Virus record (IMG/VR): IMGVR_UViG_3300010938_000951
Location: 186,001 to 250,000 of that record
Strand: one strand, 5' to 3'
Length of the DNA stretch: 64,000 bases
In this document: piece after piece, positions 1 to 64,000 of the stretch
Position numbering within the stretch: position 1 is the stretch's first letter
Layout: every line of letters starts with the position of its first letter
Notes under the pieces: generated by a model
Databases searched by the model: none
Told to the model about the DNA's origin: nothing
Seen by the model: only the letters and a program-made list of their open reading frames with translations
Made by a program: the position numbers and the translations under genes

Positions 1-2
1 AT

Positions 3-92
3 TTAATCTTTCAAAGAAGGGTTGATGGTCAGAAGATAGCCGCACCCAAAGGTACCATCATTGTACCTATTTCAGACTTGAGGTTTTCATAA
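3..92 (+). CDS. 3' end of an upstream gene (partial, ...LIFQRRVDGQKIAAPKGTIIVPISDLRFS*)
   Basis: Open frame from the window edge to TAA 90-92, which overlaps the ATG of the next gene (TAATG coupling). Confidence 0.45.
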   Translation, partial: LIFQRRVDGQKIAAPKGTIIVPISDLRFS

Positions 93-442
93 TGAATAAA
101 ACGTTTCTTAAGAAAATGAAAGCTCTATTATTAGAGCAAAAAGTAGAATTATTGAAATCTACTGCACAAGATGTGGTTGTTGATAATGAGGGTGATGAGA
201 CCGATGAAATTCAGGCTAATCAATTGATTGAAATGAATCATCAATTAGCTGTGCGCTCGTCTGCTAAAATGTCTCAAATAGAATCAGCTTTGAAAAGAAT
301 TGAAGAGGGAACATATGGCTTATGTCAAGACTGTGAAGATCCAATTCCAGAAAAGAGACTGCTAAGTAATCCATATTTTCAAACATGTGTGTCTTGTGCT
401 GAAGAGCGTGAAGCGGAAGAAAAACAAAGAAAGAGGTTTTGA
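92..442 (+). CDS. dksA: DksA/TraR-family C4 zinc-finger RNAP secondary-channel factor
   Basis: Coiled coil with DxxD tip (GDETDEI), then ALKRIEEGTYGLCQDC...RL..NP....CVSC. Confidence 0.9.
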   Translation: MNKTFLKKMKALLLEQKVELLKSTAQDVVVDNEGDETDEIQANQLIEMNHQLAVRSSAKMSQIESALKRIEEGTYGLCQDCEDPIPEKRLLSNPYFQTCVSCAEEREAEEKQRKRF

Positions 443-1029
443 TCTTGAATACATTAGTACTTGAGCAAACTGAATATGGCGAAGTGCCCATCGATGTGTA
501 TCAGAAATTATCTAGTGATCGTATTCTGTTTCTAACAGAATCTTTAAATGACGAACTTGCGTCTGATATTGTGGCAACTCTACTGCTAAAGGACAGTGAA
601 GACTCTGATGAAAAGATTACACTTTTCATTAATTGTCATGGTGGTGATATTCGCAATGCATTCATGATTTATGATGTTATGACTATGATTAAAGCGCCTA
701 TTGAAACTATCTGTGTTGGCACCGCTATGGATGAGGCCGTTATTTTGTTGTCTGGTGGTACCAAGGGTATGAGATTTGCAACCCCACATGCAATTATTGC
801 AGCAACACAGTTGGTAGCTGGTTGGCATATGCATACAGATTTGCCGGGTGCCCAAGCTGTTTTTGAGCAAGAAAAGCAAGATAATCAGCGCCTAATGGAG
901 ATTCTATCAAAAACAACTGGTAAATCTTTAACTCAGGTCAAAAAAGATTTTGATCGTCGAGTGTTCTTTAATGCCAAAAGTGCTTTGAAGTATGGTTTTA
1001 TTGATAAAATTGTTTCTTATAGTAAGTAA
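439..1029 (+). CDS. ClpP-fold protein, catalytically dead (ClpR-like)
   Basis: PIDVYQKL..DRILFL, FINCHGG and YGFIDKI are ClpP motifs. The triad positions read D, T and R instead of S, H and D. TTG start with GAGG upstream. Confidence 0.85.
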   Translation: MILNTLVLEQTEYGEVPIDVYQKLSSDRILFLTESLNDELASDIVATLLLKDSEDSDEKITLFINCHGGDIRNAFMIYDVMTMIKAPIETICVGTAMDEAVILLSGGTKGMRFATPHAIIAATQLVAGWHMHTDLPGAQAVFEQEKQDNQRLMEILSKTTGKSLTQVKKDFDRRVFFNAKSALKYGFIDKIVSYSK

Positions 1030-1032
1030 GGT

Positions 1033-1632
1033 ATGAATATGAATAAGAAAGAACAGCCACATCAGCCTGATAATTTTCGCATGCAAATGCCATCAGGATA
1101 TGGTGAAAGTTATGTCAAAATGACAAAAAGCCGATCCTTATTCATTTCGGAAAATGTTTCCGATAGATTAGGTGCCGAGCTATCAGCCATGTTATTATAT
1201 TATGATAATCAAGATCCCGAAGCGGATATTAATATTTACATTCATACCAACGGGGGCGCTACTACTGGTATGGCTAATATTTATGATGTAATGCAGATGA
1301 TACATGCCCCAATCAAAACTATTCTTTTAGGTAAAGCATATTCTGCGGGGGCTTGGATTTTAGCTGGTGGTACGAAGGGTAAGCGATATGCCCTTCATAG
1401 CGCTAAAGTTATGATTCATGGCACTCAATTCACTTTTCCTATTCCTGGATTCGATTTCACAAACAGCAAAAATTATTTGGAATTTGTGAACGAAGAAAAT
1501 GATGCAATGTTGAAAGTTTTAGCAAAGCATACAGGTCAACCTTTTGAAAAAATTAAAGCTGACTGCCAGACTGAATATTGGATGGATGCTAAAGCTGCGA
1601 AAGAATATGGCATTATAGATCATATTTTATAA
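1033..1632 (+). CDS. clpP: ClpP protease subunit
   Basis: IYIHTNGG, GKAYSAG (Ser), MIHG (His) and EYGIIDHI; the catalytic Asp position is Glu. Confidence 0.9.
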   Translation: MNMNKKEQPHQPDNFRMQMPSGYGESYVKMTKSRSLFISENVSDRLGAELSAMLLYYDNQDPEADINIYIHTNGGATTGMANIYDVMQMIHAPIKTILLGKAYSAGAWILAGGTKGKRYALHSAKVMIHGTQFTFPIPGFDFTNSKNYLEFVNEENDAMLKVLAKHTGQPFEKIKADCQTEYWMDAKAAKEYGIIDHIL

Positions 1633-1633
1633 G

Positions 1634-2077
1634 ATGAGTGAAATCATTTTTGATTTGGTATATTCTGATTATGACTGGCAGGAGCATCATTTTGTTAAAG
1701 CTCCTGATGGTACTACTCTAGAAGATTTTCAAAAACTTTGTGATAGCCTTATGCCAAAGGCTGGTTACAAGGCCATTCTAAAAAGATCATCCCCTAAAGT
1801 TGGTGGATGGGTTTGTTGGAGTGATGTTGTGGAGTCGTTGGTATCTTTGTTAGAAGAACAGGGATACCAACGAATTATTTTGGGCTCTTATGTTGTAAAC
1901 GGTGGTGTTATTATTCGGCCAGATGACTATGAGGGCAAAGAAAAATTAGGCTTTTCTTGCCAAGCCATTTCATCTTATAATGGTAAATTAGAAAGAAAAT
2001 TGGCCGAGGAACGAAAGGCCAAGAAACAATTAAGAATTGGTCTTTTAAAGAAAAAGGTAGTTCAAATCATTAAATAG
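1634..2077 (+). CDS. hypothetical protein
   Basis: 147-aa ORF tiling between neighbours; no family recognised. Confidence 0.6.
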   Translation: MSEIIFDLVYSDYDWQEHHFVKAPDGTTLEDFQKLCDSLMPKAGYKAILKRSSPKVGGWVCWSDVVESLVSLLEEQGYQRIILGSYVVNGGVIIRPDDYEGKEKLGFSCQAISSYNGKLERKLAEERKAKKQLRIGLLKKKVVQIIK

Positions 2078-2091
2078 CAATAATAACATAT
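2078..2091 (+). promoter_or_regulatory. motif B candidate (late-type) promoter CAATAAT-AACA-TAT
   Basis: 7 nt upstream of ATG 2099, which has no SD; the same motif occurs at six other gene starts. Confidence 0.55.
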
Positions 2092-2098
2092 TTTTATT

Positions 2099-3517
2099 AT
2101 GGAAAAGACCGCCCGAAAACCATCTGCTGACCCAATTCAGGAGAAATTAAGACAAAATAAAGCCAATTGGAACAAAGATGTGTCTGCATTTGTGAATAAT
2201 CTTATTCATCTAAAAAAGATGATGAATGGCTGGCCATCCAAGTTTTTCAAAGAGCGCTCTCGTATTACCGATCCTATTCCGGCGGATCCAGCAACTATTA
2301 TTGGTTCATTGGCGGGTGATTTTCAAGAGTTAGCCCAGAGAGGCAATGCTCTTGTACAAGAACAAATTGACTACTCAAAAAATCGTCGTAAAAGACAACC
2401 AAAGCAATTAAATCTACCACTTCAACAACCAGAGCAATCTCCTCAAGCTCCGGAGGCGCCAAAACCTCCAACACCAGATTTATCAAAGCAACTTTCATTG
2501 GGACTAAATGCTTCAAGTGAAAATACTAAGTTATTTAAGTTAGCGTCTGAGATGGAAGAAAAATATTTTCTCGAATCACAGGCATCAAACCCATTTACTC
2601 GTTTTATTGCTAGATTATTTAATCCAAAGTTTGGGTTTGGTGAGGCAGCTCGTATGCGTCGTTTGCGCATGACAATGTTAGATGGTTGTGCAAAGACTTT
2701 CAAAACTCTTAAAGAATTGCAAGCTACAGTAGTTAAATCTTCAGATGCCAGCATAGAACAGTCTCATAAAATGATGACCATGGCATGGAACAATTGGAAC
2801 ATTGTTTATAGGCTTGTGTCTGCTTTTAAAGGACTTAAACCAGGAGATATTAAAGAGTCCGGCGGAGCTATTGAAGATCCCGAATTAAAACGTCAAAGAG
2901 CCATTGAAGAGGGCCGAGATCCAGATGAATCCACAGAATCTCCGGCCATACCATCATCTCAAATAGTTTCAACGCTAGCTAGTAAGATAAAAGATTTCCG
3001 TGGAAATGCTACTTTTATTGGCGCAACTGTAAGTAATCCACAATTTAGAAACATGGTTTCTTTAATGGAACGACTTGCTGCTATGCCAAAAGGTAAAAAT
3101 TTATCAGTTGATGAAATTGCTGAAATAGAGAAAAATTATAATGAAGCCTTAGTGGCTACTGCTAAAGAATTAGGATTTTCCAATATGAGTTCTTTTAGCC
3201 ATATAGCTCAAACGATGGTTACTGTGGCAAATTCTCCAAAGAAAGAAGCGCAAGAATTACGTGGCTATCTTGGTAAGACAAGACATCAATTAATTCCAGG
3301 ATCAACCTCCGGCTCTAGGTTAGAGATTTATAACCTTATTGGTCAAACCAAAAAAGACATAGATGCTTTAATGGATTTGCTTGAAAAAGGTTTTGAGCGT
3401 GAAAAAATTGAAACGTTAGTGGGCCAAATTCATCGTCAGATGTCTGCTTTGCGTACTATGATTCGTTCTCTATTATATTCTACGAAACCAGAGAAAGCAT
3501 CTTCTCCATTTTTCTGA
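2099..3517 (+). CDS. hypothetical multi-domain helical protein with two clamp-binding-like motifs and K-x-A sites
   Basis: 472 aa; Pro-rich linker containing QLNLPL and QLSLGL; EKTAR, FKLAS and KKEAQ at segment borders. Confidence 0.8.
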   Translation: MEKTARKPSADPIQEKLRQNKANWNKDVSAFVNNLIHLKKMMNGWPSKFFKERSRITDPIPADPATIIGSLAGDFQELAQRGNALVQEQIDYSKNRRKRQPKQLNLPLQQPEQSPQAPEAPKPPTPDLSKQLSLGLNASSENTKLFKLASEMEEKYFLESQASNPFTRFIARLFNPKFGFGEAARMRRLRMTMLDGCAKTFKTLKELQATVVKSSDASIEQSHKMMTMAWNNWNIVYRLVSAFKGLKPGDIKESGGAIEDPELKRQRAIEEGRDPDESTESPAIPSSQIVSTLASKIKDFRGNATFIGATVSNPQFRNMVSLMERLAAMPKGKNLSVDEIAEIEKNYNEALVATAKELGFSNMSSFSHIAQTMVTVANSPKKEAQELRGYLGKTRHQLIPGSTSGSRLEIYNLIGQTKKDIDALMDLLEKGFEREKIETLVGQIHRQMSALRTMIRSLLYSTKPEKASSPFF

Positions 3518-3524
3518 GGCAAAC

Positions 3525-3929
3525 ATGGAACAAGGATATGTTTATTTACATGATAATGTCTTTCCTACATTGCTTGCCATTTCACAGGATGAGCAGTCAC
3601 GTGGTCTAATGCATCAGGAATGGCCTCCACCAGTAATGTCGTTTGTATATGGCATGCCACAGTCTAATAGATTTTGGATGAAGAATACACCAAGCCCCTT
3701 AGATATTGTGTTTTGTCATAAAGGTAAAGTGGCAGAAATTTGTTTTGGTGAACCTCACTCAACTGAAATTATTGGCACTCAGATTAGTGATCTTGTAATT
3801 GAGCTACCATATGGAACAGTAGATTCGATAGGTTTGAAGGTTGGGCAAGCGGCCGGACTTATAAAGCCTACACAAGAAGACCTGCGCAAAATTTTTGCTA
3901 CAAAATACGGACTATTTGTAAAATTCTGA
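3525..3929 (+). CDS. DUF192 (UPF0127) family protein
   Basis: EQSRGLM, FWMKNTPSPLDIVF and VIELPYG motifs. Confidence 0.85.
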   Translation: MEQGYVYLHDNVFPTLLAISQDEQSRGLMHQEWPPPVMSFVYGMPQSNRFWMKNTPSPLDIVFCHKGKVAEICFGEPHSTEIIGTQISDLVIELPYGTVDSIGLKVGQAAGLIKPTQEDLRKIFATKYGLFVKF

Positions 3930-3935
3930 TACCCC

Positions 3936-3963
3936 TTGCATTATTAATTTGTAAGATTATATT
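3936..3963 (+). promoter_or_regulatory. sigma70-like promoter TTGCAT-16-TATATT
   Basis: Intergenic, 12 nt before ATG 3976; same geometry as the site upstream of dnaE. Confidence 0.4.
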
Positions 3964-3975
3964 GATGGGTACGAC

Positions 3976-4959
3976 ATGGATACCGTACAACATTTCAACC
4001 AGATTCTTAGCAGTTTTAATATCAAAGCTACCTGTCTAGATATGCATCAAGTCGATAACTATGTTTATTACGATCTGAAATTGCATCCACGAGCTAAGGT
4101 AAAAGATATTCAAAAGTATGCTGATGAGATTTCATTGACACTTAAGAAAAGTAAACCAAGTGTCAAAGTACTTCATGAACAAGGAGTAGTACGAGTTGAG
4201 TTTGCTTCTCCTCGTGAAACACCACTCAAATTGTTTGACCTGTTTACTAATGATGATGTGCCACAAGGCGGTCTAGTGTGTTTATTAGGACAAACGGTTG
4301 ATGGCAACAAGGTTTGGGTTGATTTACTAGATAATCCTCACTGTTTGGTTGCTGGAACAACTGGTTCTGGTAAAAGTACATTGCTTCATAATATTATTGC
4401 AAACGTATTTAATTATAATGATGCCGACTTATATTTAATTGATCCAAAACGTATTGAATTTTCTCAATATGAAGGTATGAGAAATACTCAAGTCTATAAT
4501 AATTACGATGATGTTGTAGAGTTTTTATCCAACATGATCGATATTATGGAAGACCGATTCATGAAATTGCGAGCTGGTTGGAGCATTCAAGATTTAAAAC
4601 CAGTTTTGATTATTATTGATGAGTTTTCCGATTTAGCAATGCAAGATAAAGGAGATGTGTTCTTTGAGCGACTATGTAGGTTGGCTCAGAAATGTCGTGC
4701 AGCTCGTATTTCTATTATGCTATCAACTCAACGACCATCTGTTAATATCATCAATGGTGCAATTAAGGCTAATTTTCCTGCTCGTATTGCATGTAAAGTT
4801 GCAAGCCATGTAGATTCTAAAGTAATTCTGGACGCGACCGGCGCTGAGAATTTGCTTGGTAAAGGTGATGCTCTATTACGCGATAATTATCGTAATATGG
4901 AACGGTTTCAGGTGGCATATACAGACGCAACAGAAGTTTGCGAAATTTTTAGGTCCTAA
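3976..4959 (+). CDS. FtsK/SpoIIIE-type ATPase (motor domain only)
   Basis: PHCLVAGTTGSGKS, IDPK, IIIDEF, STQRPS and AENLLGKGDAL; no TM or gamma domain. Confidence 0.9.
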   Translation: MDTVQHFNQILSSFNIKATCLDMHQVDNYVYYDLKLHPRAKVKDIQKYADEISLTLKKSKPSVKVLHEQGVVRVEFASPRETPLKLFDLFTNDDVPQGGLVCLLGQTVDGNKVWVDLLDNPHCLVAGTTGSGKSTLLHNIIANVFNYNDADLYLIDPKRIEFSQYEGMRNTQVYNNYDDVVEFLSNMIDIMEDRFMKLRAGWSIQDLKPVLIIIDEFSDLAMQDKGDVFFERLCRLAQKCRAARISIMLSTQRPSVNIINGAIKANFPARIACKVASHVDSKVILDATGAENLLGKGDALLRDNYRNMERFQVAYTDATEVCEIFRS

Positions 4960-6296
4960 TGGAAGCGGCTGTGAGTACATTAAATTTGATGGATGTTGAT
5001 TCGTTGGTAGAAGATTTTCTCCAAGAACGTGAACAAGGCATTACTACATTACATCGAATTTATTTTAAAAGCACTAATCAGCTTTCTTTGCGTGCGCTGA
5101 TTGAAAATCTTAGGGAAGAATTGCGTACAGGTTGTGTAACATTTATCAATAATGGATCGCCACTTGAAGAAATTAATGATTATCTTTTTTATATTGTAAA
5201 TGCTTTTTGTAAAAAACAAACTTCACCAGATGTAAGACACAAGGCCGAATATATTTGTCCCGGCTGTGTTTTTCTGGGTAAAGAATATAGTGTTTTATAC
5301 TTTAATAAAGTGCTGTATTGTGATGAATGCGAAGAGGAGTTTAAAAACTCTACTGATCCTAAAAGGATAACGTTTTTTAAAACCTTTTATCGACATAACA
5401 AAAATGGATATAGATGTCCCGATTGTGAAAGATTTATTCCTCATCCAATAGATAATTCTTATACAGTATCTTGTCCGTATTTTGATTGTATATTTTCTGG
5501 TTCTGTGAGCGATTTGAGTAAGATGCATCATCCTACATCTAAATCAAATCCTGAAAAGTTAATTCTTGATGCTTCTAAAGAAGGTTTTTCTTTAAAAGAT
5601 AATATTCAGACACAAGAAGTAGATGCCTATGCTCAATTAGAGTTTGCTGAAGAGCTACAAGAGAAAATAAAGTCTATTAAAGAAATTATTGAAACACAAA
5701 GCAATAATGCGGCGTACAGTAGCTCTAGTGCAACCGTAAAACATAAACAGTGCGTTTATCAGGCATTTTCCAATTTGTTGGATCGCTTTCCAGAAGAAAT
5801 GGTAGCTTATATACTTAATAGTACAAATAATCATATGGGGTTTCAGCATAAGATATTTCAAGAATATGTTTCTTTAATGGAAGCCTCGTTACCATTTGTG
5901 GTTTTTAAGAATAAAAAGCCAATTAAAATTGATAATATCATGGATGCCAATTTAGGTATTTTTGATGACATATCTATTTTTGAAGGTATTGTTAATGACA
6001 AGTTGATTATTAAGAATGAAACCAAAGAACTATATATTGGTAATAGAAAAAGCGTCTATACTAAACCATATTATATTGGCAAATTACTCAATGTTATTGA
6101 ACGAGATACGAAGAAACCACTTCTTTCTAATGTAAAAGAATATTCGTTTTCCAAAATTCATATGTCTGATGTAAAACCTGGTACATTAGTTACAGTTACT
6201 CATCTTAGAGTCCCACCACATTATCAAATGGGCGGAATGACGTATGTTAACAGAATACGAAAGAAAATTGTGGAAAGAGCAAGGAGCATGACATGA
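4959..6296 (+). CDS. zinc-finger protein, weakly sigma-factor-like
   Basis: Four Cys pairs (CPGC, CDEC, CPDC, CPYFDC) between segments loosely like sigma regions 2 and 3/4. Confidence 0.65.
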   Translation: MEAAVSTLNLMDVDSLVEDFLQEREQGITTLHRIYFKSTNQLSLRALIENLREELRTGCVTFINNGSPLEEINDYLFYIVNAFCKKQTSPDVRHKAEYICPGCVFLGKEYSVLYFNKVLYCDECEEEFKNSTDPKRITFFKTFYRHNKNGYRCPDCERFIPHPIDNSYTVSCPYFDCIFSGSVSDLSKMHHPTSKSNPEKLILDASKEGFSLKDNIQTQEVDAYAQLEFAEELQEKIKSIKEIIETQSNNAAYSSSSATVKHKQCVYQAFSNLLDRFPEEMVAYILNSTNNHMGFQHKIFQEYVSLMEASLPFVVFKNKKPIKIDNIMDANLGIFDDISIFEGIVNDKLIIKNETKELYIGNRKSVYTKPYYIGKLLNVIERDTKKPLLSNVKEYSFSKIHMSDVKPGTLVTVTHLRVPPHYQMGGMTYVNRIRKKIVERARSMT

Positions 6297-6757
6297 AATA
6301 TCCGACAATTAGGCTTCCACCAAAAACTGAAGTGATTAAGATAAATATTTCGGAATCTTTTATGACCCGTGCTCGCTGCAAAGAATGTGGTAAAGGGCCT
6401 GATTACTACTATGCAACTATGAAGCCTTTTATGTGGAAAGAAGTCAAATATTTTATGATCTTTTCTGAGTTTTCTAAAAAGTGGTTTTCGAAAAACTCTG
6501 GTTGGTTTAAAGATTTCGAACCTCGCTATTTTACAAAGGCTGGAGATTTCTCTCGTCGATTAGAAGATAAATCATATAATCCTATTGTACATAGAACAAA
6601 AGGTGCGGATATTAATGACCGCTATAATGTTGTAGAATATATTGGTTGTGGATGCGGCGCTACTATATGGGCATTTAATAATGTTTCAGTACAAAAACGT
6701 CCAGAAATTACGAGCCGAAAGGGTCGATATAAATACCCTCAGAAGTTTTCATATTGA
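6293..6757 (+). CDS. hypothetical protein with Cys pairs
   Basis: ATGA overlap with the previous gene; CKEC and CGC. Confidence 0.6.
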   Translation: MKYPTIRLPPKTEVIKINISESFMTRARCKECGKGPDYYYATMKPFMWKEVKYFMIFSEFSKKWFSKNSGWFKDFEPRYFTKAGDFSRRLEDKSYNPIVHRTKGADINDRYNVVEYIGCGCGATIWAFNNVSVQKRPEITSRKGRYKYPQKFSY

Positions 6758-7154
6758 GTTTTGGCAAGCGCTGGCGAACTTGTTCTTCGAGAAATAAGAA
6801 ATCATCAGCCAATTCTTCAAATAATTTCCATTCACGGTTAATAAGCTTGTAGCAAGAATAATAAGAAAGTCTAGCTACAGTATCATAATATTCTTTGCTT
6901 GCAAATTGAAGATGTTGCGGCGCAATTGTATTGGCAAAAAATATCCAATCTCCTAAATTTTGGTAGACCAAAAAATCTTGTTTGTCACGGGCTTGCGCAA
7001 ACAACAAAGTGACACTATCTTTGGATAAGTCGAACTCGGCGGTCTTAAATTTTCCATAAATGCTAACAATGTATGCTTTTGTATCACGTTGGCACTGGAG
7101 ATCGTTTAGTAGTTCTTCAAAGAAACTACTAATGTTTCTGTGAAATACATCCAT
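6708..7154 (-). CDS. conserved hypothetical protein of bacterial type
   Basis: LGDWIFF...EYYDTVARLSY...LFEELADDF resembles an uncharacterised bacterial family (from recall). ATG 7154 is preferred over TTG 7166 because motif B lies 6 nt upstream. Confidence 0.7.
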   Translation of the reverse strand: MDVFHRNISSFFEELLNDLQCQRDTKAYIVSIYGKFKTAEFDLSKDSVTLLFAQARDKQDFLVYQNLGDWIFFANTIAPQHLQFASKEYYDTVARLSYYSCYKLINREWKLFEELADDFLFLEEQVRQRLPKLNMKTSEGIYIDPFGS

Positions 7155-7160
7155 AAGATG

Positions 7161-7174
7161 ATACAAGAATATTG
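7161..7174 (-). promoter_or_regulatory. motif B candidate promoter CAATATT-CTTG-TAT
   Basis: Minus strand, 6 nt before ATG 7154, no SD. Confidence 0.55.
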
Positions 7175-7190
7175 AAAGACTCGGTGATAA

Positions 7191-8993
7191 ATGAAGACAT
7201 TAGTGATAGTAGAATCGCCAGCTAAGGCAGAAAAAATTCAAGGTTATTTAGGCAAAGACTATATTGTGTTGGCCAGTAAGGGTCACATTACTGATTTGGC
7301 TAAAGGCGGTCGATTTGGTTTGGGAGTTGATATTGATAAAGACTTTCGGCCACACTATGTTTTACAAGAAGATAAAATAGACACTTTAGACATGTTATTG
7401 AAAGCCACCAAGAAGTGCGATAACATTCTAATTGCAAGCGACCCCGATCGTGAGGGTGAAGCTATTGCTTGGCATCTTCAGGAGCGTTTAAAAGATACTG
7501 GATTACCAATTAAAAGAGTGGTTTTCAACGAAATCAAAAAAGATAAGGTTCAGAAGGCCATTAAATCTCCACGAGATGTAGATATTAATTTGTTTCATTC
7601 TCAAGAAGCCCGCCGCATACTAGATCGTTTAGTAGGATTTATGGCCTCACCATTTCTTATGAACTATTTTGGCCCGAAACTTTCTGCCGGTCGTGTTCAG
7701 TCTGTCGTTACTCGTATGGTTATTGACCGTGAGCGTGAGATTGAGGCTTTCGTTCCAGAAACTTTTTGGACTATCAGTGTTATGCTGGCTCCAGCTACAA
7801 ATATGAAGCACGGTTTCATGACTAAGTTTAATGGTCGCCCAACTGATGAAAAAATAGCCAAGTCAGTAAAAAGTACTTTGGATGTTGATCCGTATATTGT
7901 ATCAGAGGTTATTTCTGATGAGGAAGCAAAATATCCTCAACCACCTTTGGTAACTTCCACATTGCAACGAATTATGTCAAAACAGCATGGGTTTAGCGCT
8001 GATCGTACCATGAAAGCTGCGCAATCTCTATATGAAAATGGATATTGTACATATATTCGTACTGACTCTGTTCGAGTTGGCGATGAAGCCTTAGAAGATG
8101 TTCGTAAGTGGATCCAAGATCATAAGTACGGCCTACCTAAGAAGCCTTATTCTTATAAGAATAAGGATGCAGCACAAGATGCTCATGAATGTATTAGACC
8201 ATCGGATTTGACTTTAGAGCCTAATAATAACTATGCAATGGTTGATCCTGATGAAAAGTTGGTGTATGAGACTATTTGGAAGTATTTTGTTGCTAGTCAG
8301 ATGATGCCGGCCATCTATGATACAATGAAAGTTACTGCTCATATTAAAGGAGATCCAACTCATGAGGTGAAAGCATCTGGTAAAGCCCTTAAGAGTCAAG
8401 GATTTTTGGAAATCTTGGGCGTGCAAGATGATTCTAAAATTGATATCCCTGTACTTAAAGTCGGTGATATTCTAAATCGTTTTGGTAAAAATCCGGTTCA
8501 ACTAGAAAAGAAGCAGACACAGCCGCCACCAAGATATTCTGAAGATAAGCTTATTAAAGAATTAGTTACCAAGAATATCGGTCGTCCAGCCACTTATGCT
8601 GAATTGCTAAGTAAGATTAGTTCTCGCAATTATGTTGAGAAAAGGGGCAATGTCTTCCACGCTACAGATTTGGGCAAGAAAATTACCGATGAATTGATTC
8701 AGTTTTTTACTTTCATGGATTATGATTACACCGCAAAAATGGAACAACAACTTGACGAGATTGAAAGTGGAAAAGTTAATCATGTTGATATGTTGAAAAA
8801 GTTTTATCCTGAATTTAAAAAGGAGTTGGACAAGGCATATATTGGTCATGGCGCTAATATGTGCCCCAAATGTGGAAGTCCAATGTCTGTTCGTACAACC
8901 AAAACTGGTAAGTTTTGGGGATGCTCTGGATATCCTAAGTGTAAACACACTGTGAATATTACATCATCACAACCTGTAAATAATGTTGTTTAA
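7191..8993 (+). CDS. topA: DNA topoisomerase IA
   Basis: LVIVESPAKA, ASDPDREGEAIAWH, SAGRVQS, catalytic YIRTDS, GRPATY and a C-terminal CPKCG..C..YPKC ribbon. Confidence 0.97.
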   Translation: MKTLVIVESPAKAEKIQGYLGKDYIVLASKGHITDLAKGGRFGLGVDIDKDFRPHYVLQEDKIDTLDMLLKATKKCDNILIASDPDREGEAIAWHLQERLKDTGLPIKRVVFNEIKKDKVQKAIKSPRDVDINLFHSQEARRILDRLVGFMASPFLMNYFGPKLSAGRVQSVVTRMVIDREREIEAFVPETFWTISVMLAPATNMKHGFMTKFNGRPTDEKIAKSVKSTLDVDPYIVSEVISDEEAKYPQPPLVTSTLQRIMSKQHGFSADRTMKAAQSLYENGYCTYIRTDSVRVGDEALEDVRKWIQDHKYGLPKKPYSYKNKDAAQDAHECIRPSDLTLEPNNNYAMVDPDEKLVYETIWKYFVASQMMPAIYDTMKVTAHIKGDPTHEVKASGKALKSQGFLEILGVQDDSKIDIPVLKVGDILNRFGKNPVQLEKKQTQPPPRYSEDKLIKELVTKNIGRPATYAELLSKISSRNYVEKRGNVFHATDLGKKITDELIQFFTFMDYDYTAKMEQQLDEIESGKVNHVDMLKKFYPEFKKELDKAYIGHGANMCPKCGSPMSVRTTKTGKFWGCSGYPKCKHTVNITSSQPVNNVV

Positions 8994-9016
8994 AGAAAGA
9001 ACGAGTACCCTGATAC

Positions 9017-10327
9017 ATGACAACTAAAGAAGAACACTTGACTCCGGAAGTTTCGGAGGAACAGGAACATCTTTCTCTAGAAAGATTAATTCGACTCAGC
9101 CCGACTCATAGGGTTGGGCCATCAGGTAATGATCAAAGGCCGCCAGCTAATTTTATTGATCTAATGAATTGGACAGTAAAAAATTTTGGTGGTGCCCTTA
9201 AAGATACGGCCAACTTAGAAAAGTTTGTGCATAATCGCATTATTATTGATGGGCAATTTCTTCAGTTTGCCAAAGAGCATAATGTAACTATAGAGTGTTT
9301 GTACAAAGACTCGTCTATCTCGTGGACTACTGAACATGATTTTGAAAAATTCTTTGTACAAGGAGTTTTTTATATCAAGGCCAAAGGTTTAGAGTTTTTG
9401 CACGCCGCTTTGTTTCACAAGGGGAATCAACAAGAAGATGAGGTAAGCTTTTTTATTGTTGTTTCTCAAAAGAACTATGAGTCGTATATCAAATTCCGAA
9501 ATCAATTTGATGATTGGGTTCAGGAACGAGATCGTAGTAATTTACATATTCGTGTAATAGAGGGCGAAGATATTCCTTATACCAAAGATCATTCTTGGGA
9601 GGAATTGTTTTTACCAGAACCAATTAAGAATGAAATTAGGGGGTTAGTTGAAAATTTCTTAGCCTCAAAAGATTTCTATCTAGAAAATAGAATTCCTTGG
9701 AAGCGAGGTATTCTGTTATATGGTAAACCTGGTAACGGAAAAACCTCTATTATTCGTACTATCATCTCTAATTATAATTTTAAACCTGTAACTATTGTTG
9801 CCGGCGCTAATGATGAGGCAGTACGAGAGGCATTTTCTTATGCGGAAGAGCAAAGTCCTTCGTTGCTTTATTTTGAAGACTTAGATTCACTACTTGAAAA
9901 AAGTGTTGATATTTCCTCCTTCCTTAATCTAATGGATGGTATTTCAGCCAAGAATGGCTTATTAGTCATTGCTACGGCTAATGAAGTTAAAAAATTGAAG
10001 ACCAATATCACTGATAGACCTTCAAGATTTGATAGAAAATTCGAAATACCACTTCCAAATGCAGAAATGGCTTATATATATCTTAAAAGATGGTTTGGCA
10101 ATCTCATTACAGCAAAGAAATGTAAGGAACTTGCCAAATATGCTGCTAAGTACGAGTTTTCTTATGCTTACTTAAAAGAATTGTATATCTCTTCTATGTT
10201 TGAAGCTCTTGCACATAATCGCAAAAGCCCAACTGAAAAAGATATTCAAAATGCTCTTAACCGACTAGTTAAAGATAAAAATCTATTGAATGGCGGTTCT
10301 GTTAATATCGATAAGTATTTTAAGTGA
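9017..10327 (+). CDS. AAA+ ATPase (FtsH/BCS1-like AAA domain, soluble)
   Basis: GILLYGKPGNGKT, YFEDLD, ATAN and the SRH RPSRFD. Confidence 0.9.
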   Translation: MTTKEEHLTPEVSEEQEHLSLERLIRLSPTHRVGPSGNDQRPPANFIDLMNWTVKNFGGALKDTANLEKFVHNRIIIDGQFLQFAKEHNVTIECLYKDSSISWTTEHDFEKFFVQGVFYIKAKGLEFLHAALFHKGNQQEDEVSFFIVVSQKNYESYIKFRNQFDDWVQERDRSNLHIRVIEGEDIPYTKDHSWEELFLPEPIKNEIRGLVENFLASKDFYLENRIPWKRGILLYGKPGNGKTSIIRTIISNYNFKPVTIVAGANDEAVREAFSYAEEQSPSLLYFEDLDSLLEKSVDISSFLNLMDGISAKNGLLVIATANEVKKLKTNITDRPSRFDRKFEIPLPNAEMAYIYLKRWFGNLITAKKCKELAKYAAKYEFSYAYLKELYISSMFEALAHNRKSPTEKDIQNALNRLVKDKNLLNGGSVNIDKYFK

Positions 10328-10351
10328 TAAGGTTAAAACGGGTTTTTGAAA

Positions 10352-10726
10352 ATGAAAGACCATAATAGAAAAAACAAGAGGAATACCAAAAAGGCATCGA
10401 GAGGAGGTGAATCGCAGCCAGTCGCCGTCAACGACAAATTCGCACACATTGAACCAGTGCAAGCCCAACCCCTCGAAGTCAAAGTGTATGGGAACAATTT
10501 CGACAAAGCCTTAAGGGCTTTTCGAGCCCTCGTTCAAAAAGAACGTGTTCTCTCGTCATATAAAGAAAAGCAATCGTACGAGAAGCCATCTGACAAACGT
10601 AGGAGAAAGCGCAACGAATCCAAAAGGAAACAACTTGAACTTTGTAGCAAGGGAGACTGTAGACATACAGATCATGCTAAAAACCGTAAGGAAAGAAAGT
10701 TCAAGAGAGGCTCTTCTCCAGAATAA
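10352..10726 (+). CDS. rpsU: ribosomal protein bS21 with N- and C-terminal extensions
   Basis: VKVYGNNFDKALRAFRALVQKERVL..YKEKQSYEKPSDKRRRKR core; ATG 10352 or TTG 10346. Confidence 0.85.
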   Translation: MKDHNRKNKRNTKKASRGGESQPVAVNDKFAHIEPVQAQPLEVKVYGNNFDKALRAFRALVQKERVLSSYKEKQSYEKPSDKRRRKRNESKRKQLELCSKGDCRHTDHAKNRKERKFKRGSSPE

Positions 10727-10738
10727 TCTGGAAACAAC

Positions 10739-11461
10739 ATGTCTGATACTGAAGGTAAAGTTAAACTAATCAAAAATCCTGAGCGAAACAAGCCTGCGGC
10801 ATATAAACCATATGTGCCACAGTATCAGGTACATGGTAAAGAACCTCAAGAATATCATGGTGGTGCAGTGGCGCCTGGTCATCAATTGGCTAGGCCCACT
10901 TCGCTACCAAATGATAATCCAAGAGCCAGAAGAGCGCCGGTGCGTCAACCATATGCCGAAGCGGTTCCTTCACCCATTGGAAGAGGCCGAGGCCCGGTTC
11001 CCAATGTTGGGAATAATATGGAACATACTTGGTCTGGTGTAGATGGAGAAATTGTTGATGATTTATCTAATCCAGAATTTGATAATCAACAACAAATGAT
11101 TGATAATAATGATTTTGTGACCGAAGCGGCGCTAGGGTTCCAAAGTGGCCCAACCGCCGCTGATATTGCTCCAAATTATCAGGTTTTTCCGCCCTCAGCC
11201 ATTGAGCAGGAAATTGAAGCTATTCATCGGCCAGCCGATCCTAATGATTTATTGCCGGTTTTAGCAGAATTAGATGATGAATCTTATTTGTTAATTGTTG
11301 CTGGCGTTCCCGTTTGTTCGGGGCCTAAAGAGGAGATTGAGGATCAAGCAAGGGCTTTGGTATTTGGGGAGCATGAGTTAAGTGATGGAAATCCTGTTCC
11401 AGTTGATGATATAATTATTCTTAAGAGAGTCAAGGTAAAAGTTGGTTTATTCTTAGAATAA
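10739..11461 (+). CDS. hypothetical Pro-rich protein
   Basis: 240-aa ORF with a disordered N-terminus and a small folded C-terminal domain. Confidence 0.7.
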   Translation: MSDTEGKVKLIKNPERNKPAAYKPYVPQYQVHGKEPQEYHGGAVAPGHQLARPTSLPNDNPRARRAPVRQPYAEAVPSPIGRGRGPVPNVGNNMEHTWSGVDGEIVDDLSNPEFDNQQQMIDNNDFVTEAALGFQSGPTAADIAPNYQVFPPSAIEQEIEAIHRPADPNDLLPVLAELDDESYLLIVAGVPVCSGPKEEIEDQARALVFGEHELSDGNPVPVDDIIILKRVKVKVGLFLE

Positions 11462-11468
11462 GGGTATC

Positions 11469-12302
11469 ATGGGACAAGAACCAAGAAAAGCTACTGATGT
11501 ATTACTAGATGTAGAATCAAAAGTAAGTATGTTATTAGATATCATACGTGCTCAAGATTTAAATATTAAAGTATTATCTAACAAATTAAATGAGGTAATT
11601 GGGCGCTTAGATAAACAGCAAGCGGGTCCGCCTAAGATTGTTGTTGAGGCCGTCCAAACTACACCGACCCCACCATCAATGGTGCCTCCTGGATTTACAC
11701 AGCTTCCGGCGGGTGATCCAGAAAAAACTATTCCAGTAGTTGCTGAATCTAAGCTACCACAATCAGAAGTACCAAATGGTTTCCGTCGTAGTTCACGACC
11801 AGAAACTTATGCGGGCGATAACGCTTATTTGCCACATCCTGATCAAGAGTTGAAAATGCCGGTTCAACTTCCGAAAGGAATGAATCGGCAGCAGGCAATG
11901 CAGCCACCTCCGGGACGTTCTGAGGTAACTGTACCACCAGCTATCACTACAAATAAAAATGTAAAATCGCAACCACTACCTCCGCCACAATTAGAAGAAA
12001 GTGAACCTCAACCGCCACCCGCAGTTGGTCAAATTCCAGTCATGCAACGCTGTGTTGATAAGAATGGTAAGTCTATTTTCTTAGCTCCAGTAGAAATTGT
12101 GGATGCAATGAGCGGTCAGCCGGTTTTTAAAACAAGAACAAATGGAACTGGAAAATGGATGGCTTCCCTTGGTATAGGAAGATATCGAGTAACGATCACT
12201 AAGCAAGCTACTTTGAATAAAGAAAAGCTTGAAGCGGTACAAGATATTCAAGTGGATGGCACCCAATCACCACTCGAATTACCGATGATCATCATCAAGT
12301 AA
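11469..12302 (+). CDS. hypothetical protein: N-terminal coiled coil, Pro-rich linker, C-terminal beta-sandwich (carboxypeptidase-regulatory-like)
   Basis: VEIVD...KTRTNGTGKW....GRYRVTITK pattern. Confidence 0.7.
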   Translation: MGQEPRKATDVLLDVESKVSMLLDIIRAQDLNIKVLSNKLNEVIGRLDKQQAGPPKIVVEAVQTTPTPPSMVPPGFTQLPAGDPEKTIPVVAESKLPQSEVPNGFRRSSRPETYAGDNAYLPHPDQELKMPVQLPKGMNRQQAMQPPPGRSEVTVPPAITTNKNVKSQPLPPPQLEESEPQPPPAVGQIPVMQRCVDKNGKSIFLAPVEIVDAMSGQPVFKTRTNGTGKWMASLGIGRYRVTITKQATLNKEKLEAVQDIQVDGTQSPLELPMIIIK

Positions 12303-12314
12303 TTGCGAGGCCCT

Positions 12315-13013
12315 ATGGGTAAAAAATATTCTGTTATTGTAGCTGACCCTCCGTGGTCATTTAAAGATTCTCTAAAAATGTCTGATGTCAAGCGAGGCGC
12401 CCAGGCTAACTATGACACCATGACAATGCAACAAATTCGTGAGATGCCGGTCGAAAGGGTTTGCAATCCCGATGGGGCGGTCTTATGTTTATGGGTGCCA
12501 GGCTCTTTATTACAAGATGGTCTGGACACGATGAAAGCGTGGGGCTTTGAACATAAACAGACTTATGTATGGGTTAAAATTAAGAAACACAAATTCACAC
12601 GTTTCATTAAATGGATTAAGAAAAGCGTATTAAGACACCAGCAAATTGCTTATGATAAATTTGCTTACACTAGAGCGATAAACGCAATTATAAATAACCT
12701 ACCAAATATTGATTGGTCAGAAGAATTGGCATTTGGAATGGGTCGTTTGTTTAGACAAACACACGAGATTTGCTTAATTGGTACACGTGGAAAAATTCTT
12801 AATCAATTGGCTAACAAGTCACAGCGCTCTGTTAGTTTTGCTGAAAATTTGAGACATTCGGCTAAGCCGGATGCTCTCCAAGAATCATTGGAAACAATGT
12901 TTCCAATAGCTCGTAAACTAGAATTGTTCGCCAGGAGACTCCGACCCGGTTGGACTTGTCTAGGTAACGAGATTGATGGTAAAGACATATACGATGCTCT
13001 TGCCGAACTATAA
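12315..13013 (+). CDS. MT-A70 family adenine methyltransferase
   Basis: IVADPPWS, LCLWV, WGF...YVWVK, R..HEICLIGTRG, HSAKP and LELFAR; SD GAGG before ATG 12315. Confidence 0.92.
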   Translation: MGKKYSVIVADPPWSFKDSLKMSDVKRGAQANYDTMTMQQIREMPVERVCNPDGAVLCLWVPGSLLQDGLDTMKAWGFEHKQTYVWVKIKKHKFTRFIKWIKKSVLRHQQIAYDKFAYTRAINAIINNLPNIDWSEELAFGMGRLFRQTHEICLIGTRGKILNQLANKSQRSVSFAENLRHSAKPDALQESLETMFPIARKLELFARRLRPGWTCLGNEIDGKDIYDALAEL

Positions 13014-13028
13014 ACGGAGAATAGAACA

Positions 13029-13538
13029 ATGCCAAAGAAGACGCTATTACTAAACGCAAGTTATGAGGTGCTTTCGTTTATTCCAGAGAGGAAAGTTTTC
13101 AAGTTACTTTTCAAAGACAAAGTAGAAGTTGTTTCTAATTGGGACGAATTTATTGTCTGGGGTAACGGAAAAATTCAGCACCCTTCTATCTTGAGATTGA
13201 AGACTCACGTTAAAAGAAATTACTTCAACTCAAATTTTAGTCGTAAGGCTTTAGTTAAAAGAGATAGAAGTACCTGTCAGTATTGTGGTAAAAAGCTAAC
13301 CGCTTCTCAAATTACAATAGACCACGTGTTACCAAGGGCCCAAGGCGGAATTACTTCTTTCTTGAACTGTGTGGTTTCATGTCAAATTTGTAATAATTCC
13401 AAAGCTGACAAAACGCCTGAACAAGCAGGTATGAAGCTGCTTAAAAAGCCAACCCATCCGTCTTTTTCTGCTCATTATTATGTTGCAGATCCACAAGAAT
13501 ATTGGCATAAAGATTGGGATGACTTTTTACGAGGATAA
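13029..13538 (+). CDS. HNH endonuclease (McrA/HNH_5-like)
   Basis: LLLNASY, RD..CQYCG, TIDHVLPRAQGG and SCQICNNSK. Confidence 0.92.
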   Translation: MPKKTLLLNASYEVLSFIPERKVFKLLFKDKVEVVSNWDEFIVWGNGKIQHPSILRLKTHVKRNYFNSNFSRKALVKRDRSTCQYCGKKLTASQITIDHVLPRAQGGITSFLNCVVSCQICNNSKADKTPEQAGMKLLKKPTHPSFSAHYYVADPQEYWHKDWDDFLRG

Positions 13539-13552
13539 AACCTAGGTTGTCG

Positions 13553-13586
13553 GGAATGGGGATAATCAAAATATTATCCCCATTCC
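13553..13586. repeat. perfect 14-bp inverted repeat GGAATGGGGATAAT-caaaat-ATTATCCCCATTCC
   Basis: Read directly; extendable with TTGTC/GGCAA outer pairs; no U-tract on the + strand. Confidence 0.85.
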
Positions 13587-13623
13587 TTGGGCAATAATAT
13601 GGAATACCTATATACTTTCCCGT

Positions 13624-13630
13624 GATATAT
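13624..13630 (+). promoter_or_regulatory. motif A (T)GATATAT, extended -10-like
   Basis: 10 nt before ATG 13641, inside a CCTATATA/TATATAGG hairpin. Confidence 0.5.
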
Positions 13631-13640
13631 AGGAAGCACC

Positions 13641-13895
13641 ATGACCCAGGTAACATCTTGCAACTGCATTGTTTGTGCAAAAGAGTTCGATCCAGAAGAA
13701 CTTCAGAGCGTTGCTTTATCTAAAATCAATGTAACACGTTTTAAGATTTGCCAGTCATGCCTAGATCATTGTGATCCGGCCGAAGATTATCGTCAAGCTC
13801 GTGAAATTATTAGTTCATATTTGTGGTTTGCTGAGGCTAAGGGCTTGTTTAAAGAAGCCTCTGATCTCTTAGAAGATATTTCTAAGAAAAAATAA
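13641..13895 (+). CDS. small zinc-finger protein
   Basis: CIVC and CQSC pairs; SD AGGA. Confidence 0.7.
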   Translation: MTQVTSCNCIVCAKEFDPEELQSVALSKINVTRFKICQSCLDHCDPAEDYRQAREIISSYLWFAEAKGLFKEASDLLEDISKKK

Positions 13896-13897
13896 TA

Positions 13898-14050
13898 TTA
13901 TAATTCGATGATGATAACTCGTGGAGTTTCTTCATCACTTTTTTCTTGATATTGTGGTGGAGGCGGCTCTAACTCAACATAGAGCGGTTGTAACTCATCT
14001 TCTTTCTTCTTTTTTTCGATTTTGTGAATAAAAGGAAAGAACGTGTCCAT
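13898..14050 (-). CDS. 50-aa small protein not in the ORF track (MDTFFPFIHKIEKKKKEDELQPLYVELEPPPPQYQEKSDEETPRVIIIEL)
   Basis: Perfect GGAGG SD 4 nt before the ATG, motif B upstream, and it fills an otherwise empty gap. Confidence 0.8.
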   Translation of the reverse strand: MDTFFPFIHKIEKKKKEDELQPLYVELEPPPPQYQEKSDEETPRVIIIEL

Positions 14051-14070
14051 ATGGCCTCCGGTCTGTGTAT

Positions 14071-14084
14071 ATGTTGGAATATTG
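14071..14084 (-). promoter_or_regulatory. motif B candidate promoter CAATATT-CCAA-CAT
   Basis: Minus strand, 11 nt upstream of the GGAGG SD of the 50-aa ORF. Confidence 0.55.
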
Positions 14085-14086
14085 GT

Positions 14087-14287
14087 ATGATGTGCTCATC
14101 CTGTTCCAAGTTAGCTCTATTATTTATTAATAGCAAGCAATGCATGCGTTGTCAAGGGTCAGTCGTTATTAATATGGCTGTAATTTGTGAAGTTTGTTCT
14201 GCAAATGATAAAATTTGTACTGTTTGTTTGAAAAAATTAACTCCTTTGCAGCCTAAGCCGGGCGGTTGCAACTGTGGTAAAAAGTGA
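14087..14287 (+). CDS. small Cys-rich double zinc-ribbon protein
   Basis: CSSC, CMRC, CEVC and CTVC. Start moved from 14024 to ATG 14087 to avoid overlapping the divergent gene. Confidence 0.7.
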   Translation: MMCSSCSKLALLFINSKQCMRCQGSVVINMAVICEVCSANDKICTVCLKKLTPLQPKPGGCNCGKK

Positions 14288-14300
14288 TTACCCTTAGAAA

Positions 14301-14307
14301 GATATAT
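14301..14307 (+). promoter_or_regulatory. motif A GATATAT
   Basis: Exactly 8 nt before def ATG 14316. Confidence 0.5.
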
Positions 14308-14315
14308 AGGTAAGT

Positions 14316-14843
14316 ATGATAATCACAAATAATGAAGCAGCGCTCCGTGTGTTTTGCGAGCCTGTCACTATGGATGAAGTTGGCTCACTTATAGATACAC
14401 TAGAAAAAGAGCTAGAGTACGCTAATCGTTTGGGAAAAAACGGAATTGGATTAGCGGCACCACAAATAGGTATCGCAAAAGATATTGCTATTGTTAGGTT
14501 GCCAAAAATGAACTTTAATTTAGTTAATGCTAAATTAGTTCAAGGATATGATCCTGCTGTGTTTACAGACGAAGGTTGTTTGTCTTTCCCTGGTCGTCTA
14601 GAAAATACCACTAGATTTCAAGAGGTTCATATAACTAATAATTTGGTTGAACCGTATAGTTTTATTGCGACAGGTTTTGTGGCAGTTGTATGTCAACACG
14701 AATTGGATCATTTAAACTCTACACTATTTATGGATCGTAGTATCCCAAAACAGACACCAGTAGTTAGAAAAGCAAAAATCGGACCAAATGAGCCATGTGT
14801 TTGCGGATCTGGCAAAAAATATAAAAAGTGTTGTGGTCGATGA
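14316..14843 (+). CDS. def: peptide deformylase with C-terminal SEC-C motif
   Basis: [17 protein letters not shown] and QHELDH; ends [21 protein letters not shown]. Confidence 0.95.
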
Positions 14844-15025
14844 AATGTCCAAAATGTAAGAGTTCCCGAACGCGCAAAGTATGGGTACATGAATCTAATT
14901 GGCATGTTGGGCACCAAATATGTCAGGATTGTGGCCATCAGGATGATTGGCTTTTATTTTGTGACCCGCCAATAATTATTAAATCTGAACCTTATATTAT
15001 AGATCCGGGAGATTCAAATGAGTGA
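14840..15025 (+). CDS. small zinc-ribbon protein
   Basis: ATGA coupling with def; CPKC and CQDC. Confidence 0.6.
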
Positions 15026-15269
15026 TAAAAAAGAATTAAATACTGATATTTTAATAGCAGACATAATGCTACGCCTAACTGCTTTAGAAAAGCTTTTAAT
15101 TGAAAAGGGGCTATTAACACAAGCAGAATTAGCCACTACAACTGATGAGTTAGCTAAAAGAGTAGCTAAAGTTGTTTTAGAAAAGGTACAAGCATCAAAA
15201 CAAGTAGAAGAATTTGTTGCTGATTTAGAAAAATCAACAGGTACAGATAAAAAGGGCCTTGATAATTAA
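15018..15269 (+). CDS. hypothetical helical protein
   Basis: SD GGAG; tiles with neighbours. Confidence 0.65.
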   Translation: MSDKKELNTDILIADIMLRLTALEKLLIEKGLLTQAELATTTDELAKRVAKVVLEKVQASKQVEEFVADLEKSTGTDKKGLDN

Positions 15270-15568
15270 TGCAGTTCATTACTCAAGAAGATGAAATACA
15301 AATTAATTTACCATTACAAGCTTTGTATTTTTATGCATCTTGGATGCCGTACCATAGTAAATTTCTTACTATGATATCAAAAACAGAAGAAAAACACAAA
15401 AACATATCCTTTTTTGCTATTGATGTAGATGCTTTCCCTAATCAATGTAAGAGATTTTCTATTGATTCTATTCCTGAAGTAATAGTTTTAAAGGAAGGTA
15501 AAGAAATAAAGAGGATTAGCGGGCTTACTCTTACTAGTGCTTTTAGAAGCGCTTTTGCTGATATATAA
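15269..15568 (+). CDS. thioredoxin-fold protein lacking CxxC
   Basis: FYASWMPYH in place of FWAxWCxxC; IDVD; F.I.SIP....K.GK.I.R..G. Confidence 0.8.
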   Translation: MQFITQEDEIQINLPLQALYFYASWMPYHSKFLTMISKTEEKHKNISFFAIDVDAFPNQCKRFSIDSIPEVIVLKEGKEIKRISGLTLTSAFRSAFADI

Positions 15569-15593
15569 ATCTTGAAACCGAATGGAGCAAGTT

Positions 15594-15989
15594 ATGCCAA
15601 AAAAATCAAGCAAAAAGACCAAAGTAACTAAACCTGCAAAAAAGACAGTAAAGAAGACTAAGAAGGTAGAGCAAGTAACTACTCCTCCAGCAGTTGTTGC
15701 TCCGGTGCCCCTTCCTCCACCACCCCCTGTTAAAACAGAGGCCGAAAAAATTTGGGATGAGATTAAAGATCGTCCAATCGAAATGTTCGGTCTGCCAGAT
15801 CAATATGTATTCCAACATACAACTTTTGTAACTGTGGAGCCAAGTGCATTATATGTAACGATTCGATCAAGTGCCACTCTTCCATCTTTAGAAGCAGCAA
15901 TTGCTCCTCATTTTACCGTTGAGCTGGCTGATAAGTTTGTAGTTATTAGGCGCGTCCCAAAACCACTAATCCCATCTAAAAAGAGATAA
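15594..15989 (+). CDS. hypothetical protein with basic N-terminus
   Basis: GGAG SD before ATG 15594; motif A at 15560-15566. Confidence 0.7.
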   Translation: MPKKSSKKTKVTKPAKKTVKKTKKVEQVTTPPAVVAPVPLPPPPPVKTEAEKIWDEIKDRPIEMFGLPDQYVFQHTTFVTVEPSALYVTIRSSATLPSLEAAIAPHFTVELADKFVVIRRVPKPLIPSKKR

Positions 15990-15992
15990 TGT

Positions 15993-16523
15993 ATGACAAA
16001 TAGAAATGGACAGCCGCCACCACCAGGACAAAATACTTTACAGGGCCCAGACGAATATACGCCTAAAATTGGCGTGAAAGGTCAGGGACAATCTATGTTT
16101 GATAGTAGAAGGAAAAAACCTACTCAGCAAGAATTTCAACAACAAGTGCAGCAAACACAAGAAACTTTGTCTGGATATAAAAAACGTGCGGCTGATTTGT
16201 TTTTACAATTTCAAAAAGCAATGGCAGATAAAACTCTGCCGCAAAATCGTAATATATTCAATATAGAATCTGAAAAAGAACTTCTACAAAATATGATTGT
16301 TTTGGCGGCCGAGATTAACAGCGATCCTAATGAAAGAGAAAGTGAAGGATCGTTAACTTGGATTGTTTTGTTATTAAAGACTTGTTTTGCGCAGCGAGAT
16401 AGGTTAAATGAGCTAGAGTATACGCTGGCTCAACTTCAAAAGAAGATAGATCCAACTGCTATGGCCGACTTCATTAATAAAGAAATTATTAAGGCGCTTG
16501 ACAGTAAAAAAGGTAATGAATAA
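15993..16523 (+). CDS. hypothetical helical/coiled-coil protein
   Basis: 176-aa ORF tiling with neighbours. Confidence 0.7.
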   Translation: MTNRNGQPPPPGQNTLQGPDEYTPKIGVKGQGQSMFDSRRKKPTQQEFQQQVQQTQETLSGYKKRAADLFLQFQKAMADKTLPQNRNIFNIESEKELLQNMIVLAAEINSDPNERESEGSLTWIVLLLKTCFAQRDRLNELEYTLAQLQKKIDPTAMADFINKEIIKALDSKKGNE

Positions 16524-16710
16524 GTTGATTATGACACCCAAAGAGCTACTTTTATCTTTAATTTCCGAAGAAAAAGAGCGCTTCGGCCAATATTCACAAT
16601 TATGCGCACTATATCAAATACCTCCCGATCCAATAGCGATAGCAAGACACCAGGGGAAACTGGAAGTGTTGCAGCGGCTTTTGCAGGAAAAGATTATTAT
16701 CAAGAGCTAA
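16516..16710 (+). CDS. small hypothetical protein
   Basis: ATG overlapping the previous stop; amphipathic helical 64 aa; overlaps the next ORF by 109 nt. Confidence 0.5.
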   Translation: MNKLIMTPKELLLSLISEEKERFGQYSQLCALYQIPPDPIAIARHQGKLEVLQRLLQEKIIIKS

Positions 16711-17219
16711 TTGGTAAAGCCAATACGGTACCTATTATTAAGTTATTCCGTCATTATGGCGTGCGTTTAGATGCGTATAATAAGAAAACGACTTGCCCAT
16801 TTAAATCTCATGCAGGAGGGCGTGAGCGTTCACCTTCTTTTTGGTACTATCCGGATACCAATACATTCCATTGTTTTGGTTGTCACAAGGGGCCTTCTTG
16901 TTGTGATTTTGTAGCTGAAATGGAACAGTGTACAAAAGTACAAGCAGCACAGAAAATACTACAACTGTATGAATCAGATGTAGATGAGGATAATGTGTAT
17001 AACGCTCAAGATTTTGAGGCGCGCCTCAAAATAATGATGGATTTTTCTGACACCGTGCGTGATTTTTATCAGACTTATTCGACCGAAGAATCCAGGGTAT
17101 ATGTTGAGCAAGCGTGCAAAAAATTCGACACGCTGAACCATAAAAAGAAGCTTAATAATGAAGCGCTGAGTCGCATTGTTGAGCAACTTAAAGAATACAT
17201 AAACCTATATAAACCATGA
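16602..17219 (+). CDS. CHC2 zinc-finger protein (DnaG zinc-binding-domain-like)
   Basis: CPFKSH...ERSPSF...FHCFGC...DFV; true start uncertain. Confidence 0.85.
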   Translation: MRTISNTSRSNSDSKTPGETGSVAAAFAGKDYYQELIGKANTVPIIKLFRHYGVRLDAYNKKTTCPFKSHAGGRERSPSFWYYPDTNTFHCFGCHKGPSCCDFVAEMEQCTKVQAAQKILQLYESDVDEDNVYNAQDFEARLKIMMDFSDTVRDFYQTYSTEESRVYVEQACKKFDTLNHKKKLNNEALSRIVEQLKEYINLYKP

Positions 17220-18409
17220 CTAATGCCATAATTCTTGGCGATGTGCATCTGGGTAAAGGAACAAACATTGGCAAAGGCGGTGTTGGTTCTACTCTTAATA
17301 GCCGCATCGTTGATCAACTAAATTTATTAGACTGGACGTTAGATCGTGCAGTAGAGCATCATGCCGATCACATCATCATCACCGGAGACGTGTTTGAAGA
17401 GCCTAGACCACATCCAGGTCTGATTACATTATTTATCGCATGGCTAAAGAAATGTCAAGTCCATGATGTTAGCGTTCACATCATTGTTGGAAATCACGAT
17501 ATTTTACGCAATGGGCTTGTATCAAATTCCCCGCTCGATATCGTTAGCGAAGTCGAACTAGAAGGGATTAGTGTCTATAAAGACATTAACACCATCATAC
17601 TTGGCACAACAGCATTTACACTGGTGCCATTTCGTGATAGAAAATCATTTAGTGTCAATTCTAATGCGGAAGCAATTTCGCTTGTACGCGATAGCCTTGT
17701 CTATGAACTAGCTAGTATCCCAACTACCTATCGAAAAGTGTTAGTGGGACATTTGGCTATTGAGGGATCAATTCCTATCGGCGATGAAATTGATGATTTG
17801 ACCAATGAGTTGTTTTGTCCTTTGGATATGTTTCAAGGATATGACTATGTTTGGATGGGCCATGTTCATAAGCCGCAAGTAATGAAAAAGAAAAATCCTT
17901 ACATCGCCCATATTGGAAGTATGGATATTTCTAACTTTGGCGAAACTGATCATGCAAAGCATATTGTCATCTTCAATTGCGAAGAGGATAATTGGACAAG
18001 GGAATTTTTGCCCACTAGGCCCTTGCAAAAGATTGCCATCAGTGTTCCAAAAGATACAGAAGATACAACCTCCTATGTTTTAGATGAAATTAAGAAAGCG
18101 GGCGTTCAAGATAAAGCGATCGTTAAGGTCGAAGTGTCTCTAACTTCTCCAGACTTGAAATCAATCAATAAAGCCGCTATCGAGAAATATTTGACAGGTC
18201 ATGGTGCCTTTAATGTAAATGCCATTTACGAATCTAAAAAAGTTAATCTTATTAAAAAGGATAATACCAATACAATCGATTCAAAAATGGATGTGGCCGC
18301 TGCTATTAAGACCTATGCACAAACATATATAGAAGATGCTCTGCGTCCAGGTTTTATTGAATTGGCTATGGAAATTCATAATACCTATAAATCCGAGGGC
18401 AAAGAATGA
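17216..18409 (+). CDS. sbcD: SbcD/Mre11-like metallophosphoesterase nuclease
   Basis: GDVHLG, TGDVFE, VGNHD, GHL, GHVHKPQ and GSM. Confidence 0.92.
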   Translation: MTNAIILGDVHLGKGTNIGKGGVGSTLNSRIVDQLNLLDWTLDRAVEHHADHIIITGDVFEEPRPHPGLITLFIAWLKKCQVHDVSVHIIVGNHDILRNGLVSNSPLDIVSEVELEGISVYKDINTIILGTTAFTLVPFRDRKSFSVNSNAEAISLVRDSLVYELASIPTTYRKVLVGHLAIEGSIPIGDEIDDLTNELFCPLDMFQGYDYVWMGHVHKPQVMKKKNPYIAHIGSMDISNFGETDHAKHIVIFNCEEDNWTREFLPTRPLQKIAISVPKDTEDTTSYVLDEIKKAGVQDKAIVKVEVSLTSPDLKSINKAAIEKYLTGHGAFNVNAIYESKKVNLIKKDNTNTIDSKMDVAAAIKTYAQTYIEDALRPGFIELAMEIHNTYKSEGKE

Positions 18410-20631
18410 GACCATCTAGATTATATGTAAAAGATTTTATGTGCTATGATGACGCGTATATTGATTTCTCACAATTCAATTCGGCTCTTATCATAGGCAA
18501 ATCAGATAATCCAGATGTTTCCAATGGTGTTGGCAAGACTACGCTTTTTAGAGCAATTGAATATGTTCTTTTTAATTACTCGGATGTTAATCTGGAAGAT
18601 ATTATTCGTGATGATGCTGATAAGTGCAGTGTAACTCTTGATTTTATTGTAGGTAACGAGGAATACAGAGTCACGCGCACACGCACGCGCAAGGGTACAA
18701 CCGATCTTACTCTTTACAAACGTACTGCGTTGGATGGCGAAGAAACAGAAGTATTGCATTCTATTAATGGAGATCGTTACATTCCCTTATTAGATGATGT
18801 AGAAAAATACTGGAAAGACATATCTGGACGTCGTGCCGCTGACACTGACAAAGAGTTAGCAAAACTAGTTAAGGTGAATTTGAAATCCTTTAGGATATTT
18901 ATTCACTTCTTACAACGTGATTTTGGTGGGTTAACAACAGCTACACCTGAAACGCGTAAAAAGATTTTGAAAGATGCTTTGAATTTAATTGTGTATTCAA
19001 AATTAGAAAAGCTTGCTAAAGAGAAATCGTCCGCCCTTCAAAAAGAGTCGGACAAATTTCGCACACTCATCAACAGCTTAGGGGATCCTGATGCTACTAT
19101 GGCAGAAATCTCTAGCAAATTAATAGATGTGGAAAAAGAAATTTCTAGTCGTTCACTTAAAGTTGGAGATTTAGAAGTTCAGATAAACGCAGCTAATGAA
19201 AATGTCAATAGGCTTGTTAATGAGCACTCTAATTTAGAAAGTAAATTCTCTAATTTGGTCGAGAAAGAACAATCTCTTAACGTAGAGAAAACCAAAATAG
19301 AAACATCTATTAAAGAATATACTACTAAAAAATCTAATGTTATTAAGGTTGCCCATGAGGCCGTAGCTGAGCTTAAACAATTGGAAGAAACTCAAATCAA
19401 ACTAGTTGATTTAGATTATAATCAAATAGATGTTCTTTCCGAAAAGATTGTTTCAAATAAAGAAAAAATAGCCCAACTAAGCCTTACTATTCAAAATGAT
19501 TTGGCAAGAGTCGATAAGTTAAGAAAACCTATTCCTGAAGATGGCGAATGTGAAGAATGTCGCCAACCAATTACGGCAGAACATAGAAAAATTTGCCAAC
19601 AGAAACTTGATCAGGAGTTGCGTGAGAAGCAGGTTAATATTCAGTCTTGTAAGAAGGATATTGCTGCATTGAATGCTGAAAATGCCGTTCATCAGCAAAC
19701 CATTAATACATTAACGCTTTCTAAACAGCACCTAGAAAGTATTAACAACAAAATCTCTGCCAAGAAAAAAGAAGTTACTGATAAGCGTGCCATTCATGAT
19801 GAGTATAAGGTATTATTGGATAAGTTTACCTCTGAATTAGAAGATAAAATTAAAGAGATGGATGCTATTACTGAGCAGCTTCAAAACTCTTCTGCGATTA
19901 AAGAGGCAAAAATTCTTGAAAAACAAATTCAAGAAGAGAGGCAAAAAGCAAAATCTATTGAATCACAGATTCTTATCAATAATAAAGAACTGAATCATTT
20001 TAATAGCACCAAAGCTGTTTTACAACATGATTTAAATCAAAGAATAGATGAAAAGCGCAAGAAAATAGAATATACAAAGTTGCTAAAAGAAATTGAAGAC
20101 AAGTTAGGTATGTACCCAGCAGTTGTTCAAGCTTTTTCTAGTACTGGTATTCCTAATTTGATTATACAAAATGTTCTTGATGATTTACAAATTGAGGCCA
20201 ATACATTGCTAGCTCAATTAAAACCGGGTCTACAATTATCTTTCTCAGTTGAGAAAACCGTAGAAAAGACAGGCGATCAAGCAGATACATTAGATATTCA
20301 TTATACCGTTAATGGTAAGAAACGATATTATGAAAATATTTCTGGGGCCATGCAATTAGCAGTTAACTTTAGTTTAAAGTTAGGTCTATCTTTCTTGTTG
20401 CAAAAATTAAGTGGCGTAGATGTTCGCTTCTTGTTGTTAGATGAGATTGATCAATCTTTAGATAAAGCTAGTGTAGATTTCTTTGCTGATATAGTGAAGC
20501 TCTTTTCTAAAGACTATACTATATTGGTCATTACTCATAATGATCGTTTGAAAGATAAATTCTCACATGCAGTGTTAGTGGAACAAGATATAAATATGGT
20601 ATCACGTGCGAAGGTTGTATCTTCGTGGTGA
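18406..20631 (+). CDS. sbcC: SbcC/Rad50-like SMC ATPase
   Basis: NGVGKTT, Q-loop LQRD, coiled coil with zinc hook CEEC, signature ISGA and LLLDEID. Confidence 0.92.
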   Translation: MRPSRLYVKDFMCYDDAYIDFSQFNSALIIGKSDNPDVSNGVGKTTLFRAIEYVLFNYSDVNLEDIIRDDADKCSVTLDFIVGNEEYRVTRTRTRKGTTDLTLYKRTALDGEETEVLHSINGDRYIPLLDDVEKYWKDISGRRAADTDKELAKLVKVNLKSFRIFIHFLQRDFGGLTTATPETRKKILKDALNLIVYSKLEKLAKEKSSALQKESDKFRTLINSLGDPDATMAEISSKLIDVEKEISSRSLKVGDLEVQINAANENVNRLVNEHSNLESKFSNLVEKEQSLNVEKTKIETSIKEYTTKKSNVIKVAHEAVAELKQLEETQIKLVDLDYNQIDVLSEKIVSNKEKIAQLSLTIQNDLARVDKLRKPIPEDGECEECRQPITAEHRKICQQKLDQELREKQVNIQSCKKDIAALNAENAVHQQTINTLTLSKQHLESINNKISAKKKEVTDKRAIHDEYKVLLDKFTSELEDKIKEMDAITEQLQNSSAIKEAKILEKQIQEERQKAKSIESQILINNKELNHFNSTKAVLQHDLNQRIDEKRKKIEYTKLLKEIEDKLGMYPAVVQAFSSTGIPNLIIQNVLDDLQIEANTLLAQLKPGLQLSFSVEKTVEKTGDQADTLDIHYTVNGKKRYYENISGAMQLAVNFSLKLGLSFLLQKLSGVDVRFLLLDEIDQSLDKASVDFFADIVKLFSKDYTILVITHNDRLKDKFSHAVLVEQDINMVSRAKVVSSW

Positions 20632-20640
20632 GGAGGTTGG

Positions 20641-21267
20641 ATGTATAGAATTGCGATTTGCGGTAAAGCTAACACTGGCAAGAATACATTAGCTAACCTA
20701 CTTTATCAAGAAGCCTACGAAAAAGATAATGCGACATTGATATCCAATGGGGGACTAGGCTTGCAAGCTTATTCTGGGAAGTTTATGGCGTTTGCTGATC
20801 CAATCAAAGAAATTGTGATGACTATGTTTCCTAGAGCTAACAAGGAATGTTTATATGGCCCATCTCATTTGCGCGCAGAAATTATTCCTGGCGCTTTTAA
20901 AGATGGTAAACCGTTAACATATAGACAGGCTTTAATTGATATTGGTACAGAAGTAGGACGCAAATATAGTGATAGAATTTGGTTAGATAATTTTGATCAT
21001 CGTTTTGAAGAAATATCTAAAAAGAAATTGAACATTGTTGTAGTGACTGACGTTCGTTTTCGCAATGAATTTGACCACCTTAAGGAAAAGGGGTTTTTCC
21101 AAATCCGATTGTATCGAGATACAGGCGCTCCTGAGATCCAACATATTAGTGAAACTGGTCAAAGCTCTATTAAGGACGAAGAGTTTGACTATGTATTAAT
21201 CAACAATAAATCTCTGGAAGAATTAAAAGAGGAGGTTCGTTGTCAGATCATACCCAGAATTTCTTAA
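20641..21267 (+). CDS. deoxynucleoside monophosphate kinase
   Basis: CGKANTGKNT, FADPIK, IGTEVGR, VTDVRF.NE and HISE. Confidence 0.85.
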   Translation: MYRIAICGKANTGKNTLANLLYQEAYEKDNATLISNGGLGLQAYSGKFMAFADPIKEIVMTMFPRANKECLYGPSHLRAEIIPGAFKDGKPLTYRQALIDIGTEVGRKYSDRIWLDNFDHRFEEISKKKLNIVVVTDVRFRNEFDHLKEKGFFQIRLYRDTGAPEIQHISETGQSSIKDEEFDYVLINNKSLEELKEEVRCQIIPRIS

Positions 21268-21617
21268 TAGAAAAGGCTATTAATACTTTCGTATATGCTC
21301 AAATGAGCGTTGAAGCCCTGAAAAAGAATTTCGTACCTAAATACCTGGCGACAGGAGAGCAAAAATTCTATCGCTTTCTAATCCTCTACGCTCTAAATAA
21401 ACTAATATATATTGAAAAAGGCTCCTTCAAGGGTAAATCACCCGAGTTGGAGTTTTTAGATTATTATGACCAATTCATAATTTTGTATAGAAGAGAAGGT
21501 GAGGATGTTTATCTTGAGCTAGCCCGAGTATTTAGAAAGGCAGCGCATAAAGTTTATCGAGTTATGTTAAAAAAGAATATGACCGAGAGAAACGCAAAAT
21601 TCCTCAATTTGGTATAA
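21240..21617 (+). CDS. hypothetical protein (true start may be ATG 21303)
   Basis: ORF track; a motif-B-like TAATACT-TTCG-TAT lies 8 nt before ATG 21303. Confidence 0.6.
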   Translation: MSDHTQNFLIEKAINTFVYAQMSVEALKKNFVPKYLATGEQKFYRFLILYALNKLIYIEKGSFKGKSPELEFLDYYDQFIILYRREGEDVYLELARVFRKAAHKVYRVMLKKNMTERNAKFLNLV

Positions 21618-21618
21618 T

Positions 21619-22653
21619 ATGGCAGTTATCAGCGTTACAATTACACAATCATCAGAACAAATAGTCGCCGGAATTCCTAAAACAGTTTCTATAACTACTA
21701 ACATTCCAGCTACTATTGTTTATACATTGGATGGAACTGATCCGACCTTGTTTTCTACTATTTATACTGGTCCAATCTTTTTACCATTTGATGAATTATT
21801 AGTAACTCTCAAAGTACTAGCCACTAATGGTGTCGATTCTTCTCCAATAGTTGTTGAGCAGTATATGACTGATATAGTTAATAGTAATGCTCGTTTGCCA
21901 CATGCTAGTACTACCGCTCAAGCTGGAAGTGTAATTCCTGATGCATATCCTTTTGGTACTCCGCCTTTTCAACCTCGGCAAGGTTATTTGAATCCGGCTG
22001 ATGCTGGACCATATGGCGGGGCGGTTTATAATCCGGCTTTACCGGCCACCCCTACAGGTTTTGATGGCCAGGGTAACCCAACAGGCTATACTAACCAACC
22101 ATACAATATTACAAATTATCAGGTTACATATACAAATAGAGACGCCTCAGGTAATCAGGGCGGTAATATTGGGAACATACCCGGTAAAACTACGTTACCA
22201 TATCCAAGCGATGTGCAGCCAGATAGGGGACAAACTTCTGGACAGGGACCAGAAGAAAGCAGTCAGTTTACATCATTGTTTGATCCTAGGGCAATGGTTA
22301 TTTTTCAAGATTTTAGCAAAGAAGACCCTAACGATCCGCCACAAATTAATAGACAGTTTTTTACACTGGAAAACCCAGAAAGAGCAAGAGACGGCACATT
22401 TTATTTTAATACAGGACAAGATGCCTCTGCTCCAATTAGTGGTTCATTTGTAAGGGCACATTATAATCCACGCACAAATACTATTACGCACTATTATAGA
22501 GACTCTTGGTCGAATAAATGGATTATTTCAACGGCCCCATATCAACCTACGGGTACATTTGATGGGAACATGGCTCAAATGGCCATGGGAACCAAGAGTG
22601 GCGCTGGCGTTGTTTTTGAATGGCTTCCATTTGCAAGACGTGTTCTATTCTAA
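21619..22653 (+). CDS. protein with N-terminal chitobiase/Fn3-associated domain
   Basis: ATIVYTLDGTDPT..STIYTGPI....TLKVLA; the rest is low-complexity P/G/T/N. Confidence 0.75.
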   Translation: MAVISVTITQSSEQIVAGIPKTVSITTNIPATIVYTLDGTDPTLFSTIYTGPIFLPFDELLVTLKVLATNGVDSSPIVVEQYMTDIVNSNARLPHASTTAQAGSVIPDAYPFGTPPFQPRQGYLNPADAGPYGGAVYNPALPATPTGFDGQGNPTGYTNQPYNITNYQVTYTNRDASGNQGGNIGNIPGKTTLPYPSDVQPDRGQTSGQGPEESSQFTSLFDPRAMVIFQDFSKEDPNDPPQINRQFFTLENPERARDGTFYFNTGQDASAPISGSFVRAHYNPRTNTITHYYRDSWSNKWIISTAPYQPTGTFDGNMAQMAMGTKSGAGVVFEWLPFARRVLF

Positions 22654-22694
22654 ATCGATATATAGATTATTATACATTAAACGAAAGAATATTA

Positions 22695-23480
22695 ATGACA
22701 GAAGATTTACGTTTGTCGGTTAGCAAGACCAAGACCTTCTTGGATTGTAAAGCTAAGTATAAATTTTGCTACATTGAAAAGTTACCACGAAAAGATTGGG
22801 ATTTTCATATTTTTGGTAAGTTTTGCCATAGTGTTTTAGAGTATTTTCATAAACAATATATTGAGGGGTGCTTGTTACCATATAATGTTACTATGAATGA
22901 TGCTTTTAAGCATGCACTTTCTGAATTTAAAGATAAGATGACTCCTGAAATGAAAAAGGAATGTTGGCAAATTATTGACCAATATCTGCGTTTAATTACA
23001 AAAGATAAACAAAGTGGTATGCCAGCCAACGTAATTGCTGTGGAAAAAAGATTTGATTTTGCCATCGCAGAAAATCTTGTTTTAAACGGAGCAATTGACA
23101 GGATTCAATTAGATGACGATAATGTTATCCACGTGGCGGACTACAAGACCACCAAACATAAAAAATATTTGAAAAATGATTTCTTCCAACTTTTAACGTA
23201 TGCTTATGTTATAGTGTCCCAAGACCCAACTATAGAAAAAGTTAGAGCATCGTATATTTTACTCAGACACAATTTTGAATATGTAACAACTGAGTTTAAC
23301 AAGGAAGAAATTTTGGCAGTAAAAGATAAATATGAAGAATACGCAAAACAGATGCTTGCAGAAAAGGAGTTCCCTCCTAATCCAACCAACCTCTGTAATT
23401 ACTGCGATTATTTACAAGAATGTCCTGCCGGCAAGAGTAAAGCTTTTGATCAACAAGTTTACGGTGAAGTTAACTGGTAA
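22695..23480 (+). CDS. PD-(D/E)XK nuclease, Cas4/RecB-like with Fe-S staple cysteines
   Basis: LSVS...DC; G.F.H..LE; VEKRF; G.IDRI; DYKT; CNYC...ECP. Motif A at 22657. Confidence 0.88.
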   Translation: MTEDLRLSVSKTKTFLDCKAKYKFCYIEKLPRKDWDFHIFGKFCHSVLEYFHKQYIEGCLLPYNVTMNDAFKHALSEFKDKMTPEMKKECWQIIDQYLRLITKDKQSGMPANVIAVEKRFDFAIAENLVLNGAIDRIQLDDDNVIHVADYKTTKHKKYLKNDFFQLLTYAYVIVSQDPTIEKVRASYILLRHNFEYVTTEFNKEEILAVKDKYEEYAKQMLAEKEFPPNPTNLCNYCDYLQECPAGKSKAFDQQVYGEVNW

Positions 23481-23489
23481 GAGGAAACA

Positions 23490-24737
23490 ATGCAAATTGA
23501 AGTAACTGAATTAGAACCATGCAGACTGTCTGTTCACTATGAGGCTAACTTCCTGGAAATCTCTGATAAGAGAGCAGAAGTTGAAAGTGCTTTTAAGAAA
23601 GCTCCTGTACCAGGATTTAGACCAGGTAAAGTACCACCTGAAGCTATTAGAGTTCATTATCGTCAACAGATTGACGACTCTCTAAAGCGCGCGCTTGCAG
23701 AAGATGCATTTCACAATACTCTTTTCGAAAAGAAAATTAGACCACATGGTGCCCCACGTTTTAATAGTTTACTATTAGACGGCGGTAAGTTTACTTGTGA
23801 CTTTGAAATTCTAACCAAGCCCGATTTTGAAGTGCCTGCTTGGAAAGATATGGAAGTCGCAAAGCCACACGGGGAAATGGAAGCGTCTGTTCTAGCCGAG
23901 AAAATGATGCAAGAGTTGCGTGTTCGTTTAGGTGAAGTATCTCCTTATACCGATACTGATTTCGTTCAATCTGGAGACAATGTCATCATTGATTATAAAG
24001 GCACCGTAGATGGTCAAGTTGTTGATAGTCTAGTGGCTGAAGGAGAGATGATTACTATTGGTAATAGCCCATTAGCCGCTTTTGATAACAACTTATTAGG
24101 TATGTCCTTAGATGAAGTCCGTGAATTTGATTTCGTGGCACCTCCACAAGGATTACCATCTTTAGCTGGTAAAACTGTTCACTTTACAGTCACATTGAAG
24201 ATGGGCTCTAAGACCGTTCCATGTGCCCTAGATGATGAAATGGCAAAAAAGATGGGTAAAAATACGTTTGAAGAATTACAGGAAACTGTATCTCAAGCAG
24301 CTTTTGCTCGTGCAGCTAATATGAATAAGATGGCAGTTCAAGAAGCAGTAGCTAGAAAACTTATTACTAGTGTTGATATTAAAGTTCCAAATTGGATGTC
24401 TTTATCTGAAGCGCAATATCTAAGCCACCAATCCCAACTAGATTGGAATGCTATGCAAGATTCAGACAGAGAGAAAATGATTGAAATGGCCGAGCAAAAT
24501 GTTAAGTTATCTTTGATTCTAGATAAGATTAGAGAATCTGAGCCGGAAGCACAGCTAACTGACCAGGAAGTGTTTGAAATTATCAAACAAAATTTGGCCA
24601 ATACCAAAGTGACGCAAAGTTTAGATGAGGTCATTCAGCAAATGAATAAGACAGGTTATCTACAAATTTTGTTCCAGCGCATTAAAGATGAAAATACTAT
24701 GGATTACATAGTAAAGTCAGTAAAGTTGATTGATTAA
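23490..24737 (+). CDS. tig: trigger factor
   Basis: Ribosome-binding loop PGFRPGKVP; FKBP segment GDNVIIDY.G..DG...FD..L.GM; C-terminal KLSLILDKI. Confidence 0.93.
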   Translation: MQIEVTELEPCRLSVHYEANFLEISDKRAEVESAFKKAPVPGFRPGKVPPEAIRVHYRQQIDDSLKRALAEDAFHNTLFEKKIRPHGAPRFNSLLLDGGKFTCDFEILTKPDFEVPAWKDMEVAKPHGEMEASVLAEKMMQELRVRLGEVSPYTDTDFVQSGDNVIIDYKGTVDGQVVDSLVAEGEMITIGNSPLAAFDNNLLGMSLDEVREFDFVAPPQGLPSLAGKTVHFTVTLKMGSKTVPCALDDEMAKKMGKNTFEELQETVSQAAFARAANMNKMAVQEAVARKLITSVDIKVPNWMSLSEAQYLSHQSQLDWNAMQDSDREKMIEMAEQNVKLSLILDKIRESEPEAQLTDQEVFEIIKQNLANTKVTQSLDEVIQQMNKTGYLQILFQRIKDENTMDYIVKSVKLID

Positions 24738-24753
24738 TATAGGAGAAAGTATA

Positions 24754-25074
24754 ATGGGAAAGAAAGATAATGGTCCGCTAACTTCATTACCAAAGAAGTG
24801 GGATGATCTCATTAAAAAGATGCCAGAGTTCAAAGACACCGCTGATGCTGCTAGTGTCGAAGAGCTAAAGAAAATTATTGTTGACTGTGAAGGAAATATT
24901 TACACAGTTAGTAGAGAAGAAGAAGCTGATGATAAACTCACTGCTGCCAGAGAAATGGCCAAAGAATTATCAGCACCTTATCGCGATGCAAAGAAAGTAC
25001 AACAAGCAAAAATTCAATATGCTCTACTTTGCTTGGAGAGTAAGGGAGTAGACTTAGATAATAAAGGCGACTAA
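24754..25074 (+). CDS. hypothetical helical protein
   Basis: AGGAG SD before ATG 24754. Confidence 0.7.
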   Translation: MGKKDNGPLTSLPKKWDDLIKKMPEFKDTADAASVEELKKIIVDCEGNIYTVSREEEADDKLTAAREMAKELSAPYRDAKKVQQAKIQYALLCLESKGVDLDNKGD

Positions 25075-25352
25075 TGAAGGTCGAAAGGTTCCTAATTCAA
25101 GCATGCTGTAATAAAAAGCAGATTGTCTTTAAATTAGACAAAACTGTTGATCAAAGTTTGCTTGAAGTTCTGAAAAGTAATGGGTTCACAGAAGCTGCCC
25201 ACTTTACTAAAGCAGGAATGCTATATGCCGATAATCTGGACTTAATAGTGACGGGTCCATTTGGTGGCGATAAGCTCAATGCTAAGTGTAAAAAAGCAGA
25301 TTGTGACCAAATCCTCAATGATTTTGAGGCTTTACTTGTCAGAACGGGGTGA
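25074..25352 (+). CDS. hypothetical protein
   Basis: TAATG coupling. Confidence 0.65.
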   Translation: MKVERFLIQACCNKKQIVFKLDKTVDQSLLEVLKSNGFTEAAHFTKAGMLYADNLDLIVTGPFGGDKLNAKCKKADCDQILNDFEALLVRTG

Positions 25353-26020
25353 TAATGGCAAAGGGTAAAGGTTCTATCGCTGAAATCAGAAAGAAAGTTA
25401 CCAAAACCCACGAATTCATTTCGACTTCTTATCATGAGGCTGGACACACGGTTTTTGCGTTGTTGCACCTTATGAAAGTCAGCTCTGTGTCTGTTTTTGA
25501 AAATAAACATTTTAAAAGAGTTCATGGAATTTGTTATTATGATTATCCTAGTGATTTTGATGAAATTCAAGATCCTGATTTGTTAAATACTTTACTTAAA
25601 GCCGAAATTGGTGTTAGTTATGCTGGTTTAATTGCAGAAACTTCTTTGTTTAGAAGTATTTCTGGTTCTAAGCAGACGCCAACTTTTATCAGTTACGGTT
25701 CGGCCGATGATAATAAATCAGCCCGAGAGGTGATTAAAAAATATAATCTAGCACCTCCTGGGCCTAAAAGAACAGCTTATAAAAGAAAAATTATGAATGA
25801 AGTTCAATCTGAGCTTCATTCTCACTGGGACGCGGTAATGGTTATAGCTCATGCGCTATTTCGCCATCGCCGTTTGTCCTTTGTTGATCTTCAAGACTTG
25901 CTTACTAAAAAAACACATAATAAAAAGTTTTGGAAAGATCAATTCAAAAAGATTAGTTATTTTTACGATAATAGCCAAAACCTTGACGAAAAAGATTTAA
26001 AATCTATATTGTCAAGGTAA
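25349..26020 (+). CDS. stand-alone peptidase M41 (FtsH protease domain)-like metalloprotease
   Basis: SYHEAGH, YAGLIAE, GSADD and the terminal helices IAHAL...L...DL.DLL. Confidence 0.8.
   Translation: MIMAKGKGSIAEIRKKVTKTHEFISTSYHEAGHTVFALLHLMKVSSVSVFENKHFKRVHGICYYDYPSDFDEIQDPDLLNTLLKAEIGVSYAGLIAETSLFRSISGSKQTPTFISYGSADDNKSAREVIKKYNLAPPGPKRTAYKRKIMNEVQSELHSHWDAVMVIAHALFRHRRLSFVDLQDLLTKKTHNKKFWKDQFKKISYFYDNSQNLDEKDLKSILSR
25980..26018 (+). promoter_or_regulatory. 39-bp interrupted palindrome overlapping sigma70-like promoter TTGACG-16-TATATT
   Basis: ACCTTGAC-N5-AGATTT-A-AAATCT-N5-GTCAAGGT, about 125 nt upstream of dnaE. Confidence 0.55.
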
Positions 26021-26142
26021 TGTAAGACCCACACCGTATTCCCTGGCACAGTACACGCAGTCTATCCTTAGATTGAAAATTCCCCTGAGATTGGGTAAGA
26101 TGTACACACGTGTTACAATACACAACCATATCAGGAGGTCAT

Positions 26143-29100
26143 ATGACCGACTTTGTTTCTCTGCATAATCAGACGCAGTTTTCTATTCTTGATTCAATTA
26201 TTACACCAAAGGCCCTTTTCAAACGAGCAAAAGAGTTAGGACAAACAGCGATTGCAGTTACTGATCATGGCTCTTTAGCTGGAGCCTGGGATGCCTGGAA
26301 AGCTTCAAAAGAAACTGGTGTCAAACTTATTATTGGATGCGAGTGTTATTTTCAAGATGATGCATCTAATGTTAATGAAAAGTTCCGCCATATTGTATTG
26401 TTGGCGAAGAATGCCGTTGGATATCGTAATCTTTTGACGTTAAATAAGAAAGGTTTCGATCAGAGTTCTTTTGTAGGTAAGCGCGTTTATTCTGTACTTG
26501 ATTGGAAGTTGCTGGAGCAGCATGCTGAGGGTTTAATTTGTTTAACAGCATGTGGTAATGGTATCATCAGCCAACCTATTATGAAGGGTAAAATGGATGA
26601 AGCAGAGAAAACTCTATTGCGACTTAAAGATTTGTTCGGTGATAATTTAGGTATTGAAATTCAGCCTAACAATATGAAGCGCGGTTCAAATATTTTTAAT
26701 GATGAAATCGATCAAGATTTTTTGAACAGACAATTAGTGAAGCTTGGCAAGAAACACAATGTTCGTGTTGTGGCTGCCTGTAATGCTCATTATCTAACTA
26801 AAGAAGATGCGGATGTACATGATGCATTCCTTGCTATTGGTGCGCATCAACCAAAGCATTCTGGTTTTCGTTTAAAGTATCCTGTACCAGAATTTTATCT
26901 CAAAACTGGCGATGAAGTTAAAGAGTTTTTTGCCAGAGTGTATCGCGATGACGCACAAACATTCGTTGACAATTCTGTATATTTTGCTAATCTGTGTGAA
27001 AAGCCTGAGTGGATTGATCCAAAGTTTTCCAATCCATCTGGCAAAGAGCTTCCTGTATTTCCTGTTAAAGATGAACCAGATTATCTGGAATTCCGTGACT
27101 GGGTTATTCAGCAATCAGAAAGCATTCAAAAATTAGAGGAAGACAAGCTTTTCTTACGTTATCGTTGTATTAAACGTTTTGATTCTCGTGTAAAGAACCT
27201 TACTCCAGAGCAGCGTGAACAATATAATAAACGCATAGAAGAAGAGTTAGATGTTTTAGAGTACCACGGATTCTCCAGCTATATGCTCATTGTAGCAGAT
27301 TTTATAGAATGGGCTAGAAAAAATGAAATTGCTGTTGGTGAAGGCCGCGGCTCTGTTGGTGGTTCACTAGTAGCGTATTTGCTAGGAATCCATCAAGCAG
27401 ATCCGATTAAATATAATTTGATTTTTGCTAGATTCCACAACAAAGAGAAGTCCAGCTTCCCTGATATTGATACCGACTTTGCACCGTCTGGTCGTGAAAA
27501 AGTACAAAACTATCTACGCCAGAAATATGGTGAAGATCATGTGGCGCACGTTAGTAACGTAAATACTATTACACCAAAAGTGTATGTTAAAGACATTGCT
27601 CGTATTTTTGAATTTGGCGGCTCTAAAGAGGAGGCGTTTAAGATTGGTAATGAAATCGCTAATTGTATTCCGGCGGAAATTCATTCTATTGAGGATGCAT
27701 TGGCAAAAGTTCCGCTATTTGCGGAATACGCCAAGAAATATCCAGAGTTCGAAAGATACAAGGATATCTGTGGAAAGTACCGTGCTTGGTCCACTCACGC
27801 CGGTGGTATTATCATCTCCGCTCGTCCCCTGACTGGACTTGTTCCACTCAGAAAGGATAAGGATGGAGCACTAGCTATTGAGTATGATAAGGATAAGGCC
27901 GAAGAAAATGGTCTAGTCAAAATGGATACCTTGGGCCTTTCAACTTTAGATATTATTGGCCAAGCTATGAAGCTGATCAAAGAGTCTGGAAAGACTCTTC
28001 CGGAAGATATTAATTATGACGAGTACGATCAAAGTGCTTACGATGTAATTTCAAATGGCGACACTTTCTGTGTCTTTCAGCTTGGAACATCTGGTGGAAC
28101 TATTGATTTGTGCAAACAAATCAAGCCAAGGTCTATCAATGATATTAGTTATATTAACTCACTTGCTCGCCCATCTGCTCGCGATATGAGAAAAGATTTT
28201 ATCTTAACCAAAGATGGCAAGAAACCATTCGCACTACTACATCCTACTTTGGGTCGAGCATTTAATAATACATTTGGATTTGGTCTCTACGAAGAGTCTC
28301 TAATGTATTTAGCTCAAGATGTAGCTGGTTGGAGTTTGCACTCTGCTGACCGTTTGCGAAAACTTACGAAGGAAAAAGGTAAGAATCCCAAGAAAGCTCA
28401 AGAATGGCGCGCGGAATTTATTAAAGATGCCATTGCCAACAATGTTAATGAAAATATTGCTAAACGCATTTGGGATGAGGTCGTAGATAAATTCCAGGGT
28501 TATGGTTTTAATATGTCTCACTCTATCTTGTATTCTATGACAAGTTACAAGACAGCATACTTAAAAGCACACTACCCAATTGAATTTTTAATGGCCAACT
28601 TAATGGCTGAAGTTAAGTCTAATGCACCAGATGCAAAAGGCAATATTGAGAAAATCAAAAAGGAAATTCGTAAACGTAGAGTTAAAATTGTTCCGCCTGA
28701 TATCAATAAATCACAACTCGCTTATACTATCGAAGATGGTAACAAACTAATTACTGGGCTAGATGCTATTAAATTTGTTGGTATTGATGCCATTAAGGAT
28801 ATTATTGAGAAACGACCATTTACTAGCTTCTTTGATTTTATGTCTAGAGTTAGTTCGAAAACAGTACGTGCGAATAGTATTCAGGCTTTGGCGGCATGTG
28901 GCGCGCTTGATTCCTTCGGAATTTCTCGTAAGCTAATGTATCTGTATTGTTCAGATTACCGCAAGAAACTACAAGTGTGGCTTAAAAAGCACGATCCAAC
29001 TAAAGAAGAGTTTATTTATCCTTGGCCAGCAGAACCCAATTGGTCTATGCCGGAAATATATGCTTTAGAGCATTATTACCTTGGTGAATCATTTACTTGT

Positions 29101-29655
29101 AAACCTGCGTTAGCGTATGGTAAATTTTTTGATGGTGATGCTGTGACTGTTCAAGAAATTAAACGCATGAAAGATAAGGCCAATGTATCATCAGTGAAAG
29201 GTATTATTCGCGATTTCTTTGAATTCCGTGTTAAAAAAGAGGGCAAGTATTATGGTCAAGCCATGATCAAGGCTGTCATTGAAGACAAGAATGGCGATCA
29301 ATGTACTTTAACTATTTTCCCGGATCGTTGGAAAATCGTACAAGAACGAATTCAAGAACTTAACAAAAAAGCCGAATTCGATATAGGTATAGCATTGTTC
29401 TTCTCTGGTAACACGAATTCTTATGAAGACGACATGGGAATCATATTGGATCAATTATACCACATTGCATTACCGCCCTCTCTTCCGGCCGATCTAAAAG
29501 CTAAGAAAATAAACCTTAAAGAGGCAAAAGCTAAGCTTTTCGGAGAAGTACCCGAGGAAAAACCTAAGAGTCCTCAAGAGATACTTGATCAAATAGAGGA
29601 TACTTTATATGATGAGGGTCTTATCGACTTGGATGACGAATCTGAGGATGACTGA
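26143..29655 (+). CDS. dnaE: DNA polymerase III alpha subunit (family C)
   Basis: PHP domain (TDHG, HIVLLAKN), GRGS.GGSLVAY, PDIDTDF, STHAGG, KMD.LGL and YGFN.SH; AGGAGG SD before ATG 26143. Confidence 0.97.
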   Translation: MTDFVSLHNQTQFSILDSIITPKALFKRAKELGQTAIAVTDHGSLAGAWDAWKASKETGVKLIIGCECYFQDDASNVNEKFRHIVLLAKNAVGYRNLLTLNKKGFDQSSFVGKRVYSVLDWKLLEQHAEGLICLTACGNGIISQPIMKGKMDEAEKTLLRLKDLFGDNLGIEIQPNNMKRGSNIFNDEIDQDFLNRQLVKLGKKHNVRVVAACNAHYLTKEDADVHDAFLAIGAHQPKHSGFRLKYPVPEFYLKTGDEVKEFFARVYRDDAQTFVDNSVYFANLCEKPEWIDPKFSNPSGKELPVFPVKDEPDYLEFRDWVIQQSESIQKLEEDKLFLRYRCIKRFDSRVKNLTPEQREQYNKRIEEELDVLEYHGFSSYMLIVADFIEWARKNEIAVGEGRGSVGGSLVAYLLGIHQADPIKYNLIFARFHNKEKSSFPDIDTDFAPSGREKVQNYLRQKYGEDHVAHVSNVNTITPKVYVKDIARIFEFGGSKEEAFKIGNEIANCIPAEIHSIEDALAKVPLFAEYAKKYPEFERYKDICGKYRAWSTHAGGIIISARPLTGLVPLRKDKDGALAIEYDKDKAEENGLVKMDTLGLSTLDIIGQAMKLIKESGKTLPEDINYDEYDQSAYDVISNGDTFCVFQLGTSGGTIDLCKQIKPRSINDISYINSLARPSARDMRKDFILTKDGKKPFALLHPTLGRAFNNTFGFGLYEESLMYLAQDVAGWSLHSADRLRKLTKEKGKNPKKAQEWRAEFIKDAIANNVNENIAKRIWDEVVDKFQGYGFNMSHSILYSMTSYKTAYLKAHYPIEFLMANLMAEVKSNAPDAKGNIEKIKKEIRKRRVKIVPPDINKSQLAYTIEDGNKLITGLDAIKFVGIDAIKDIIEKRPFTSFFDFMSRVSSKTVRANSIQALAACGALDSFGISRKLMYLYCSDYRKKLQVWLKKHDPTKEEFIYPWPAEPNWSMPEIYALEHYYLGESFTCKPALAYGKFFDGDAVTVQEIKRMKDKANVSSVKGIIRDFFEFRVKKEGKYYGQAMIKAVIEDKNGDQCTLTIFPDRWKIVQERIQELNKKAEFDIGIALFFSGNTNSYEDDMGIILDQLYHIALPPSLPADLKAKKINLKEAKAKLFGEVPEEKPKSPQEILDQIEDTLYDEGLIDLDDESEDD

Positions 29656-29684
29656 TATATAAGACATTAGTTGATAATAAAATG

Positions 29685-29743
29685 CCCGACAAATCGGGAA
29701 AATGATATAGATGATATCATTTGTATACAAAATCTATGCATAG
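29685..29743. repeat. cluster of short palindromes
   Basis: CCCGA-caaa-TCGGG, ATGATATCAT, TTTGTATACAAA and CTATGCATAG, read directly. Confidence 0.8.
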
Positions 29744-29757
29744 TAAGGAATGAAGTT

Positions 29758-30702
29758 ATGCCAAAGATAAAGCTAAAGGAATGGGCCGATAGACACAATC
29801 TGTCTTACATTACCGCAAATAGACATTTCCACGCAGGATTAATTCCTGGGGCTAGTCAGCTTGACTCTGGCACAATTCTTGTAGAGGATGACTCACCGGA
29901 GCAAACTATGGCTGGAACTGCTAGCACAAATGATGCAATGTCTCTCTTTTTAAAGAAAACGGTTGAATTTAGTAAGAATAATTCTTCTGTAGAGGATTTT
30001 GCAGCTTATGTTATCTCGAATTTTAGACTACAATTGAATAATACCACTGAACATTCTCCTAGATATTCAAAAAATAGACCGAAATCAGAAGATGTACAAA
30101 AGCATTTCCAGCAATTTTTGCCAGATAAAGAGTCTCAAGAAAGATTAAAGGAAGTTAAAAACCTTATCAAGGAGGGCAAGCCTGCTGGTGAAGTTATCCC
30201 AGCCGGCCTGTCTCAACAGGCATCTGAACTATCTCAAGTATTAGGAAACGCTCCTCCATTTGAAAGAATTCATCCTGATCCAGATGGTTTAGGAGATGAA
30301 TTTAGACTTATGCTTTCTGAAGCAGCCGCAGGGATGGCTTCAGATGGAAGAACGCCTACTGAAGGTTTGGTATCACGAAGTGTTGATTTTAACACAACTC
30401 CACAACAAATCAACTATACCGGCTCTACAAGCCAAACCTTCAGTAGCACCTCTTCTATAATTGGTGGCATGTCTGTTAATGCTAGTCATTTAGCTGGGGG
30501 CGCCCCATTTGGAGAGGTTAGCACGAATGGAATATTTTTAGCAGCAACGCCAGCATCAGTTTCTGTTCCAGTTACTTTCCAGCCAACTCAAAAAGAATTA
30601 CTATCAGCCACTCAAGTTATAGAAACTGCCGAAGCTGATGATCTTAGTGAAACCAACGAATTCCCACGTAAGCGTGGCAGAAAACCATCCAAGAAGAGAT
30701 AA
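29758..30702 (+). CDS. DNA-binding protein: IS607-TnpA-like/MerR-type HTH, low-complexity middle, AT-hook-like tail
   Basis: IKLKEWADRHNLSYITANRHFHAGLIPGASQLDSGTILV; ends RKRGRKPSKKR; SD AAGGA before ATG 29758. Confidence 0.75.
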   Translation: MPKIKLKEWADRHNLSYITANRHFHAGLIPGASQLDSGTILVEDDSPEQTMAGTASTNDAMSLFLKKTVEFSKNNSSVEDFAAYVISNFRLQLNNTTEHSPRYSKNRPKSEDVQKHFQQFLPDKESQERLKEVKNLIKEGKPAGEVIPAGLSQQASELSQVLGNAPPFERIHPDPDGLGDEFRLMLSEAAAGMASDGRTPTEGLVSRSVDFNTTPQQINYTGSTSQTFSSTSSIIGGMSVNASHLAGGAPFGEVSTNGIFLAATPASVSVPVTFQPTQKELLSATQVIETAEADDLSETNEFPRKRGRKPSKKR

Positions 30703-30704
30703 GA

Positions 30705-31724
30705 ATGCAATTACCTAATCGTTTATCTCAGTTGTTACAGAAACAAACTGATAGATTATTAAAAGACCTATTGTCTGAGAATCCTGATGTTCTTAAGAGT
30801 TATGTTAATGGTGGTCTTGCTGCCGTCGGTGCAGTATTAGCGCCAATTAATGTGTTTATGAGGCATTTATTAACAGTTCAGGGACTAGATCCTGATGCTG
30901 TGCCAGGAGAGAAACAAAGGGCATTGATACGGGCAGCTTTCAATAGTACATTTGAAAATAATCACGAAAAAGATTATGATGATGATTATGATGTTTCTTG
31001 GGTTCATAAAAAGTATAATTCTATAAAAGACAAATTCAATGTCACAGAAGATAAGTTTATGGCCCTAACTGATTTGTCAAAATTAGATAATGCCCCTCCA
31101 GTTTTGACAAAAGTAAAATTTGATGAGCTGGTTCAAGATATTAATCCAGTAGCTCCCGAGTCTGAGAAGCGCGAATTGCCTTTAGTTAAAACATATATGC
31201 AAGATGAAATTCAGGCGCTTAAAGAATTTGTGGAGACTATGGATAAACACAGCCAAAAGGCTGGAATTAAAACATCTACTAAAAAAGCCAATAAGGGTAA
31301 GAGGCCAGGCGCTAGAGTTCGTAGGGTAACCAGCTCTACAACCATCAAAGATGAACCAACAACATTAGAAGTGAAGTCTGATCGTGTTGTGCGACCATCA
31401 TCTAAGAAATTGCCAGCTCGTAATTTGAAAGATTTAACCGCACAAAAGAAAGAGAAAGTTAAAGCTATTAAAGAAGCAACCCCTGAATTTCAAGCAGAAT
31501 TAAAAGCAAAATTAGCAAAAGCAACAGAACTAACTAGTCTTATGATAGAAAAGGGACTTTGCAGAGCAGATGATCAATCTCGTAAAGATCAAATTGAATC
31601 AATGTTGTCTTGGACAGATAATAATTTTGATGCACTAGAAAGAGTAATTAACAAATATTCTCCTACTAAAGATGCAGTGGCTGAGAATAAATTCAAGGGC
31701 TCTTTTAGAAGAGTTCAGAAATAA
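30705..31724 (+). CDS. hypothetical protein with a C-terminal domain paralogous to the scaffold C-terminus
   Basis: 20/52 gapless identity with aa 1134-1185 of the 59151 protein. Confidence 0.8.
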   Translation: MQLPNRLSQLLQKQTDRLLKDLLSENPDVLKSYVNGGLAAVGAVLAPINVFMRHLLTVQGLDPDAVPGEKQRALIRAAFNSTFENNHEKDYDDDYDVSWVHKKYNSIKDKFNVTEDKFMALTDLSKLDNAPPVLTKVKFDELVQDINPVAPESEKRELPLVKTYMQDEIQALKEFVETMDKHSQKAGIKTSTKKANKGKRPGARVRRVTSSTTIKDEPTTLEVKSDRVVRPSSKKLPARNLKDLTAQKKEKVKAIKEATPEFQAELKAKLAKATELTSLMIEKGLCRADDQSRKDQIESMLSWTDNNFDALERVINKYSPTKDAVAENKFKGSFRRVQK

Positions 31725-31731
31725 GGTACAA

Positions 31732-32187
31732 ATGCCAATTAGACGTGTTCAACAACAATCAGACAGAGGAAGTATTCGTGATTTGCAAAATGGAGATGAC
31801 GAAAAGTATCCTCCAACTGACTACGAATTACGCGTAAAAGAATTGTATGAACACGCTTTGGTTACTAAAAATCAAGCCTTAGTTGACTCCCTGGGCTTGA
31901 TTCCAATTAATGGTTCTGCTAATGATCCAGTTTCTATTTTTAGACACCGTGAATATATAAAGTCTCTTAGTTCAGAACTGGCGGATAAAATACAACAGAC
32001 AGCTAAAGAGATTGAAGGTTGTTTACATGTGGATGAAACGTCTTTGCCACAAGAAGTTAAGTGGTCTAGATATAAACAGGCTCATTCTTTGGCGGCTATT
32101 TGTGAGGATATTGATATAGTTAAAGTGGCAAGTGCTGATGGTGGTACTTATACTAGAGCGAAAAGAAGTTTTAGAAGGGTAATCTAA
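31732..32187 (+). CDS. hypothetical protein
   Basis: AAGGT SD before ATG 31732; ends KRSFRRVI. Confidence 0.7.
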   Translation: MPIRRVQQQSDRGSIRDLQNGDDEKYPPTDYELRVKELYEHALVTKNQALVDSLGLIPINGSANDPVSIFRHREYIKSLSSELADKIQQTAKEIEGCLHVDETSLPQEVKWSRYKQAHSLAAICEDIDIVKVASADGGTYTRAKRSFRRVI

Positions 32188-33020
32188 TGAAGTGTGTATC
32201 CTGCGAAACAGAAATTAATCCAAAATGGAAGCATGCGATAGACATAAATGTGTGTCCATTCTGTGGTAAACATATCATGGAAGAGCATCTTAAAAATTGT
32301 CTAACTACTTTGGCTGCTGCCATGGATGCTATGTTAAAATATCCTGAGCAGTTAGATGATTGGCTATTGTCAAATCATAATTATATCAAAACGGATTCTC
32401 CTAATCTGAAACAGTTTCTTCCCAAAGAGGCTTTTAAAGAAATTCGTAAAGAGCTTGATGAGCAAGAGTTTCAGGAAAAGAAAAAATCTATCGTCAAAAT
32501 TAAAGTACCTACTGACGACGGTGATATTGTGGAACAAGAAGTGGTTGTCGAGAAGATGGTTACTGATGACAGGACTCAAACATTCCATGATCGCGCAAAC
32601 AATATGTTGAAGCAAGAGAAAGCCGTGGATGGTGACCCTAAAAGTGTCGCCGCAAAAACTAGGGATCTTAAAGCGATGGCAGAAAAAATCAAGCGAGAAG
32701 TTGCCGCGCAAGCGGAAGGTGGTATGGCACCTATGATCAGCAAAGAGATGATGGCCGAAGCAGATCCAGAAGCTGTACGAGAATTTCAGTCCATGATTGC
32801 TTCTGGTGATATAGTGTCTTCAAGTTTGCCTGCTGCCGCTGATGGTGATGATGACGATATTCCAGATGTTGTATTGGCTATGGCTAATATGAAAAAATCT
32901 GGATCTAAAGATGGTGGGGCTAACGAAAAAGATTTACATGCATTAGCAAAAATGCAAGCTAAAGCGCAGGGAGCTTCTAAACGATTGGGTTCTGGTAAAG
33001 GAAGTTTTTCAAGGGGATAA
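32187..33020 (+). CDS. hypothetical protein with N-terminal zinc ribbon
   Basis: CVSC and CPFC; ends KGSFSRG. Confidence 0.75.
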   Translation: MKCVSCETEINPKWKHAIDINVCPFCGKHIMEEHLKNCLTTLAAAMDAMLKYPEQLDDWLLSNHNYIKTDSPNLKQFLPKEAFKEIRKELDEQEFQEKKKSIVKIKVPTDDGDIVEQEVVVEKMVTDDRTQTFHDRANNMLKQEKAVDGDPKSVAAKTRDLKAMAEKIKREVAAQAEGGMAPMISKEMMAEADPEAVREFQSMIASGDIVSSSLPAAADGDDDDIPDVVLAMANMKKSGSKDGGANEKDLHALAKMQAKAQGASKRLGSGKGSFSRG

Positions 33021-33023
33021 ACC

Positions 33024-33329
33024 ATGGCAGTCAGAGTCGTTGACAATAAGAAACTGGAAATGACAGATGATGAATGGGATATGTACCAAAAAATCTGCAA
33101 ATCATATACAGATATGACGGGTAAGGGCGAAGACCTTTTCATGGATCTTTTTGAGACTAACGATGATGGAATTATTGTTTTTCTAAAGCCGCCCTCTAAA
33201 AGAAGAACGAGCTTAGAAGTATTTTTATTTTTGATGTCATTAATGCAACACCAACATTTACGATTAATGCACCAACAAATTGATGAAGCAGTGGCCGAAA
33301 TAAAGAAAAACAATAAGGCCACTAAATAA
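33024..33329 (+). CDS. hypothetical protein
   Basis: AGGGG SD; tiles with neighbours. Confidence 0.7.
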   Translation: MAVRVVDNKKLEMTDDEWDMYQKICKSYTDMTGKGEDLFMDLFETNDDGIIVFLKPPSKRRTSLEVFLFLMSLMQHQHLRLMHQQIDEAVAEIKKNNKATK

Positions 33330-33383
33330 TTATTTGTCGAGAAAAAGTTCGCATAATTCAATTTAACAGGGAGAAAGACAAAC

Positions 33384-33893
33384 ATGAGCCAACCAGTAAG
33401 ACTAGGCGATGTTTTAGGTTCTAACCTTGAGGAAGATTTCAAGAATTTCGACCTCACGGAAATTCAAAAAGTATTAGAACAGCTAAGGGATGCAGATGCT
33501 ATTGATTTGGCACATGCAGAGCTTTTACAACAACAAGCATTAAGGGGAGCAGATATCTTAGCAGATTATCTAGCTAAGATGGTAAAGACAGTAGCGTATC
33601 TAGAATCGAAAGTGAATAGTACGAAGAATAAAGTGTCCTTAGATTATGTTGCGCCAGATGGCTCAAGAACGACAGTGGACATGAAGAAATGGGCAGGAGA
33701 ATCATCGCCCGAAGTCGAAGCAGTACAAATAAAATTAGCAGAAGCCAAGGGCGGTAAGATGGCCCTGGACCGAAAATACGAGATTTTAATCAAAGCTCAC
33801 CACCATTTTAAAGATATTGCGGGCGGGCTTCGAAAGACGATCCTCGGTTATAGTTCAGGGGCTGGCAACGCACCTGGCGAAGGCTACGAATAA
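33384..33893 (+). CDS. coiled-coil protein, possibly a UvsY-like recombination mediator
   Basis: All-helical heptad pattern and position directly upstream of recA; the function is inferred. Confidence 0.55.
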   Translation: MSQPVRLGDVLGSNLEEDFKNFDLTEIQKVLEQLRDADAIDLAHAELLQQQALRGADILADYLAKMVKTVAYLESKVNSTKNKVSLDYVAPDGSRTTVDMKKWAGESSPEVEAVQIKLAEAKGGKMALDRKYEILIKAHHHFKDIAGGLRKTILGYSSGAGNAPGEGYE

Positions 33894-33904
33894 GAGGAGA
33901 AAAA

Positions 33905-35104
33905 ATGTCAGATGATAAGAAAAAGAAAGCCGATAAGCTAACCGCATTTTTCCGAAGTTTCGCAGATGCAGACGCTCAGCTAGACGTTAGACTTGCCCAT
34001 GAAACCGTGGGAGAAAAGTTGCCAGTCATTTCGACGGGCTCATTAGCTCTTGATGATGCACTTTCATCCGGTGGATTGCCAAAAGGTAGATTAATTCAAT
34101 ATTATGGCGCTCCTGGTAGCGGTAAAACTTTGATGACCATGTTGGCAATCAAAGAAGCACAACTTCAAGATCCAACATCTCAACAAATGTTTATTGATGC
34201 TGAAGGTACTTTTGATGCCAAATGGGCAGAGACTTTAGGGTTAGATTCATCTAGAATTATTGTTGTTGACGGTGAAACGGCTGTTATTGGTCGTAACTGT
34301 TTTGAGATGATTCTTGGCGTTCCAAAAGAAGACAAAAAGACTCATGAGCTAGTCGGCAAATCGAAACAAGGCTTGCTCGATATGATTATGGCAGGAGAGT
34401 TTAATATCAATATGGTTGTATTAGACTCACTTGGTGCCATTATTCCACCAGGCGAAGATGTTTCGGTTGTTGGAAAGATGAATATGGCCTTATTGGCAAG
34501 GTTCTTAACTACTACTTTCCGTAAGCTTTCTCTTGATGCAAATAGAGCGCAAGTGCCATTTATTTTCATCAATCACAAGAAAGCTAATATGGATCCTTAT
34601 GGTGTGGACCATTCGTTCTCTGGCGGAAATACTTATGCTCACTTCTTGAGCGCTAACGTTTACTTTGAAGCGGTAGCACGTGCAGATGCACAAATCTTGG
34701 ATGAAAAAGAGCAAAAGGTCGGACATACGATGCGTGCAACCATTGAAAAATCGAAGTTTGGCCCTTACCCACGTAAGTGCGAATTCAAAGTTAACTTCGG
34801 AATCGGCGTTATAGATAAGCACGAAGAAATCGCACAATTAGCTGTTGATTACAATGTAATTGTAAAGACCTCTACTGTAACCCATGAATATGGCGATCAG
34901 AAATGGGTCGGATTCAACAAAGTGTGTGAAGCTATTAAAGACAATCCTGCATTAGCTGAGGAGTTGGTTGTTAAAATTGGCCAAGCTCGTGAAGCAAAGT
35001 GGGATGCAGCCCGCAAGGAACAAGAGGCAAAAAAAGCCAGTGTAACTGCCAGTGATGATGCTGGTCTTGAAGTAGAATCAAAAAAGAGTAAGAAAGGTAA
35101 GTAA
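33905..35104 (+). CDS. recA: RecA recombinase
   Basis: ISTGSLALD..L..GGLPKGR, YGAPGSGKT, FIDAE, VLDSL and KSKFG. Confidence 0.95.
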   Translation: MSDDKKKKADKLTAFFRSFADADAQLDVRLAHETVGEKLPVISTGSLALDDALSSGGLPKGRLIQYYGAPGSGKTLMTMLAIKEAQLQDPTSQQMFIDAEGTFDAKWAETLGLDSSRIIVVDGETAVIGRNCFEMILGVPKEDKKTHELVGKSKQGLLDMIMAGEFNINMVVLDSLGAIIPPGEDVSVVGKMNMALLARFLTTTFRKLSLDANRAQVPFIFINHKKANMDPYGVDHSFSGGNTYAHFLSANVYFEAVARADAQILDEKEQKVGHTMRATIEKSKFGPYPRKCEFKVNFGIGVIDKHEEIAQLAVDYNVIVKTSTVTHEYGDQKWVGFNKVCEAIKDNPALAEELVVKIGQAREAKWDAARKEQEAKKASVTASDDAGLEVESKKSKKGK

Positions 35105-35106
35105 TT

Positions 35107-35457
35107 ATGCCAATTGATTTGGGCCCTAATAGTCTTTTAGGTGCACAAGCACCTTCGCTCAAGAAACCTCCATTTCTAATTACATTAGAAGATGGTGTTT
35201 CAGGGAAGACTCGTAATTTTCAGAGATTTATTTCTTTGGATAAGCCTGAATCTGTAAACGGCTTTGTCCAAGTCAAAGGAATTTTCTGTGATAAAGACGA
35301 AGACGAAATAATCAAAAGCTTTGCGGACATCTTGACAAATACTTCTAAAGAATTAATTTTGGAGATGATGTTTCCGCTACACAGAATTCATAGCATTAGA
35401 AGTTTAGTATTTAATGCAGTGAAATCTGTAACAACCCCCAATAAAGAATCTAAGTAA
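35107..35457 (+). CDS. hypothetical protein
   Basis: 116-aa ORF tiling after recA. Confidence 0.65.
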   Translation: MPIDLGPNSLLGAQAPSLKKPPFLITLEDGVSGKTRNFQRFISLDKPESVNGFVQVKGIFCDKDEDEIIKSFADILTNTSKELILEMMFPLHRIHSIRSLVFNAVKSVTTPNKESK

Positions 35458-35486
35458 GATATTATGGTTATGAAAGCGAGTAATAG

Positions 35487-35807
35487 ATGAAAAGGAATGT
35501 TCGTAAAGTTTATCTAGGTACTGTTTGGCCAGACCCAGCAGACATAGATGAGTTGGTCTTTACAAAGATCAATACGGTATTAAGTGGCCAATCTGGTAGC
35601 AACTGGACTGGAACAATGTCAAAACTGATGACTGCTATTAACAGAGTTTCTAGCAGGCGTCAGAGAGATCAATTGCCCGGTTCCCCTGGTGCTCTCAGAG
35701 TGGTAATCAATAGAATAGCCAATAGGCTACGTAACAGAGGTATTGGAGTAAGATTTGGCCGTACCACTGACCACGCCCGCACTCGTTACGTAAGATTTAC
35801 ACAATAA
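35487..35807 (+). CDS. basic hypothetical protein, possibly winged-helix DNA-binding
   Basis: Arg-rich helix-helix-beta-hairpin pattern (W.GTMS.L...RLR..GI.V.F.R). Confidence 0.55.
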   Translation: MKRNVRKVYLGTVWPDPADIDELVFTKINTVLSGQSGSNWTGTMSKLMTAINRVSSRRQRDQLPGSPGALRVVINRIANRLRNRGIGVRFGRTTDHARTRYVRFTQ

Positions 35808-35892
35808 TGTGATAGAGCTACGATCGATTGTTTTGTTAAGTAGATAAACGTACTAGAAAAGTACAAAGAAGAAATAACATTTGGAGATCAAA

Positions 35893-36612
35893 ATGAGTAC
35901 ATTCGGTGAAGTATCTTGGAATGATGATGTGTTCCCAGGCGATAACAAGAAGCAAACAAACAGCAAAGACCTCTTTCTTCGTTTAGATGAGGGTCCGAAC
36001 GAAATCCGTATTCTGACCCAGCCACACCAGTACTTGGTACACAAGTACAAGAAAGAAGGTGACAACGGTTTCGGACAGAAAGTTCAGTGCTCCGCAATCC
36101 ACGGAAGCTGCCCTCTCTGTGCGGATGGCGATAAGGCCAAGCCACGTTGGTTGTTAGGTGTCATTAGTCGTAAGACTAACACCTACAAGATTTTGGATAT
36201 CTCTTTCGCTGTGTTTTCACAGATTAGAAAGTATAACAAGAATCCAAGATTTGGTGATCCAACCAAATATGACATCAACATTGAAGTTGATAAGAACGGT
36301 GGTGCCACTGGATATTACAGTGTTCAAGCCTTACCAAAGGAACCACTATCAGCCGCTGACCAAGTAATTAAGGACAGCATTGATTTTGATGACCTGAAGC
36401 GCAGAGTCACTCCTCCTACCCCTGAAAAAGTTCAGGCTAGATTGGACAAGATCAATGGTGTAACGACCAACGGTGCACCAGCTCCTTCCGCATCGGCCCC
36501 AGCCGCTGCTAAGAAAAGCACCAAGGCTGCCGCTCCAGCCGTCAGCATGACTGATGATGAGGAACTAGATAAGTCCTTTCCTAACTATGAAGGTGACGAA
36601 GCTCAGTCCTAA
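35893..36612 (+). CDS. single-stranded DNA-binding protein, T4 gp32-like
   Basis: FLRL..G.N.IRIL, H..C..CPLC zinc site, GDP..YDI.I and an acidic C-tail; GGAG SD before ATG 35893. Confidence 0.8.
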   Translation: MSTFGEVSWNDDVFPGDNKKQTNSKDLFLRLDEGPNEIRILTQPHQYLVHKYKKEGDNGFGQKVQCSAIHGSCPLCADGDKAKPRWLLGVISRKTNTYKILDISFAVFSQIRKYNKNPRFGDPTKYDINIEVDKNGGATGYYSVQALPKEPLSAADQVIKDSIDFDDLKRRVTPPTPEKVQARLDKINGVTTNGAPAPSASAPAAAKKSTKAAAPAVSMTDDEELDKSFPNYEGDEAQS

Positions 36613-36635
36613 ATCTATCACTCCCTAGATAGTCA

Positions 36636-36675
36636 AAAGGCCCATAACCTATTTGGTTATGGGCCTTTCTGTTTT
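36636..36675 (+). terminator. intrinsic terminator after ssb
   Basis: AAAGGCCCATAACC-tattt-GGTTATGGGCCTTT (14-bp perfect stem) followed by a T-rich run. Confidence 0.85.
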
Positions 36676-36679
36676 ATTT

Positions 36680-36686
36680 GATATAT
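36680..36686 (+). promoter_or_regulatory. motif A TGATATAT(T)
   Basis: Immediately after the terminator and exactly 8 nt before ruvC ATG 36695; no usable SD. Confidence 0.55.
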
Positions 36687-36694
36687 TACCAGGT

Positions 36695-37267
36695 ATGGTT
36701 AAAACGGTCTTAGGATTCGACGCATCGAGTACGACTATTGGTTATTCTATATTAAGTTGGGACGAAACAACAAATAATATAGCCTTTGTCAAAGCCGGCT
36801 ACATTAAACCAAAGAAGACAGGATCTATTATTGAAAGAATAGTAGATACTAGAAATCAGGTTCAAAAAGTTATTGTTGATGCTAAACCTGATTATATTTC
36901 AATTGAAGAGATTATTCAATTTATGAAAGGCAAAAGCACAGCAAAAACTATTATTATGTTGACTACATTTAATAGGATGATTTGTTTAACGGCTTATGAT
37001 TATCTTGGTAAAGAACCTACTCTTTATAGTGTTATGACTATTCGTCATGGATTAAAGACCACCAAAGATTTACCAAAAAAAGAAGATATGCCGGCCCTTG
37101 TCGCCCAACATTTAGGAATTACGTTTCCCTACGAGTATAATAAGAAGGGCGGCATTAAAATCGAAAGCTATGACAAAGCTGACGGTGTTGCAGTGGCCCT
37201 TTATCACGCATTGGCCTTATCGGGCAAGGTGAAATCTAAAGGAAAGTCTAAAGGCAAGAAGAAATGA
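36695..37267 (+). CDS. ruvC: RuvC-like Holliday junction resolvase
   Basis: VLGFDASS..GY, ISIEE and DKADG.AVA. Confidence 0.85.
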   Translation: MVKTVLGFDASSTTIGYSILSWDETTNNIAFVKAGYIKPKKTGSIIERIVDTRNQVQKVIVDAKPDYISIEEIIQFMKGKSTAKTIIMLTTFNRMICLTAYDYLGKEPTLYSVMTIRHGLKTTKDLPKKEDMPALVAQHLGITFPYEYNKKGGIKIESYDKADGVAVALYHALALSGKVKSKGKSKGKKK

Positions 37268-38193
37268 ATTTAAAGGAAGCCTACGCAATTTTAGAATTGT
37301 CTCCCGGTGCCACGCCAGAGGAAGTCAAGAAGAAGTACCGAGAACTTACTAAAAAATATCACCCTGACATAAATAAAGAGCCGGGAGCAGAAGAGAAGTT
37401 CAAGAAAATTAATGAAGCTCATGAAGTTGTCAAGACTGGTAAAAGTACTGATTTACAGGATCGTATGCCAAGACAGGGAGGGTTTCATCGTCAACAGCAA
37501 TTCATTCAATTAGAAAATGTTGAAATGTTTACAACTATTTCTTTCAAGGAATCTGTTTTAGGTTGTAAGAAAGAGATTAAATATGATCGTCAAACCAAAT
37601 GCCAAAATTGTAATGGTCAAGGTGAAATAAGACTCCATAATGGCTGCAAAAAATGTGGTGGGCGAGGGCAGATTACTACTCGGCAAGGAAATATGATAGT
37701 TATGACCACTTGTGATGAGTGTTATGGTCGTTCTAATGTATCAACCTGTGATGTATGTAGTGGTAATGGTACCGTCCAGGCGCACGCATCTGTGCACGTG
37801 TCTATACCTGCGGGTATTGTAAATGGCAATACATTGCGATTGCAGGGTATGGGAAATTTTGCCGGCTCTTTTATGGGTCTAGCTGATCAATATACAGATG
37901 CATTTTTGCATGTAGCAGTTACTCCAGAGCCTGGATTATCTTTAGATGGGCAAAATGTAATAAGTACGCTTACTATTTCGTTATTAGATGCATTGCGTGG
38001 CTGTAAACGTATGGTGAAAACCATTCATGGTGAAAAAGAAATTCAAATTAAACCGCAATCCAGAAATCATGATGAGGTAATTATTCCTCATCATGGGGTA
38101 AATAATATGGGTAATCAAAAGGTTATTTTGGATGTAGAATACCCTAAGAATACTGATAAATTGATTAGTGTTCTATTAGATGAGGTAGTATAA
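37264..38193 (+). CDS. dnaJ: DnaJ (type I-like: J domain, four Cys repeats, C-terminal domain; G/F region short)
   Basis: YHPD, CQNCNGQG, CKKCGGRG, CDEC and CDVCSGNG. Confidence 0.93.
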   Translation: MNLKEAYAILELSPGATPEEVKKKYRELTKKYHPDINKEPGAEEKFKKINEAHEVVKTGKSTDLQDRMPRQGGFHRQQQFIQLENVEMFTTISFKESVLGCKKEIKYDRQTKCQNCNGQGEIRLHNGCKKCGGRGQITTRQGNMIVMTTCDECYGRSNVSTCDVCSGNGTVQAHASVHVSIPAGIVNGNTLRLQGMGNFAGSFMGLADQYTDAFLHVAVTPEPGLSLDGQNVISTLTISLLDALRGCKRMVKTIHGEKEIQIKPQSRNHDEVIIPHHGVNNMGNQKVILDVEYPKNTDKLISVLLDEVV

Positions 38194-38555
38194 TGCCACT
38201 TGCATTACATTGTACGAATACGCACATAGATAAATTTGGAAAAAAGAAAACTTGCGGTCAAGTTGAGCCATATATGGATCCAAAGACTGAACAGGTATTT
38301 TGTCCGTTATGCGATAATGAAATGCCGAATGTGACGCATTTTACAAAAGTTACCTTAAAAAATCTTAAACAATTTCGTACTAAACCACAAATTCCATTTG
38401 GCGTTAAGTGCCAAAATTGCGGGAAAGAAGCACAACCACAAATTGTAGGCGACGATATAGTGTGTCCTGGGTGTGCAAAACCTCATTCTCATTTAAGCGA
38501 GCCTTTCAAGCTTATGTTGAAAGATAAGCTACGAACCGTAAATAAAGACGTATAA
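38193..38555 (+). CDS. multi-zinc-ribbon protein
   Basis: CPLC, CQNC and CPGC plus N-terminal Cys residues; coupled to the primase core. Confidence 0.75.
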   Translation: MPLALHCTNTHIDKFGKKKTCGQVEPYMDPKTEQVFCPLCDNEMPNVTHFTKVTLKNLKQFRTKPQIPFGVKCQNCGKEAQPQIVGDDIVCPGCAKPHSHLSEPFKLMLKDKLRTVNKDV

Positions 38556-39319
38556 TGCTGGAAAAGATAGTTGAATCTTGCCGATTTTTGCTAAATAGCT
38601 ATCCGGACGCGCGGCCTAGCAAGTCCTATCTTGATTCGCGCCTTAGTGATAAAAGCCAAGAGCTTTTTCAGTTTGGCTATTTTCCTGGCGTACAAAATAT
38701 GTCGGTGTTAACAGATTTAGTAGGTGAAGAGGCCCTTGCCAAAGAAAAGCTTCTATTTTCTAAGGAAATAGAAGATTCGTTATTTCCACGTAAAGTGCAG
38801 TATTGTTATTTTGAGGATTATCCCTTGGTAATGCCTTTTAAAGATCCTTATGGTAAGGTTGTTGGCCTAGTAGGTAGGACACTTTTGCCCGATAAGGAAC
38901 AAAAGGAAAAGGGAATTTCTAAATACAAAAATACTAAATTTGAAAAGGGTAATTTTCTTTTTGGTCTTTATGAAAACAAACAGTCTATTTTAGACCGGGG
39001 ATTTGTTTATATTGTAGAGGGTCAAATAGATGTAATTAAGGCTTCAGAAGTAGGATTAAGAAATATTGTAGCTTTAGGAAATTCTAATATGACTTCCTAT
39101 CAATTTTCAGTCATTAGCAGATACTCTAATAACATATTTTTGCTATTAGATAATGACGAAGCGGGTCAAAAAGGGAGGAAACGGATCGTTAATAAGTTTG
39201 GGCAATTTGCCAATATTCGTAATTTTTACTTACCTGACGACTACAAAGATATAGATGAATACATCACTAAACGAGGAATTAGTGATCAGGGAGAGCTATC
39301 TTTTGGTGTCAAAGATTGA
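38555..39319 (+). CDS. dnaG: DNA primase catalytic core (no zinc-binding domain, no helicase-binding domain)
   Basis: P..D..G.VVG..GR, KYKNT, LFGL, VEG..DV and toprim LDNDEAG. Confidence 0.92.
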   Translation: MLEKIVESCRFLLNSYPDARPSKSYLDSRLSDKSQELFQFGYFPGVQNMSVLTDLVGEEALAKEKLLFSKEIEDSLFPRKVQYCYFEDYPLVMPFKDPYGKVVGLVGRTLLPDKEQKEKGISKYKNTKFEKGNFLFGLYENKQSILDRGFVYIVEGQIDVIKASEVGLRNIVALGNSNMTSYQFSVISRYSNNIFLLLDNDEAGQKGRKRIVNKFGQFANIRNFYLPDDYKDIDEYITKRGISDQGELSFGVKD

Positions 39320-39351
39320 AATTTCTTAGAAATTTTCATCTTTCCTCTATT

Positions 39352-39358
39352 GATATAT
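39352..39358 (+). promoter_or_regulatory. motif A TGATATAT(T)
   Basis: Intergenic, 35 nt before ATG 39394. Confidence 0.45.
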
Positions 39359-39393
39359 TGTGATTGTATCTTTTCTTTATCTAGGGGTCAAAG

Positions 39394-39834
39394 ATGGAAC
39401 GTAGAAAAAATCGCAGTGACAAATACCAGTGGGTTTTGCTTGAAACAGTTTGTTCAAATGATATGATGGAGGCGTTTTGCAATGAGGATAGTATCTCAGC
39501 AAGACTTAATCCGTTTGAATACAATGAGGACTTAATTGAATTAGAAGAGCAGCTCAAAAAAGAGTTTTGGAGGGTGGTTGATACTTTATTGACTCCAAGA
39601 CAAAGAGAAGTAATTAGACTTTATGCTGATGGCTATACCCAGATGGAGATAGCTAAAATGCTGAATGTAAATCAAAGCAGCATTACAAAAAGCCTTAACG
39701 GAAACGTAGATTATAAGAATGGAAAGAAAATCTATGGCGGGGCTAGAAAGAAAATCCGTAAGATAATTGAAAATGATGAGAAAATCAAGGATATTCTCAG
39801 CAAAATGGCAGAGTGTCGTGATGAAAAGTGGTAA
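39394..39834 (+). CDS. sigma-70 region-4-like HTH protein
   Basis: LTPRQREVIRLY..GYTQMEIAKMLNVNQSSI. Confidence 0.85.
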   Translation: MERRKNRSDKYQWVLLETVCSNDMMEAFCNEDSISARLNPFEYNEDLIELEEQLKKEFWRVVDTLLTPRQREVIRLYADGYTQMEIAKMLNVNQSSITKSLNGNVDYKNGKKIYGGARKKIRKIIENDEKIKDILSKMAECRDEKW

Positions 39835-39887
39835 TATTCTGAAATCTACGTAGTAGGTATATTGCCAATAAAGTACAGAATTAGTAT

Positions 39888-39901
39888 CAATATTACTCTA
39901 T
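39888..39901 (+). promoter_or_regulatory. motif B candidate promoter CAATATT-ACTC-TAT
   Basis: Marks the start of the head module, upstream of ATG 39938. Confidence 0.55.
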
Positions 39902-39937
39902 TTAAGATAGGGTACGTTCTGTTCAACGGGAGACATA

Positions 39938-40402
39938 ATGCCAAAATTTAATATAGATTACTCAGGTTTGGCCAATCAGATTACAAAGAGGGCTTATCGT
40001 CTTTCTGATGTAAAAGATCAGTTAGAAACTGTGGCTTTTGATGTGGTTAGATTTAAGGATGGCGACAAGGGTGCTGAACTTTGGCAAGTTCAAAGCGCAG
40101 ATGATGGAGATTACATCGTTGCCTTATATGATGAAGAAGAGGTTGAAAAAACTGCTTCTGCTAATCCTTGGGGCGTTTACGTTTCTAAGAATGGACATGA
40201 TTTACAAGTTTCTTACAAGGGAGATCCTCTTGTAAGATTTGCTGCTTCCAAGCTTGGAATTCCAAGTTCAGAGCTACATAAGGCTGAACAGTACCTACCA
40301 GAAAAGCTTGCCACAAATAAGAAGCTCGTCAAAGCACTTTTGAGTGAGCTAAGTGAAACAGCTAGACTAGAGGTATCCAAGAGATACCCGGAACTGGTAT
40401 AA
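39938..40402 (+). CDS. hypothetical (putative head-associated) protein
   Basis: GGGAG SD; KRAY and EKTAS sites. Confidence 0.75.
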   Translation: MPKFNIDYSGLANQITKRAYRLSDVKDQLETVAFDVVRFKDGDKGAELWQVQSADDGDYIVALYDEEEVEKTASANPWGVYVSKNGHDLQVSYKGDPLVRFAASKLGIPSSELHKAEQYLPEKLATNKKLVKALLSELSETARLEVSKRYPELV

Positions 40403-40417
40403 TAGAATAGGTGTTCA

Positions 40418-42016
40418 ATGAGCCTTGATAAAATACATCAACTAGTAGGTACCTTAGCTAAAGCAGTAGATGACAATCAGAAGATTGCCACTCCAATTTT
40501 AGCTGCCAAATTAGCAAGATATGTTGAAGCCTATCCTCAAGATAAAACCATCGGCGCAATGTCTCGTGTTATCGACAAGATGGCTAGCAACAATACAAAC
40601 TTTATTCGTAAAGCAGAACTAAAGTCCCTTTACGCAAAACTGTATCAGCATGGCACAAAATTTGCTGAGTTATTTACAGATGAGCTAGGCGAAACAGCCG
40701 AGCCAGAAATTACTACTTATCAACGTGATGAGGCTGTCAAAGCTGTTGATTACCGTGCAGGCGATCAGGTTTTGGCTAATGCATTGGAAAGCGTATTTGA
40801 TAAACATGCTCCGCTTAAGATGTATTCACAGCCGGTAGCTGAAAAAGCTATGAGATCCGTAGGTACTACCTTGGACGCTTGGAACTTGAAACCATCTCAT
40901 TTAACTGTTAGTGATGGTAATGACAAATTTATTGTTATTAAAGCTGATTATGAAACTCCAAAAGGAGTTACATCTTTCTACGTCCCAGTAGAAGTAAATA
41001 AAAATGATGTGGTTGAACCTCAGGTTTTTATGGGCAATACTGGTCCAGAAGATTTGAATCATACAACTATTAAGGCTTATCTAAGACAACAAGCAGGCAC
41101 CAAAACTAAGATTGGAGCTACTGATATTCTAACTGCATTGACACATGCAACTAGCAGTAAGCGTGAAATTTCTGCGGCTGAATTAGCTGTTACCAGAATG
41201 AATGCAGAGCGTGCTGGTCAATCAGAATTTTTCCAAGGACAAGTTGTTGGGTTGAAAGTAGAAGCCGCTCCAAAGAGCGATGTTTCTCTTCCTAAGTCTG
41301 ATGAATTTGTGTCTTTTGAAGATAAGTTTACTACTCCACAAGGGCTTGCTTCTTGGAGATTTGGTGCTGAAAAAGTAGGTACTGCTAAGGCGCATATCTC
41401 TCGTGAACTACAATCCATGGGATTTGCAAATCACCAAGTAGTTATCACTGGCAATGATGAAAATACCATTTTCTGTGGCGTTTCTCTAGATACTGGTAAA
41501 GTTGCTTTTACTGTTCCAGTAAAAGTTGCTAATAACAAGCTACAAAAACCAACTATTATGTTATGTAATGGTTCTATTGCTACATTTGATAGAAAAGGTA
41601 TTAATAGCTTAGTTTCTGAAAATAAAACAGATGTTAAAGTTGCTGCTGTAGCTTCTAATATGGCATCTCTCAAGCCAAGCGAAGTTGTTAATAATTTACG
41701 TCAGGCTTTGGCAGAAGAAAATTATGCAAAGGCAGAAGATGCTCTCAATGTATTAGCTAATGCTGGTGATGAGAAGGCATATGCACTTGCGTTCCAGTTA
41801 TATATGACAGGGTTAGCTGGTGTCAAAACTGCTGAAACTAAGTGCTCTAAGATGATTAAGAGCGCTAATAGTGAATATCCGATCTGTTCGCATACGGGGC
41901 TACCTGTCAACAAGGTATACCAAGATAAGAATGGATATTGTCGCCCATTATATCGTAAAGGTATGGACGAGACTTACGAGGGAGCTTCCTTTATTAACGC
42001 CAAGATTTTCGGGTGA
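40418..42016 (+). CDS. hypothetical (putative head-associated) protein with two similar alpha/beta segments and a C-terminal Cys motif
   Basis: 532 aa; FYVPVEV and FTVPVKV segments; C..CSHTG..C. Confidence 0.8.
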   Translation: MSLDKIHQLVGTLAKAVDDNQKIATPILAAKLARYVEAYPQDKTIGAMSRVIDKMASNNTNFIRKAELKSLYAKLYQHGTKFAELFTDELGETAEPEITTYQRDEAVKAVDYRAGDQVLANALESVFDKHAPLKMYSQPVAEKAMRSVGTTLDAWNLKPSHLTVSDGNDKFIVIKADYETPKGVTSFYVPVEVNKNDVVEPQVFMGNTGPEDLNHTTIKAYLRQQAGTKTKIGATDILTALTHATSSKREISAAELAVTRMNAERAGQSEFFQGQVVGLKVEAAPKSDVSLPKSDEFVSFEDKFTTPQGLASWRFGAEKVGTAKAHISRELQSMGFANHQVVITGNDENTIFCGVSLDTGKVAFTVPVKVANNKLQKPTIMLCNGSIATFDRKGINSLVSENKTDVKVAAVASNMASLKPSEVVNNLRQALAEENYAKAEDALNVLANAGDEKAYALAFQLYMTGLAGVKTAETKCSKMIKSANSEYPICSHTGLPVNKVYQDKNGYCRPLYRKGMDETYEGASFINAKIFG

Positions 42017-42019
42017 CCC

Positions 42020-42847
42020 ATGAGTGTAATTAGGTTGGCAGACCTCTTAGCGCATAAATATGAGCTGGCGTCTGAGGGAGCCGCCTCATTGCAGAGCGTC
42101 ATGCGTGATGTTGAGACTAAGATAAAAGACGCTTACAGAAATTATATTGACCTTAAGACTATTACGTCTAAAGCGTACAATGCTATTCCTATTATGGCTC
42201 ATCAGGGCGAGCCACATAGTCAAAAAATAGTAGGTCATATGCAGATTATTACTGCAAATATTAATGACCTTATCAAGCATCCCGCACGTTTATTTAAAGC
42301 TATTAATAAAGTTTTAGCTCTAATTTCTTCTTTAGACGAAGCCATTAAGAATACTAAAAAGAAGTCACCAGAGCATTTACCAACTCAACAAGTTCTTAAC
42401 GCTACATTAAGTGATTTAAGTAGACTAGAAAATTCATTAAAAAGGTTCTCTTCATTAATGGTAGGCGCTGCTAAATTACTTAAGCCATTTGTTCCGCCTG
42501 ACGAAGAAGGTAAAGGCGCAGAACTTGAAGGTGATGTAGTTGTACCAGAAGCTTTACCATTAACTAAGAATGAAAGAAGACAATTCTTTTTAATGTATCC
42601 AAATGAAGCTGCAGCTTATGGATTTACTGGACCATCTTTGATCGACAATCTAGATATTGTTCTTCAGATTTTGGAAGAGCCCGGAATGTCTAAAGAATTT
42701 GATAAATTTGTTAGAGCAATCAAGCAACAAGAGATACCTAGAAATGGTGCTTTAATTAAGGGATTAGCTGATAAAATTAGACAATTAATAGAGCGCAGAC
42801 AGACTAATGTTTCTGCATTAGAGAACAAACCAACTTTTGAGGAATAA
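42020..42847 (+). CDS. hypothetical helical protein
   Basis: 275-aa ORF in the module. Confidence 0.7.
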   Translation: MSVIRLADLLAHKYELASEGAASLQSVMRDVETKIKDAYRNYIDLKTITSKAYNAIPIMAHQGEPHSQKIVGHMQIITANINDLIKHPARLFKAINKVLALISSLDEAIKNTKKKSPEHLPTQQVLNATLSDLSRLENSLKRFSSLMVGAAKLLKPFVPPDEEGKGAELEGDVVVPEALPLTKNERRQFFLMYPNEAAAYGFTGPSLIDNLDIVLQILEEPGMSKEFDKFVRAIKQQEIPRNGALIKGLADKIRQLIERRQTNVSALENKPTFEE

Positions 42848-42858
42848 GAGGCTACACT

Positions 42859-43572
42859 ATGAGAATTTCTGAACTATTGAATGCAATGGCTTCTTGGCTA
42901 GAAAGCCCAAACAACGAAGCTCTGTTGCTTGCTGAAGCTGATGAAAAGTGCATGCAAGTAGTAGCAGAATCTTGTGTTCTAGCTGCTGCTCTGTTAAAGA
43001 AGGCGGCTGATGAAGTGGATGTTCTTGAGCCACCAAGCGCTTCTGCAATTACTCCAGAGTCAGTAGAAGAGACTGCTGCTTTAGCGCAAGCTTTAGATGA
43101 GTCCGGTGATCCACAACTTAAGAGAGTTGCGTCTGTATTAGATGAGCTTCTTTTAACTATTGCTGCCCCACCAAATGCTTACGCTGAGCGTAAAGATTTA
43201 GTCGATTCAAGAGCAGAAGAAATTAGAAAAAAGTATGAAGGGCCTCGCAAAGATTTGCACAAATATAACCAAATTGAGAAATCAGAAAAGGCCATTGAGA
43301 ACAGTGGTTTTACCAAAGAATATAAAATTCTAGAAGCCCCTCTCAGTTCACGTTACTGCCCAGACCATCCAGGTGCGCAAATTGCACGTGTAGGCGAGCA
43401 CGTATGGCAATGTGAGCTTGATAAAAAAACTTACAATTTTGAAACTGGTTTTGAATTAGCTAATGGCTCAAAGGTTCCTGGTGGAGATGTATCACAACAA
43501 ACTAATGGCTTAGATACTCCATTCCATGCAATCTTTGATACACGTGAGGGAAGACTGGGCTATAACAAGTGA
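42859..43572 (+). CDS. hypothetical protein with helical module and CPDH..C motif
   Basis: GAGG SD; LAQALDESGD; RYCPDHPG..WQCELD. Confidence 0.75.
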   Translation: MRISELLNAMASWLESPNNEALLLAEADEKCMQVVAESCVLAAALLKKAADEVDVLEPPSASAITPESVEETAALAQALDESGDPQLKRVASVLDELLLTIAAPPNAYAERKDLVDSRAEEIRKKYEGPRKDLHKYNQIEKSEKAIENSGFTKEYKILEAPLSSRYCPDHPGAQIARVGEHVWQCELDKKTYNFETGFELANGSKVPGGDVSQQTNGLDTPFHAIFDTREGRLGYNK

Positions 43573-43721
43573 TTGACCAAGAAATTGAAAACTTCACAAA
43601 GGTCATAAGAGAGGTTTTGTTACAGTTAGATCCGGAGGCGGCTCGGCTTTTCTTAGACCGTTTCACGGAGAAATTGAATGAACAAAAACGCACTCAAAAA
43701 AATTCTGGAACATCCAGATAA
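43569..43721 (+). CDS. 50-aa mini-protein not in the ORF track, paralogous to the C-terminus of the next gene
   Basis: GTGA coupling with the previous stop; MIDQEIENFTKVIREVLLQLDPEAARLFLDRFTEKLNEQKRTQKNSGTSR; 17/36 identity. Confidence 0.7.
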   Translation: MIDQEIENFTKVIREVLLQLDPEAARLFLDRFTEKLNEQKRTQKNSGTSR

Positions 43722-44436
43722 AGATGAGATTATTGCTAAATTAGTTTTGGATTATCCTCCAAAAGATATTCATGAATGGCTTGCTGGCAAATATACAAAT
43801 GTCAGTGAAGCTAAATTTGTTGTTGCTGAAAAATCAATTAAAGTATTCAAAGATAACTATCTAGACGTCTATTCCATGATCCGAGAAGACATGATGAAGA
43901 CGAAACAAGCTGTGGCTACCAGCACAGAAGAACAGCTTGAATTAGCTGTTAAAAACAACTCTACTTATAAGAGTAAGATGTTAGAATTAGCTGGTAAAGA
44001 AATAGATGTACGTCAAATGGTTGCCCATTTGTGCATTGCTATCGAAACGCGCTTAGGTCAAGTATTTGATGAAATTCAAGAGGACCCACGCAATATCAAT
44101 ACAAAGATTGATCGTGTTTTGATTGAGTATGGTGAGTTATTAGGGGGCCTTTTGGAAAAATACTATAAATTCACAGAGAACCCGGCAGATATGGTTATCC
44201 AGCACAACGTGACTTTGCAGGCTGTGGATCAGCATATTTCGGTATTTCATGATGTAATCCGAGATGTTTTGTCTCAATTAGATTTGGAAAGCTCTATGTT
44301 ATTTATGGAACTTTTTCAAGCTAAAATGGCTAAGCTAAAGGCTCCAACTCAGGAAAAACCTCTAAATACGGACATGAAATTAGCCGAAGCCAAGCTACTT
44401 AATGAAACAATTAACCAAAAGTTAAACAATCAATAA
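43678..44436 (+). CDS. possible terminase small subunit
   Basis: N-terminal HTH-like segment (HPDKDEI..KL..D..PKDI.EWL), long helices and a C-terminal IQHNVTLQ segment; upstream of TerL. The function is inferred. Confidence 0.5.
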   Translation: MNKNALKKILEHPDKDEIIAKLVLDYPPKDIHEWLAGKYTNVSEAKFVVAEKSIKVFKDNYLDVYSMIREDMMKTKQAVATSTEEQLELAVKNNSTYKSKMLELAGKEIDVRQMVAHLCIAIETRLGQVFDEIQEDPRNINTKIDRVLIEYGELLGGLLEKYYKFTENPADMVIQHNVTLQAVDQHISVFHDVIRDVLSQLDLESSMLFMELFQAKMAKLKAPTQEKPLNTDMKLAEAKLLNETINQKLNNQ

Positions 44437-46274
44437 TGCCAGAAAATAAACCTTCTAAAACTCCAATTATCGATATGCCTTCCAAAAAGCAATTGGCAAA
44501 GGTTATTGGACCTTATTCTGATAAAGAATTAGAGCTTACTCCAGAAATGGAAGAGAAGATGAAGAAGCTTATGGAGTTTTTTGATTTCTATGGAATAGAT
44601 TATAGTAAATTCAAACCAGAGTTTCTGTCATTTATAACAGATAAGAAGGCTTATCCTAATTATGATCAGTATCAATATATTGCCGGCCAACATGATTTAA
44701 AAAAATGGATGTATGCTCTGAAAGATATCCACTACAAACAAAAAGCGGGATTCCCATATCGTGAGGCTATTAAACGAGCAACTCAAGGTTGGGCGAAGAT
44801 GGAAATTTATGATTTCCTAAATTGGCTAAGGTTTTACGAAGAAGGGGCTCACATGAAATATAAGTTTGCACAAGTCTGGTATGAAAATGGTCAGCCAGGT
44901 TACTTCTTACATATAAAGCCAGATGCTCCTAAGGAGCCAGCACCTCATTACGATGCTAATGCTGTCAATGACGCTCGTGAAGAGGCAGAGCGCAGAGAAG
45001 AAAAAAGACAGCTTATTGAAAAACAACGTTCTAAGATTATAGGACGTTTGGATTCTGCGGAAAAACTTTTGCGCTCTCAAGAGGGTCAAGAGTTTGCTGG
45101 TAAAGAGTTAGAAAATTTGATGGAAGCTATTTACACTCTTAAAAAGAAAGTGCAGCTTGTTAATAAACTTAGCGTCTCTACTCGTTTGTATGAAGACATG
45201 ATCGTTCGTGAAGGAAATGTTCTTAAGCGTAATGGTTTTACCAAAGCTGCTGAAGTTTTATATTCTTTGGCTCAAACTCCTGGTGCGTCTGGAGAATCTG
45301 CTCAAGGCACACCAGAGGCTGGTGCTGTTCCACCACCATCCCCACCAGCAGATCCATCAGGAGCAGGTAATCCTGGTGCTCCCGGAGGATTACCAATGCC
45401 ACCTCCGCCAGGCGCCCCAAATATACAGACCCCTGTGGGTGGTGACCAAAATGATCCCCCTCAACCAAAAGGCATTAAAGAATTCATTGATAATATGAAT
45501 GAGGGCAATAAGACAGATGCTTCAGAATCTGATGATGAATTAGAAGTAGAAGATTCTGAAGATACATTAATGGTAACAGAAGCTCAAGCTGTTGCGCCTG
45601 TAACTCCACCGCCTCCCCCGGCCGCATTGGAAGATGTTCCAATGACAGACGCCCCTCCACCAGATAGAAATCCTCCCGCATTCGTCCCAGAGGCTACCCC
45701 TAAAGAACCAACCAAAACAGAAGAAGAGCCATTAGAAGTAACTGAAGAAGATTTGCCACCACCAGGCGGAGATACTCCTTCTGGCGGCGCTGGTGCCAGC
45801 ATAGATAGTAAAATCGATAGTGCATTTCAAAATGTAACAATGGAAGAAATTGTATCTGAATTGGAAGATATCTCTACATATTTTAAAGTGCGTGAGATAC
45901 CAAGACGTTTAGCACGTTTAGATATGATGTTTGATGCTAAGGGAATTTCAGCTTATTTCCCAAGTTTAGCTGAAGCTCAAAACAGAGCTTTGGATGCTAA
46001 CAACTATATTGCTACTCGTATTGATGATATTCTAGCCAAAGTACGTGGAGCTATGGCTACATCTGATATCGCCACCAAATTAAAAACAGATCAAGAAAAA
46101 GAAAAACAGCGCAAACAGATGAGAAAAGAGCAAGAAAATGCTGAACTTGAGGGAGCAACTCCAACAGAAAAAGAAACGCCAACAGTAGAATTAGGTGAGC
46201 TAGGAACTCCTCCGGCTCCTCCAGCAGCCCCAGCAGCTCCTCCAGCGGCCCCACCAAGACCACCAGCAGTCTAA
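44436..46274 (+). CDS. hypothetical (putative internal head) protein with long Pro/acidic linkers
   Basis: 612 aa; KKAY, KFAQ, SLAQ and TEAQ borders. Confidence 0.8.
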   Translation: MPENKPSKTPIIDMPSKKQLAKVIGPYSDKELELTPEMEEKMKKLMEFFDFYGIDYSKFKPEFLSFITDKKAYPNYDQYQYIAGQHDLKKWMYALKDIHYKQKAGFPYREAIKRATQGWAKMEIYDFLNWLRFYEEGAHMKYKFAQVWYENGQPGYFLHIKPDAPKEPAPHYDANAVNDAREEAERREEKRQLIEKQRSKIIGRLDSAEKLLRSQEGQEFAGKELENLMEAIYTLKKKVQLVNKLSVSTRLYEDMIVREGNVLKRNGFTKAAEVLYSLAQTPGASGESAQGTPEAGAVPPPSPPADPSGAGNPGAPGGLPMPPPPGAPNIQTPVGGDQNDPPQPKGIKEFIDNMNEGNKTDASESDDELEVEDSEDTLMVTEAQAVAPVTPPPPPAALEDVPMTDAPPPDRNPPAFVPEATPKEPTKTEEEPLEVTEEDLPPPGGDTPSGGAGASIDSKIDSAFQNVTMEEIVSELEDISTYFKVREIPRRLARLDMMFDAKGISAYFPSLAEAQNRALDANNYIATRIDDILAKVRGAMATSDIATKLKTDQEKEKQRKQMRKEQENAELEGATPTEKETPTVELGELGTPPAPPAAPAAPPAAPPRPPAV

Positions 46275-46282
46275 GGAGATAA

Positions 46283-47053
46283 ATGAAACTCCGTGAACTG
46301 CTTCAAGAAATGAAGAGAGTCCAGGTAAATATAGGCGCATCTACGCCGTATATTTGCGGAGGTACGCCCAGAGATAAATACATGGGCAAATTAGAAAATA
46401 TTGCAGACATAGATATGACTACTGGAGATAAAACTGTAGACTATCTATCTCAAGAATTTTATTTAACATTACGTAAAAGGTATAACGTTACTAGAAAAAC
46501 TATGGATGATGGACATAGTACGATTTTCATTGGCAGTTTGAAAATTGATTTCTCTTCAAATTTTATTGTACCAAATATTGATCAAGAGCTGGCAAAATTA
46601 GGAATTACTAAACCAACAGATATGCAACGCGAAATGTTTAGTCGTGATTTTACTTGCAACTCATTATTGCTTACTACAGATTTAAAACAAGTTTTAGACC
46701 CAACCAAAAGAGGATTCAAAGATATTAAAGATAAGAAAATACGTACTTGTTTATCACCAGAAATTACATTAACATCTAATAGAAATAGGGTGGTAAGGGC
46801 TATTTATTTAGCTTGTAAATTGGATTTCGATATAGACGATTCAATTATAGATTTTGTGCGCCAACATCCAGATTCTGTAAAAATCTCAACTGAGAAATCT
46901 ATGAATGATAAGTTGAATGAAGCGTTCTCTAGAAATCCAGAGAAGGCTGCAGCACTTATTACACAAATGAATCTCTGGAGCTATATTCCAATTACAGAAA
47001 AAGTTTATCCATATTATATAAAACAAATTAAAGGTAAAACTAATGTCGGTTAA
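46283..47053 (+). CDS. class II CCA/poly(A)-type nucleotidyltransferase (head-neck domains) with variant templating motif
   Basis: GGTPRD, DID, SRDFT.N and DP..G..D; SNRNR in place of EDxxR. Confidence 0.88.
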   Translation: MKLRELLQEMKRVQVNIGASTPYICGGTPRDKYMGKLENIADIDMTTGDKTVDYLSQEFYLTLRKRYNVTRKTMDDGHSTIFIGSLKIDFSSNFIVPNIDQELAKLGITKPTDMQREMFSRDFTCNSLLLTTDLKQVLDPTKRGFKDIKDKKIRTCLSPEITLTSNRNRVVRAIYLACKLDFDIDDSIIDFVRQHPDSVKISTEKSMNDKLNEAFSRNPEKAAALITQMNLWSYIPITEKVYPYYIKQIKGKTNVG

Positions 47054-47795
47054 TAAGCAAGCCTATTTTCAGGGTGGTGGCGGTGTAAATGAGCCAAAAC
47101 CAAAGAAGAAGAAATATAAATCTGATCCTGCTATTGTAGTTCAGCCAAGGTTCAAAGAGCCGTTTTATCGCAATTACGATTTATACAATGTTCCGGGCGA
47201 GCACGGCCCAGGCGCCGGTTGGCACGACATGAAAAAGTATAAATCGGTTTCAGAATTTCTAAAAGCCAAAAGAAAGAAGCTGAAGGACAAGTACAAAGCC
47301 GACGACTCTTGGATTTTGGATGATAATTCAAAAACGAAGAAAAATCCAAATATTGAAGCTCGTGCCGCCGTTTTTGAGGAAATTATTAAAAACGCTATCG
47401 ATTTTCCAATTGATGATCAGATTGATGAGGGGTTGGGCGGACCATTTGAGACAGATACTGTTAATGATAATCCAGTAGGATATGCTAATTTAACAGGCGG
47501 AAAATTAGATGAATATTTGCCAAAAAATGATTTTGAAGGTAAATTACCAACTAATTTAGATTTTGGTAGGGACTATGTTGAGAGGCAAGAGCCTGGTCGT
47601 GGGCTATTAGATGATATTATTGAAAAACTTTTCAATAAGTATTTACCAGCATCGGAAACAGATTTATTTGGATTACCAGATGGTATTGAACCAAATTCTG
47701 ATTTAGATGCAGAACAGACAATGGATGTAGAAGAGCCATTTACTGGAACATCCGATATTGGCACTGATATGTATAAGGATAATTGGATCGTCTAA
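47043..47795 (+). CDS. hypothetical protein, largely disordered, sharing an N-terminal peptide with the scaffold repeats
   Basis: NKQAYFQGGGGVNEP is identical to a 59151-protein segment. Confidence 0.8.
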   Translation: MSVNKQAYFQGGGGVNEPKPKKKKYKSDPAIVVQPRFKEPFYRNYDLYNVPGEHGPGAGWHDMKKYKSVSEFLKAKRKKLKDKYKADDSWILDDNSKTKKNPNIEARAAVFEEIIKNAIDFPIDDQIDEGLGGPFETDTVNDNPVGYANLTGGKLDEYLPKNDFEGKLPTNLDFGRDYVERQEPGRGLLDDIIEKLFNKYLPASETDLFGLPDGIEPNSDLDAEQTMDVEEPFTGTSDIGTDMYKDNWIV

Positions 47796-47810
47796 AACCA
47801 ATCATTATCA

Positions 47811-47839
47811 TTGCATACAACCGCATATTATCATATAAA
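47811..47839 (+). promoter_or_regulatory. sigma70-like TTGCAT-17-TATAAA overlapping motif-B variant GCATATT-ATCA-TAT (47823-47836)
   Basis: Intergenic, upstream of the GAGGT SD and ATG 47863. Confidence 0.5.
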
Positions 47840-47862
47840 GAAAGCACTCTAGAGGTACCTAA

Positions 47863-48939
47863 ATGACTTTACAATCGACAGCACAACAGCTATACGTCAT
47901 AGACCCGGTTTCCCCAGCGTCACAACTACCAGCTCATGACGAACATTCAGTTATAGCTATACCTCCACACCTACACCATGGTGGCGAGGAAGAGCTTATG
48001 AGTGGGCCTATTGAAGTGTCCGAGCCGGGGGAAATTGAAATTCTTATAGAAGACATTCCAGGCGCTCCTCCAGGAACTAAGGATCCAGAAATTGAAGTTG
48101 TTGATGAATCATTGCAAGTTGAAGATAACAATGAAGCAAAAAAGGAAACCGAAAAAGACGAAAAGGGTAGTAAATGGAATTGGTCAAAGCACGGTCCACA
48201 TGGCTTTGTAGCTTGGGTCAAGGAAAGACTTGATTCTGTTCCAAAACACTCAGGATACGATTCTGCCGGACTAGAGCGCGCCATGGCTTACATGGAAAAA
48301 TTAGACAATGAAATTTCTAAGGCCATGAGAATGGATCTTGATTCTGAATTAGACGCCAATCAGGTCGAGAAGATTCGCTCTCAATTAGATGAAGGTTTAG
48401 CTCGTTTGCGTGATCGTCTTGATAAGGTTAAAGAATCCAAAAAGTCTTCTCGTAAAAAGAAGAAGACCGCTGCCGATTTGAAGTCTCAAATTGACAAAGT
48501 GCTTGAAAAATATGCAGATGAAGATTTACAAGCATGGGTAGAGGATACTGGTGTTCCAGGCGAAGAATGGAGCGCAGAAAAAGTAATTGTACAACTCGCT
48601 AATGAAGGCTTTGAACCTGGTTTTGAAGGCACTAACATCGTTAAAGAGGCTCAAAAAATTACTGGTGTGCAAGGTGTTTATGTAACCGTTCCTCTTTTAA
48701 TCTCTAGGGTGGCTCGTGTTTGCATTAATGGTACTGTATCTGCGGGACATGATATTGAAGATTTATACAGACGCCAAGTAGCTAAGTATAAATTAGATGA
48801 TCGTGAGCAGGCTGAAGTAAGACAATTACTATGGGATATGGGCTATCCACTTCGTGAAGACCGTGGATTCTTCCCAGAAGATGACCTAGAAGTATACGAT
48901 ACTGATAACATGGATTGGGCAGCTAACTACAGGGCATAA
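47863..48939 (+). CDS. hypothetical (putative head) protein
   Basis: 358 aa; STAQ, KKTAA and VKEAQ borders. Confidence 0.8.
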   Translation: MTLQSTAQQLYVIDPVSPASQLPAHDEHSVIAIPPHLHHGGEEELMSGPIEVSEPGEIEILIEDIPGAPPGTKDPEIEVVDESLQVEDNNEAKKETEKDEKGSKWNWSKHGPHGFVAWVKERLDSVPKHSGYDSAGLERAMAYMEKLDNEISKAMRMDLDSELDANQVEKIRSQLDEGLARLRDRLDKVKESKKSSRKKKKTAADLKSQIDKVLEKYADEDLQAWVEDTGVPGEEWSAEKVIVQLANEGFEPGFEGTNIVKEAQKITGVQGVYVTVPLLISRVARVCINGTVSAGHDIEDLYRRQVAKYKLDDREQAEVRQLLWDMGYPLREDRGFFPEDDLEVYDTDNMDWAANYRA

Positions 48940-48940
48940 T

Positions 48941-49573
48941 ATGGTTAAAAATTCTAGACACCAAGGTGTCATTAGTAGACAATCTGATGAATCTTATAGC
49001 GAAGATCATTGGTTGAAGGAGTTTGAAAACAAACTTCAAAAAACCAGCGTACAGCCTCGTGGTCATAGCCTATTTGATCAGATTAGCTCCATCATGAATA
49101 CTAAATCCAAATATCCATCAGTACAAGCTGCAGTTGATGATATGATGCAGCGCAGTGGATTAACAGCTTATTTGGATAATGTTAAAACATCTACAGAAGA
49201 AACTTCAGGCAAACCAAAGAAAACCGCTCAATTAAAAGAAGACTCTAAAATTCCTGATGTAATTAAAGCTAAACCAAGCATCAAACACACTCTAGAGAAT
49301 ATTATCAGGGAAACAAGAGGAAATATTCCAGTTCCAGCTATAATTAGTCGTTTGCGAGCCCTTCATGCGGCTGATATTAGTGATGAAAGTGCTTGGGAAG
49401 ATGAGAAACTCATTCGTTTAGTTAGCAGTTGTAATCTACAAGCCAAGAAGGACAATCCTGGAAACTATGATCATTTTGATGATCTAGGTAGAGGAGACCA
49501 TTCTACTGCTGATTCTGATATTGATGCGTCCAATACTGATGCATTTAACGCTTTAATGCCTGCAAAAATTTAA
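48941..49573 (+). CDS. hypothetical (putative head) protein
   Basis: 210 aa; KKTAQ. Confidence 0.75.
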   Translation: MVKNSRHQGVISRQSDESYSEDHWLKEFENKLQKTSVQPRGHSLFDQISSIMNTKSKYPSVQAAVDDMMQRSGLTAYLDNVKTSTEETSGKPKKTAQLKEDSKIPDVIKAKPSIKHTLENIIRETRGNIPVPAIISRLRALHAADISDESAWEDEKLIRLVSSCNLQAKKDNPGNYDHFDDLGRGDHSTADSDIDASNTDAFNALMPAKI

Positions 49574-49587
49574 GTGCTTTGCACTTA
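49571..49587. repeat. palindrome TAAGTGC-ttt-GCACTTA containing both convergent stop codons
   Basis: TAA 49571-73 (+ gene) mirrors TAA 49585-87 (- gene). Confidence 0.85.
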
Positions 49588-50091
49588 CCCAGCCTGTTTT
49601 TGAGTATTTCTAGTGGGCCTAATTACTATTTCAGGCTTATCATGTGGACAATATCCAAAAAATCCTTTAGCACAGTTGCAATTATAGCATAATAATTGAT
49701 ATTCTTCTTTAGGAAAGTTATTTTTAATTAGCCAACGGTATAATTTACCACCAGATTTCTTACCATTTTGTCGTCGATCTTCTGCACCATCATTATTTAT
49801 GTGATCAATAGTTAGAAATTCTAAGGTAGTTTCCCCACAACAAGTGCATTTGCCACCATAGGCTTCTATAATTTTTTGTTTAACACTAAGATCATAAACT
49901 CTTTGTTGTTCTCTTATTATTTCTTTTCTATTTGTATATCTTCTTTTGCTATATTCTTTACAACAAAAGATACACATATATTTAGCCTGTTTAATATCGG
50001 AAGGTCTAGTATTATCTTTAGTTAGGCTTTTGAAGCATACAGTGCAGCTTTTGCCTTCAAAACTATATTGTCGTTTTTTCTTATCTGTCAT
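49585..50091 (-). CDS. His-Me finger (HNH-like) endonuclease with N-terminal zinc finger, inverted
   Basis: CTVC and CIFC; YGGKCTCCGE..LTIDHINNDG..YQLLCYNCNCAK. Confidence 0.88.
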   Translation of the reverse strand: MTDKKKRQYSFEGKSCTVCFKSLTKDNTRPSDIKQAKYMCIFCCKEYSKRRYTNRKEIIREQQRVYDLSVKQKIIEAYGGKCTCCGETTLEFLTIDHINNDGAEDRRQNGKKSGGKLYRWLIKNNFPKEEYQLLCYNCNCAKGFFGYCPHDKPEIVIRPTRNTQKQAG

Positions 50092-50117
50092 GGGTATATT
50101 TCAGAATATATCCATGA
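50088..50117. promoter_or_regulatory. palindrome TCATGGGTATATT-tcag-AATATATCCATGA containing both divergent start codons; candidate bidirectional promoter
   Basis: 13-bp arms with one mismatch; G(A/G)TATAT lies 14 nt before each ATG. Confidence 0.7.
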
Positions 50118-51991
50118 ACAATGATACTTATAAAGAAATGTTTTATAGGTTTAAGGATAAGCTAGCTAATCTTGATCCGGTAGAATTTTGCCAGAAACAT
50201 TTAACACTTGAAGGAGAGCCATTTTCTCTCGTAGGCAACGGGTATAAACCTTTCAGCGATATCTATAGATACATTGGAATTAAGGCATTAGAAAAAGATT
50301 CTAAACCAGTTATTCTAGTAAAGGGACGTCAGGTAGGTGCTACTACCATGGCAAGCGCCCTTGAAATGTATTTCATGGGCTCTGGTTTATTTGGAGATGG
50401 ATTCCGTCCACCAATTCGTGTTATTCATGCTTTTCCTCAATTAGAATTAGCGGCAGCTTATTCAAAAACTAAACTCAATCAAATGATTTCTCAGGCTAAA
50501 ATCCCTGAGGGAGCCGTAGAAAATAAAGCATCTCGTCCAAAGTCTTTCATGCAGCAATTGCTTGATACTACGACTGCTACTAATGACTCTTTACATTTTA
50601 AACAATTCTTGGGCGGAAATCACTTGTGGATTGAATCTACTGGTGTAGATGCCGACAGAATCATGGGTCGTACCGCTGATATCATATTTTTTGACGAGGT
50701 ACAGAAAACTACCAGTGTAGCTATTGGAAACGCGCTTAAAATTTTAACCAACGCCAAATATGGTAAGCCAACTAAAGGCGTACAAGTATTTTTTGGAACG
50801 CCACGTCGTAAGGGATCTGATTATCATAAGATGTGGCAATCATCATCTCAGCAGTATTATTATCTTGGATGCGAAAAATGCGAAAAGCATTTTCCTCTTT
50901 ATACTCCAGGTTCTGATGATTGGGAAAAAGTTTGGATTCACGGTATGATTGTTAAATGTACCCATTGTGGTCATGAACAAGATAAACTACAAGCACAAGA
51001 ACGTGGTAAGTGGGTTCCGCTAAAAGATCCAAACGATCCAGATTGCGCAATGGTTGGGTTTCATATTAACCAACTTTACATGCCAAAATTTACACGAGAA
51101 GATATTGAAAAAGAAAAGCCTGGTAAACATCCGATCAACACAGAGCGCGTTTTTCAAAATGAGGTTCTTGGAGAGTTTTATCAAGGTGATGCTACCCCAA
51201 TGTCTCCAGAAGACATTCGTGTAAATTGTGCCGATTTCGAAAGAAAATTTAGCCCTCGTATTTTGCCAGCTAAAGGTGTAACGCAACAATTAACTGTACT
51301 TGGAATCGACTACGGTGCACGTTCAGATTTGGAACAACTAGCAGACCCAGAAAGAGTAAGACCAGCAGGACAATCTTATAGTACAGCAGTTGTATTACAA
51401 ACAAAAGGCCCAAGTATACTATCAATTGAGTTTGCTACCAAATTTAAACGAAATGACATAGAAAGCAAAAAAGGTATAATTGATCAGTTGATGAGACAGT
51501 ACAGTATACAATTGGCTATTGGAGACATTGGTTATTCTAATGACTTCTCATCTCTATTGCATAATACATACGGAGATAGATACTTAGTGTCTCGTGCTCA
51601 TAATAAAGTTAATGAGCATGTTAAGTTCAATCATGAAGCTTTTCCAAAAGAAATTGTTTTTGAAAGAGATTTTTATATTAGTGAACTTTACGATCAAATG
51701 AAAAAAGGATTAGTTAGGTTTCCATATGGCGATTATGAGAAAATCGCATGGCTTATTGATCATTGTTGTAGTATGGAATTAAAACCATCTATTTCTAAAT
51801 ATGGAGATCATACAGTACATTATGTTAAAGGCGGCACTCCAAACGATGGATTTATGGCATTATTAAATGCTTATTTGGCCTATAAATTCCTGGTAAGTCG
51901 AGGGTTTACAAATAATAATCCAACATTACACAATACTAAAAACTTGACGAAACCTATGGTAATTACTGGCTATGTACCTAGGAAGTTCTAA
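50114..51991 (+). CDS. terL: terminase large subunit
   Basis: VKGRQVGATT, FFDEVQ, FGTP, CEKC/CTHC, GIDYG, DIGY and NDG..ALLNAY. The start is ATG 50114, not 49946. Confidence 0.92.
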   Translation: MNNDTYKEMFYRFKDKLANLDPVEFCQKHLTLEGEPFSLVGNGYKPFSDIYRYIGIKALEKDSKPVILVKGRQVGATTMASALEMYFMGSGLFGDGFRPPIRVIHAFPQLELAAAYSKTKLNQMISQAKIPEGAVENKASRPKSFMQQLLDTTTATNDSLHFKQFLGGNHLWIESTGVDADRIMGRTADIIFFDEVQKTTSVAIGNALKILTNAKYGKPTKGVQVFFGTPRRKGSDYHKMWQSSSQQYYYLGCEKCEKHFPLYTPGSDDWEKVWIHGMIVKCTHCGHEQDKLQAQERGKWVPLKDPNDPDCAMVGFHINQLYMPKFTREDIEKEKPGKHPINTERVFQNEVLGEFYQGDATPMSPEDIRVNCADFERKFSPRILPAKGVTQQLTVLGIDYGARSDLEQLADPERVRPAGQSYSTAVVLQTKGPSILSIEFATKFKRNDIESKKGIIDQLMRQYSIQLAIGDIGYSNDFSSLLHNTYGDRYLVSRAHNKVNEHVKFNHEAFPKEIVFERDFYISELYDQMKKGLVRFPYGDYEKIAWLIDHCCSMELKPSISKYGDHTVHYVKGGTPNDGFMALLNAYLAYKFLVSRGFTNNNPTLHNTKNLTKPMVITGYVPRKF

Positions 51992-52015
51992 AGCGCCTAA
52001 ATACTGAGCTTTACT

Positions 52016-52022
52016 GATATAT
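52016..52022 (+). promoter_or_regulatory. motif A TGATATAT
   Basis: Intergenic between TerL and portal. Confidence 0.4.
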
Positions 52023-52068
52023 CATATTTTGTGTATTCTAGTAGAGGGTATAGTGGAACAGAGGTTAC

Positions 52069-53943
52069 ATGGCTGGTATTAAAAAATCGGGATTAGGAGA
52101 TCATCCGTCCTTTTCAGCAAAGTTCTTACAGGGCAGATCCACCACCCCTCAAGTAAGTGCTATTATGGCTCAGGGTGTTTCTGGAGAAAGAAGAGTTATT
52201 CTTTCAGACGAAGTAGACCAAGGATATTTTAGAGACGGTTCTGGGCCAAGTTTAAATAAAATGGCACTAAATTCTCCCACAAGTGCTTCAAATGTAGTCT
52301 CTTCAGTGGGTTTCAAGAAAAATGCTCAAGTAGTTTCTTCAGTTGGAGGAATGTTTCGTGGTATTCATGGAGATTCCGTTAAGCAAACTCCTGAAGTATA
52401 TTCCCCTCTTTGGCTTAATAGTAATCTAAACCTTCCCAGGGACCGTGCAACAATCAATGCATGGTGTCGTAGCTTTTTTGCTTTAAATCCATTTGTACAC
52501 AATGCTATTAGTTTACATAGCACTTATCCTATTAGCAAGCTTTCTATTAAATGTCCAAACAAAGATATTGAAAAATTCTTTGATGATATGATTGAAGAAA
52601 TTGATTTAATGAATATTTGCGTACAAATTGCCCAAGAATATTGGCTTTTAGGAGAAGCATTTGTTTATGCAGAATTAGATGAAGGTAAAGGCAAGTGGAG
52701 TCGCCTACACATTCAGAATCCAGATTTTATGCTTGTCAAACGTACGGTTGTAGCAAGCGAACCAATCATCATGCTTCGTCCTGATGAAAACCTCAAAAAA
52801 ATTATTTTCTCAAATCGTCCAACTGATATTGAACAACGTAAACAATTAAATCAACACATCATTGATTCTGTTAGACGTGGTGAAAATATTCCACTAGACA
52901 ATTTCCACGTATCACATTTGGCTCGTCGTATTAGTCCATACGAAATCAGAGGCACAGGATTACCTGTTTGTATTTTCCGTCAGTTAATGTTATTCGACAA
53001 ATTGCGTGAATCTAAATATGCACAGTCTGATAATATGATCAATCCATTGACTTTGGTTAAGATTGGTTCGGCTGATTATAAGCCAACTTTTGCTGACCTA
53101 GAAGCTTGGAGAAGTGTATTTGAAGAAGCGCAGTACGATAAAGACTTTAAGATATTTACCCATGAAGGAGTAGCGGTTGAAAGAGTAGGTTGGGGACAGG
53201 GAATCTATGATATCTCTGGAGATATTACTCAGCTACTTAAAGAAATTTTTATTGGGTTATTCGTACCACCTGTTATGATGGATGGTGGCGATACTACCAC
53301 TTATGCTAATGCTGGTGTAGCTTTGGACGTTCTTCGTCAGAGGTACATGCAGTTCCGTAACATGATGTCCATTTGGTTAAAGAATAAGATTTTTGCTCCA
53401 ATCTCCAAAATTCAAGGGTTTTATGACTACTCTGGTGGAGAGAAACAACTTATTGTTCCTGAAATTGATTGGAATCACATGTCATTATTTGATGCTGGAG
53501 ATTATATCAATAGTTTAATGACATTATCTCAAGGACAAGCGGATCAAAAGAGAGTATCTATTCATACTCTTTATCGTTCATTGGGTCTTGAGTACGAAGA
53601 TGAAGTACGTAAAATGCGTAAAGAAAATATTCAAAATGCAATTGCTAAGAAAGAAATTGCCGCGTTAGATCAAATGGATCTAAATGCTCTTCGTGCTTTG
53701 GATGATGAGGATGAAATTCCAGAACCAAAACAACCGGGTGCTGGACAAGAACAACCAGTACCAGGAGAGATGCCAGGAGGAGCACCGGGTGGATTACCAG
53801 ATTTGGGTCTACCAGGCGGTGGCCCTCCACCACCTCCACCACCAGGTGGCGGTGGACCTCCACCACCACCTCCTCCGCCACCAGAAGGCGGTCCACCAGG
53901 CGGTGGACCTCCAGCAGGCGGAGCACCTCCACCAGCTCCATAA
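52069..53943 (+). CDS. portal protein with Pro/Gly-rich C-terminal tail
   Basis: Follows TerL; WCRSFF..NP.V.NAI, HLARR.SPYE.RG..LP and PLTLVKIG portal-type motifs; GAGG SD. Confidence 0.85.
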   Translation: MAGIKKSGLGDHPSFSAKFLQGRSTTPQVSAIMAQGVSGERRVILSDEVDQGYFRDGSGPSLNKMALNSPTSASNVVSSVGFKKNAQVVSSVGGMFRGIHGDSVKQTPEVYSPLWLNSNLNLPRDRATINAWCRSFFALNPFVHNAISLHSTYPISKLSIKCPNKDIEKFFDDMIEEIDLMNICVQIAQEYWLLGEAFVYAELDEGKGKWSRLHIQNPDFMLVKRTVVASEPIIMLRPDENLKKIIFSNRPTDIEQRKQLNQHIIDSVRRGENIPLDNFHVSHLARRISPYEIRGTGLPVCIFRQLMLFDKLRESKYAQSDNMINPLTLVKIGSADYKPTFADLEAWRSVFEEAQYDKDFKIFTHEGVAVERVGWGQGIYDISGDITQLLKEIFIGLFVPPVMMDGGDTTTYANAGVALDVLRQRYMQFRNMMSIWLKNKIFAPISKIQGFYDYSGGEKQLIVPEIDWNHMSLFDAGDYINSLMTLSQGQADQKRVSIHTLYRSLGLEYEDEVRKMRKENIQNAIAKKEIAALDQMDLNALRALDDEDEIPEPKQPGAGQEQPVPGEMPGGAPGGLPDLGLPGGGPPPPPPPGGGGPPPPPPPPPEGGPPGGGPPAGGAPPPAP

Positions 53944-53962
53944 TCTTTTAATTCAATTGAAT

Positions 53963-54020
53963 AACCCTCTCTTGTGAATAATCCAGCATTGTTTTAGCTA
54001 TTACGCACAAGTAGAGGGTT
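53963..54020 (+). promoter_or_regulatory. long hairpin occluding the SD of the 54025 gene and enclosing motif B (GAATAAT-CCAG-CAT, 53976-53989)
   Basis: AACCCTCT-CTTGTG pairs with CACAAG-t-AGAGGGTT (14 bp, one bulge). Confidence 0.65.
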
Positions 54021-54024
54021 TTCC

Positions 54025-55281
54025 ATGGATAAATTAGCTCAAAGTAAAAGACAAACGGGTCGTGGCTTTTTCAATAAATTGAGAGAGCAAGTTAATAGAC
54101 CAGGTGCCATTTTAGAAGGTATTTTCAAACCAGAGCTAGATAGAGTTATGAAATCTCTAGGCGAGCTAGATGACCGTGTTCGTTCTGAAATTACTGGTAC
54201 TAAAATTGGTAATGCTGAAGAGCCAGCTATTAAAATGTCTGGCAAAGACCTATTAAAGGAAGCTCGTAAAGCTTTTAATCGTCGAGAATATATGAGTGGA
54301 GTTTCTGATTTGGCTATGTTCCACAAGAAACTTCAAAATATGGCAAATGATATCGACAAGTTTTTTGTTGATGTTAATAAAATCCATCATAAATTTTTAT
54401 TCCAAGGAGTTGACGAAGAAAAGTTAAAGAGACTTCGTGAACATATGGAGCCAAAAGCGGCTTCTGTAATTGCAGACCAATTACTTAAAGAAGCTGGCCT
54501 TATTGATGAGATCGTTAATATTGTTTCTAGACGTGGTCGTGGTTTAGCTGCTTGGGAAAAGAAGTATCCAAAGGAAACTAAAGCATTACGTGAAGGTGGT
54601 TCTCGTTTGATTGATCAGGCAGAAGCTACTTTAGAGAGTGTTATTTCTGCTTTGAAAGAAATGGCTACAGCTCGCGCCATTCGCAGACCAGATGATTATA
54701 TGGATGCAGCCGCTAAAATTAAAGCAGCTTTTAATAAGTTTGATTCCGGCGATAAAGGATTTAGATCGTTTTATCAAAATGCAGTAATGCCTTGGATGAA
54801 AATTAAAGATGAAATTGAAAAGCAACAACAAGCTCAACAGCCAACCGTACCAACTACCACCGGGCCAAAACCAGGACAAGTAGAATTGGGTGGGCAACCT
54901 CCAACACCACCAATGCCACCGCCTCCTCCAACCACTCCAGGCGGAACACCTGCTCCTGTGCCGGCACAATCTCCTCCAGCAACACCTCCATCCAAGCCAG
55001 TTTTACAATTAATGCCAGAAGAGGATGAAGCCGCTCCAGATACTGAAAAGACGCCACCACCTCCACCAGAACCTCCTGTTAAAGTTCGTGTTGCGCCTTC
55101 AGTTAATCCTCCAAAGGTTAGAGTTGCTCATTCTAGTTTTTATAAATCATTAGAGGCAATGAGTAATGAAGATCCTCGTATTGTCTGCGCATATGTTACC
55201 AAGTATGCTAAATCTATTCAAGGAGATGATCCAGAAACAGCTATTAAATTGTTTTCTATTGTTAAGCAAATAAAGGGCTAA
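54025..55281 (+). CDS. hypothetical helical protein with Pro-rich linker (putative internal head protein)
   Basis: MDKLAQ, LKEAG and RVAHS borders. Confidence 0.8.
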   Translation: MDKLAQSKRQTGRGFFNKLREQVNRPGAILEGIFKPELDRVMKSLGELDDRVRSEITGTKIGNAEEPAIKMSGKDLLKEARKAFNRREYMSGVSDLAMFHKKLQNMANDIDKFFVDVNKIHHKFLFQGVDEEKLKRLREHMEPKAASVIADQLLKEAGLIDEIVNIVSRRGRGLAAWEKKYPKETKALREGGSRLIDQAEATLESVISALKEMATARAIRRPDDYMDAAAKIKAAFNKFDSGDKGFRSFYQNAVMPWMKIKDEIEKQQQAQQPTVPTTTGPKPGQVELGGQPPTPPMPPPPPTTPGGTPAPVPAQSPPATPPSKPVLQLMPEEDEAAPDTEKTPPPPPEPPVKVRVAPSVNPPKVRVAHSSFYKSLEAMSNEDPRIVCAYVTKYAKSIQGDDPETAIKLFSIVKQIKG

Positions 55282-55285
55282 AAAT

Positions 55286-56305
55286 ATGGGAAAACAGGTG
55301 CCAAAGACAAATACACCAGTCTCAGACGCACAAATGGCACAGGCAATTGTAAATGTCTGGCAGCGTTTGTTTGGCACAGCTCCGTCTAAAGAGCAGGTGT
55401 ATATGATTATGGCACAAAACGCTATTGAAACTGGTCGTGATAGAAAATCTATGCACAATTATAATGTTGGCAATATTATAGTTGGAACTACCGATCATGA
55501 TTATTTTCTTGGCGGAGATTGGATGTATGCCGACAAAGCGCAAACCGTAAAAAAACCAATCACTCAAAAATTTCGCGCCTACAATACCCTAGAGGAAGGT
55601 GTATCTGATTATCTTAATTTGTTAAGTAAAAGTAGAAGATATGCAACAGCTTGGCAGCATATTTTACATCCAGATATTCGTGCTTATTCTAAAGCACTTC
55701 ATGATGCTGGATATTATGGAGCCAAGGAAGAAGATTACACAAAAGGACTGCTCGGACAATTTAAAAGTTTCGATAAAGGTAATTCTTACTCGGTTGCTAT
55801 GTCTGGTAGCCGTAATCAACCATCTACAATGGTTGCTAAACAGGAAACGCAAGATATGGGCGAGTTAAATCAAGTTATACAAAATCTAATGAATGAGTTT
55901 AGATTATCTGCCACCAATTATAATTTGAAAAAATTATATAAAGCAGCTTTACCTACTCATAATATACTGATTACAATCAAAGCTAGCGATCGTGTTAGTG
56001 CAATTGAATTCTCTCAAGTTCTTTGTGCCGCTTTGGATGAAGATTTACTTTCTACTTCATATCCTCATACTGATGGCAATGAAGTAGAAGTAGAATGTTC
56101 CATTTCTGGCCCTGAGCAAGAATGTTTTGCGGCCGTTAAACAAATGACAGAAGCTGTTGCTGAAACATTTAAAGATGCTACAACGAAAATTGGTGGAATT
56201 ACTGTTAAAACACAGTTAATTATGAATAAAAAATCATCTTATCAACCCATCAGTCCTAGAAGCGCTGATACTAACCACAGGAATTTCCTGCTTAAATTCA
56301 TTTGA
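55286..56305 (+). CDS. GH73 glucosaminidase-like peptidoglycan hydrolase fused to an unknown C-terminal domain
   Basis: AQNAIETG, YNVGNI, FRAY.TLEEG..DY..LL...RY and AL..AGYY. Confidence 0.82.
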   Translation: MGKQVPKTNTPVSDAQMAQAIVNVWQRLFGTAPSKEQVYMIMAQNAIETGRDRKSMHNYNVGNIIVGTTDHDYFLGGDWMYADKAQTVKKPITQKFRAYNTLEEGVSDYLNLLSKSRRYATAWQHILHPDIRAYSKALHDAGYYGAKEEDYTKGLLGQFKSFDKGNSYSVAMSGSRNQPSTMVAKQETQDMGELNQVIQNLMNEFRLSATNYNLKKLYKAALPTHNILITIKASDRVSAIEFSQVLCAALDEDLLSTSYPHTDGNEVEVECSISGPEQECFAAVKQMTEAVAETFKDATTKIGGITVKTQLIMNKKSSYQPISPRSADTNHRNFLLKFI

Positions 56306-56314
56306 GGAAACACA

Positions 56315-56710
56315 ATGCCAACTGAACAACAAATTTTGGATGCGGTGCAGAATCATCAAGGTTCAGGAAAGACTTTTGCTGAATTTCTAGCTGAAGTATT
56401 CAAGGACAAGTTCATTGAGATTTACGTTGGTGACTCTTATGAAGACGTCAGTACAGAACAAATTTCTACTACTTATCCTGCCGTATTTTGTGGAAAAGTA
56501 ATAGCTGCTTATCGAGAGTGTTTAATTATTAATTGCGCTTTTGTGACTAGGAATAAAACTCTAGCTCTTGGAAATATAATGTTTATTAATGAAAGAGCAA
56601 TAAGAGCACTTAATGAAATTGATGGTAATGGCACATTAGAAGAAATGATGCTTAGAAGTAAAGAGTCTTTAGAGATTAGAGAAAGATTTATACTTAACAA
56701 AACGAAGTGA
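56315..56710 (+). CDS. hypothetical beta-rich protein
   Basis: GAGGA SD; 131 aa. Confidence 0.7.
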   Translation: MPTEQQILDAVQNHQGSGKTFAEFLAEVFKDKFIEIYVGDSYEDVSTEQISTTYPAVFCGKVIAAYRECLIINCAFVTRNKTLALGNIMFINERAIRALNEIDGNGTLEEMMLRSKESLEIRERFILNKTK

Positions 56711-56713
56711 GCA

Positions 56714-57466
56714 ATGAGAAACCTAGATGATATTTTACAGCTTGCTAGCACTTATGAAGAACAGTGCATACAAGATTTGGTAAAAGTGGCGAAGATTCGT
56801 CAATTACCAGATGGTAAGTATCGTGTGCTTTCTCAAAAGGGCAAAGATTTAGGTACATATAAATCTAGAAAAGCTGCCGAAAAGCGTCTTCGTCAGGTAG
56901 AGTTTTTTAAACACTTAGACAAGTCTAAAGCTGATGATCAGGGCAATGCAATTGCTCCAATTGATTTAACTAGTGCTGATGAATTTAGTTACTCTGCTCT
57001 TATGAGAAAACTACGTCAAGAAGCCTCTCCAGAACAAGTTAGAGTATTTCTTACTATTTTTAAATCACAATTTGATAAAGCTGTCAAAAGTAAAGTTCAT
57101 AAACCAGAGAGAATAGCTTTACAAAATGCTATTATCAAGTTTCATAAGATACATCCAGTAAAACTTGATAAAAAGATGGTTAAATGTGCTGCTGTGGCTG
57201 AATTAGGAGATCCTGACAGTGTTGGTAGATATTTAGCTGATATTGTTAAATTCATGTTAGCTAGATTGCCACCTCAAAAGCGCCCAAGAGCAGCACAAGT
57301 ATTGAAACAAAAATTCACTGTAATGAGCGAGAATGCAATTGCAGGTAAAAACATGCCGCCAGCCGCTGTGTATGGTCAGGCAATTACTTTCGTTAAACAC
57401 GTTCTTTTCAACCAAGATGCCACATACATTAGAAATGTGTTGAATAGTTTGTCGAGGAACCTATGA
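56714..57466 (+). CDS. hypothetical protein with a basic domain of phage head-gene type
   Basis: KIRQLPDGKYRVLS.KGK.LGTY.S...A.KRLRQVEFFKH. Confidence 0.75.
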   Translation: MRNLDDILQLASTYEEQCIQDLVKVAKIRQLPDGKYRVLSQKGKDLGTYKSRKAAEKRLRQVEFFKHLDKSKADDQGNAIAPIDLTSADEFSYSALMRKLRQEASPEQVRVFLTIFKSQFDKAVKSKVHKPERIALQNAIIKFHKIHPVKLDKKMVKCAAVAELGDPDSVGRYLADIVKFMLARLPPQKRPRAAQVLKQKFTVMSENAIAGKNMPPAAVYGQAITFVKHVLFNQDATYIRNVLNSLSRNL

Positions 57467-58233
57467 TCAAAAGATTTCGCCCAGTAATTCCTGGGGTTTT
57501 GTATCGTGGGTCAGCTCCAACTCCACAAGATGTGTTAGAGTTAAAAGATAAACTAGGAATCAAAAAAATTGTCAGTTTAGATAAAAAAGCTGGTGAAGCT
57601 ATTTCTCGTGCTTGTAAAATGTTGGGTATTGATCAGGTAAAATTATATATTGAACATGATAGAAAAACACTTTACGATTTCCTGTCTCAAAATATGAGAA
57701 AATTATTTTTAGAAGACGGTCCTACATTTGTACATTGTCAAGAAGGAAAAGATCGAACAGGATTAGCTTGCGCAATGGTAAAGTGCAAATTTTTAGGAAT
57801 GAATCCAGAAAAAGCAATACAAGAAGCAAAATCACTAGGGTTTGGTATAGGTTTACCTCTTAATATAACGAATACTTACGAAAAGATAATACGTCATTGT
57901 AAGCCAGAGAAAGACACAAATAGTGCTGATATAGTGTCAAATGAAAGAGAATATAAGGGTGATAATCGCGACTCTTTTCTAGACGAAGCACATCAAGGAT
58001 CTTTTGCTCCTCACCTAGATCATACGCGCCAAAACCCAATGGACGCCGTCTACACTTATATAAATGATCAGTCGCCTACTCGTCAAAATTATCCAGATAC
58101 ATCATTATTTCGGTATGATCCTGAGAAGGGTGATGTAATTCCTAATGTTGGCGAATTTGATAATGATGCTGGACAAAGGGGATTCGGTCCAACAGAAAAC
58201 TACAATGGTTTCTTTTCAGAGGTAGGGCACTGA
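57463..58233 (+). CDS. Cys-dependent (dual-specificity/tyrosine) phosphatase with acidic tail
   Basis: LYRGSAP and HCQEGKDRTG (CX5R). Confidence 0.9.
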   Translation: MIKRFRPVIPGVLYRGSAPTPQDVLELKDKLGIKKIVSLDKKAGEAISRACKMLGIDQVKLYIEHDRKTLYDFLSQNMRKLFLEDGPTFVHCQEGKDRTGLACAMVKCKFLGMNPEKAIQEAKSLGFGIGLPLNITNTYEKIIRHCKPEKDTNSADIVSNEREYKGDNRDSFLDEAHQGSFAPHLDHTRQNPMDAVYTYINDQSPTRQNYPDTSLFRYDPEKGDVIPNVGEFDNDAGQRGFGPTENYNGFFSEVGH

Positions 58234-58896
58234 ATGATTAAAAAGTCTTATTCTGTACAAATGAGCTATGACGTGACTGATAGTGAAAGACATCAGGCAG
58301 AGAGAGCGCTTGTGTATTTTAAGGCCGCTGAAAAGTATTTGACACAAGCATCTGATCATTTGAACATTATGAAGACCCCTTTTAAAGATAATCCTGATAT
58401 GACACCAGATGATGTAATGAAAGCTCGTGCTGTTATTAGGCGTTTTCGTGATAAAGCCATTGAAAATTTTGATAGATTTAAGAAGGTCGCATTTGATTGT
58501 GTAAATTTAATGCAAACATTTTCTAGTGATACACAAACACTCAAATTGATGAAATCATTCATTTCATCAGTTGATGATTTAGAAGTTAGTGTTAATCAAT
58601 TTGCTGATTTATTTAATGATTTACAATCAAAGGATTTTGTCAAAGATGTAGTTTCTGCTATTGAATCTATTCAAAAACAGTGTGATGAGATTGATGAAAT
58701 CATTGATGAAAGAATAAAATCTCATATTCAAACAAATATCTTAGCTACTAGTTGGGTAGATTCAATTAGTAATGACTTGCAAATGAAAATAGAGAAGAAA
58801 ACCCCATTAATTGTGGATCTTTATAATCAAAGGCAAGAACAATTAAATGAAGCGGTGGAGGAAAGAAGCACAGGTTCAAGCCAAGAAAAATGGTAA
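58234..58896 (+). CDS. hypothetical helical-bundle protein
   Basis: 220 aa, all-helical pattern. Confidence 0.75.
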   Translation: MIKKSYSVQMSYDVTDSERHQAERALVYFKAAEKYLTQASDHLNIMKTPFKDNPDMTPDDVMKARAVIRRFRDKAIENFDRFKKVAFDCVNLMQTFSSDTQTLKLMKSFISSVDDLEVSVNQFADLFNDLQSKDFVKDVVSAIESIQKQCDEIDEIIDERIKSHIQTNILATSWVDSISNDLQMKIEKKTPLIVDLYNQRQEQLNEAVEERSTGSSQEKW

Positions 58897-58946
58897 TATC
58901 TCTGTATAATAGATAAAGTTTTCGGTTTTAAACCGGAAATTTGTAG

Positions 58947-58960
58947 CAATATTACATTAT
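58947..58960 (+). promoter_or_regulatory. motif B candidate promoter CAATATT-ACAT-TAT
   Basis: Upstream of the 58990 ORF and the protease gene. Confidence 0.55.
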
Positions 58961-58989
58961 ACCTGTGTGGTCTCCCATTTGGAGAGTTT

Positions 58990-59145
58990 ATGTTTATTAA
59001 ACACGGTGATGGAAAAATACTAAACGTTGTTGATAGCGAAGAATTAACTGAAGAACAAAAGAACGCTGTCAAGAAGGTTTCTAAAGAGTTCGTCAAGCAA
59101 TCTGACGAGTCAACTGATTCTTCTAAAAAGAAGTCAGGGAGCTAA
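58990..59145 (+). CDS. 51-aa small protein not in the ORF track (MFIKHGDGKILNVVDSEELTEEQKNAVKKVSKEFVKQSDESTDSSKKKSGS)
   Basis: GGAGAG SD; ends 5 nt before the protease ATG. Confidence 0.7.
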   Translation: MFIKHGDGKILNVVDSEELTEEQKNAVKKVSKEFVKQSDESTDSSKKKSGS

Positions 59146-59150
59146 TATAC

Positions 59151-62100
59151 ATGACCATTATTAAATTAGGCGAAGCTCACGAGATTAAATTGGAAAGCAT
59201 GGAATCATGTCTTCCAGAATTGAGTGCTGATGTCTTAGAGAACTTTAGGAAATTTGCTGCTAATCTAAAGAAGATTGCACCTAAAGCAGAAGACTTTCTT
59301 TATTTTTCTGCTGTCATGATGCATGCCGCAGAAGCATCTGCATTAAACGAAGATGGTACACCAAAATTAACACTTAAAGGTGAGCCAGTACAAGTTGGAT
59401 GGGATACTAGCGGAGGCACATGGAAGTGGATTAGCAATGATCCAAGTATTCGACCATATAAAAATTCTAATGGCGATATATTTCCAGAAGCCGAATTAAC
59501 CAAAGCTTATAAAAAATGGAAGCACAAGCCTCTTTGCGTGGATCATAAATCAAGTTCAGTAGACCACGTTAGAGGCTTTATTGTTGATACTTATTATGAT
59601 CGCAATCTCAAGAGAGTAATTGCATTATGTGCCTTAGATAAGGCCGGATTCCCTCAATTAGCCAGACAAGTAGCTACTGGCGTTTCAACTTGCGTATCAA
59701 TGGGTACAGCAGTTGGTAGGGCAATTTGCTACGATTGTGGTAGAGTCGCTCGTGCAGAGCAGGACTTCTGCAATCATATGAAAAACAAGACTTGCTACGG
59801 CGAAATCAACGTAGACCTTAATCCAATTGAGTTGTCTATCGTTGTAAATGGTGCTGATCCTAGAGCCAACATCAAAAACATCATCGCCGCAGCTAACACC
59901 ATGAATACGTACCTTGAAAATCGTGCTAAGGAACTAGAAAAACTTGCCGATCTCAAGTTTCATGCTACTATTGGTGTAGATGACCCACAAGGTCATGAGG
60001 GTGGCGGTTCTGCAACTTTCAATGTTCAAGCAAATGACATTGACAAGTTCAAAACTGATTTAGATGAAGCATTTAGGAAAGTTCAAGAGTTTAAAAACGT
60101 AAAAATTTCTGAACTAGATACTAATTCTTCAGCATCTAATCAATCGTCGGGTTCGATTGCCATGGATGAAGGCGCACCCACGGATTCTGGATTGGCTCTC
60201 CAAACTCCGCAAACTAACAGGTTTGCATCCGCAGATGTAGAGGCGGAATCATTGGCTGAGCTTCAGCAAGTTACTGCATCAATTGAAGCAACGTTAAGTC
60301 AAATGAAAAAGAGCTTGGATAAGTTAGCTAAAACTACTTCTACAAAAACACAAGAGGAAAATATGTCTGGATCAAAAGAAATTAATAAGCAAGCTTATTT
60401 CCAGGGCGGCGGTGGCGTAAATGAGCCAACTCCAGGTCAAGTTAAGTATCCAAAAGACGGACTCAATGAGCAGCTTCGTGAGAACGAGGATAAGCACATG
60501 GTGGGTCAGCCTCCTTTCCCTGAGGTAGGTCCAGTCGATGGTATGCACCCTTCACCAGCTTCGGCTGATCCTTCTGGGGAGTTAGAGCGTAAGAAGATGC
60601 TCGCTCGTGCAGAAGCAGAAGAGCGTGCTCTTAAGCGTAATGCCATTGTAAATATGGTTAAGGATACACTAAAGAACAAAGAAGCCTACTGGCAAGGTGG
60701 TGGCGGTGTTAACGAGCCAACTCCAGGTAAGGCAAAGTATCCAAAGGATAAACTAAACGAAGAACTTCGTGATTACGAAGATAAGCAGATGGTTGGTCAA
60801 CCACCATTCCCTGGCGTTGGTCCAGTTGATGGTTTGCATCCATCTCCATCTTCAGCAGATCCAAAAGACGAATTAAAGCGCAAGCAAATGCTCGCACGCG
60901 CACAACTACGTGCAAGATTCGTTAAGGCTGCAAATAATGATGGAACTCAAAACAAAGCAAAGAGCGCTTGGGAAGTATTCCTAGGTGATAAGCTATTGTT
61001 AACTGCTTCTGTTGATGAACTATCCGGAGGCAATACTGCAGTTCTATATGATTCAATTGCAACCAAAGAATTTGGTACTAAGTTAATTGAAAAAGTTAAG
61101 GTACAAGGCGCTGATGCTGTATCTAAACTAATCAAGAAGGCACAAGGCGCTCCTCCAGCTCCTCCTCCAGGTGACCCATCTAGCGCAGCTCCTCCAGCCG
61201 ATCCAGGCGCAGGCGCTCCAGATGCTGGTCCTCCAGCAGAAGATACGGGTGGTTCTGGCGATCCAAAGCAAACTGCCGTCGAACTTTCTGAAAAAGTAAG
61301 AGACCTAAGCTCTGATCTAGTCGAAGCTGTTCGTGCTTTAACTGGCGAACAAGCTGAGATGGGTGGTCCAGAAGCTGGTGGTGTTGGTGGTCCTGCTGGT
61401 GGTCCAATGGCCGCTGATGACCAAGATGCTCGTAAGAAGAAGGATGACAAAGAATCTACCGCTTCTGATAGCTTCAGTGCTAATACTCTTAACACTTTAA
61501 GAAAAGAACTTAATGGCGCACTAACTCATGCCATGAAAGAATCTATTGCGGAACTTGCTGAGCACAAGCAAGAACTAGATATGATTGCTGGTATGTATGA
61601 CAAGGGTGCTGTAACTCCATCTAACCAGGAGTTTGTGGGTACTATCGTAGAAGATGCATTAAATGAAGCTAAAACTGCCGTAGCAGATGGTTTCAAACTA
61701 ATGACAGCTTTTGTTAAGTATGCTCGTGGTACTAAGGCCATTGTCAAGCGTGCTGAAATTGAATCAGAATTGCAAGCACTAGCCGAAGGAGATACCGAAA
61801 TGAGCGACAAAGAAGATAGTCACTCCGCAGACGGCGGTGACTTGATGGGACTAATTAACGACACCAATGCAGATTTGGATGCCGTTCAAGAGATGATGGG
61901 TGATGACCAAAGCCACGAAGGCAGTTTAGATGAACTTCTAGACGAACCAGTAGGCGAAGAATCACTAGGAGGTCTTGAAGGAGAGGATCTACTAACAGGT
62001 TTGGCTGACGATAACGACCTTACTTTCGAACAAGGTGAGAAAGTTCCACCAGAGTTGGCCGGAAAGAAGTTAACTATGGCATCTTATGATGATAGAGCTG

Positions 62101-62846
62101 GTCGTGCAGCCCTCAGAGCCAAGTTGGCCGCTGATGCTCTCGGCAAGGAAGAGGATGGAGAAGTCCAAGATATGTCTAAACAAAAGTTTAGTGATATGTT
62201 AGACGCTTCTCAGAAGCACACTGATGGTCAAACTGAGTTGGATGTTAAACCATCTGATAGTCTTGGATTAGTTGAAACTGTTCAAGAAGTAAACAAGGCC
62301 ATGATGGATGTTGCTAAGGCTCCACCAAAGGTTCGTAAAGAAGCAGAAGTTATTCAGAGACTTGTTTCTGAAGGTAAGCTTGATCCAAAGGACGTAGATG
62401 CTCTAGCATCCTACGGATTAGATGGCGAAGCAGTTGCTTACTGGAAGAAGTATTATGGTGAAGTTGATGGCGGAAGTGAATTTGCTAGTGAATTGGTAAA
62501 GGAACACGTCAAGTCAGCAATGGAAGAAGAGCTTAACAAGTTCCGCGTCAAGTTAGCTCGCGCATACGAACTTACCTATGACATGGTTGATCGTGGACTA
62601 TGCCGTCATGACAGAGCAACTATCTCTGATCAAGTTGACCAAATTATGAAGTTTAATGATGATGCATTCGAATCTCTAAAGAAGGTTGTTGCCCGTCATG
62701 AACCAGGTGCCCTCCGCAAGGCAGCAGGTACCATTCCACAAGTTGGTCTTAGAGTTGATGGAGAATTCTCTCCAGCTCAAGCAGTAGAGGATGACTCTTA
62801 CGCCCAGTTGTCAGCCCTCTTTGGTAACAAAAAGGGTGTGTTCTAA
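59151..62846 (+). CDS. prohead maturation protease (HK97/assemblin-fold) fused to a long scaffold
   Basis: KPLCVDH..RGFIVD, VSMG, CYDC..CNH insertion and ELSIV..GADP.A; followed by acidic/helical repeats and a hydrophobic C-terminal tail. Confidence 0.82.
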   Translation: MTIIKLGEAHEIKLESMESCLPELSADVLENFRKFAANLKKIAPKAEDFLYFSAVMMHAAEASALNEDGTPKLTLKGEPVQVGWDTSGGTWKWISNDPSIRPYKNSNGDIFPEAELTKAYKKWKHKPLCVDHKSSSVDHVRGFIVDTYYDRNLKRVIALCALDKAGFPQLARQVATGVSTCVSMGTAVGRAICYDCGRVARAEQDFCNHMKNKTCYGEINVDLNPIELSIVVNGADPRANIKNIIAAANTMNTYLENRAKELEKLADLKFHATIGVDDPQGHEGGGSATFNVQANDIDKFKTDLDEAFRKVQEFKNVKISELDTNSSASNQSSGSIAMDEGAPTDSGLALQTPQTNRFASADVEAESLAELQQVTASIEATLSQMKKSLDKLAKTTSTKTQEENMSGSKEINKQAYFQGGGGVNEPTPGQVKYPKDGLNEQLRENEDKHMVGQPPFPEVGPVDGMHPSPASADPSGELERKKMLARAEAEERALKRNAIVNMVKDTLKNKEAYWQGGGGVNEPTPGKAKYPKDKLNEELRDYEDKQMVGQPPFPGVGPVDGLHPSPSSADPKDELKRKQMLARAQLRARFVKAANNDGTQNKAKSAWEVFLGDKLLLTASVDELSGGNTAVLYDSIATKEFGTKLIEKVKVQGADAVSKLIKKAQGAPPAPPPGDPSSAAPPADPGAGAPDAGPPAEDTGGSGDPKQTAVELSEKVRDLSSDLVEAVRALTGEQAEMGGPEAGGVGGPAGGPMAADDQDARKKKDDKESTASDSFSANTLNTLRKELNGALTHAMKESIAELAEHKQELDMIAGMYDKGAVTPSNQEFVGTIVEDALNEAKTAVADGFKLMTAFVKYARGTKAIVKRAEIESELQALAEGDTEMSDKEDSHSADGGDLMGLINDTNADLDAVQEMMGDDQSHEGSLDELLDEPVGEESLGGLEGEDLLTGLADDNDLTFEQGEKVPPELAGKKLTMASYDDRAGRAALRAKLAADALGKEEDGEVQDMSKQKFSDMLDASQKHTDGQTELDVKPSDSLGLVETVQEVNKAMMDVAKAPPKVRKEAEVIQRLVSEGKLDPKDVDALASYGLDGEAVAYWKKYYGEVDGGSEFASELVKEHVKSAMEEELNKFRVKLARAYELTYDMVDRGLCRHDRATISDQVDQIMKFNDDAFESLKKVVARHEPGALRKAAGTIPQVGLRVDGEFSPAQAVEDDSYAQLSALFGNKKGVF
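60384..60902 (+). repeat. two ~76-aa coding repeats with 97-aa (291-nt) period in the scaffold
   Basis: NK(Q/E)AY(F/W)QGGGGVNEPTPG..KYPKD.LNE.LR..EDK.MVGQPPFP.VGPVDG.HPSP.SADP..EL.RK.MLARA. Confidence 0.95.
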
Positions 62847-62872
62847 AGCTTAAACCTAGAACGAGGATACAA

Positions 62873-63559
62873 ATGAAAAACCAAAGCGTATCAGATTTTG
62901 TAGCTGCAACAATGAATGCAGTTCTAAACAGCAAAGAACACAAATCGCTGTTTGATGTCCAGTACAAGTATGCTCAAGACATGAATGATGCAAAGCATAA
63001 GAAAGATTCTATGTGCGCCGAGCACGGTAAGATGGATTCATGTGAGGCAGATGATAACGATGCTCGCAAGGCAAAGAAGGATTCTGACGAAGACGAATCT
63101 TCTGCATGGGATGATAATGATGCTCGCAAGAAGAAGGATCCTGATGATGACGATTCTTGCATGGCCGATGATGATAATGATGCACGCAAGAAGAAGGATT
63201 CTGACGAAGACGACTCTTCTGCCGATGATGGTCTAGAGACTTCTGCCGCATTTGATGTTGCTATTGATAGTCTTCTAACTGCATCTGCCGCCCTTGATTC
63301 TGTTGGTCTTGGACGTGGTTCTGCTCTTACTTTGAAGATTGCCTCTCTAGTTGTTGAAGCTAAGAAGAAGGACAAGGATTCTAAGAAGAAGGATTCTAAG
63401 AAAGATTCTAAGAAGGACTCACAGTCTGCTAAAGACAAGAAGTCTGACAAGAAGGACTCCAAGAAGGATTCTAAGAAAGACTCACAGTCTGCCAAGGATA
63501 AGAAGTCTTCTGATAAGAAAGACTCTAAGAAGGACGACAAGAAGTCTTCTAAGAAATAA
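62873..63559 (+). CDS. low-complexity K/D/S-rich protein (putative internal head/DNA-binding)
   Basis: GAGGA SD; DDNDARKKKD x3 and KKDS repeats. Confidence 0.8.
   Translation: MKNQSVSDFVAATMNAVLNSKEHKSLFDVQYKYAQDMNDAKHKKDSMCAEHGKMDSCEADDNDARKAKKDSDEDESSAWDDNDARKKKDPDDDDSCMADDDNDARKKKDSDEDDSSADDGLETSAAFDVAIDSLLTASAALDSVGLGRGSALTLKIASLVVEAKKKDKDSKKKDSKKDSKKDSQSAKDKKSDKKDSKKDSKKDSQSAKDKKSSDKKDSKKDDKKSSKK
63050..63230 (+). repeat. three degenerate 60-nt coding repeats (DDNDARK..KD)
   Basis: Copies begin at 63050, 63110 and 63170. Confidence 0.85.
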
Positions 63560-63573
63560 TTATCAGAGGAATA

Positions 63574-64000
63574 ATGTTCAAACAAGGCAGCTTTGAGGAC
63601 GAACTCTATCGTTCGATGGAGAAGACTTTAGTCAAAAACCAAACCGAAAATAGACACGGATTCAATAAGCTAGCCAAAGCTACTGATCTTTTGAATACTG
63701 CGGCCGATATTTTCGACCGTGCAGGCATGCGCAAAGAATCAGAAGAAGTTACAAAAGTCTTGCGATCAGTTGCTATTGATCAATTGATCAGCGAGGCTTT
63801 TTCTTTGTCTGATTTAATGAGTAAAATCGATGTTTTAGGCATCAATGAGCATGATTTGCATAATATGTTAGAAATGTCTACGCCAGCTCAATTGATTACT
63901 TTGGCAAAGAAAATTGCTAGTGTTCTTAAAGGAGATAGCTCTCTATCCGAAGAGGCAGAGAAGTTAGCTAAAGAACATGATATTACTGATCCAGAAGTTA
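63574..64000 (+). CDS. hypothetical protein, 3'-truncated by the window (MFKQGSFEDELYRSMEKTL...)
   Basis: GAGGA SD; open to the window end. Confidence 0.75.
   Translation, partial: MFKQGSFEDELYRSMEKTLVKNQTENRHGFNKLAKATDLLNTAADIFDRAGMRKESEEVTKVLRSVAIDQLISEAFSLSDLMSKIDVLGINEHDLHNMLEMSTPAQLITLAKKIASVLKGDSSLSEEAEKLAKEHDITDPEV

What the first reader, a model, noticed from the sequence alone, without database searches (positions are those of the whole stretch)
47043..60902. Identical 15-aa peptide in two genes 13 kb apart, kept by purely synonymous divergence
Seen: NKQAYFQGGGGVNEP at 47052-47096 and 60384-60428 differs at six third positions with no amino-acid change, and the match extends to P....KY..D. 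A third copy (NKEAYWQGGGGVNEP) opens scaffold repeat 2 at 60675. Both KQAY copies lie a few residues after a Met with a start context. Inference: a conserved post-cleavage N-terminal peptide (Y[FW]QGGGGVNEP) that binds a common site in the prohead, letting the 47043 protein join the scaffold core.
Basis: partly seen in the sequence, partly recalled or inferred. Interest (0 to 1): 0.7.

Follow-up and report, generated by a model that had tools for sequence, protein, structure and literature searches.

The report
Shared address peptide on huge-phage scaffold
A 26-residue peptide is shared by the capsid scaffold protein and a small neighbouring protein across a clade of uncultivated huge phages related to Bacillus phage G. 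It most likely acts as a common assembly or processing tag for the procapsid, but no experiment supports this yet.

Summary
NKQAYFQGGGGVNEP occurs at 47052-47096 and 60384-60428, and all six nucleotide differences are synonymous. A third copy lies at 60675.

The shared element is a discrete 26-residue motif, NK.AYFQGGGGVNEPTPG..KY..D. Homology stops at its edges.

It occurs in only two protein families among 1.84 billion representative proteins:
- the scaffold part of a 1231-aa prohead-protease/scaffold fusion (59151-62846);
- the N-terminus of a disordered 250-aa protein (47043-47795).

Both copies are probably N-terminal by translation, not by cleavage. Just upstream of the first scaffold motif, 51 of 54 relatives carry an in-frame ATG with a Shine-Dalgarno sequence, against 2 of 38 at the second motif. 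This implies a nested scaffold product, as in lambda C/Nu3 or Mu I/Z.

Synonymous sites are nearly saturated, so protein-level selection keeps the identity, not gene conversion.

The scaffold copy is the more widespread. Distant orthologues of the small protein lack the motif, and about a quarter carry it internally, behind a fused nucleotidyltransferase.

Best reading: a tag like the T4 capsid-targeting sequence, or a protease site. The partner is unknown, and structure and complex predictions were uninformative.

The parts
46283..47053 (+). 256-aa nucleotidyltransferase gene (PolyA_pol / tRNA nucleotidyltransferase head domain). Its stop codon overlaps the start of the 47043 gene. About a quarter of relatives have it fused in frame to the motif-bearing protein.
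   Evidence: Pfam PF01743 E 4.1e-12 and phrog_2244. Fusions in 10 of 41 distinct relatives, 9 with the nucleotidyltransferase signature. The synteny is conserved.
47031..47034 (+). Shine-Dalgarno-like AAGG, 8 nt upstream of ATG 47043.
   Evidence: Sequence read. Of 31 N-terminal-type relatives, 27 have ATG plus SD.
47043..47795 (+). 'Class B' gene: a 250-aa protein predicted to be disordered, with a basic N-half (pI 9.8) and an acidic C-half (pI 4.05). It has no Pfam or PHROG family.
   Evidence: 340 homologues, all unnamed. ESM Atlas model pLDDT 0.41.
47052..47129 (+). Motif copy in class B, residues 4-29: NKQAYFQGGGGVNEPKPKKKKYKSDP.
59151..62846 (+). 1231-aa ORF ('class A'): N-terminal prohead maturation protease domain, a poorly conserved linker (about aa 251-404), then a scaffold-like acidic C-terminal part.
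   Evidence: phrog_18299 head maturation protease E 1e-11. 35.7% identity to Bacillus phage G gp19. Conservation profile.
59151..59936 (+). Protease domain (aa 1-262). His132 and Ser183 are invariant, as is a CxxC...CxH cluster (C193, C196, C207, H209). All are shared with phage G gp19.
   Evidence: Alignments A3 and A5.
60354..60365 (+). Internal ribosome-binding site (GAGG at 60354-60357) and in-frame ATG (60363-60365, Met405).
   Evidence: Sequence read. ATG plus SD occurs upstream of the first motif in 51 of 54 distinct relatives, against 2 of 38 at the second motif. Other internal ATGs carry an SD at 11.6%.
60363..62846 (+). Inferred nested scaffold protein, aa 405-1231 (827 aa), beginning MSGSKEINKQAYFQGGGG.
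   Evidence: Inference. Some gene callers in other contigs start the ORF at this point, for example P0205.
60384..60461 (+). Motif copy 1 in the scaffold (aa 412-437): NKQAYFQGGGGVNEPTPGQVKYPKDG.
60384..60965 (+). Two tandem 97-aa scaffold repeat units (60384-60674 and 60675-60965). Each consists of the motif, a Pro/Gly-rich stretch (MVGQPPFP.VGPVDG.HPSP) and a basic helix.
60675..60752 (+). Motif copy 2 in the scaffold (aa 509-534): NKEAYWQGGGGVNEPTPGKAKYPKDK. It is internal and has no conserved start.

Best explanation
The element is a 26-residue short linear motif: K.[AGS][YF][FYW]Q[GN], a Gly-rich spacer of variable length, then [EN]P.TP..[KQ]Y..D. I propose it serves as a common assembly tag in the procapsid of phage-G-related huge phages.

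The protease-scaffold gene probably makes two products. One is the full-length protease-scaffold fusion. The other is a nested scaffold started at Met405, and this places the motif 7-13 residues from the scaffold's N-terminus.

The small disordered protein encoded at 47043 carries the same tag at its own N-terminus. It would therefore be taken to the same site as the scaffold N-terminus and co-assembled into the procapsid core, as T4 internal proteins are through their capsid-targeting sequence.

The invariant Gln followed by Gly or Asn may also be the bond where the maturation protease releases the tagged proteins.

Shown: the motif, its boundaries, its restriction to two families, protein-level selection, and the conserved internal start signal.

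Inferred: that the nested product is made, that the small protein enters the procapsid, the identity of the docking site, and any cleavage.
For: 1. Homology between the two families is confined to the 26 residues. hhalign gives probability 98.9% and E 1.4e-17 for the motif, and 1.9% for the flanking tails.

2. A profile of the motif finds 202 representatives at E<=0.001 among 1.84 billion proteins. Every listed hit that I inspected belongs to one of the two families.

3. Every motif codon varies freely at synonymous sites across 110 distinct copies. Flanking positions that the search pattern did not impose are conserved: K at -5 in 100 of 110, Y at -2 in 107 of 110, and K-Y at +14/+15 in 95 of 110.

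4. There has been no recent gene conversion. Codon identity between the two genes is 0.505 within genomes against 0.408 between genomes for the VNEP form, and 0.433 against 0.412 for the TEEP form.

5. The internal start is conserved. ATG plus SD occurs in 51 of 54 first motifs, 2 of 38 second motifs, and 11.6% of other internal ATGs. Conservation along the protein resumes exactly at QEENMSGS, after a poorly conserved linker.

6. The motif starts 8-10 residues from Met1 in 83 of the 91 close class B homologues that have the exact motif.

7. The same three spacer variants occur in both families: GGGGVNEP, GTEEP and NG.G..NPNTPTP. The form in class B matches the form at the scaffold N-terminus in 17 of 19 genomes. 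TEEP is polyphyletic on the class B tree.

8. The context is a head-gene cluster: large terminase, portal, protease-scaffold, and a major capsid protein (MCP) 56% identical to phage G gp27.

9. There is a precedent. The T4 capsid-targeting sequences are N-terminal propeptides of about 10-20 aa, identical or similar between otherwise divergent internal proteins, that bind the prohead core and are cut off by gp21 (PMC7411985, PMC9026906).
Against: - No proteomic or structural data exist, because the clade is uncultivated. Phage G, the nearest cultured relative, has no detectable motif or class B homologue.
- The motif is internal in the second scaffold repeat and in 10 of 41 class B relatives, so N-terminal exposure is not required.
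- Eight more distant genomes keep class B without the motif.
- Two genomes mix spacer forms between the two genes, so co-variation is not strict.
- Class B is always linked, and sometimes fused, to a nucleotidyltransferase, once together with a J-domain. This could point to a role outside the capsid.
- AlphaFold2 leaves the motif disordered, and the complex prediction gave no verdict.
Confidence: 0.45

Rival explanations
1. The motif is only a maturation-protease recognition and cleavage site, cut after the invariant Gln (K-x-A-Y-F-Q | G/N). It cuts the scaffold into pieces, releases the protease-linker part, and trims class B or separates it from the fused nucleotidyltransferase. It has no targeting role.
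For: The conservation pattern looks like a protease site: strong from P6 to P1, a small P1' residue (G or N) in all three spacer forms, and a variable spacer after it. The motif sits at domain junctions: before each scaffold repeat, and between passenger domains and the class B body. A protease domain is encoded in the same ORF.
Against: Conservation continues about 20 residues beyond the putative scissile bond (EP.TP..KY..D), more than a cleavage site needs. Known phage prohead proteases cut after Glu (T4, SPN3US) or other residues, and a Gln specificity is not documented (PMC7411985; otherwise my own knowledge). Cleavage alone explains neither the 9-residue leader in class B nor the start codon placed just before the first scaffold copy. 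The protease-peptide prediction gave no verdict.
Confidence: 0.22
2. The motif is a self-association element. Copies bind each other, so class B co-polymerises with the scaffold N-termini without any third partner.
For: The same spacer form tends to occur in both genes of a genome, in 17 of 19 genomes. The scaffold carries the motif in tandem.
Against: Within one scaffold protein the two repeats often carry different spacer forms, for example TEEP with GGGGVNEP in G004 and TEEP with NGEG in G009. Two genomes mismatch between the genes. No structural prediction supports an ordered oligomer.
Confidence: 0.13
3. The motif has a function unrelated to the capsid. For example, a chaperone or another factor recognises it, and class B works with the adjacent nucleotidyltransferase.
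For: Synteny with the nucleotidyltransferase is constant, in-frame fusions recur, and one fusion includes a DnaJ J-domain. A DnaJ-like gene lies about 10 kb upstream in relatives.
Against: The other and more widespread carrier of the motif is the protease-linked scaffold, inside a head-gene cluster. The motif is absent from every other protein of the 267-kb record.
Confidence: 0.1
4. The identity is a leftover of a recent duplication or gene conversion, with no function of its own.
For: Within-genome codon identity is slightly higher than between-genome identity for the VNEP form: 0.505 against 0.408, permutation p 0.011.
Against: Synonymous sites are close to saturation while the peptide is invariant. 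The motif is kept across contigs whose flanks have diverged strongly. All 6 differences in the window are synonymous.
Confidence: 0.02

Closest known systems
T4 capsid-targeting sequence (CTS) of internal proteins IPI-III and Alt
   Same: Both are short N-terminal peptides, identical or nearly so between proteins that are otherwise unrelated. The T4 CTS sits on small basic proteins of the head core and is proposed to direct incorporation into the prohead core (PMC7411985, PMC9026906).
   Different: - This motif is 26 residues with a Gly-rich spacer, not about 10.
- It has no T4-type (L/I)-x-E at the end of a leader.
- The major scaffold itself also carries it, in tandem.
- It also works, or at least persists, at internal positions.
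- No incorporation or cleavage has been demonstrated.
Nested protease/scaffold genes: lambda C/Nu3, Mu I/Z, herpesvirus UL26/UL26.5
   Same: An N-terminal maturation protease and a C-terminal scaffold share one reading frame. An in-frame internal start preceded by a Shine-Dalgarno sequence would give a separate scaffold product with the same C-terminus. For Mu-like phages see PMC4378225. Lambda and herpesvirus are from my own knowledge.
   Different: - This ORF is far larger, at 1231 aa.
- The protease is of the phage G gp19 type and carries a Cys/His cluster.
- The internal start is placed so as to expose a conserved tag that a second gene also carries.
- Production of the nested product has not been shown.
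Encapsulin cargo-loading peptides
   Same: Short conserved terminal peptides on unrelated cargo proteins dock them to the interior of an HK97-fold shell (my own knowledge).
   Different: - This is a tailed-phage capsid with portal, scaffold and protease.
- There is no sequence resemblance.
- Binding to the MCP was not tested.
Long N-terminal propeptides of SPN3US / phiKZ-type ejection proteins
   Same: Giant-phage head proteins with propeptides, proposed to target them into the prohead and removed by the prohead protease (PMC7411985).
   Different: Those propeptides are 110-130 residues long and are not a shared short motif. Their cleavage motif resembles that of T4 gp21.

Membership tests
T4-type capsid-targeting sequence | A short peptide at the N-terminus, shared by head proteins that are otherwise unrelated | tested here: met
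   Homology is limited to 26 residues. The motif is N-terminal in 31 of 41 distinct class B relatives, and at the N-terminus of the inferred nested scaffold.
T4-type capsid-targeting sequence | Necessary and sufficient for incorporation into the prohead core | not testable with these tools
   This needs particles or reporter fusions. The clade has no cultured member.
T4-type capsid-targeting sequence | Removed by the prohead protease at its consensus site | tested here: inconclusive
   An invariant Q followed by G or N could be a cleavage site. No proteomics exist, and the protease-peptide prediction gave no verdict.
Nested protease-scaffold gene (lambda C/Nu3, Mu I/Z type) | N-terminal prohead maturation protease domain | tested here: met
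   phrog_18299 E 1e-11. 35.7% identity to phage G gp19, which is annotated as a head maturation protease (PMC12484599). His132 and Ser183 are invariant. There is no Pfam or PDB sequence match.
Nested protease-scaffold gene (lambda C/Nu3, Mu I/Z type) | In-frame internal start codon with a ribosome-binding site, conserved among relatives | tested here: met
   51 of 54 first motifs, 2 of 38 second motifs, and 11.6% of other internal ATGs. GAGG lies 5 nt before ATG 60363.
Nested protease-scaffold gene (lambda C/Nu3, Mu I/Z type) | The shorter product is actually made and acts as the scaffold | not testable with these tools
   This needs expression, ribosome profiling or toeprinting.
Prohead-protease cleavage site | A scissile bond used by the phage's own protease, shared by several head proteins | tested here: inconclusive
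   Only three copies exist in the genome. The MCP has no such motif. The prediction gave no verdict.
Encapsulin cargo-loading peptide | The peptide docks on the interior face of the HK97-fold shell protein | not tested

The most novel reading that the evidence does not exclude
The 26-residue motif is a portable, position-tolerant capsid-loading tag of megaphage procapsids, borrowed from the scaffold's own N-terminus. In this reading, whatever is fused to it is packed into the capsid and delivered with the DNA. That would include the class B protein and, in some lineages, a nucleotidyltransferase or a J-domain protein. It would make the motif a natural cargo-loading system for very large capsids.
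Probability: 0.15. Interest if true: 0.75.

Novelty: new variant of a known kind. Interest (0 to 1): 0.55.

Why it matters
Almost nothing is known about how capsids of the phage G size class are assembled. This clade has no cultured member.

A sharply defined peptide shared by the scaffold and a second protein, together with a conserved nested start, gives concrete hypotheses that recombinant proteins can test. These cover what nucleates or organises the scaffold core, where the protease cuts, and how accessory proteins are recruited.

If the peptide proves to be a targeting tag, it would be a tool for loading cargo into very large phage capsids. It would also help predict which unannotated huge-phage proteins are packaged.

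Tried and rejected
**Uninformative predictions**
- AlphaFold2 of residues 1-620 of the fusion, with a 21-row alignment, gave mean pLDDT 49.6. Both motif regions were under 50, so the model was too poor for a fold search.
- Complex prediction with protease domain 1-262 and scaffold residues 404-500 returned no verdict (score 0.00). This is not evidence either way.
I removed the phage G row and the class B fragment and did not resend them. The class B peptide itself was therefore never folded with a partner.

**Tested and rejected**
- I suspected that class B is a diverged whole scaffold repeat. hhalign on the tails gave probability 1.9%, so this is rejected.
- Gene conversion as the cause of the identity is rejected.

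**Searches that found nothing**
- Pfam capsid families PF05065 and PF07068 found no MCP. The 283-aa ORF downstream of the scaffold is not the MCP. The MCP was found with phage G gp27 as query.
- Phage G has no match to class B or to the scaffold repeats, and GenBank phages have none to class B.
- The pattern for the YFQNGQGKDNP variant had no hit in viral contigs.
- The ENA contig carrying that variant could not be searched further.
- A PDB sequence search with the protease profile found nothing.
- The ESM Atlas gave no lead for class B or for the 283-aa ORF.
Full report
**Observation**

- Gene 47043-47795 begins MSVNKQAYFQGGGGVNEPKPKKKKYKSDP.
- The 1231-aa ORF 59151-62846 contains NMSGSKEINKQAYFQGGGGVNEPTPGQVKYPKDG from 60360, and NKEAYWQGGGGVNEPTPGKAKYPKDK from 60675.

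The two 45-nt stretches differ at six third positions and nowhere else. Only 21% of possible single-base changes in these codons are synonymous, so six of six has a naive probability of about 1e-4. The degenerate pattern has 3 matches against 0.00 expected. There are no other copies in the 266,899-bp IMG/VR record that holds the window.

**What the genes are**

The large ORF has an N-terminal prohead maturation protease domain. It matches phrog_18299 at E 1e-11 and is 35.7% identical to Bacillus phage G gp19. That protein is annotated as the head maturation protease (PMC12484599).

His132 and Ser183 are invariant across relatives, including gp19, and so is a CxxC...CxH cluster.

After a poorly conserved linker (aa 251-404, mean identity 0.48) come two 97-aa tandem repeats and a long acidic, largely helical part. 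By position and composition this is the scaffold.

Large terminase and portal lie upstream. The major capsid protein (MCP) lies about 10 kb downstream, outside the window. It is 56% identical to phage G gp27 (E 2.6e-98) and matches phrog_2522 at 2.9e-81. The window therefore comes from an uncultivated relative of phage G.

The 47043 gene, called 'class B' here, encodes a 250-aa protein with no Pfam or PHROG match.
- Its N-half is basic (pI 9.8) and its C-half acidic (pI 4.05).
- Its ESM Atlas model has pLDDT 0.41.
- It has 340 unnamed homologues.
- It always follows a 256-aa nucleotidyltransferase gene (PF01743) and precedes two unknown ORFs, then terminase and portal.

**Extent and distribution of the motif**

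Profile-profile comparison of scaffold repeats with class B N-termini aligns exactly 26 residues, NK.AYFQGGGGVNEPTPG..KY..D (probability 98.9%, E 1.4e-17). With the motif removed, the tails are unrelated (probability 1.9%). The element is therefore a short linear motif, not a shared domain.

All lie either inside 1000-1600-aa protease-scaffold ORFs or in class B proteins.

A 36-column profile of the motif was searched against 1.84 billion representative proteins. It found 202 hits at E<=0.001 and 127 at E<=1e-10. All listed hits that I inspected belong to the same two families.

**Selection**

Across 110 distinct DNA copies every motif codon uses several synonymous codons. All four Gly codons are used at each of the four Gly positions.

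Flanking residues that the search pattern did not impose are also conserved: K at -5 in 100 of 110, Y at -2 in 107 of 110, and K-Y at +14/+15 in 95 of 110.

Codon identity between the class B copy and the first scaffold copy was measured at codons encoding the same residue.
- VNEP form: 0.505 within genomes, 0.408 between genomes.
- TEEP form: 0.433 within genomes, 0.412 between genomes.

The two copies have therefore diverged nearly to saturation at silent sites. Selection on the peptide maintains the identity, not recent gene conversion or a nucleic-acid signal.

**Internal start**

In 51 of 54 distinct relatives the first scaffold motif is preceded, 5-17 codons upstream of the Gln, by an in-frame ATG with AGGA, GAGG or GGAG at the right distance. 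The figure for the second motif, an otherwise identical sequence context, is 2 of 38. For other internal ATGs of these ORFs it is 11.6%.

The amino acids encoded over the Shine-Dalgarno sequence differ between lineages (QEEN, NEDKK, IEDTT, AKETQ, VKESE), yet the purine-rich core is kept. Protein conservation resumes at QEENMSGS after the variable linker.

In the window, GAGG lies 5 nt before ATG 60363.

I conclude that a nested scaffold (aa 405-1231) is very probably translated. Nested scaffold starts of this kind are known in Mu and Mu-like phages (PMC4378225), and in lambda C/Nu3 and herpesvirus UL26/UL26.5 (my own knowledge). The result is that the scaffold, like class B, starts M-x(6-12)-AYFQGGGG.

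**Variants and co-variation**

The spacer between YFQ and EP.TP comes in three forms: GGGGVNEP, GTEEP and NG.G..NPNTPTP. Each form occurs in both families.

The constant parts are K.[AGS][YF][FYW]Q[GN] and [EN]P.TP..[KQ]Y..D.

In 19 genomes where both genes could be read, the class B form matches the form in the first scaffold repeat in 17 (11 VNEP, 6 TEEP). The two exceptions are G029 and G030.

TEEP is polyphyletic on a quick class B tree, where starred branches force at least 4 changes. The association is therefore not a single inherited event. It is not strict, however, and the two repeats of one scaffold often differ in form.

**Limits on the N-terminal-tag idea**

In 10 of 41 distinct class B relatives the motif is internal. 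In nine it lies at about residue 257 of an in-frame fusion with a recognisable upstream nucleotidyltransferase, and only three of these keep an ATG plus Shine-Dalgarno sequence.

Other members carry different N-terminal passenger domains: a J-domain, DUF7919, or unknown ones.

Eight more divergent genomes keep a syntenic class B orthologue without the motif, while their scaffolds have it. One of them, G002 (447,763 bp), is estimated complete and another, G020 (409 kb), 96% complete.

The scaffold copy is therefore the general one. In class B the motif is an add-on, either acquired or repeatedly lost.

**Mechanism**

The best-supported reading is a shared assembly tag. The nearest precedent is the T4 capsid-targeting sequence. 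That is a short N-terminal propeptide, identical between IPII and IPIII and similar in IPI. It binds the prohead core and is removed by gp21 (PMC7411985, PMC9026906).

The invariant Gln followed by Gly or Asn, and the motif's position at domain junctions, make a cleavage site plausible, either as an additional role or as the only one. The 20 conserved residues after that bond argue for a binding role as well.

The partner could be MCP, portal, protease or the motif itself, and it remains unknown. AlphaFold2 left the motif disordered. The single complex prediction, protease domain with scaffold residues 404-500, gave no verdict.

**Novelty**

The concepts are already known: a targeting peptide, and a nested scaffold gene. 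New here are this motif, its presence on the scaffold itself, its sharp conservation in a megaphage clade, and the linked internal start.

Noticed in passing
window 46283-47053; loci L007, L019, L048, L058, L060, L088, L095, L112, L167 and L028: The nucleotidyltransferase gene upstream of class B overlaps its start by 11 nt. In about a quarter of relatives it is fused in frame, so the motif becomes the junction. In L028 the fusion also contains a DnaJ J-domain (792 aa in all).
   Followed up: partly
window 59727-59778 (P0003 residues 193-209): An invariant CxxC...CxH cluster (C193, C196, C207, H209) lies inside the prohead protease domain and is also present in phage G gp19. It looks like a zinc-binding insertion, which I have not seen described for prohead proteases.
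   Followed up: no
window 62873-63559, and P0003 around residues 756-766 (about 61416-61450): The 228-aa Lys/Asp/Ser-rich low-complexity protein just after the scaffold carries repeated DDNDARK.KK motifs, conserved in relatives. The scaffold has a similar DDQDARKKKDD. This may be a second short peptide shared between neighbouring head genes.
   Followed up: partly
L122:11031-12044 (G000:C1:259031-260044, outside the window): The major capsid protein lies about 10 kb downstream of the scaffold gene, not next to it, with about nine unannotated ORFs in between. It is 56% identical to phage G gp27, which places this metagenomic clade as kin of the only cultured megaphage.
   Followed up: yes
window 54025-55281: A 418-aa ORF between the portal and a glucosaminidase-domain protein contains a long Pro/Gly tract (PPPPPPPGGGGPPPPPPPPP).
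   Followed up: no
window 57463-58233: Homologues of this 256-aa ORF at the same syntenic position carry precomputed tyrosine-phosphatase Pfam hits (PF03162, PF13350). This would be a phosphatase-like gene inside the head module.
   Followed up: no
L124, L125, L127, L162, L194-L197: Class B orthologues in more divergent genomes lack the tag but keep the core F[FY].NYD...GPG.G.Y..M.KYKSV.DFLK.KRK. This basic core defines the family independently of the motif.
   Followed up: partly

What the first reader, a model, noticed from the sequence alone, without database searches (positions are those of the whole stretch)
49571..50117. Inverted HNH gene bracketed by two palindromes that mirror both stop codons and both start codons
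Seen: the left junction TAAGTGC-ttt-GCACTTA puts the upstream gene's TAA and the HNH's TAA at mirror positions. The right junction TCATGGGTATATT-tcag-AATATATCCATGA puts the HNH and TerL ATGs at mirror positions 22 nt apart, each SD-less with G(A/G)TATAT 14 nt upstream. The HNH cassette therefore carries copies of the first and last parts of the original intergenic spacer. Flipping it at the loop centres would give a tandem array with a directly duplicated spacer. Inference: the footprint of a nuclease cassette that duplicates the terminase control region on insertion or inversion, producing a bidirectional promoter. In read-through RNA the right hairpin would also bury the TerL AUG, and antisense transcription would cover the HNH. 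Established: HNH proteins often flank terminases (HK97 gp74), normally co-oriented.
Basis: partly seen in the sequence, partly recalled or inferred. Interest (0 to 1): 0.8.

Follow-up and report, generated by a model that had tools for sequence, protein, structure and literature searches.

The report
Mobile nuclease gene with mirrored starts
A selfish HNH nuclease gene sits backwards just in front of a huge phage's DNA-packaging gene and brings a small mirror-image control element that carries both start codons; this is real and conserved, but it is a variation on known phage homing-endonuclease cassettes.

Summary
The window is part of a 267-kb uncultivated huge-phage record with almost all genes on the + strand, and the HNH gene is a lone inverted gene between a conserved 210-aa gene and TerL. 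Among about 75 relatives whose junction could be read, 43 have an empty junction, 20 carry a different inverted HNH (clade B) and about 13 carry the window's kind (clade A). Occupancy is scattered over the TerL tree, so this is a mobile, replaceable cassette.

The right palindrome travels with clade A. Ten loci keep CAT and ATG exactly 22 nt apart, inside 28-38-nt palindromes whose arms differ between loci yet stay complementary, even into codon 2 of both genes. Each arm carries a copy of a family-wide promoter-like motif (TGATATAT-like, enriched between genes and strand-biased) aimed across the centre.

The left hairpin is not part of the cassette. It is a terminator-like hairpin on the minus strand, inherited with the last four HNH codons from the previous clade-B occupant.

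Its model of a duplicated spacer and an inversion at the loop centres is not. This is a new variant of a known kind, of moderate interest.

The parts
48941..49573 (+). Conserved 210-aa gene directly upstream (here 'up210'). Its function is unknown. Its last codons (AAA ATT TAA) supply the T-run of the minus-strand terminator.
   Evidence: The ORF is. Orthologues of 43-75% identity lie directly upstream of TerL or the HNH in nearly all relatives. There is no Pfam, PHROG or NCBIfam family and no fold match.
49571..49587 (-). Left hairpin TAAGTGC/GCACTTA, which holds both stop codons. It is terminator-like for the HNH transcript: a 7-bp stem followed by AATTTTT on the minus strand.
   Evidence: The terminator scan lists it on the minus strand. 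The predicted fold is weak (-10.6 kcal/mol, z -0.6). The right arm plus TTACCC is conserved in relatives, but the left arm is not always complementary.
49574..49601 (.). Segment kept from the previous occupant or backbone: the hairpin, the HNH stop and the last four HNH codons (KQAG).
   Evidence: The DNA is identical to that of the clade-B HNH alleles in the nearest backbones (L008, L015, L079). Other clade-A genes have unrelated tails.
49585..50091 (-). HNH (beta-beta-alpha-metal) endonuclease gene of 168 aa, clade A. It is the only HNH in the 267-kb record.
   Evidence: phrog_2255 HNH endonuclease, E 1.2e-10. Pfam HNH and Endonuclease_7 fall below their cut-offs. Cys, Asp-His and Asn columns are conserved. 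The model has pLDDT 91, and its best fold hits are the Gme HNH nickase, a Cas9 HNH domain and T4 endonuclease VII, all at weak E-values. It is a single copy.
49602..50130 (.). Approximate extent of the swapped clade-A cassette, relative to the nearest relatives. It holds the HNH body, the whole right palindrome, and the TerL ATG with its first codons. The right edge may lie as far as about 50173.
   Evidence: In blastn against L002, L006, L008, L009 and L015, homology stops 28-31 nt after the up210 stop and resumes 16-60 nt inside TerL. The TerL N-terminus MNND matches the clade-A carriers L081 and L083, not the nearest backbones.
50088..50117 (.). Right palindrome with 13-nt arms and a 4-nt centre. 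It holds both start codons.
   Evidence: It is conserved with covariation in 10 loci. The predicted + strand RNA hairpin is -16.4 kcal/mol (z -3.7) and the - strand hairpin -12.4.
50093..50099 (+). Promoter-like motif GGTATAT in the HNH-side arm, pointing at TerL, 14 nt before its ATG.
   Evidence: Motif statistics are. Family-wide conservation of the motif is shown.
50106..50112 (-). Promoter-like motif GATATAT in the TerL-side arm, pointing at the HNH, 14 nt before its ATG.
   Evidence: It is one of only 20 minus-strand copies in 267 kb, and the only one that sits just upstream of a minus-strand start.
50114..51991 (+). Large terminase subunit (TerL), 625 aa.
   Evidence: Pfam GpA_ATPase, E 6e-14. 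phrog_675 terminase large subunit, E 3e-59. The start codon is placed by alignment with 80 relatives.
52014..52025 (+). Reference copy of the family's promoter-like motif (cTGATATATCAt) upstream of the portal gene.
   Evidence: It is kept in 53 of 59 distinct TerL-portal spacers of relatives.

Best explanation
The feature is a free-standing, mobile HNH endonuclease cassette of the homing-endonuclease type. It is lodged antisense between a conserved gene and TerL in a family of uncultivated huge phages.

Shown here:
- The junction is a hot spot. It is empty in most relatives and occupied by one of two HNH clades in the rest, always inverted.
- In the window's lineage a clade-A cassette replaced a resident clade-B gene. 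The left crossover lies inside the last codons of the old gene, so the window's HNH ends with the old gene's KQAG, stop and hairpin. The right crossover lies inside TerL, so TerL's ATG and first codons came with the cassette.
- The clade-A cassette carries a 28-38-nt palindrome that contains both start codons 22 nt apart. Its arms vary between loci but stay complementary.
- Each arm holds one copy of the family's promoter-like motif (consensus TGATATATCA, itself palindromic), aimed across the centre at the opposite gene.

Inferred:
- The palindrome is a compact divergent expression module. It drives the nuclease leftwards and gives TerL back a promoter and a start with a very short or no leader. 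This would explain why neither gene has a Shine-Dalgarno sequence, and why only the inverted orientation is found.
- Clade-B cassettes appear to do the same with a single shared palindromic copy of the motif.
- The left hairpin stops the antisense HNH transcript before it runs into the upstream genes.
- The symmetry of the arms is kept either by selection for a hairpin that silences read-through transcripts (as in T4) or by template-switch correction of quasi-palindromes. The data do not separate these two.
For: Mobility:
- The junction map covers 80 TerL loci, three further clade-A loci found through the HNH (L081-L083) and two found by other searches (L162, L168).
- The HNH tree splits into two clades.
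- On the 81-row TerL tree the states are A 12, B 19 and empty 43. At least 16 changes are needed, and the window is nested among clade-B carriers.
- The sister pair L024 (empty) and L029 (occupied) gives the insertion boundaries.
- The window's HNH has a chimeric C-terminus, and its TerL N-terminus arrived with the cassette.

Palindrome:
- There are 10 loci with the same spacing.
- 91.9% of cells are paired and 6 pairs show changes on both sides. None of 500 shuffles reaches the observed covariation, and sliding the partners collapses pairing to 27-44%.
- L081 and L083 differ at 4 of 28 positions, all compensated, while their flanks are 81-86% identical. The window and L033 have identical arms although their HNH genes are only 55% identical at the DNA level.
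- 58 HNH homologues in other phages show no such palindrome.

Promoter-like motif:
- G[AG]TATAT occurs 81 times in 267 kb. 36 copies lie in the 14% of DNA that is intergenic (p 3e-11). Among the intergenic copies 31 are on the + strand and 5 on the - strand.
- The motif is kept upstream of the portal gene in 53 of 59 relatives.
- It follows terminators at 13553-13644 and 36636-36698.
- Clade-B genes have TGATATAT (0-2 mismatches) exactly 8 nt before their ATG in 12 of 13 distinct junctions.

Terminator: minus-strand hit.

Precedent: phage T4 has an antisense homing endonuclease gene flanked by terminators, host promoters embedded in homing endonuclease genes, and promoters placed inside inhibitory hairpins (PMC2988022).
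Against: - No transcription start, transcript or nuclease activity was measured. No RNA run holds this sequence.
- The motif in several clade-A arms (GGGAATATT, GGCAATATT, GGTAATATC) is a weaker match to the consensus than in the window.
- A promoter function alone does not require the arms to match each other.
- Three clade-A loci (L040, L059, L078) lack the palindrome, and L082, L168 and L162 have 2-3 arm mismatches. Perfect symmetry is therefore not essential.
- The left hairpin is weak (z below 1), and its left arm is not complementary in several relatives.
- The homing site is unknown.
- The empty-allele records are fragments (16-34% complete), so an HNH elsewhere in those genomes is not excluded.
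Confidence: 0.6

Rival explanations
1. The symmetry exists mainly for an RNA hairpin, as in T4 promoter-in-hairpin gating. Read-through + strand transcripts, which are antisense to the HNH, would fold the two arms together and bury the Shine-Dalgarno-less TerL AUG. Transcripts that start at the motif inside the left arm would lack that arm and be translated. This can coexist with the main explanation.
For: The predicted + strand hairpin is -16.4 kcal/mol with z -3.7. Covariation includes the first base of codon 2 of both genes. The three single transition mismatches read as G-U on the + strand (window, L033, L162). The motif lies in the 5' arm, 14 nt from the ATG. T4 precedents are I-TevI, segB, mobE, soc and e (PMC2988022).
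Against: TerL in clade-B and empty alleles has no such hairpin, so TerL itself does not need gating. Five of ten loci have perfect Watson-Crick arms, and in L025, L081 and L083 the centre is also self-complementary, which fits DNA-level symmetry as well. A count of 3 G-U on + against 1 on - is no evidence. No transcripts are known.
Confidence: 0.3
2. The palindrome is a mutational by-product. An inverted duplication of the TerL start region gave the incoming HNH a start codon and signals. Replication template switching at quasi-palindromes then kept the arms alike without selection for symmetry.
For: The palindromes extend 1-8 nt into both coding regions, so both proteins begin MN, MS or MD in L081, L083, L025 and L030. 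The arms are perfect in half of the loci. Template switching that perfects quasi-palindromes is an established mechanism (PMC7202029).
Against: Arms are identical between lineages whose flanking genes are only 55-72% identical at the DNA level (window and L033; L025 and L083). That argues for purifying selection on the arm sequence itself. The spacing of 22 nt never varies.
Confidence: 0.25
3. The palindrome is a binding or cutting site for a symmetric protein. This could be the HNH itself acting as an autorepressor (as I-TevI does at its promoter), or an endonuclease-VII-like nuclease acting on an extruded cruciform.
For: The invariant half-sites CATGG...ATAT are symmetric. There is weak resemblance to Endonuclease_7 and T4 endonuclease VII. 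I-TevI is a precedent for autorepression.
Against: The variable positions inside the half-sites change freely between close relatives. The Endonuclease_7 score is below Pfam's cut-off. Self-cleavage at the cassette edge would be harmful. No binding data exist.
Confidence: 0.1
4. The HNH is a packaging accessory of the terminase, of the HK97 gp74 type, rather than a selfish element.
For: It is adjacent to TerL. HNH genes also sit just downstream of TerL in other relatives (L052, L057, L072, L075, L088).
Against: It is absent from the junction in 43 of 74 scored relatives. Two unrelated clades replace each other there. No HNH lies within 70-145 kb in five empty-allele records. It is antisense to TerL.
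Confidence: 0.1
5. Insertion or inversion of the cassette duplicates the ends of the original spacer, and the cassette can flip at the two loop centres.
For: It rests on the geometry of the two palindromes only. L082 and L168 have arms of two different types, which would fit exchange near the centre.
Against: Empty alleles do not show the predicted joint. The left palindrome occurs whole in empty alleles and beside clade-B genes. The cassette boundaries lie outside both loop centres. None of the 33 occupied loci on the trees, nor L168, has the forward orientation, and the laid contigs show no joints.
Confidence: 0.04

Closest known systems
Free-standing homing endonuclease genes of T4-like phages (seg and mob genes; 'intronless homing')
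   Same: It is a nuclease gene in an intergenic site next to an essential conserved gene. Its distribution among relatives is sporadic, and flanking sequence has been co-converted. T4 segD is likewise antisense to its neighbours and flanked by terminators. Several seg and mob genes carry the promoter of the downstream essential gene (PMC2988022).
   Different: Here the orientation is always antisense. The cassette replaces the start codon and first codons of the neighbouring gene. Both start codons lie inside one conserved palindrome. Homing itself was not shown.
Promoter-inside-hairpin translational control (T4 I-TevI, I-TevII, I-TevIII, segB; Aeh1 mobE; T4 soc and e)
   Same: A stable hairpin covers the initiation region, and a late-type promoter motif lies within the hairpin, so transcripts started there would escape it (geometry).
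   Different: Here the arrangement is symmetric and would serve two divergent genes. It covers a bare AUG rather than a ribosome binding site. Transcription starts are not mapped.
HK97 gp74-type HNH proteins of packaging machines
   Same: It is an HNH protein encoded next to the terminase genes.
   Different: It is not conserved across the family, it is antisense, and it is replaceable by another HNH clade.
Quasi-palindrome template-switch mutagenesis (E. coli, yeast)
   Same: It offers a known way for closely spaced inverted repeats to become and stay perfect (PMC7202029).
   Different: Here it would act over evolutionary time on a regulatory element. This is not demonstrated.
T4 late promoters (TATAAATA, a -10-type element alone; from my own knowledge)
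   Same: It is a short AT-rich motif without an evident -35 element, repeated upstream of structural genes on the coding strand.
   Different: The consensus is different (TGATATATCA) and is itself palindromic. The polymerase and factor that would read it are unknown.

Membership tests
Free-standing homing endonuclease gene (HNH class) | Encodes an HNH (beta-beta-alpha-metal) nuclease | tested here: met
   phrog_2255, E 1.2e-10. CxCC, DH, N and CxxC columns are conserved. The model has pLDDT 91 and its top fold hits are HNH nucleases. The Pfam HNH score of 16.7 is below the 21.4 cut-off.
Free-standing homing endonuclease gene (HNH class) | Sporadic presence at one fixed site among close relatives | tested here: met
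   States are A 12, B 19 and empty 43 on the TerL tree, needing at least 16 changes. Sister pairs such as L024/L029, L025/L026 and L059/L062 differ in occupancy.
Free-standing homing endonuclease gene (HNH class) | Lateral transfer with co-conversion of flanking sequence | tested here: met
   The window's TerL is nested among clade-B carriers, yet the window has a clade-A gene. The C-terminus is chimeric and the TerL N-terminus was imported. As a hint only, one metagenome contig is 99% identical over the HNH body while the flanking contigs are about 92% identical.
Free-standing homing endonuclease gene (HNH class) | Site-specific cleavage of the endonuclease-free allele | not testable with these tools
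   This needs purified protein and empty-junction DNA.
HK97 gp74-type packaging HNH | Adjacent to the terminase genes | tested here: met
   There are 22 nt between the HNH and TerL start codons.
HK97 gp74-type packaging HNH | Conserved in the phage family as part of the packaging module | tested here: not met
   43 of 74 scored junctions are empty. No HNH was found in five empty-allele records of 70-145 kb.
HK97 gp74-type packaging HNH | Stimulates terminase cutting at cos | not testable with these tools
   This is a biochemical assay.
T4-type promoter-inside-hairpin control | A stable hairpin covers the translation start | tested here: met
   -16.4 kcal/mol, z -3.7, with the AUG inside the stem. 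Pairing is kept across 9 aligned loci. This is a prediction only.
T4-type promoter-inside-hairpin control | A promoter inside the hairpin gives transcripts that lack the 5' arm | tested here: inconclusive
   The promoter-like motif lies in the 5' arm, 14 nt from the ATG. The transcription start is not mapped and no RNA data exist.
Intrinsic terminator (left hairpin) | A G+C-containing stem followed by a T-run on the transcribed strand | tested here: met
   On the minus strand there is a 7-bp stem with 3 G-C pairs, followed by AATTTTT.
Intrinsic terminator (left hairpin) | Pairing conserved in relatives | tested here: inconclusive
   The hairpin is perfect in L006, L008, L015, L079, L037 and L041. 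The left arm is not complementary in L009-L011, L024, L029, L055 and L056. The fold z-score is -0.6.
Endonuclease VII family (PF02945) | Reaches Pfam's gathering score | tested here: not met
   16.4 bits against a cut-off of 23.6. PHROG endonuclease VII families hit at 2e-6 and 5e-6. The fold hit 1en7 has E 0.42.

The most novel reading that the evidence does not exclude
The clade-A palindrome may be a self-maintaining part of the mobile element. In this reading it is a cruciform- or hairpin-forming, bidirectional start module that the cassette installs in place of TerL's own start. Its arms would be kept alike by hairpin-templated correction. It would also be recognised, as a structure or as a symmetric operator, by the cassette's own endonuclease-VII-like HNH, coupling the element's expression, its immunity and the host's packaging gene in one 30-bp device.
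Probability: 0.12. Interest if true: 0.7.

Novelty: new variant of a known kind. Interest (0 to 1): 0.45.

Why it matters
It gives a clear natural example of how a selfish nuclease gene can sit antisense in front of an essential late gene without harming it. The cassette brings or shares a symmetric promoter-like element and even supplies the neighbour's start codon. That makes loss of the cassette costly and explains the fixed orientation.

It also provides a candidate late-promoter motif (TGATATATCA-like) for a family of uncultivated phages of roughly 430 kb (267 kb at an estimated 62% completeness). And it offers a compact 60-bp element in which the roles of promoter symmetry, RNA hairpin and template-switch correction could be separated by simple reporter experiments.

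It does not change how homing endonucleases or terminases are understood.

Tried and rejected
- Both junction motifs as genome-wide repeats: neither AATATATCCATG nor CTTTGCACTTACCC recurs beyond chance in the window. TTTGCACTTACCC is unique in the 267-kb record, so it is not a repeated promoter or pac-like repeat.
- Close DNA relatives among cultured phages: none. The best TerL match is 27% identical.
- PDB sequence search with the HNH: nothing significant.
- NCBIfam: nothing.
- Function of the upstream 210-aa gene, which could be a small terminase by position: no family, no atlas lead, a model of only moderate confidence (pLDDT 71) and no fold match. It is left unknown.
- RNA evidence: no RNA run holds the sequence.
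- Reads for mixed orientation: only short, low-depth contigs were available. They show no joints, and no contig spans the palindrome, which is an assembler limit and not a finding.
- Metagenome scan for more clade-A junctions: it yielded only one new locus, L168, so the G-U versus A-C strand test stays underpowered (3 against 1).
- Single-linkage clustering of the HNH ORFs chained everything together. A tree was used instead.
- One pattern hit, L164, is a chance match inside an unrelated gene.
Full report
**1. What is in the sequence**

The window belongs to a 266,899-base IMG/VR virus record with an estimated completeness of 62%. Nearly all of its genes lie on the + strand.

The finding covers a single inverted gene at 49585-50091. 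It lies between a conserved 210-aa gene (48941-49573, here called up210) and the large terminase gene TerL (50114-51991). The portal gene follows at 52069.

The inverted gene encodes an HNH-type nuclease:
- It matches phrog_2255 at E 1.2e-10. The Pfam HNH and Endonuclease_7 matches are below threshold.
- Cys, Asp-His and Asn columns are conserved.
- A confident model (pLDDT 91) has as its best, though weak, fold matches the Gme HNH nickase, a Cas9 HNH domain and T4 endonuclease VII.
- It is the only HNH gene in the record.

Both palindromes are exactly as described. TAAGTGC-ttt-GCACTTA lies at 49571-49587 and holds both stop codons. TCATGGGTATATT-tcag-AATATATCCATGA lies at 50088-50117 and holds both start codons, which are 22 nt apart. 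A GGTATAT or GATATAT motif lies 14 nt upstream of each ATG.

On chance alone the left hairpin is ordinary. Perfect 7-bp hairpins occur 44 times in the window, against 18.6 in shuffles. The right palindrome is only mildly unusual: 3 such hairpins in the window against 0.67 expected.

**2. The junction is a hot spot for mobile HNH genes**

TerL relatives were fetched from IMG/VR (80 loci, 67-92% identical), and the junction was mapped in each. Further loci came from searches with the HNH protein and with a DNA pattern.

On an 81-row TerL tree, 43 loci have an empty junction, with a gap of -1 to 80 nt. Nineteen carry an inverted HNH of clade B, which is about 29% identical to the window's protein. 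Twelve carry clade A, the window's kind. The tree needs at least 16 changes of state. Every occupied junction has the HNH antisense to TerL.

The window's TerL sits inside a well-supported group in which all other scored members carry clade B. The window's lineage therefore exchanged a clade-B gene for a clade-A gene.

The boundaries of that exchange can be read directly. Against the nearest backbones, homology runs from up210 to 28-31 nt past its stop codon. It resumes 16-60 nt inside TerL.

At the left edge, the window's protein ends ...PTRNTQ-KQAG. The DNA of KQAG, the stop codon and the hairpin is identical to that of the clade-B genes of L008, L015 and L079, which end ...PPEPE-KQAG. Other clade-A genes end quite differently. 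The window's HNH is thus a chimera that kept the tail and hairpin of the gene it displaced.

At the right edge, the window's TerL begins MNND, like the clade-A carriers L081 and L083. The nearest backbones begin MP(S/N)LNIENKE. The cassette therefore brought TerL's start codon and first codons with it. The sister pair L024 (empty) and L029 (clade B) shows the same kind of boundaries.

Five records with empty junctions have no HNH within 70-145 kb. This pattern is that of a selfish homing-type cassette, not of a conserved packaging component.

**3. The right palindrome is a conserved property of the clade-A cassette**

Ten distinct clade-A loci have CAT and ATG exactly 22 nt apart inside a palindrome. 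They are the window, L025, L030/L031, L033, L071, L081, L082, L083, L162 and L168.

The arms after CATG differ between loci. The arm pairs seen are:
- GGTATATT/AATATATC
- GGAATATT/AATATTCC
- GCAATATT/AATATTGC
- GTAATATG/CATATTAC
- GTAATATC/GATATTAC

Five loci are nevertheless perfect. In L025, L030, L081 and L083 the symmetry runs 2-8 nt into both coding regions, so both proteins start with the same residues. In L025, L081 and L083 the centre CTAG is itself self-complementary.

On the nine-sequence alignment, 91.9% of cells pair and six pairs show changes on both sides. None of 500 shuffles reaches the observed covariation, and sliding the partners drops pairing to 27-44%.

Two comparisons bear on selection:
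- L081 and L083 differ at four palindrome positions, all compensated, while their flanks are 81-86% identical.
- Arms are identical between the window and L033, and between L025 and L083, although the adjacent genes are only 55-72% identical at the DNA level.

Both the symmetry and the arm sequence are therefore constrained.

Symmetry is not absolute, however. L082 and L168 combine two arm types, with three mismatches. L162 has two mismatches. L040, L059 and L078 have no palindrome.

The pattern occurs nowhere else in IMG/VR apart from one chance hit inside a gene. Fifty-eight HNH homologues in other phages show nothing like it.

**4. Each arm carries a promoter-like motif**

G[AG]TATAT occurs 81 times in the 267-kb record. 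Thirty-six copies lie in the 14% of the DNA that is intergenic (p 3e-11). Of these, 31 are on the + strand, the strand of 292 of 319 crude gene calls. Copies follow strong terminators and sit 8-15 nt before start codons, for example at 13553-13644 and 36636-36698.

In the TerL-portal spacer, 53 of 59 distinct relatives keep cTGATATAT(C/T)AT within otherwise drifting sequence. The consensus TGATATATCA is its own reverse complement.

In the window's palindrome, one copy on each strand points across the centre at the opposite gene.

In clade-B junctions a single central copy serves both sides. TGATATAT, with 0-2 mismatches, lies exactly 8 nt before the HNH ATG in 12 of 13 distinct junctions. Its mirror image lies 12-13 nt before the TerL ATG.

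Many empty alleles also have such a motif 3-15 nt before TerL. Others have a tight junction of the Shine-Dalgarno type.

I infer that this is the family's late-type promoter. An ORF placed head-to-head with TerL would then be expressed from the same symmetric element, which would explain the invariable antisense orientation and the Shine-Dalgarno-less starts with very short leaders. No transcript data exist to prove it.

**5. The left hairpin**

The terminator scan finds the left hairpin on the minus strand as a 7-bp stem followed by AATTTTT. The T-run is supplied by the last codons of up210. It would stop the HNH transcript from running antisense into the upstream genes.

It is not part of the clade-A cassette:
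- It flanks clade-B genes.
- It survives with both arms in the empty allele L037.
- Its right half, with TTACCC, survives in L024, L055, L056 and L065.

These empty alleles look like relics of lost HNH genes.

The predicted stability is low, and the left arm is not complementary in several relatives. The terminator role is therefore plausible but not strong.

**6. How it most likely works, and rivals**

Shown:
- The cassette is mobile and replaceable.
- It carries a conserved, covarying palindrome with both start codons.
- The arms carry a motif that behaves like a promoter.

Inferred:
- Transcription diverges from the palindrome.
- The left hairpin terminates the HNH transcript.
- The cassette is hard to lose because it carries TerL's start signals. 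T4 shows the same with promoters embedded in seg and mob genes (PMC2988022).

Why the arms stay complementary is open. One reading is a T4-like hairpin that silences read-through transcripts. The predicted + strand hairpin is -16.4 kcal/mol and buries the TerL AUG, and the motif lies in the 5' arm, so transcripts started there would escape it. The other reading is template-switch correction of quasi-palindromes (PMC7202029). The only strand-specific clue is too weak to decide: three G-U-type mismatches on the + strand against one on the - strand.

A symmetric protein site, whether for autorepression or for cruciform cutting by an endonuclease-VII-like enzyme, is possible but unsupported. A packaging role like that of HK97 gp74 is unlikely, given the scattered distribution.

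**7. Comparison with what is known, and verdict**

The closest systems are these:
- The free-standing homing endonuclease genes of T4-like phages, including antisense segD with its flanking terminators and the embedded promoters for downstream essential genes.
- The promoter-inside-hairpin control of I-TevI, segB and mobE.

The differences here are threefold. The architecture is strictly head-to-head. The cassette supplies the neighbour's start codon. A covarying palindrome holds both starts.

This is a new variant of a known kind. Interest is moderate.

Noticed in passing
window 52014-52025; relatives' TerL-portal spacers: A family-wide conserved element, cTGATATAT(C/T)AT followed by ...GTAT..AGTAGAGGGTATAGTGGAA, lies upstream of the portal gene. 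It is kept in 53 of 59 distinct relatives. The core TGATATATCA is its own reverse complement. It is probably the late-type promoter of this phage family.
   Followed up: partly
window 13553-13644 and 36636-36698: Two strong G+C-rich terminator hairpins (arms of 13 nt or more) are each followed by a GATATAT motif and then an ATG 9-11 nt later. These are compact terminator-promoter-start modules.
   Followed up: partly
L006:3384-3400, L041 (left junction): In two clade-B alleles the usual HNH stop is mutated (TAA to CAA). The ORF runs five codons further (QVQST) and ends at the mirrored TAA in the other arm of the hairpin, opposite the stop of the upstream gene.
   Followed up: no
L017, L023, L064, L080 (empty junctions): Some empty alleles hold partial copies of the clade-A palindrome arms without an HNH gene, for example GGGTAATATT-ac-AATATATT and CATGGTAATAT. 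These are probably scars of lost cassettes.
   Followed up: no
L052, L057, L072, L075, L046, L067, L088/L089, L097/L098: Other relatives carry an HNH gene just downstream of TerL, between TerL and portal, in the forward orientation. Both flanks of TerL are therefore insertion sites for such genes.
   Followed up: no
window 49427-50485, run X2: In one sludge metagenome, a contig over the HNH body (49737-50063) differs from the window at 2 of 327 bases. Contigs over the up210 end and over TerL differ at about 8%. This may be a recent cassette transfer between diverged backbones, or simply mixed strains.
   Followed up: no
window 53750-53943 and 45300-46274: The C-terminus of the portal protein and much of the 612-aa protein at 44436-46274 consist of long Pro/Gly/Ala-rich low-complexity tracts.
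   Followed up: no
window 17216-20631: There is an SbcC-like subunit of a palindrome-specific nuclease (phrog_77, E 2e-64), with a likely partner gene just upstream. The phage thus encodes an enzyme class that processes hairpins and palindromes.
   Followed up: no
window 46283-47053: A 256-aa protein has a poly(A) polymerase / tRNA nucleotidyltransferase head domain (PF01743, E 4e-12). It lies three genes upstream of the HNH.
   Followed up: no
G000 (whole record): IMG/VR labels the 267-kb record a provirus. However, the gene content (DNA polymerase, terminase, portal, SbcC-like nuclease) and relatives of 340-480 kb look like a fragment of a huge lytic-type phage. No close cultured relative exists: the best TerL match is at most 27% identical.
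   Followed up: partly

What the first reader, a model, noticed from the sequence alone, without database searches (positions are those of the whole stretch)
59151..62846. Two nested in-frame starts inside the protease/scaffold gene
Seen: GAGG-aaaat-ATG at 60363 (Met405, MSGSKEINKQAY, just before repeat 1) and AGGAG-8nt-ATG at 61800 (Met884, MSDKEDSH). Both lie at domain borders and match the SD style of real starts here. Established: lambda C/Nu3 and herpes UL26/UL26.5 make scaffold from one internal start. Inference: three co-terminal products (1231, 827 and 348 aa), a tiered scaffold suited to a very large head. The protease domain also has a CxxC..CxH zinc insertion beside the catalytic Ser.
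Basis: partly seen in the sequence, partly recalled or inferred. Interest (0 to 1): 0.6.

Follow-up and report, generated by a model that had tools for sequence, protein, structure and literature searches.

The report
Nested starts in giant-phage protease–scaffold gene
A 1231-residue head protease–scaffold gene of an uncultured ~0.5-Mb phage carries two internal ribosome-binding sites plus start codons that evolution has kept at silent codon positions, so it very probably makes three proteins with the same tail end, a tiered form of the lambda and herpesvirus scaffold trick.

Summary
GAGG-5 nt-ATG lies at 60363 (Met405) and AGGAG-8 nt-ATG at 61800 (Met884), in frame in the ORF 59151-62846.

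From this sequence alone it is not beyond chance: 4 of 33 internal ATGs have an equally strong SD. Comparison of 88 non-redundant homologues (44-90% identity, on 430-510 kb phage contigs) is what separates the two sites from the rest:
- Of 23 conserved Met columns, only Met405 and Met884 are preceded by an SD.
- The two SD codons, E402 = GAG (80/83; usage 24%) and G880 = GGA (63/65; usage 26%), are the two strongest synonymous-site signals in the gene.
- The SD stays when the encoded residues change. At site 2 it also stays when its codon phase changes.
- The mRNA around Met405 is the least structured place in the whole gene.

Site 1 is family-wide. Site 2 marks one large clade. Another clade instead has an AAGGAGA-ATG just before repeat 2.

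An unlinked head-module protein begins with the same MS..NKxAYFQGGGG motif as the Met405 product.

The N-terminal domain has the T4 gp21/herpes assemblin fold. Its CxxC..CxH insertion is shared with phage G gp19.

No protein or RNA data exist, so the three products remain inferred. I rate it a new variant of a known kind.

The parts
59151..62846 (+). Full-length ORF, 1231 aa: protease, linker, two repeats, helical/low-complexity scaffold part, conserved C-terminal domain. Its own SD is AGGGAG at 59136-59141, 9 nt before the ATG.
   Evidence: An uninterrupted ORF is present in all 106 unique full-length homologues.
59250..59900 (+). Head maturation protease domain (about residues 34-250), T4 gp21 / herpesvirus assemblin fold. 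His132 and Ser183 are invariant.
   Evidence: PHROG 18299 'head maturation protease', E 1e-12. 36% identity to phage G gp19. AF2 model pLDDT 71.7; VIA-align Z 9.8 to T4 gp21 5jbl (rmsd 2.9, 132 aa) and Z 7-9.3 to herpes proteases. Invariant residues.
59727..59777 (+). CxxC...CxH insertion (C193, C196, C207, H209), a putative zinc site after Ser183.
   Evidence: C193, C196 and C207 are invariant and H209 is at least 90% conserved in 43 diverse homologues. The same motif is in phage G gp19. Metal binding was not tested.
60120..60197 (+). Unexplained nucleotide-level constrained element (codons 324-349) in the protease-scaffold linker, 165-245 nt upstream of the Met405 start.
   Evidence: A328 GCA 53/54, S332 TCG 28/37 (usage 7%) and G347 GGA 40/42 rank 3rd to 5th of 693 columns, behind only the two SD codons. 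No conserved RNA structure, no Rfam hit, no conserved alternative-frame ORF, no sigma-70 match above chance, and the motif is not repeated elsewhere in the 267-kb record.
60354..60365 (+). Internal translation initiation region 1: SD GAGG (60354-60357), 5-nt spacer, ATG Met405 (60363-60365). Predicted product 827 aa.
   Evidence: ATG in 106/106 homologues. E402 codon GAG 80/83 against 24% usage, the top of 485 columns. SD of -4 kcal/mol or better in 99% against 14% for other in-frame ATGs. Least structured mRNA position in the gene, z 3.1.
60384..60926 (+). Two tandem ~84-aa repeats (residues 412-495 and 509-592), each opening with NKxAY[FW]QGGGGVNEPTPG.
   Evidence: 74% identity between repeats.
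61787..61802 (+). Internal translation initiation region 2: SD AGGAG (61787-61791), 8-nt spacer, ATG Met884 (61800-61802). Predicted product 348 aa.
   Evidence: Strong SD plus in-frame ATG in 62/88 homologues, forming one large clade. G880 codon GGA 63/65 against 26% usage and 50/50 in the subset. GGAG is kept in two codon phases and with E/D/N/K/H/S before it.
62535..62705 (+). Conserved ~55-aa helical module (residues 1129-1185) in the shared C-terminal domain. Inferred to be the part that brings all co-terminal products into the procapsid.
   Evidence: AF2 pLDDT 81-93 over residues 1119-1179 of the C-terminal model. Shared with the C-terminus of P0123 (hhalign 96.9%, E 1.7e-10) and with phage G gp21 (74.6%, E 2.6e-5). 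The function is inferred.
47043..47795 (+). Unlinked head-module gene (P0122, 250 aa) whose N-terminus MSVNKQAYFQGGGGVNEP mirrors the N-terminus of the Met405 product.
   Evidence: Homologues in related genomes start MSxNKKAYFQGGGGVNEPTPG, MLKNKSAYWQGGGG and similar. Only three Y[FW]QG copies occur in 267 kb.
30705..31724 (+). Gene (P0123, 339 aa) whose C-terminus carries the same helical module as residues 1129-1185 of the scaffold.

Best explanation
The gene is a capsid-maturation protease fused in one reading frame to about 930 residues of scaffold or core protein, in an uncultured phage with a genome of roughly 0.45-0.5 Mb.

Ribosomes start at three places on this frame:
- the 5' ATG, giving the 1231-aa protease-scaffold;
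- Met405, giving an 827-aa product that begins with the NKxAYFQGGGG motif and repeat 1;
- Met884, giving a 348-aa product made of an acidic low-complexity stretch plus the conserved helical C-terminal domain.

All three share the C-terminal domain. By analogy with lambda C/Nu3 and herpes UL26/UL26.5, that domain would carry them into the assembling procapsid. A few protease-bearing chains would then be co-assembled with many protease-less scaffold chains and later digest them.

Shown: the sequence features, their purifying selection at the nucleotide level, the protease fold and the head-module context.

Inferred: that the sites are used, the relative amounts of the products, the capsid-targeting role of the C-terminus, and any role of the N-terminal motif.
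For: (1) Met405 is ATG in 106/106 unique homologues down to 44% identity. The upstream GAGG/AGGA persists while the encoded residues change (QEE, HEE, KEE, NEE, TEE, QEG, KED, KE, KD, RE).

(2) E402 is GAG in 80/83 against 24% gene-wide usage, the strongest codon bias of 485 conserved columns. G880 is GGA in 63/65 against 26% usage. In a stricter test on 54 sequences and 693 columns these two columns rank first and second.

(3) SD duplex energies: gene start mean -6.25 kcal/mol; Met405 -5.9, with 99% at -4 or better; site 2 -6.75, with 82% at -4 or better; other in-frame ATGs -1.64, with 14%; out-of-frame ATGs -1.53, with 13%. Of 23 conserved Met columns only 405 and 884 carry an SD.

(4) At site 2 GGAG is kept in two codon phases (GGA-GAx and xxG-GAG). 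A protein-level constraint cannot explain that.

(5) Positions 390-412 are the 12 least structured of 604 mRNA windows averaged over 42 homologues (-1.6 against -7.6 kcal/mol). Site 2 ranks 28th.

(6) A clade without site 2 has AAGGAGA-ATG directly before repeat 2, giving MKSKEAYFQGGG.... The separate protein P0122 and its homologues also start with this motif. So the motif sits next to a start codon in three independent settings.

(7) Protease fold and context. In phage G the protease gp19 (300 aa) and gp21, which carries the C-terminal module, are separate genes. So the parts can act as separate proteins.

(8) Precedents: lambda C/Nu3 (Shaw and Murialdo 1980, cited in PMC8508860); the herpesvirus protease-scaffold arrangement (PMC11565193); four nested in-frame cytomegalovirus proteins (Welch 1991, cited in PMC9732275); the T4 gene 21 Met45 second start (PMC9026906).
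Against: There is no direct evidence of translation from either internal site. No RNA run was listed, the phage is uncultured, and no proteomic data are at hand.

Site 2 is missing in about 25 of 88 homologues, so it is not essential to the family.

The window sequence also has SD-like ATGs at Met899 and Met1008 that are not supported by conservation. SD-ATG pairs therefore do arise by chance in this acidic, Gly-rich region.

Homologues are related, so the binomial-style contrasts overstate independence. The ranking against the other columns of the same alignment is the safer measure.

The scaffold role of residues 405-1231 rests on position, helicity and analogy. There is no PHROG or Pfam match.
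Confidence: 0.68

Rival explanations
1. Only Met405 is a working internal start, giving two products as in lambda C/Nu3. The GGAG-ATG at Met884 is conserved in one clade for another nucleotide-level reason, or initiates too weakly to matter.
For: Site 1 is universal and lies in the least structured mRNA region. Site 2 is confined to one clade with several losses and is only moderately unstructured, z about 1.5.
Against: G880 GGA 63/65 is the second strongest synonymous signal in the gene. Site 2 has the strongest SD of the three starts in the window, -8.8 kcal/mol. Its ATG is kept at 5-9 nt spacing while the spacer residues vary.
Confidence: 0.15
2. The SD-like sequences are not starts. They are internal anti-SD-binding sites that pause elongating ribosomes at domain borders, for example to help co-translational folding. 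The Mets are conserved for protein reasons.
For: Both sites lie at domain borders. SD-like motifs inside genes have been proposed to pause ribosomes (my own knowledge; disputed in the literature).
Against: A pause site needs neither an ATG at SD spacing (106/106 at site 1) nor an unstructured, A-rich mRNA segment. A pause also does not explain why an independent gene and a clade-specific third site place a start codon directly before the same peptide motif.
Confidence: 0.05
3. The internal SD-ATG pairs are leftovers of an old fusion of three genes (protease, scaffold A, scaffold B) and are no longer used.
For: In phage G the protease (gp19) and the protein with the C-terminal module (gp21) are separate genes. 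A fusion history is therefore plausible.
Against: Unused sites would decay at synonymous positions. Here the two SD codons are the most constrained synonymous positions of the gene across sequences as little as 44% identical.
Confidence: 0.05
4. The conservation is at the protein level. QEE|N and LAE|G would be protease cleavage sites of the T4 L/I-x-E type, and the nucleotide pattern follows from the residues.
For: T4 gp21-type proteases cut after Glu in short motifs (PMC9026906). A-L-A-E-G before Met884 fits L-x-E.
Against: Residues change while the SD stays. The codon choice is biased against the gene's own usage (GAG 24%, GGA 26%). At site 2 GGAG shifts codon phase. Cleavage sites may well coexist with the starts, but they cannot explain the silent-site signal.
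Confidence: 0.04

Closest known systems
Bacteriophage lambda C / Nu3 (and Mu I / Z): scaffold translated from an internal in-frame start of the protease gene
   Same: An N-terminal protease shares reading frame and C-terminus with a protease-less scaffold made from an internal SD-ATG. The gene lies between portal and major capsid protein genes (Shaw and Murialdo 1980, cited in PMC8508860; C-Nu3, Nu3-B and Nu3-E interactions in PMC3224144).
   Different: Lambda's C protease is of a different family (my own knowledge), whereas this one has the gp21/assemblin fold. Here the gene is about three times longer, has two conserved internal starts in this phage, and the second start sits at different places in different clades. 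No sequence similarity was found.
Herpesvirus UL26/UL26.5, and the cytomegalovirus UL80 nested family of four in-frame 3'-coterminal products
   Same: The protease fold is the same (Z 7-9.3). The logic is the same: a protease-linker-scaffold fusion plus shorter co-terminal scaffold forms made in excess (PMC11565193). Cytomegalovirus already shows more than two tiers (Welch et al. 1991, cited in PMC9732275).
   Different: Herpesviruses make the shorter forms from separate transcripts with their own promoters. Here the conserved signals are Shine-Dalgarno sites, so internal ribosome entry on the long mRNA is the simplest reading. An internal promoter is neither shown nor excluded.
T4 gp21 prohead protease, its second start at Met45 (gp21s), and the capsid targeting sequences of T4 internal proteins
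   Same: T4 gp21 is the closest solved fold (5jbl, Z 9.8). T4 gene 21 also has an internal start giving an essential shorter protein. T4 head-internal proteins carry a short N-terminal tag that takes them into the core (PMC9026906), which resembles the shared N-terminal motif seen here.
   Different: T4's protease is not fused to the scaffold gp22. The motif here (NKxAY[FW]QGGGGVNEPTPG) contains no L/I-x-E cleavage site, also occurs internally as repeat 2, and its role is untested.
Bacillus phage G gp19 (protease) and gp21
   Same: This is the closest named relative of the protease (36% identity, same CxxC..CxH insertion). gp21 shares the ~55-aa C-terminal module. Genome size is similar (497 kb).
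   Different: In phage G these are separate genes of 300 and 486 aa. In the family studied here they are one ORF with internal starts.

Membership tests
Nested protease-scaffold gene with internal in-frame initiation (lambda C/Nu3 type) | N-terminal capsid maturation protease domain | tested here: met
   PHROG 18299, E 1e-12. Fold match to T4 gp21 at Z 9.8 and to herpes proteases at Z 7-9.3.
Nested protease-scaffold gene with internal in-frame initiation (lambda C/Nu3 type) | Internal in-frame start codon with a ribosome-binding site, under selection | tested here: met
   for both Met405 and Met884.
Nested protease-scaffold gene with internal in-frame initiation (lambda C/Nu3 type) | C-terminal part is a scaffold: helical, located in the head module, removed on maturation | tested here: inconclusive
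   It lies between portal and MCP. The C-terminal 272 aa are predicted all-helical, but overall pLDDT is only 63.9. There is no match to any known scaffold family. Removal on maturation cannot be tested here.
Nested protease-scaffold gene with internal in-frame initiation (lambda C/Nu3 type) | Separate shorter polypeptide actually produced | not testable with these tools
   No RNA run was listed and no proteomic data are available.
T4 gp21 / herpesvirus assemblin-fold serine protease | Assemblin fold | tested here: met
   5jbl_A Z 9.8, rmsd 2.9 over 132 residues; 1vzv Z 9.3. The model is of moderate confidence, pLDDT 71.7.
T4 gp21 / herpesvirus assemblin-fold serine protease | Catalytic His and Ser conserved | tested here: inconclusive
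   His132 and Ser183 are invariant in 43 diverse homologues and conserved in phage G gp19. Their equivalence to the gp21 catalytic residues was not checked residue by residue.
T4 gp21 / herpesvirus assemblin-fold serine protease | Match to a curated sequence model (Pfam) or to a solved structure by sequence | tested here: not met
   No Pfam family at E up to 0.1. The profile search of PDB sequences found no protease. The relationship is visible only through PHROGs and fold.
T4-type capsid targeting sequence | Short tag at the extreme N-terminus of proteins destined for the head interior | tested here: met
   The motif starts 4-10 residues after the initiator Met in the P0122 family, in the Met405 product and in the clade-specific repeat-2 product. 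That these proteins go to the head interior is inferred from gene position only.
T4-type capsid targeting sequence | Ends in the protease cleavage motif (L/I-x-E in T4) and is cut off | tested here: not met
   The tag region contains no Glu-containing L/I-x-E. Whether it is cut cannot be tested. I therefore do not file it as a T4-type CTS; only the resemblance in position is noted.

The most novel reading that the evidence does not exclude
In this clade of ~0.5-Mb phages the scaffold is a family of nested co-terminal proteins, and the number and start points of its members evolve. One universal start lies before repeat 1. A second start lies either before repeat 2 or at Met884, depending on the clade.

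Products that begin at a repeat, and an unlinked head protein, open with the same N-terminal MSxxNKxAY[FW]QGGGG tag. That tag would serve as a targeting or processing signal for the procapsid core. The constrained element at 60120-60197 would control how much of the shorter forms is made.

Together this would be a genetically compact way to set the stoichiometry of a layered core for a capsid of very large triangulation number.
Probability: 0.3. Interest if true: 0.7.

Novelty: new variant of a known kind. Interest (0 to 1): 0.55.

Why it matters
How capsids with thousands of subunits are sized and filled is poorly understood, and none of the phages of this clade is cultured.

A protease-scaffold gene with two selected internal starts gives a concrete, testable model of a multi-tier scaffold. 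It links the lambda/Mu arrangement in phages to the multi-product cytomegalovirus arrangement, on the same protease fold.

There is also a practical consequence. Gene callers annotate one 1231-aa 'hypothetical protein' here, whereas the locus most likely encodes three proteins. The silent-site test used here can be applied to other giant-phage head genes.

Tried and rejected
- Pfam scan of the whole protein: no family.
- Profile search of PDB sequences: only a spurious coiled-coil hit.
- Foldseek against PDB: no hit at E of 0.001 or better, although gp21 and herpes proteases dominated the list. VIA-align was needed to resolve them.
- RNA runs holding the gene: none was listed.
- Complex prediction of the major capsid protein with residues 1100-1231: 'no answer', score 0.00. 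This is no evidence either way.
- Natural gene fission at the internal starts: loci whose match ended near residues 865-909 proved to be full-length ORFs with a diverged middle. Short database proteins covering residues 405-700 are fragments or frameshifted pieces with aberrant tails, apart from P0122 relatives.
- A further start at Met1008 (GGAGA-11 nt-ATG): rejected. G1003 is GGA in only 23/51 and Met is present in only 36/88.
- Met338 as a start: SD only -3.2 kcal/mol.
- Internal promoter: sigma-70-like matches are at chance level. The intergenic-enriched GATATAT motif does not occur near either site.
- The constrained element at 60120-60197: no consensus RNA structure, no Rfam family, no conserved alternative-frame ORF, and no other copy in the 267-kb record.
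- Phage G gp20 against the scaffold part: no similarity.
Full report
**What is there**

The window is bases 186001-250000 of a 266.9-kb IMG/VR virus record, estimated 62% complete. The ORF 59151-62846 (+) encodes 1231 aa.
- GAGG at 60354-60357, aaaat, ATG at 60363 (Met405).
- AGGAG at 61787-61791, 8 nt, ATG at 61800 (Met884).

The gene's own start has AGGGAG 9 nt upstream.

**Context**

Upstream lie a large terminase (49946-51991) and a portal gene (52069-53943). A major head protein lies about 10 kb downstream of the ORF, beyond the window's end (L177:10232-11245, PHROG 2522, E 3e-81).

Relatives of the 1231-aa protein are numerous: 647 hits, the best 120 all 62-93% identical and about 1200 aa long. 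Many sit on contigs of 430-510 kb, one with direct terminal repeats. No cultured phage is close. The best named hit is Bacillus phage G gp19, over the protease domain only.

**Is it more than chance?**

In this sequence alone, no. Of 33 internal in-frame ATGs, four (Met405, 884, 899, 1008) have an SD duplex of -6 kcal/mol or better.

I therefore collected 176 related loci. I extracted 106 unique full-length coding sequences (44-90% identity), aligned them, and thinned them to 88 sequences below 85% identity.

**Site 1 (Met405)**

- The ATG is present in all 106.
- The upstream GAGGAA is kept at the nucleotide level. Codon 402 is GAG in 80 of 83, although GAG is only 24% of Glu codons in these genes. 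This is the largest codon-usage departure among 485 conserved degenerate columns.
- When the residues differ (QEE, HEE, KEE, NEE, TEE, QEG, KED, and KE, KD, RE in the deepest branches), a GAGG/AGGA core remains at the same distance.
- Neighbouring codons are fixed in A-rich forms: ACA 27/27, CAA 55/55, GAA 76/77, TCA 39/40.
- Averaged over 42 homologues, the twelve least structured of 604 mRNA windows all lie at codons 390-412 (-1.6 against -7.6 kcal/mol).

**Site 2 (Met884)**

- A strong SD plus in-frame ATG is present in 62 of 88.
- Codon 880 is GGA in 63 of 65, against 26% usage.
- GGAG persists with E, D, N, K, H or S before the Gly. In several sequences it lies in the other codon phase (xxG-GAG-Axx). 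That excludes a purely protein-level cause.
- The spacer varies in length and residues, but the ATG stays 5-9 nt away.

**Unbiased controls**

- Of 23 Met columns conserved in at least half of the sequences, only 405 (99% with an SD of -4 or better) and 884 (89%) are SD-preceded. All others are at 39% or less.
- In-frame and out-of-frame ATGs elsewhere have an SD in 13-14% of cases.
- In a stricter test (54 sequences, single-step synonymous families, 693 columns) E402 and G880 rank first and second.
- Met1008, which looks similar in the window, fails: G1003 is GGA in 23/51 and Met is present in 36/88.

**Distribution across the family**

On a midpoint-rooted tree site 1 is present in 86 of 88. 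Site 2 marks one large clade, with a few losses. The deepest clade has site 1 only.

A separate clade (L083, L090, L154, L173, L174) lacks site 2. It has AAGGAGA-5 nt-ATG immediately before repeat 2, which would give products starting MKSKEAYFQGGG.... The extra start has therefore arisen at least twice, at different places.

**A shared N-terminal motif**

- The Met405 product would begin MSGSKEINKQAYFQGGGGVNEPTPG.
- An unlinked gene 12 kb upstream (47043-47795, P0122) begins MSVNKQAYFQGGGGVNEP.
- Its homologues in related genomes begin MSxNKKAYFQGGGGVNEPTPG, MLKNKSAYWQGGGG and the like.
- Only these three Y[FW]QG copies exist in the 267-kb record.

The motif thus lies a few residues after a start codon in three independent settings. 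This fits Met405 being a true N-terminus. The position recalls the T4 capsid targeting sequence (PMC9026906), but the motif lacks the T4 cleavage pattern. I do not file it there.

**The protein**

- Residues about 34-250 match PHROG 'head maturation protease' and phage G gp19.
- An AlphaFold model (pLDDT 71.7) aligns best with T4 gp21 (Z 9.8, rmsd 2.9, 132 residues), then with herpesvirus proteases (Z 7-9.3).
- Pfam and PDB sequence searches found nothing.
- His132, Ser183, C193, C196 and C207 are invariant, and H209 nearly so. Phage G gp19 has the same CxxC..CxH, so this insertion is a subfamily trait. Zinc binding is inferred.
- The last 272 residues are predicted all-helical, confidently so around residues 1119-1179.
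- The module at residues 1129-1185 recurs at the C-terminus of P0123 (30705-31724; hhalign 96.9%) and in phage G gp21 (74.6%, E 2.6e-5).
- In phage G the protease and gp21 are separate genes.

**How it most likely works**

Three co-terminal proteins are made from one frame. They share a C-terminal helical domain that, by analogy with lambda Nu3 and herpes UL26.5, takes them into the procapsid. The rare full-length form brings the protease along. The two shorter forms supply bulk scaffold.

Precedents:
- Lambda C/Nu3 (Shaw and Murialdo 1980, cited in PMC8508860; interactions in PMC3224144).
- The pan-herpesvirus arrangement (PMC11565193).
- Four nested in-frame cytomegalovirus proteins (Welch et al. 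1991, cited in PMC9732275).
- The T4 gene 21 Met45 start (PMC9026906).

The signals conserved here are SD sites in unstructured mRNA. Internal ribosome entry on the long transcript is therefore the simplest mechanism. A separate internal transcript is not excluded.

**Unexplained**

Codons 324-349 (60120-60197) hold the next three strongest silent-site signals. I found no conserved RNA structure, Rfam family, alternative-frame ORF, sigma-70 match above chance or second copy. The element lies 165-245 nt upstream of Met405 and could be a regulatory site for the shorter products. That is speculation.

**Limits**

- There are no RNA or protein data.
- The homologues are related, so I rely on ranks within the same alignment rather than on nominal probabilities.
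- The scaffold function is inferred.

Noticed in passing
window 60120-60197: A third nucleotide-level constrained element inside the protease-scaffold linker: A328 GCA 53/54, S332 TCG 28/37 at 7% usage, G347 GGA 40/42. No RNA structure, Rfam hit, overlapping ORF or promoter match explains it.
   Followed up: partly
L064, L078, L088, L135, L137, L149, L164 (homologues); query residues ~105-107: Several homologues carry an insertion of about 180-370 codons in the conserved KNSNGDIFPE motif of the protease domain. One such protein (P0097, 1565 aa) has precomputed Pfam intein and LAGLIDADG domains, so these are inteins in the head protease.
   Followed up: partly
window 58990-59145: A small ORF (51 aa, MFIKHGDGK...) with its own GGAGAG SD fills most of the apparent 255-nt gap upstream of the protease-scaffold gene. 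Its first residues resemble the family consensus start MPFIKLGE.
   Followed up: no
window 47043-47795 (P0122) and 30705-31724 (P0123): Two other genes share short modules with the scaffold gene. P0122 shares the N-terminal NKxAYFQGGGGVNEP motif and P0123 the C-terminal helical module (residues 1129-1185). This suggests shared targeting or interaction modules among head proteins.
   Followed up: partly
G000 whole record (267 kb): ARAGORN finds 65 tRNA genes in the 267-kb record, none inside the window. tRNA T-arm words dominate the intergenic k-mers.
   Followed up: no
G000, e.g. window 13624, 14301, 39352, 52016: GATATAT(A) is about five-fold enriched in intergenic DNA (22 of 42 copies). It often lies 8-24 nt before an ATG, so it may be a phage promoter or -10-like element. 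It is absent near the two internal starts.
   Followed up: partly
window 62172 (Met1008) and 61845 (Met899): Two more in-frame ATGs with SD-like sequences in the window. Met1008 is not conserved as a start (G1003 GGA only 23/51). At Met899 only 39% of homologues have an SD.
   Followed up: yes
L178 (phage G 19865-21534): Phage G gp22/gp23 downstream of the protease are annotated as a joined two-piece CDS sharing a start, that is, a programmed frameshift or similar in the head module of the nearest named relative.
   Followed up: no
G000 record: IMG/VR labels this record and some relatives 'provirus'. Yet relatives reach 450-510 kb, one with direct terminal repeats, and this record looks like a fragment of a huge lytic-type phage genome. 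The label may be an artefact.
   Followed up: no
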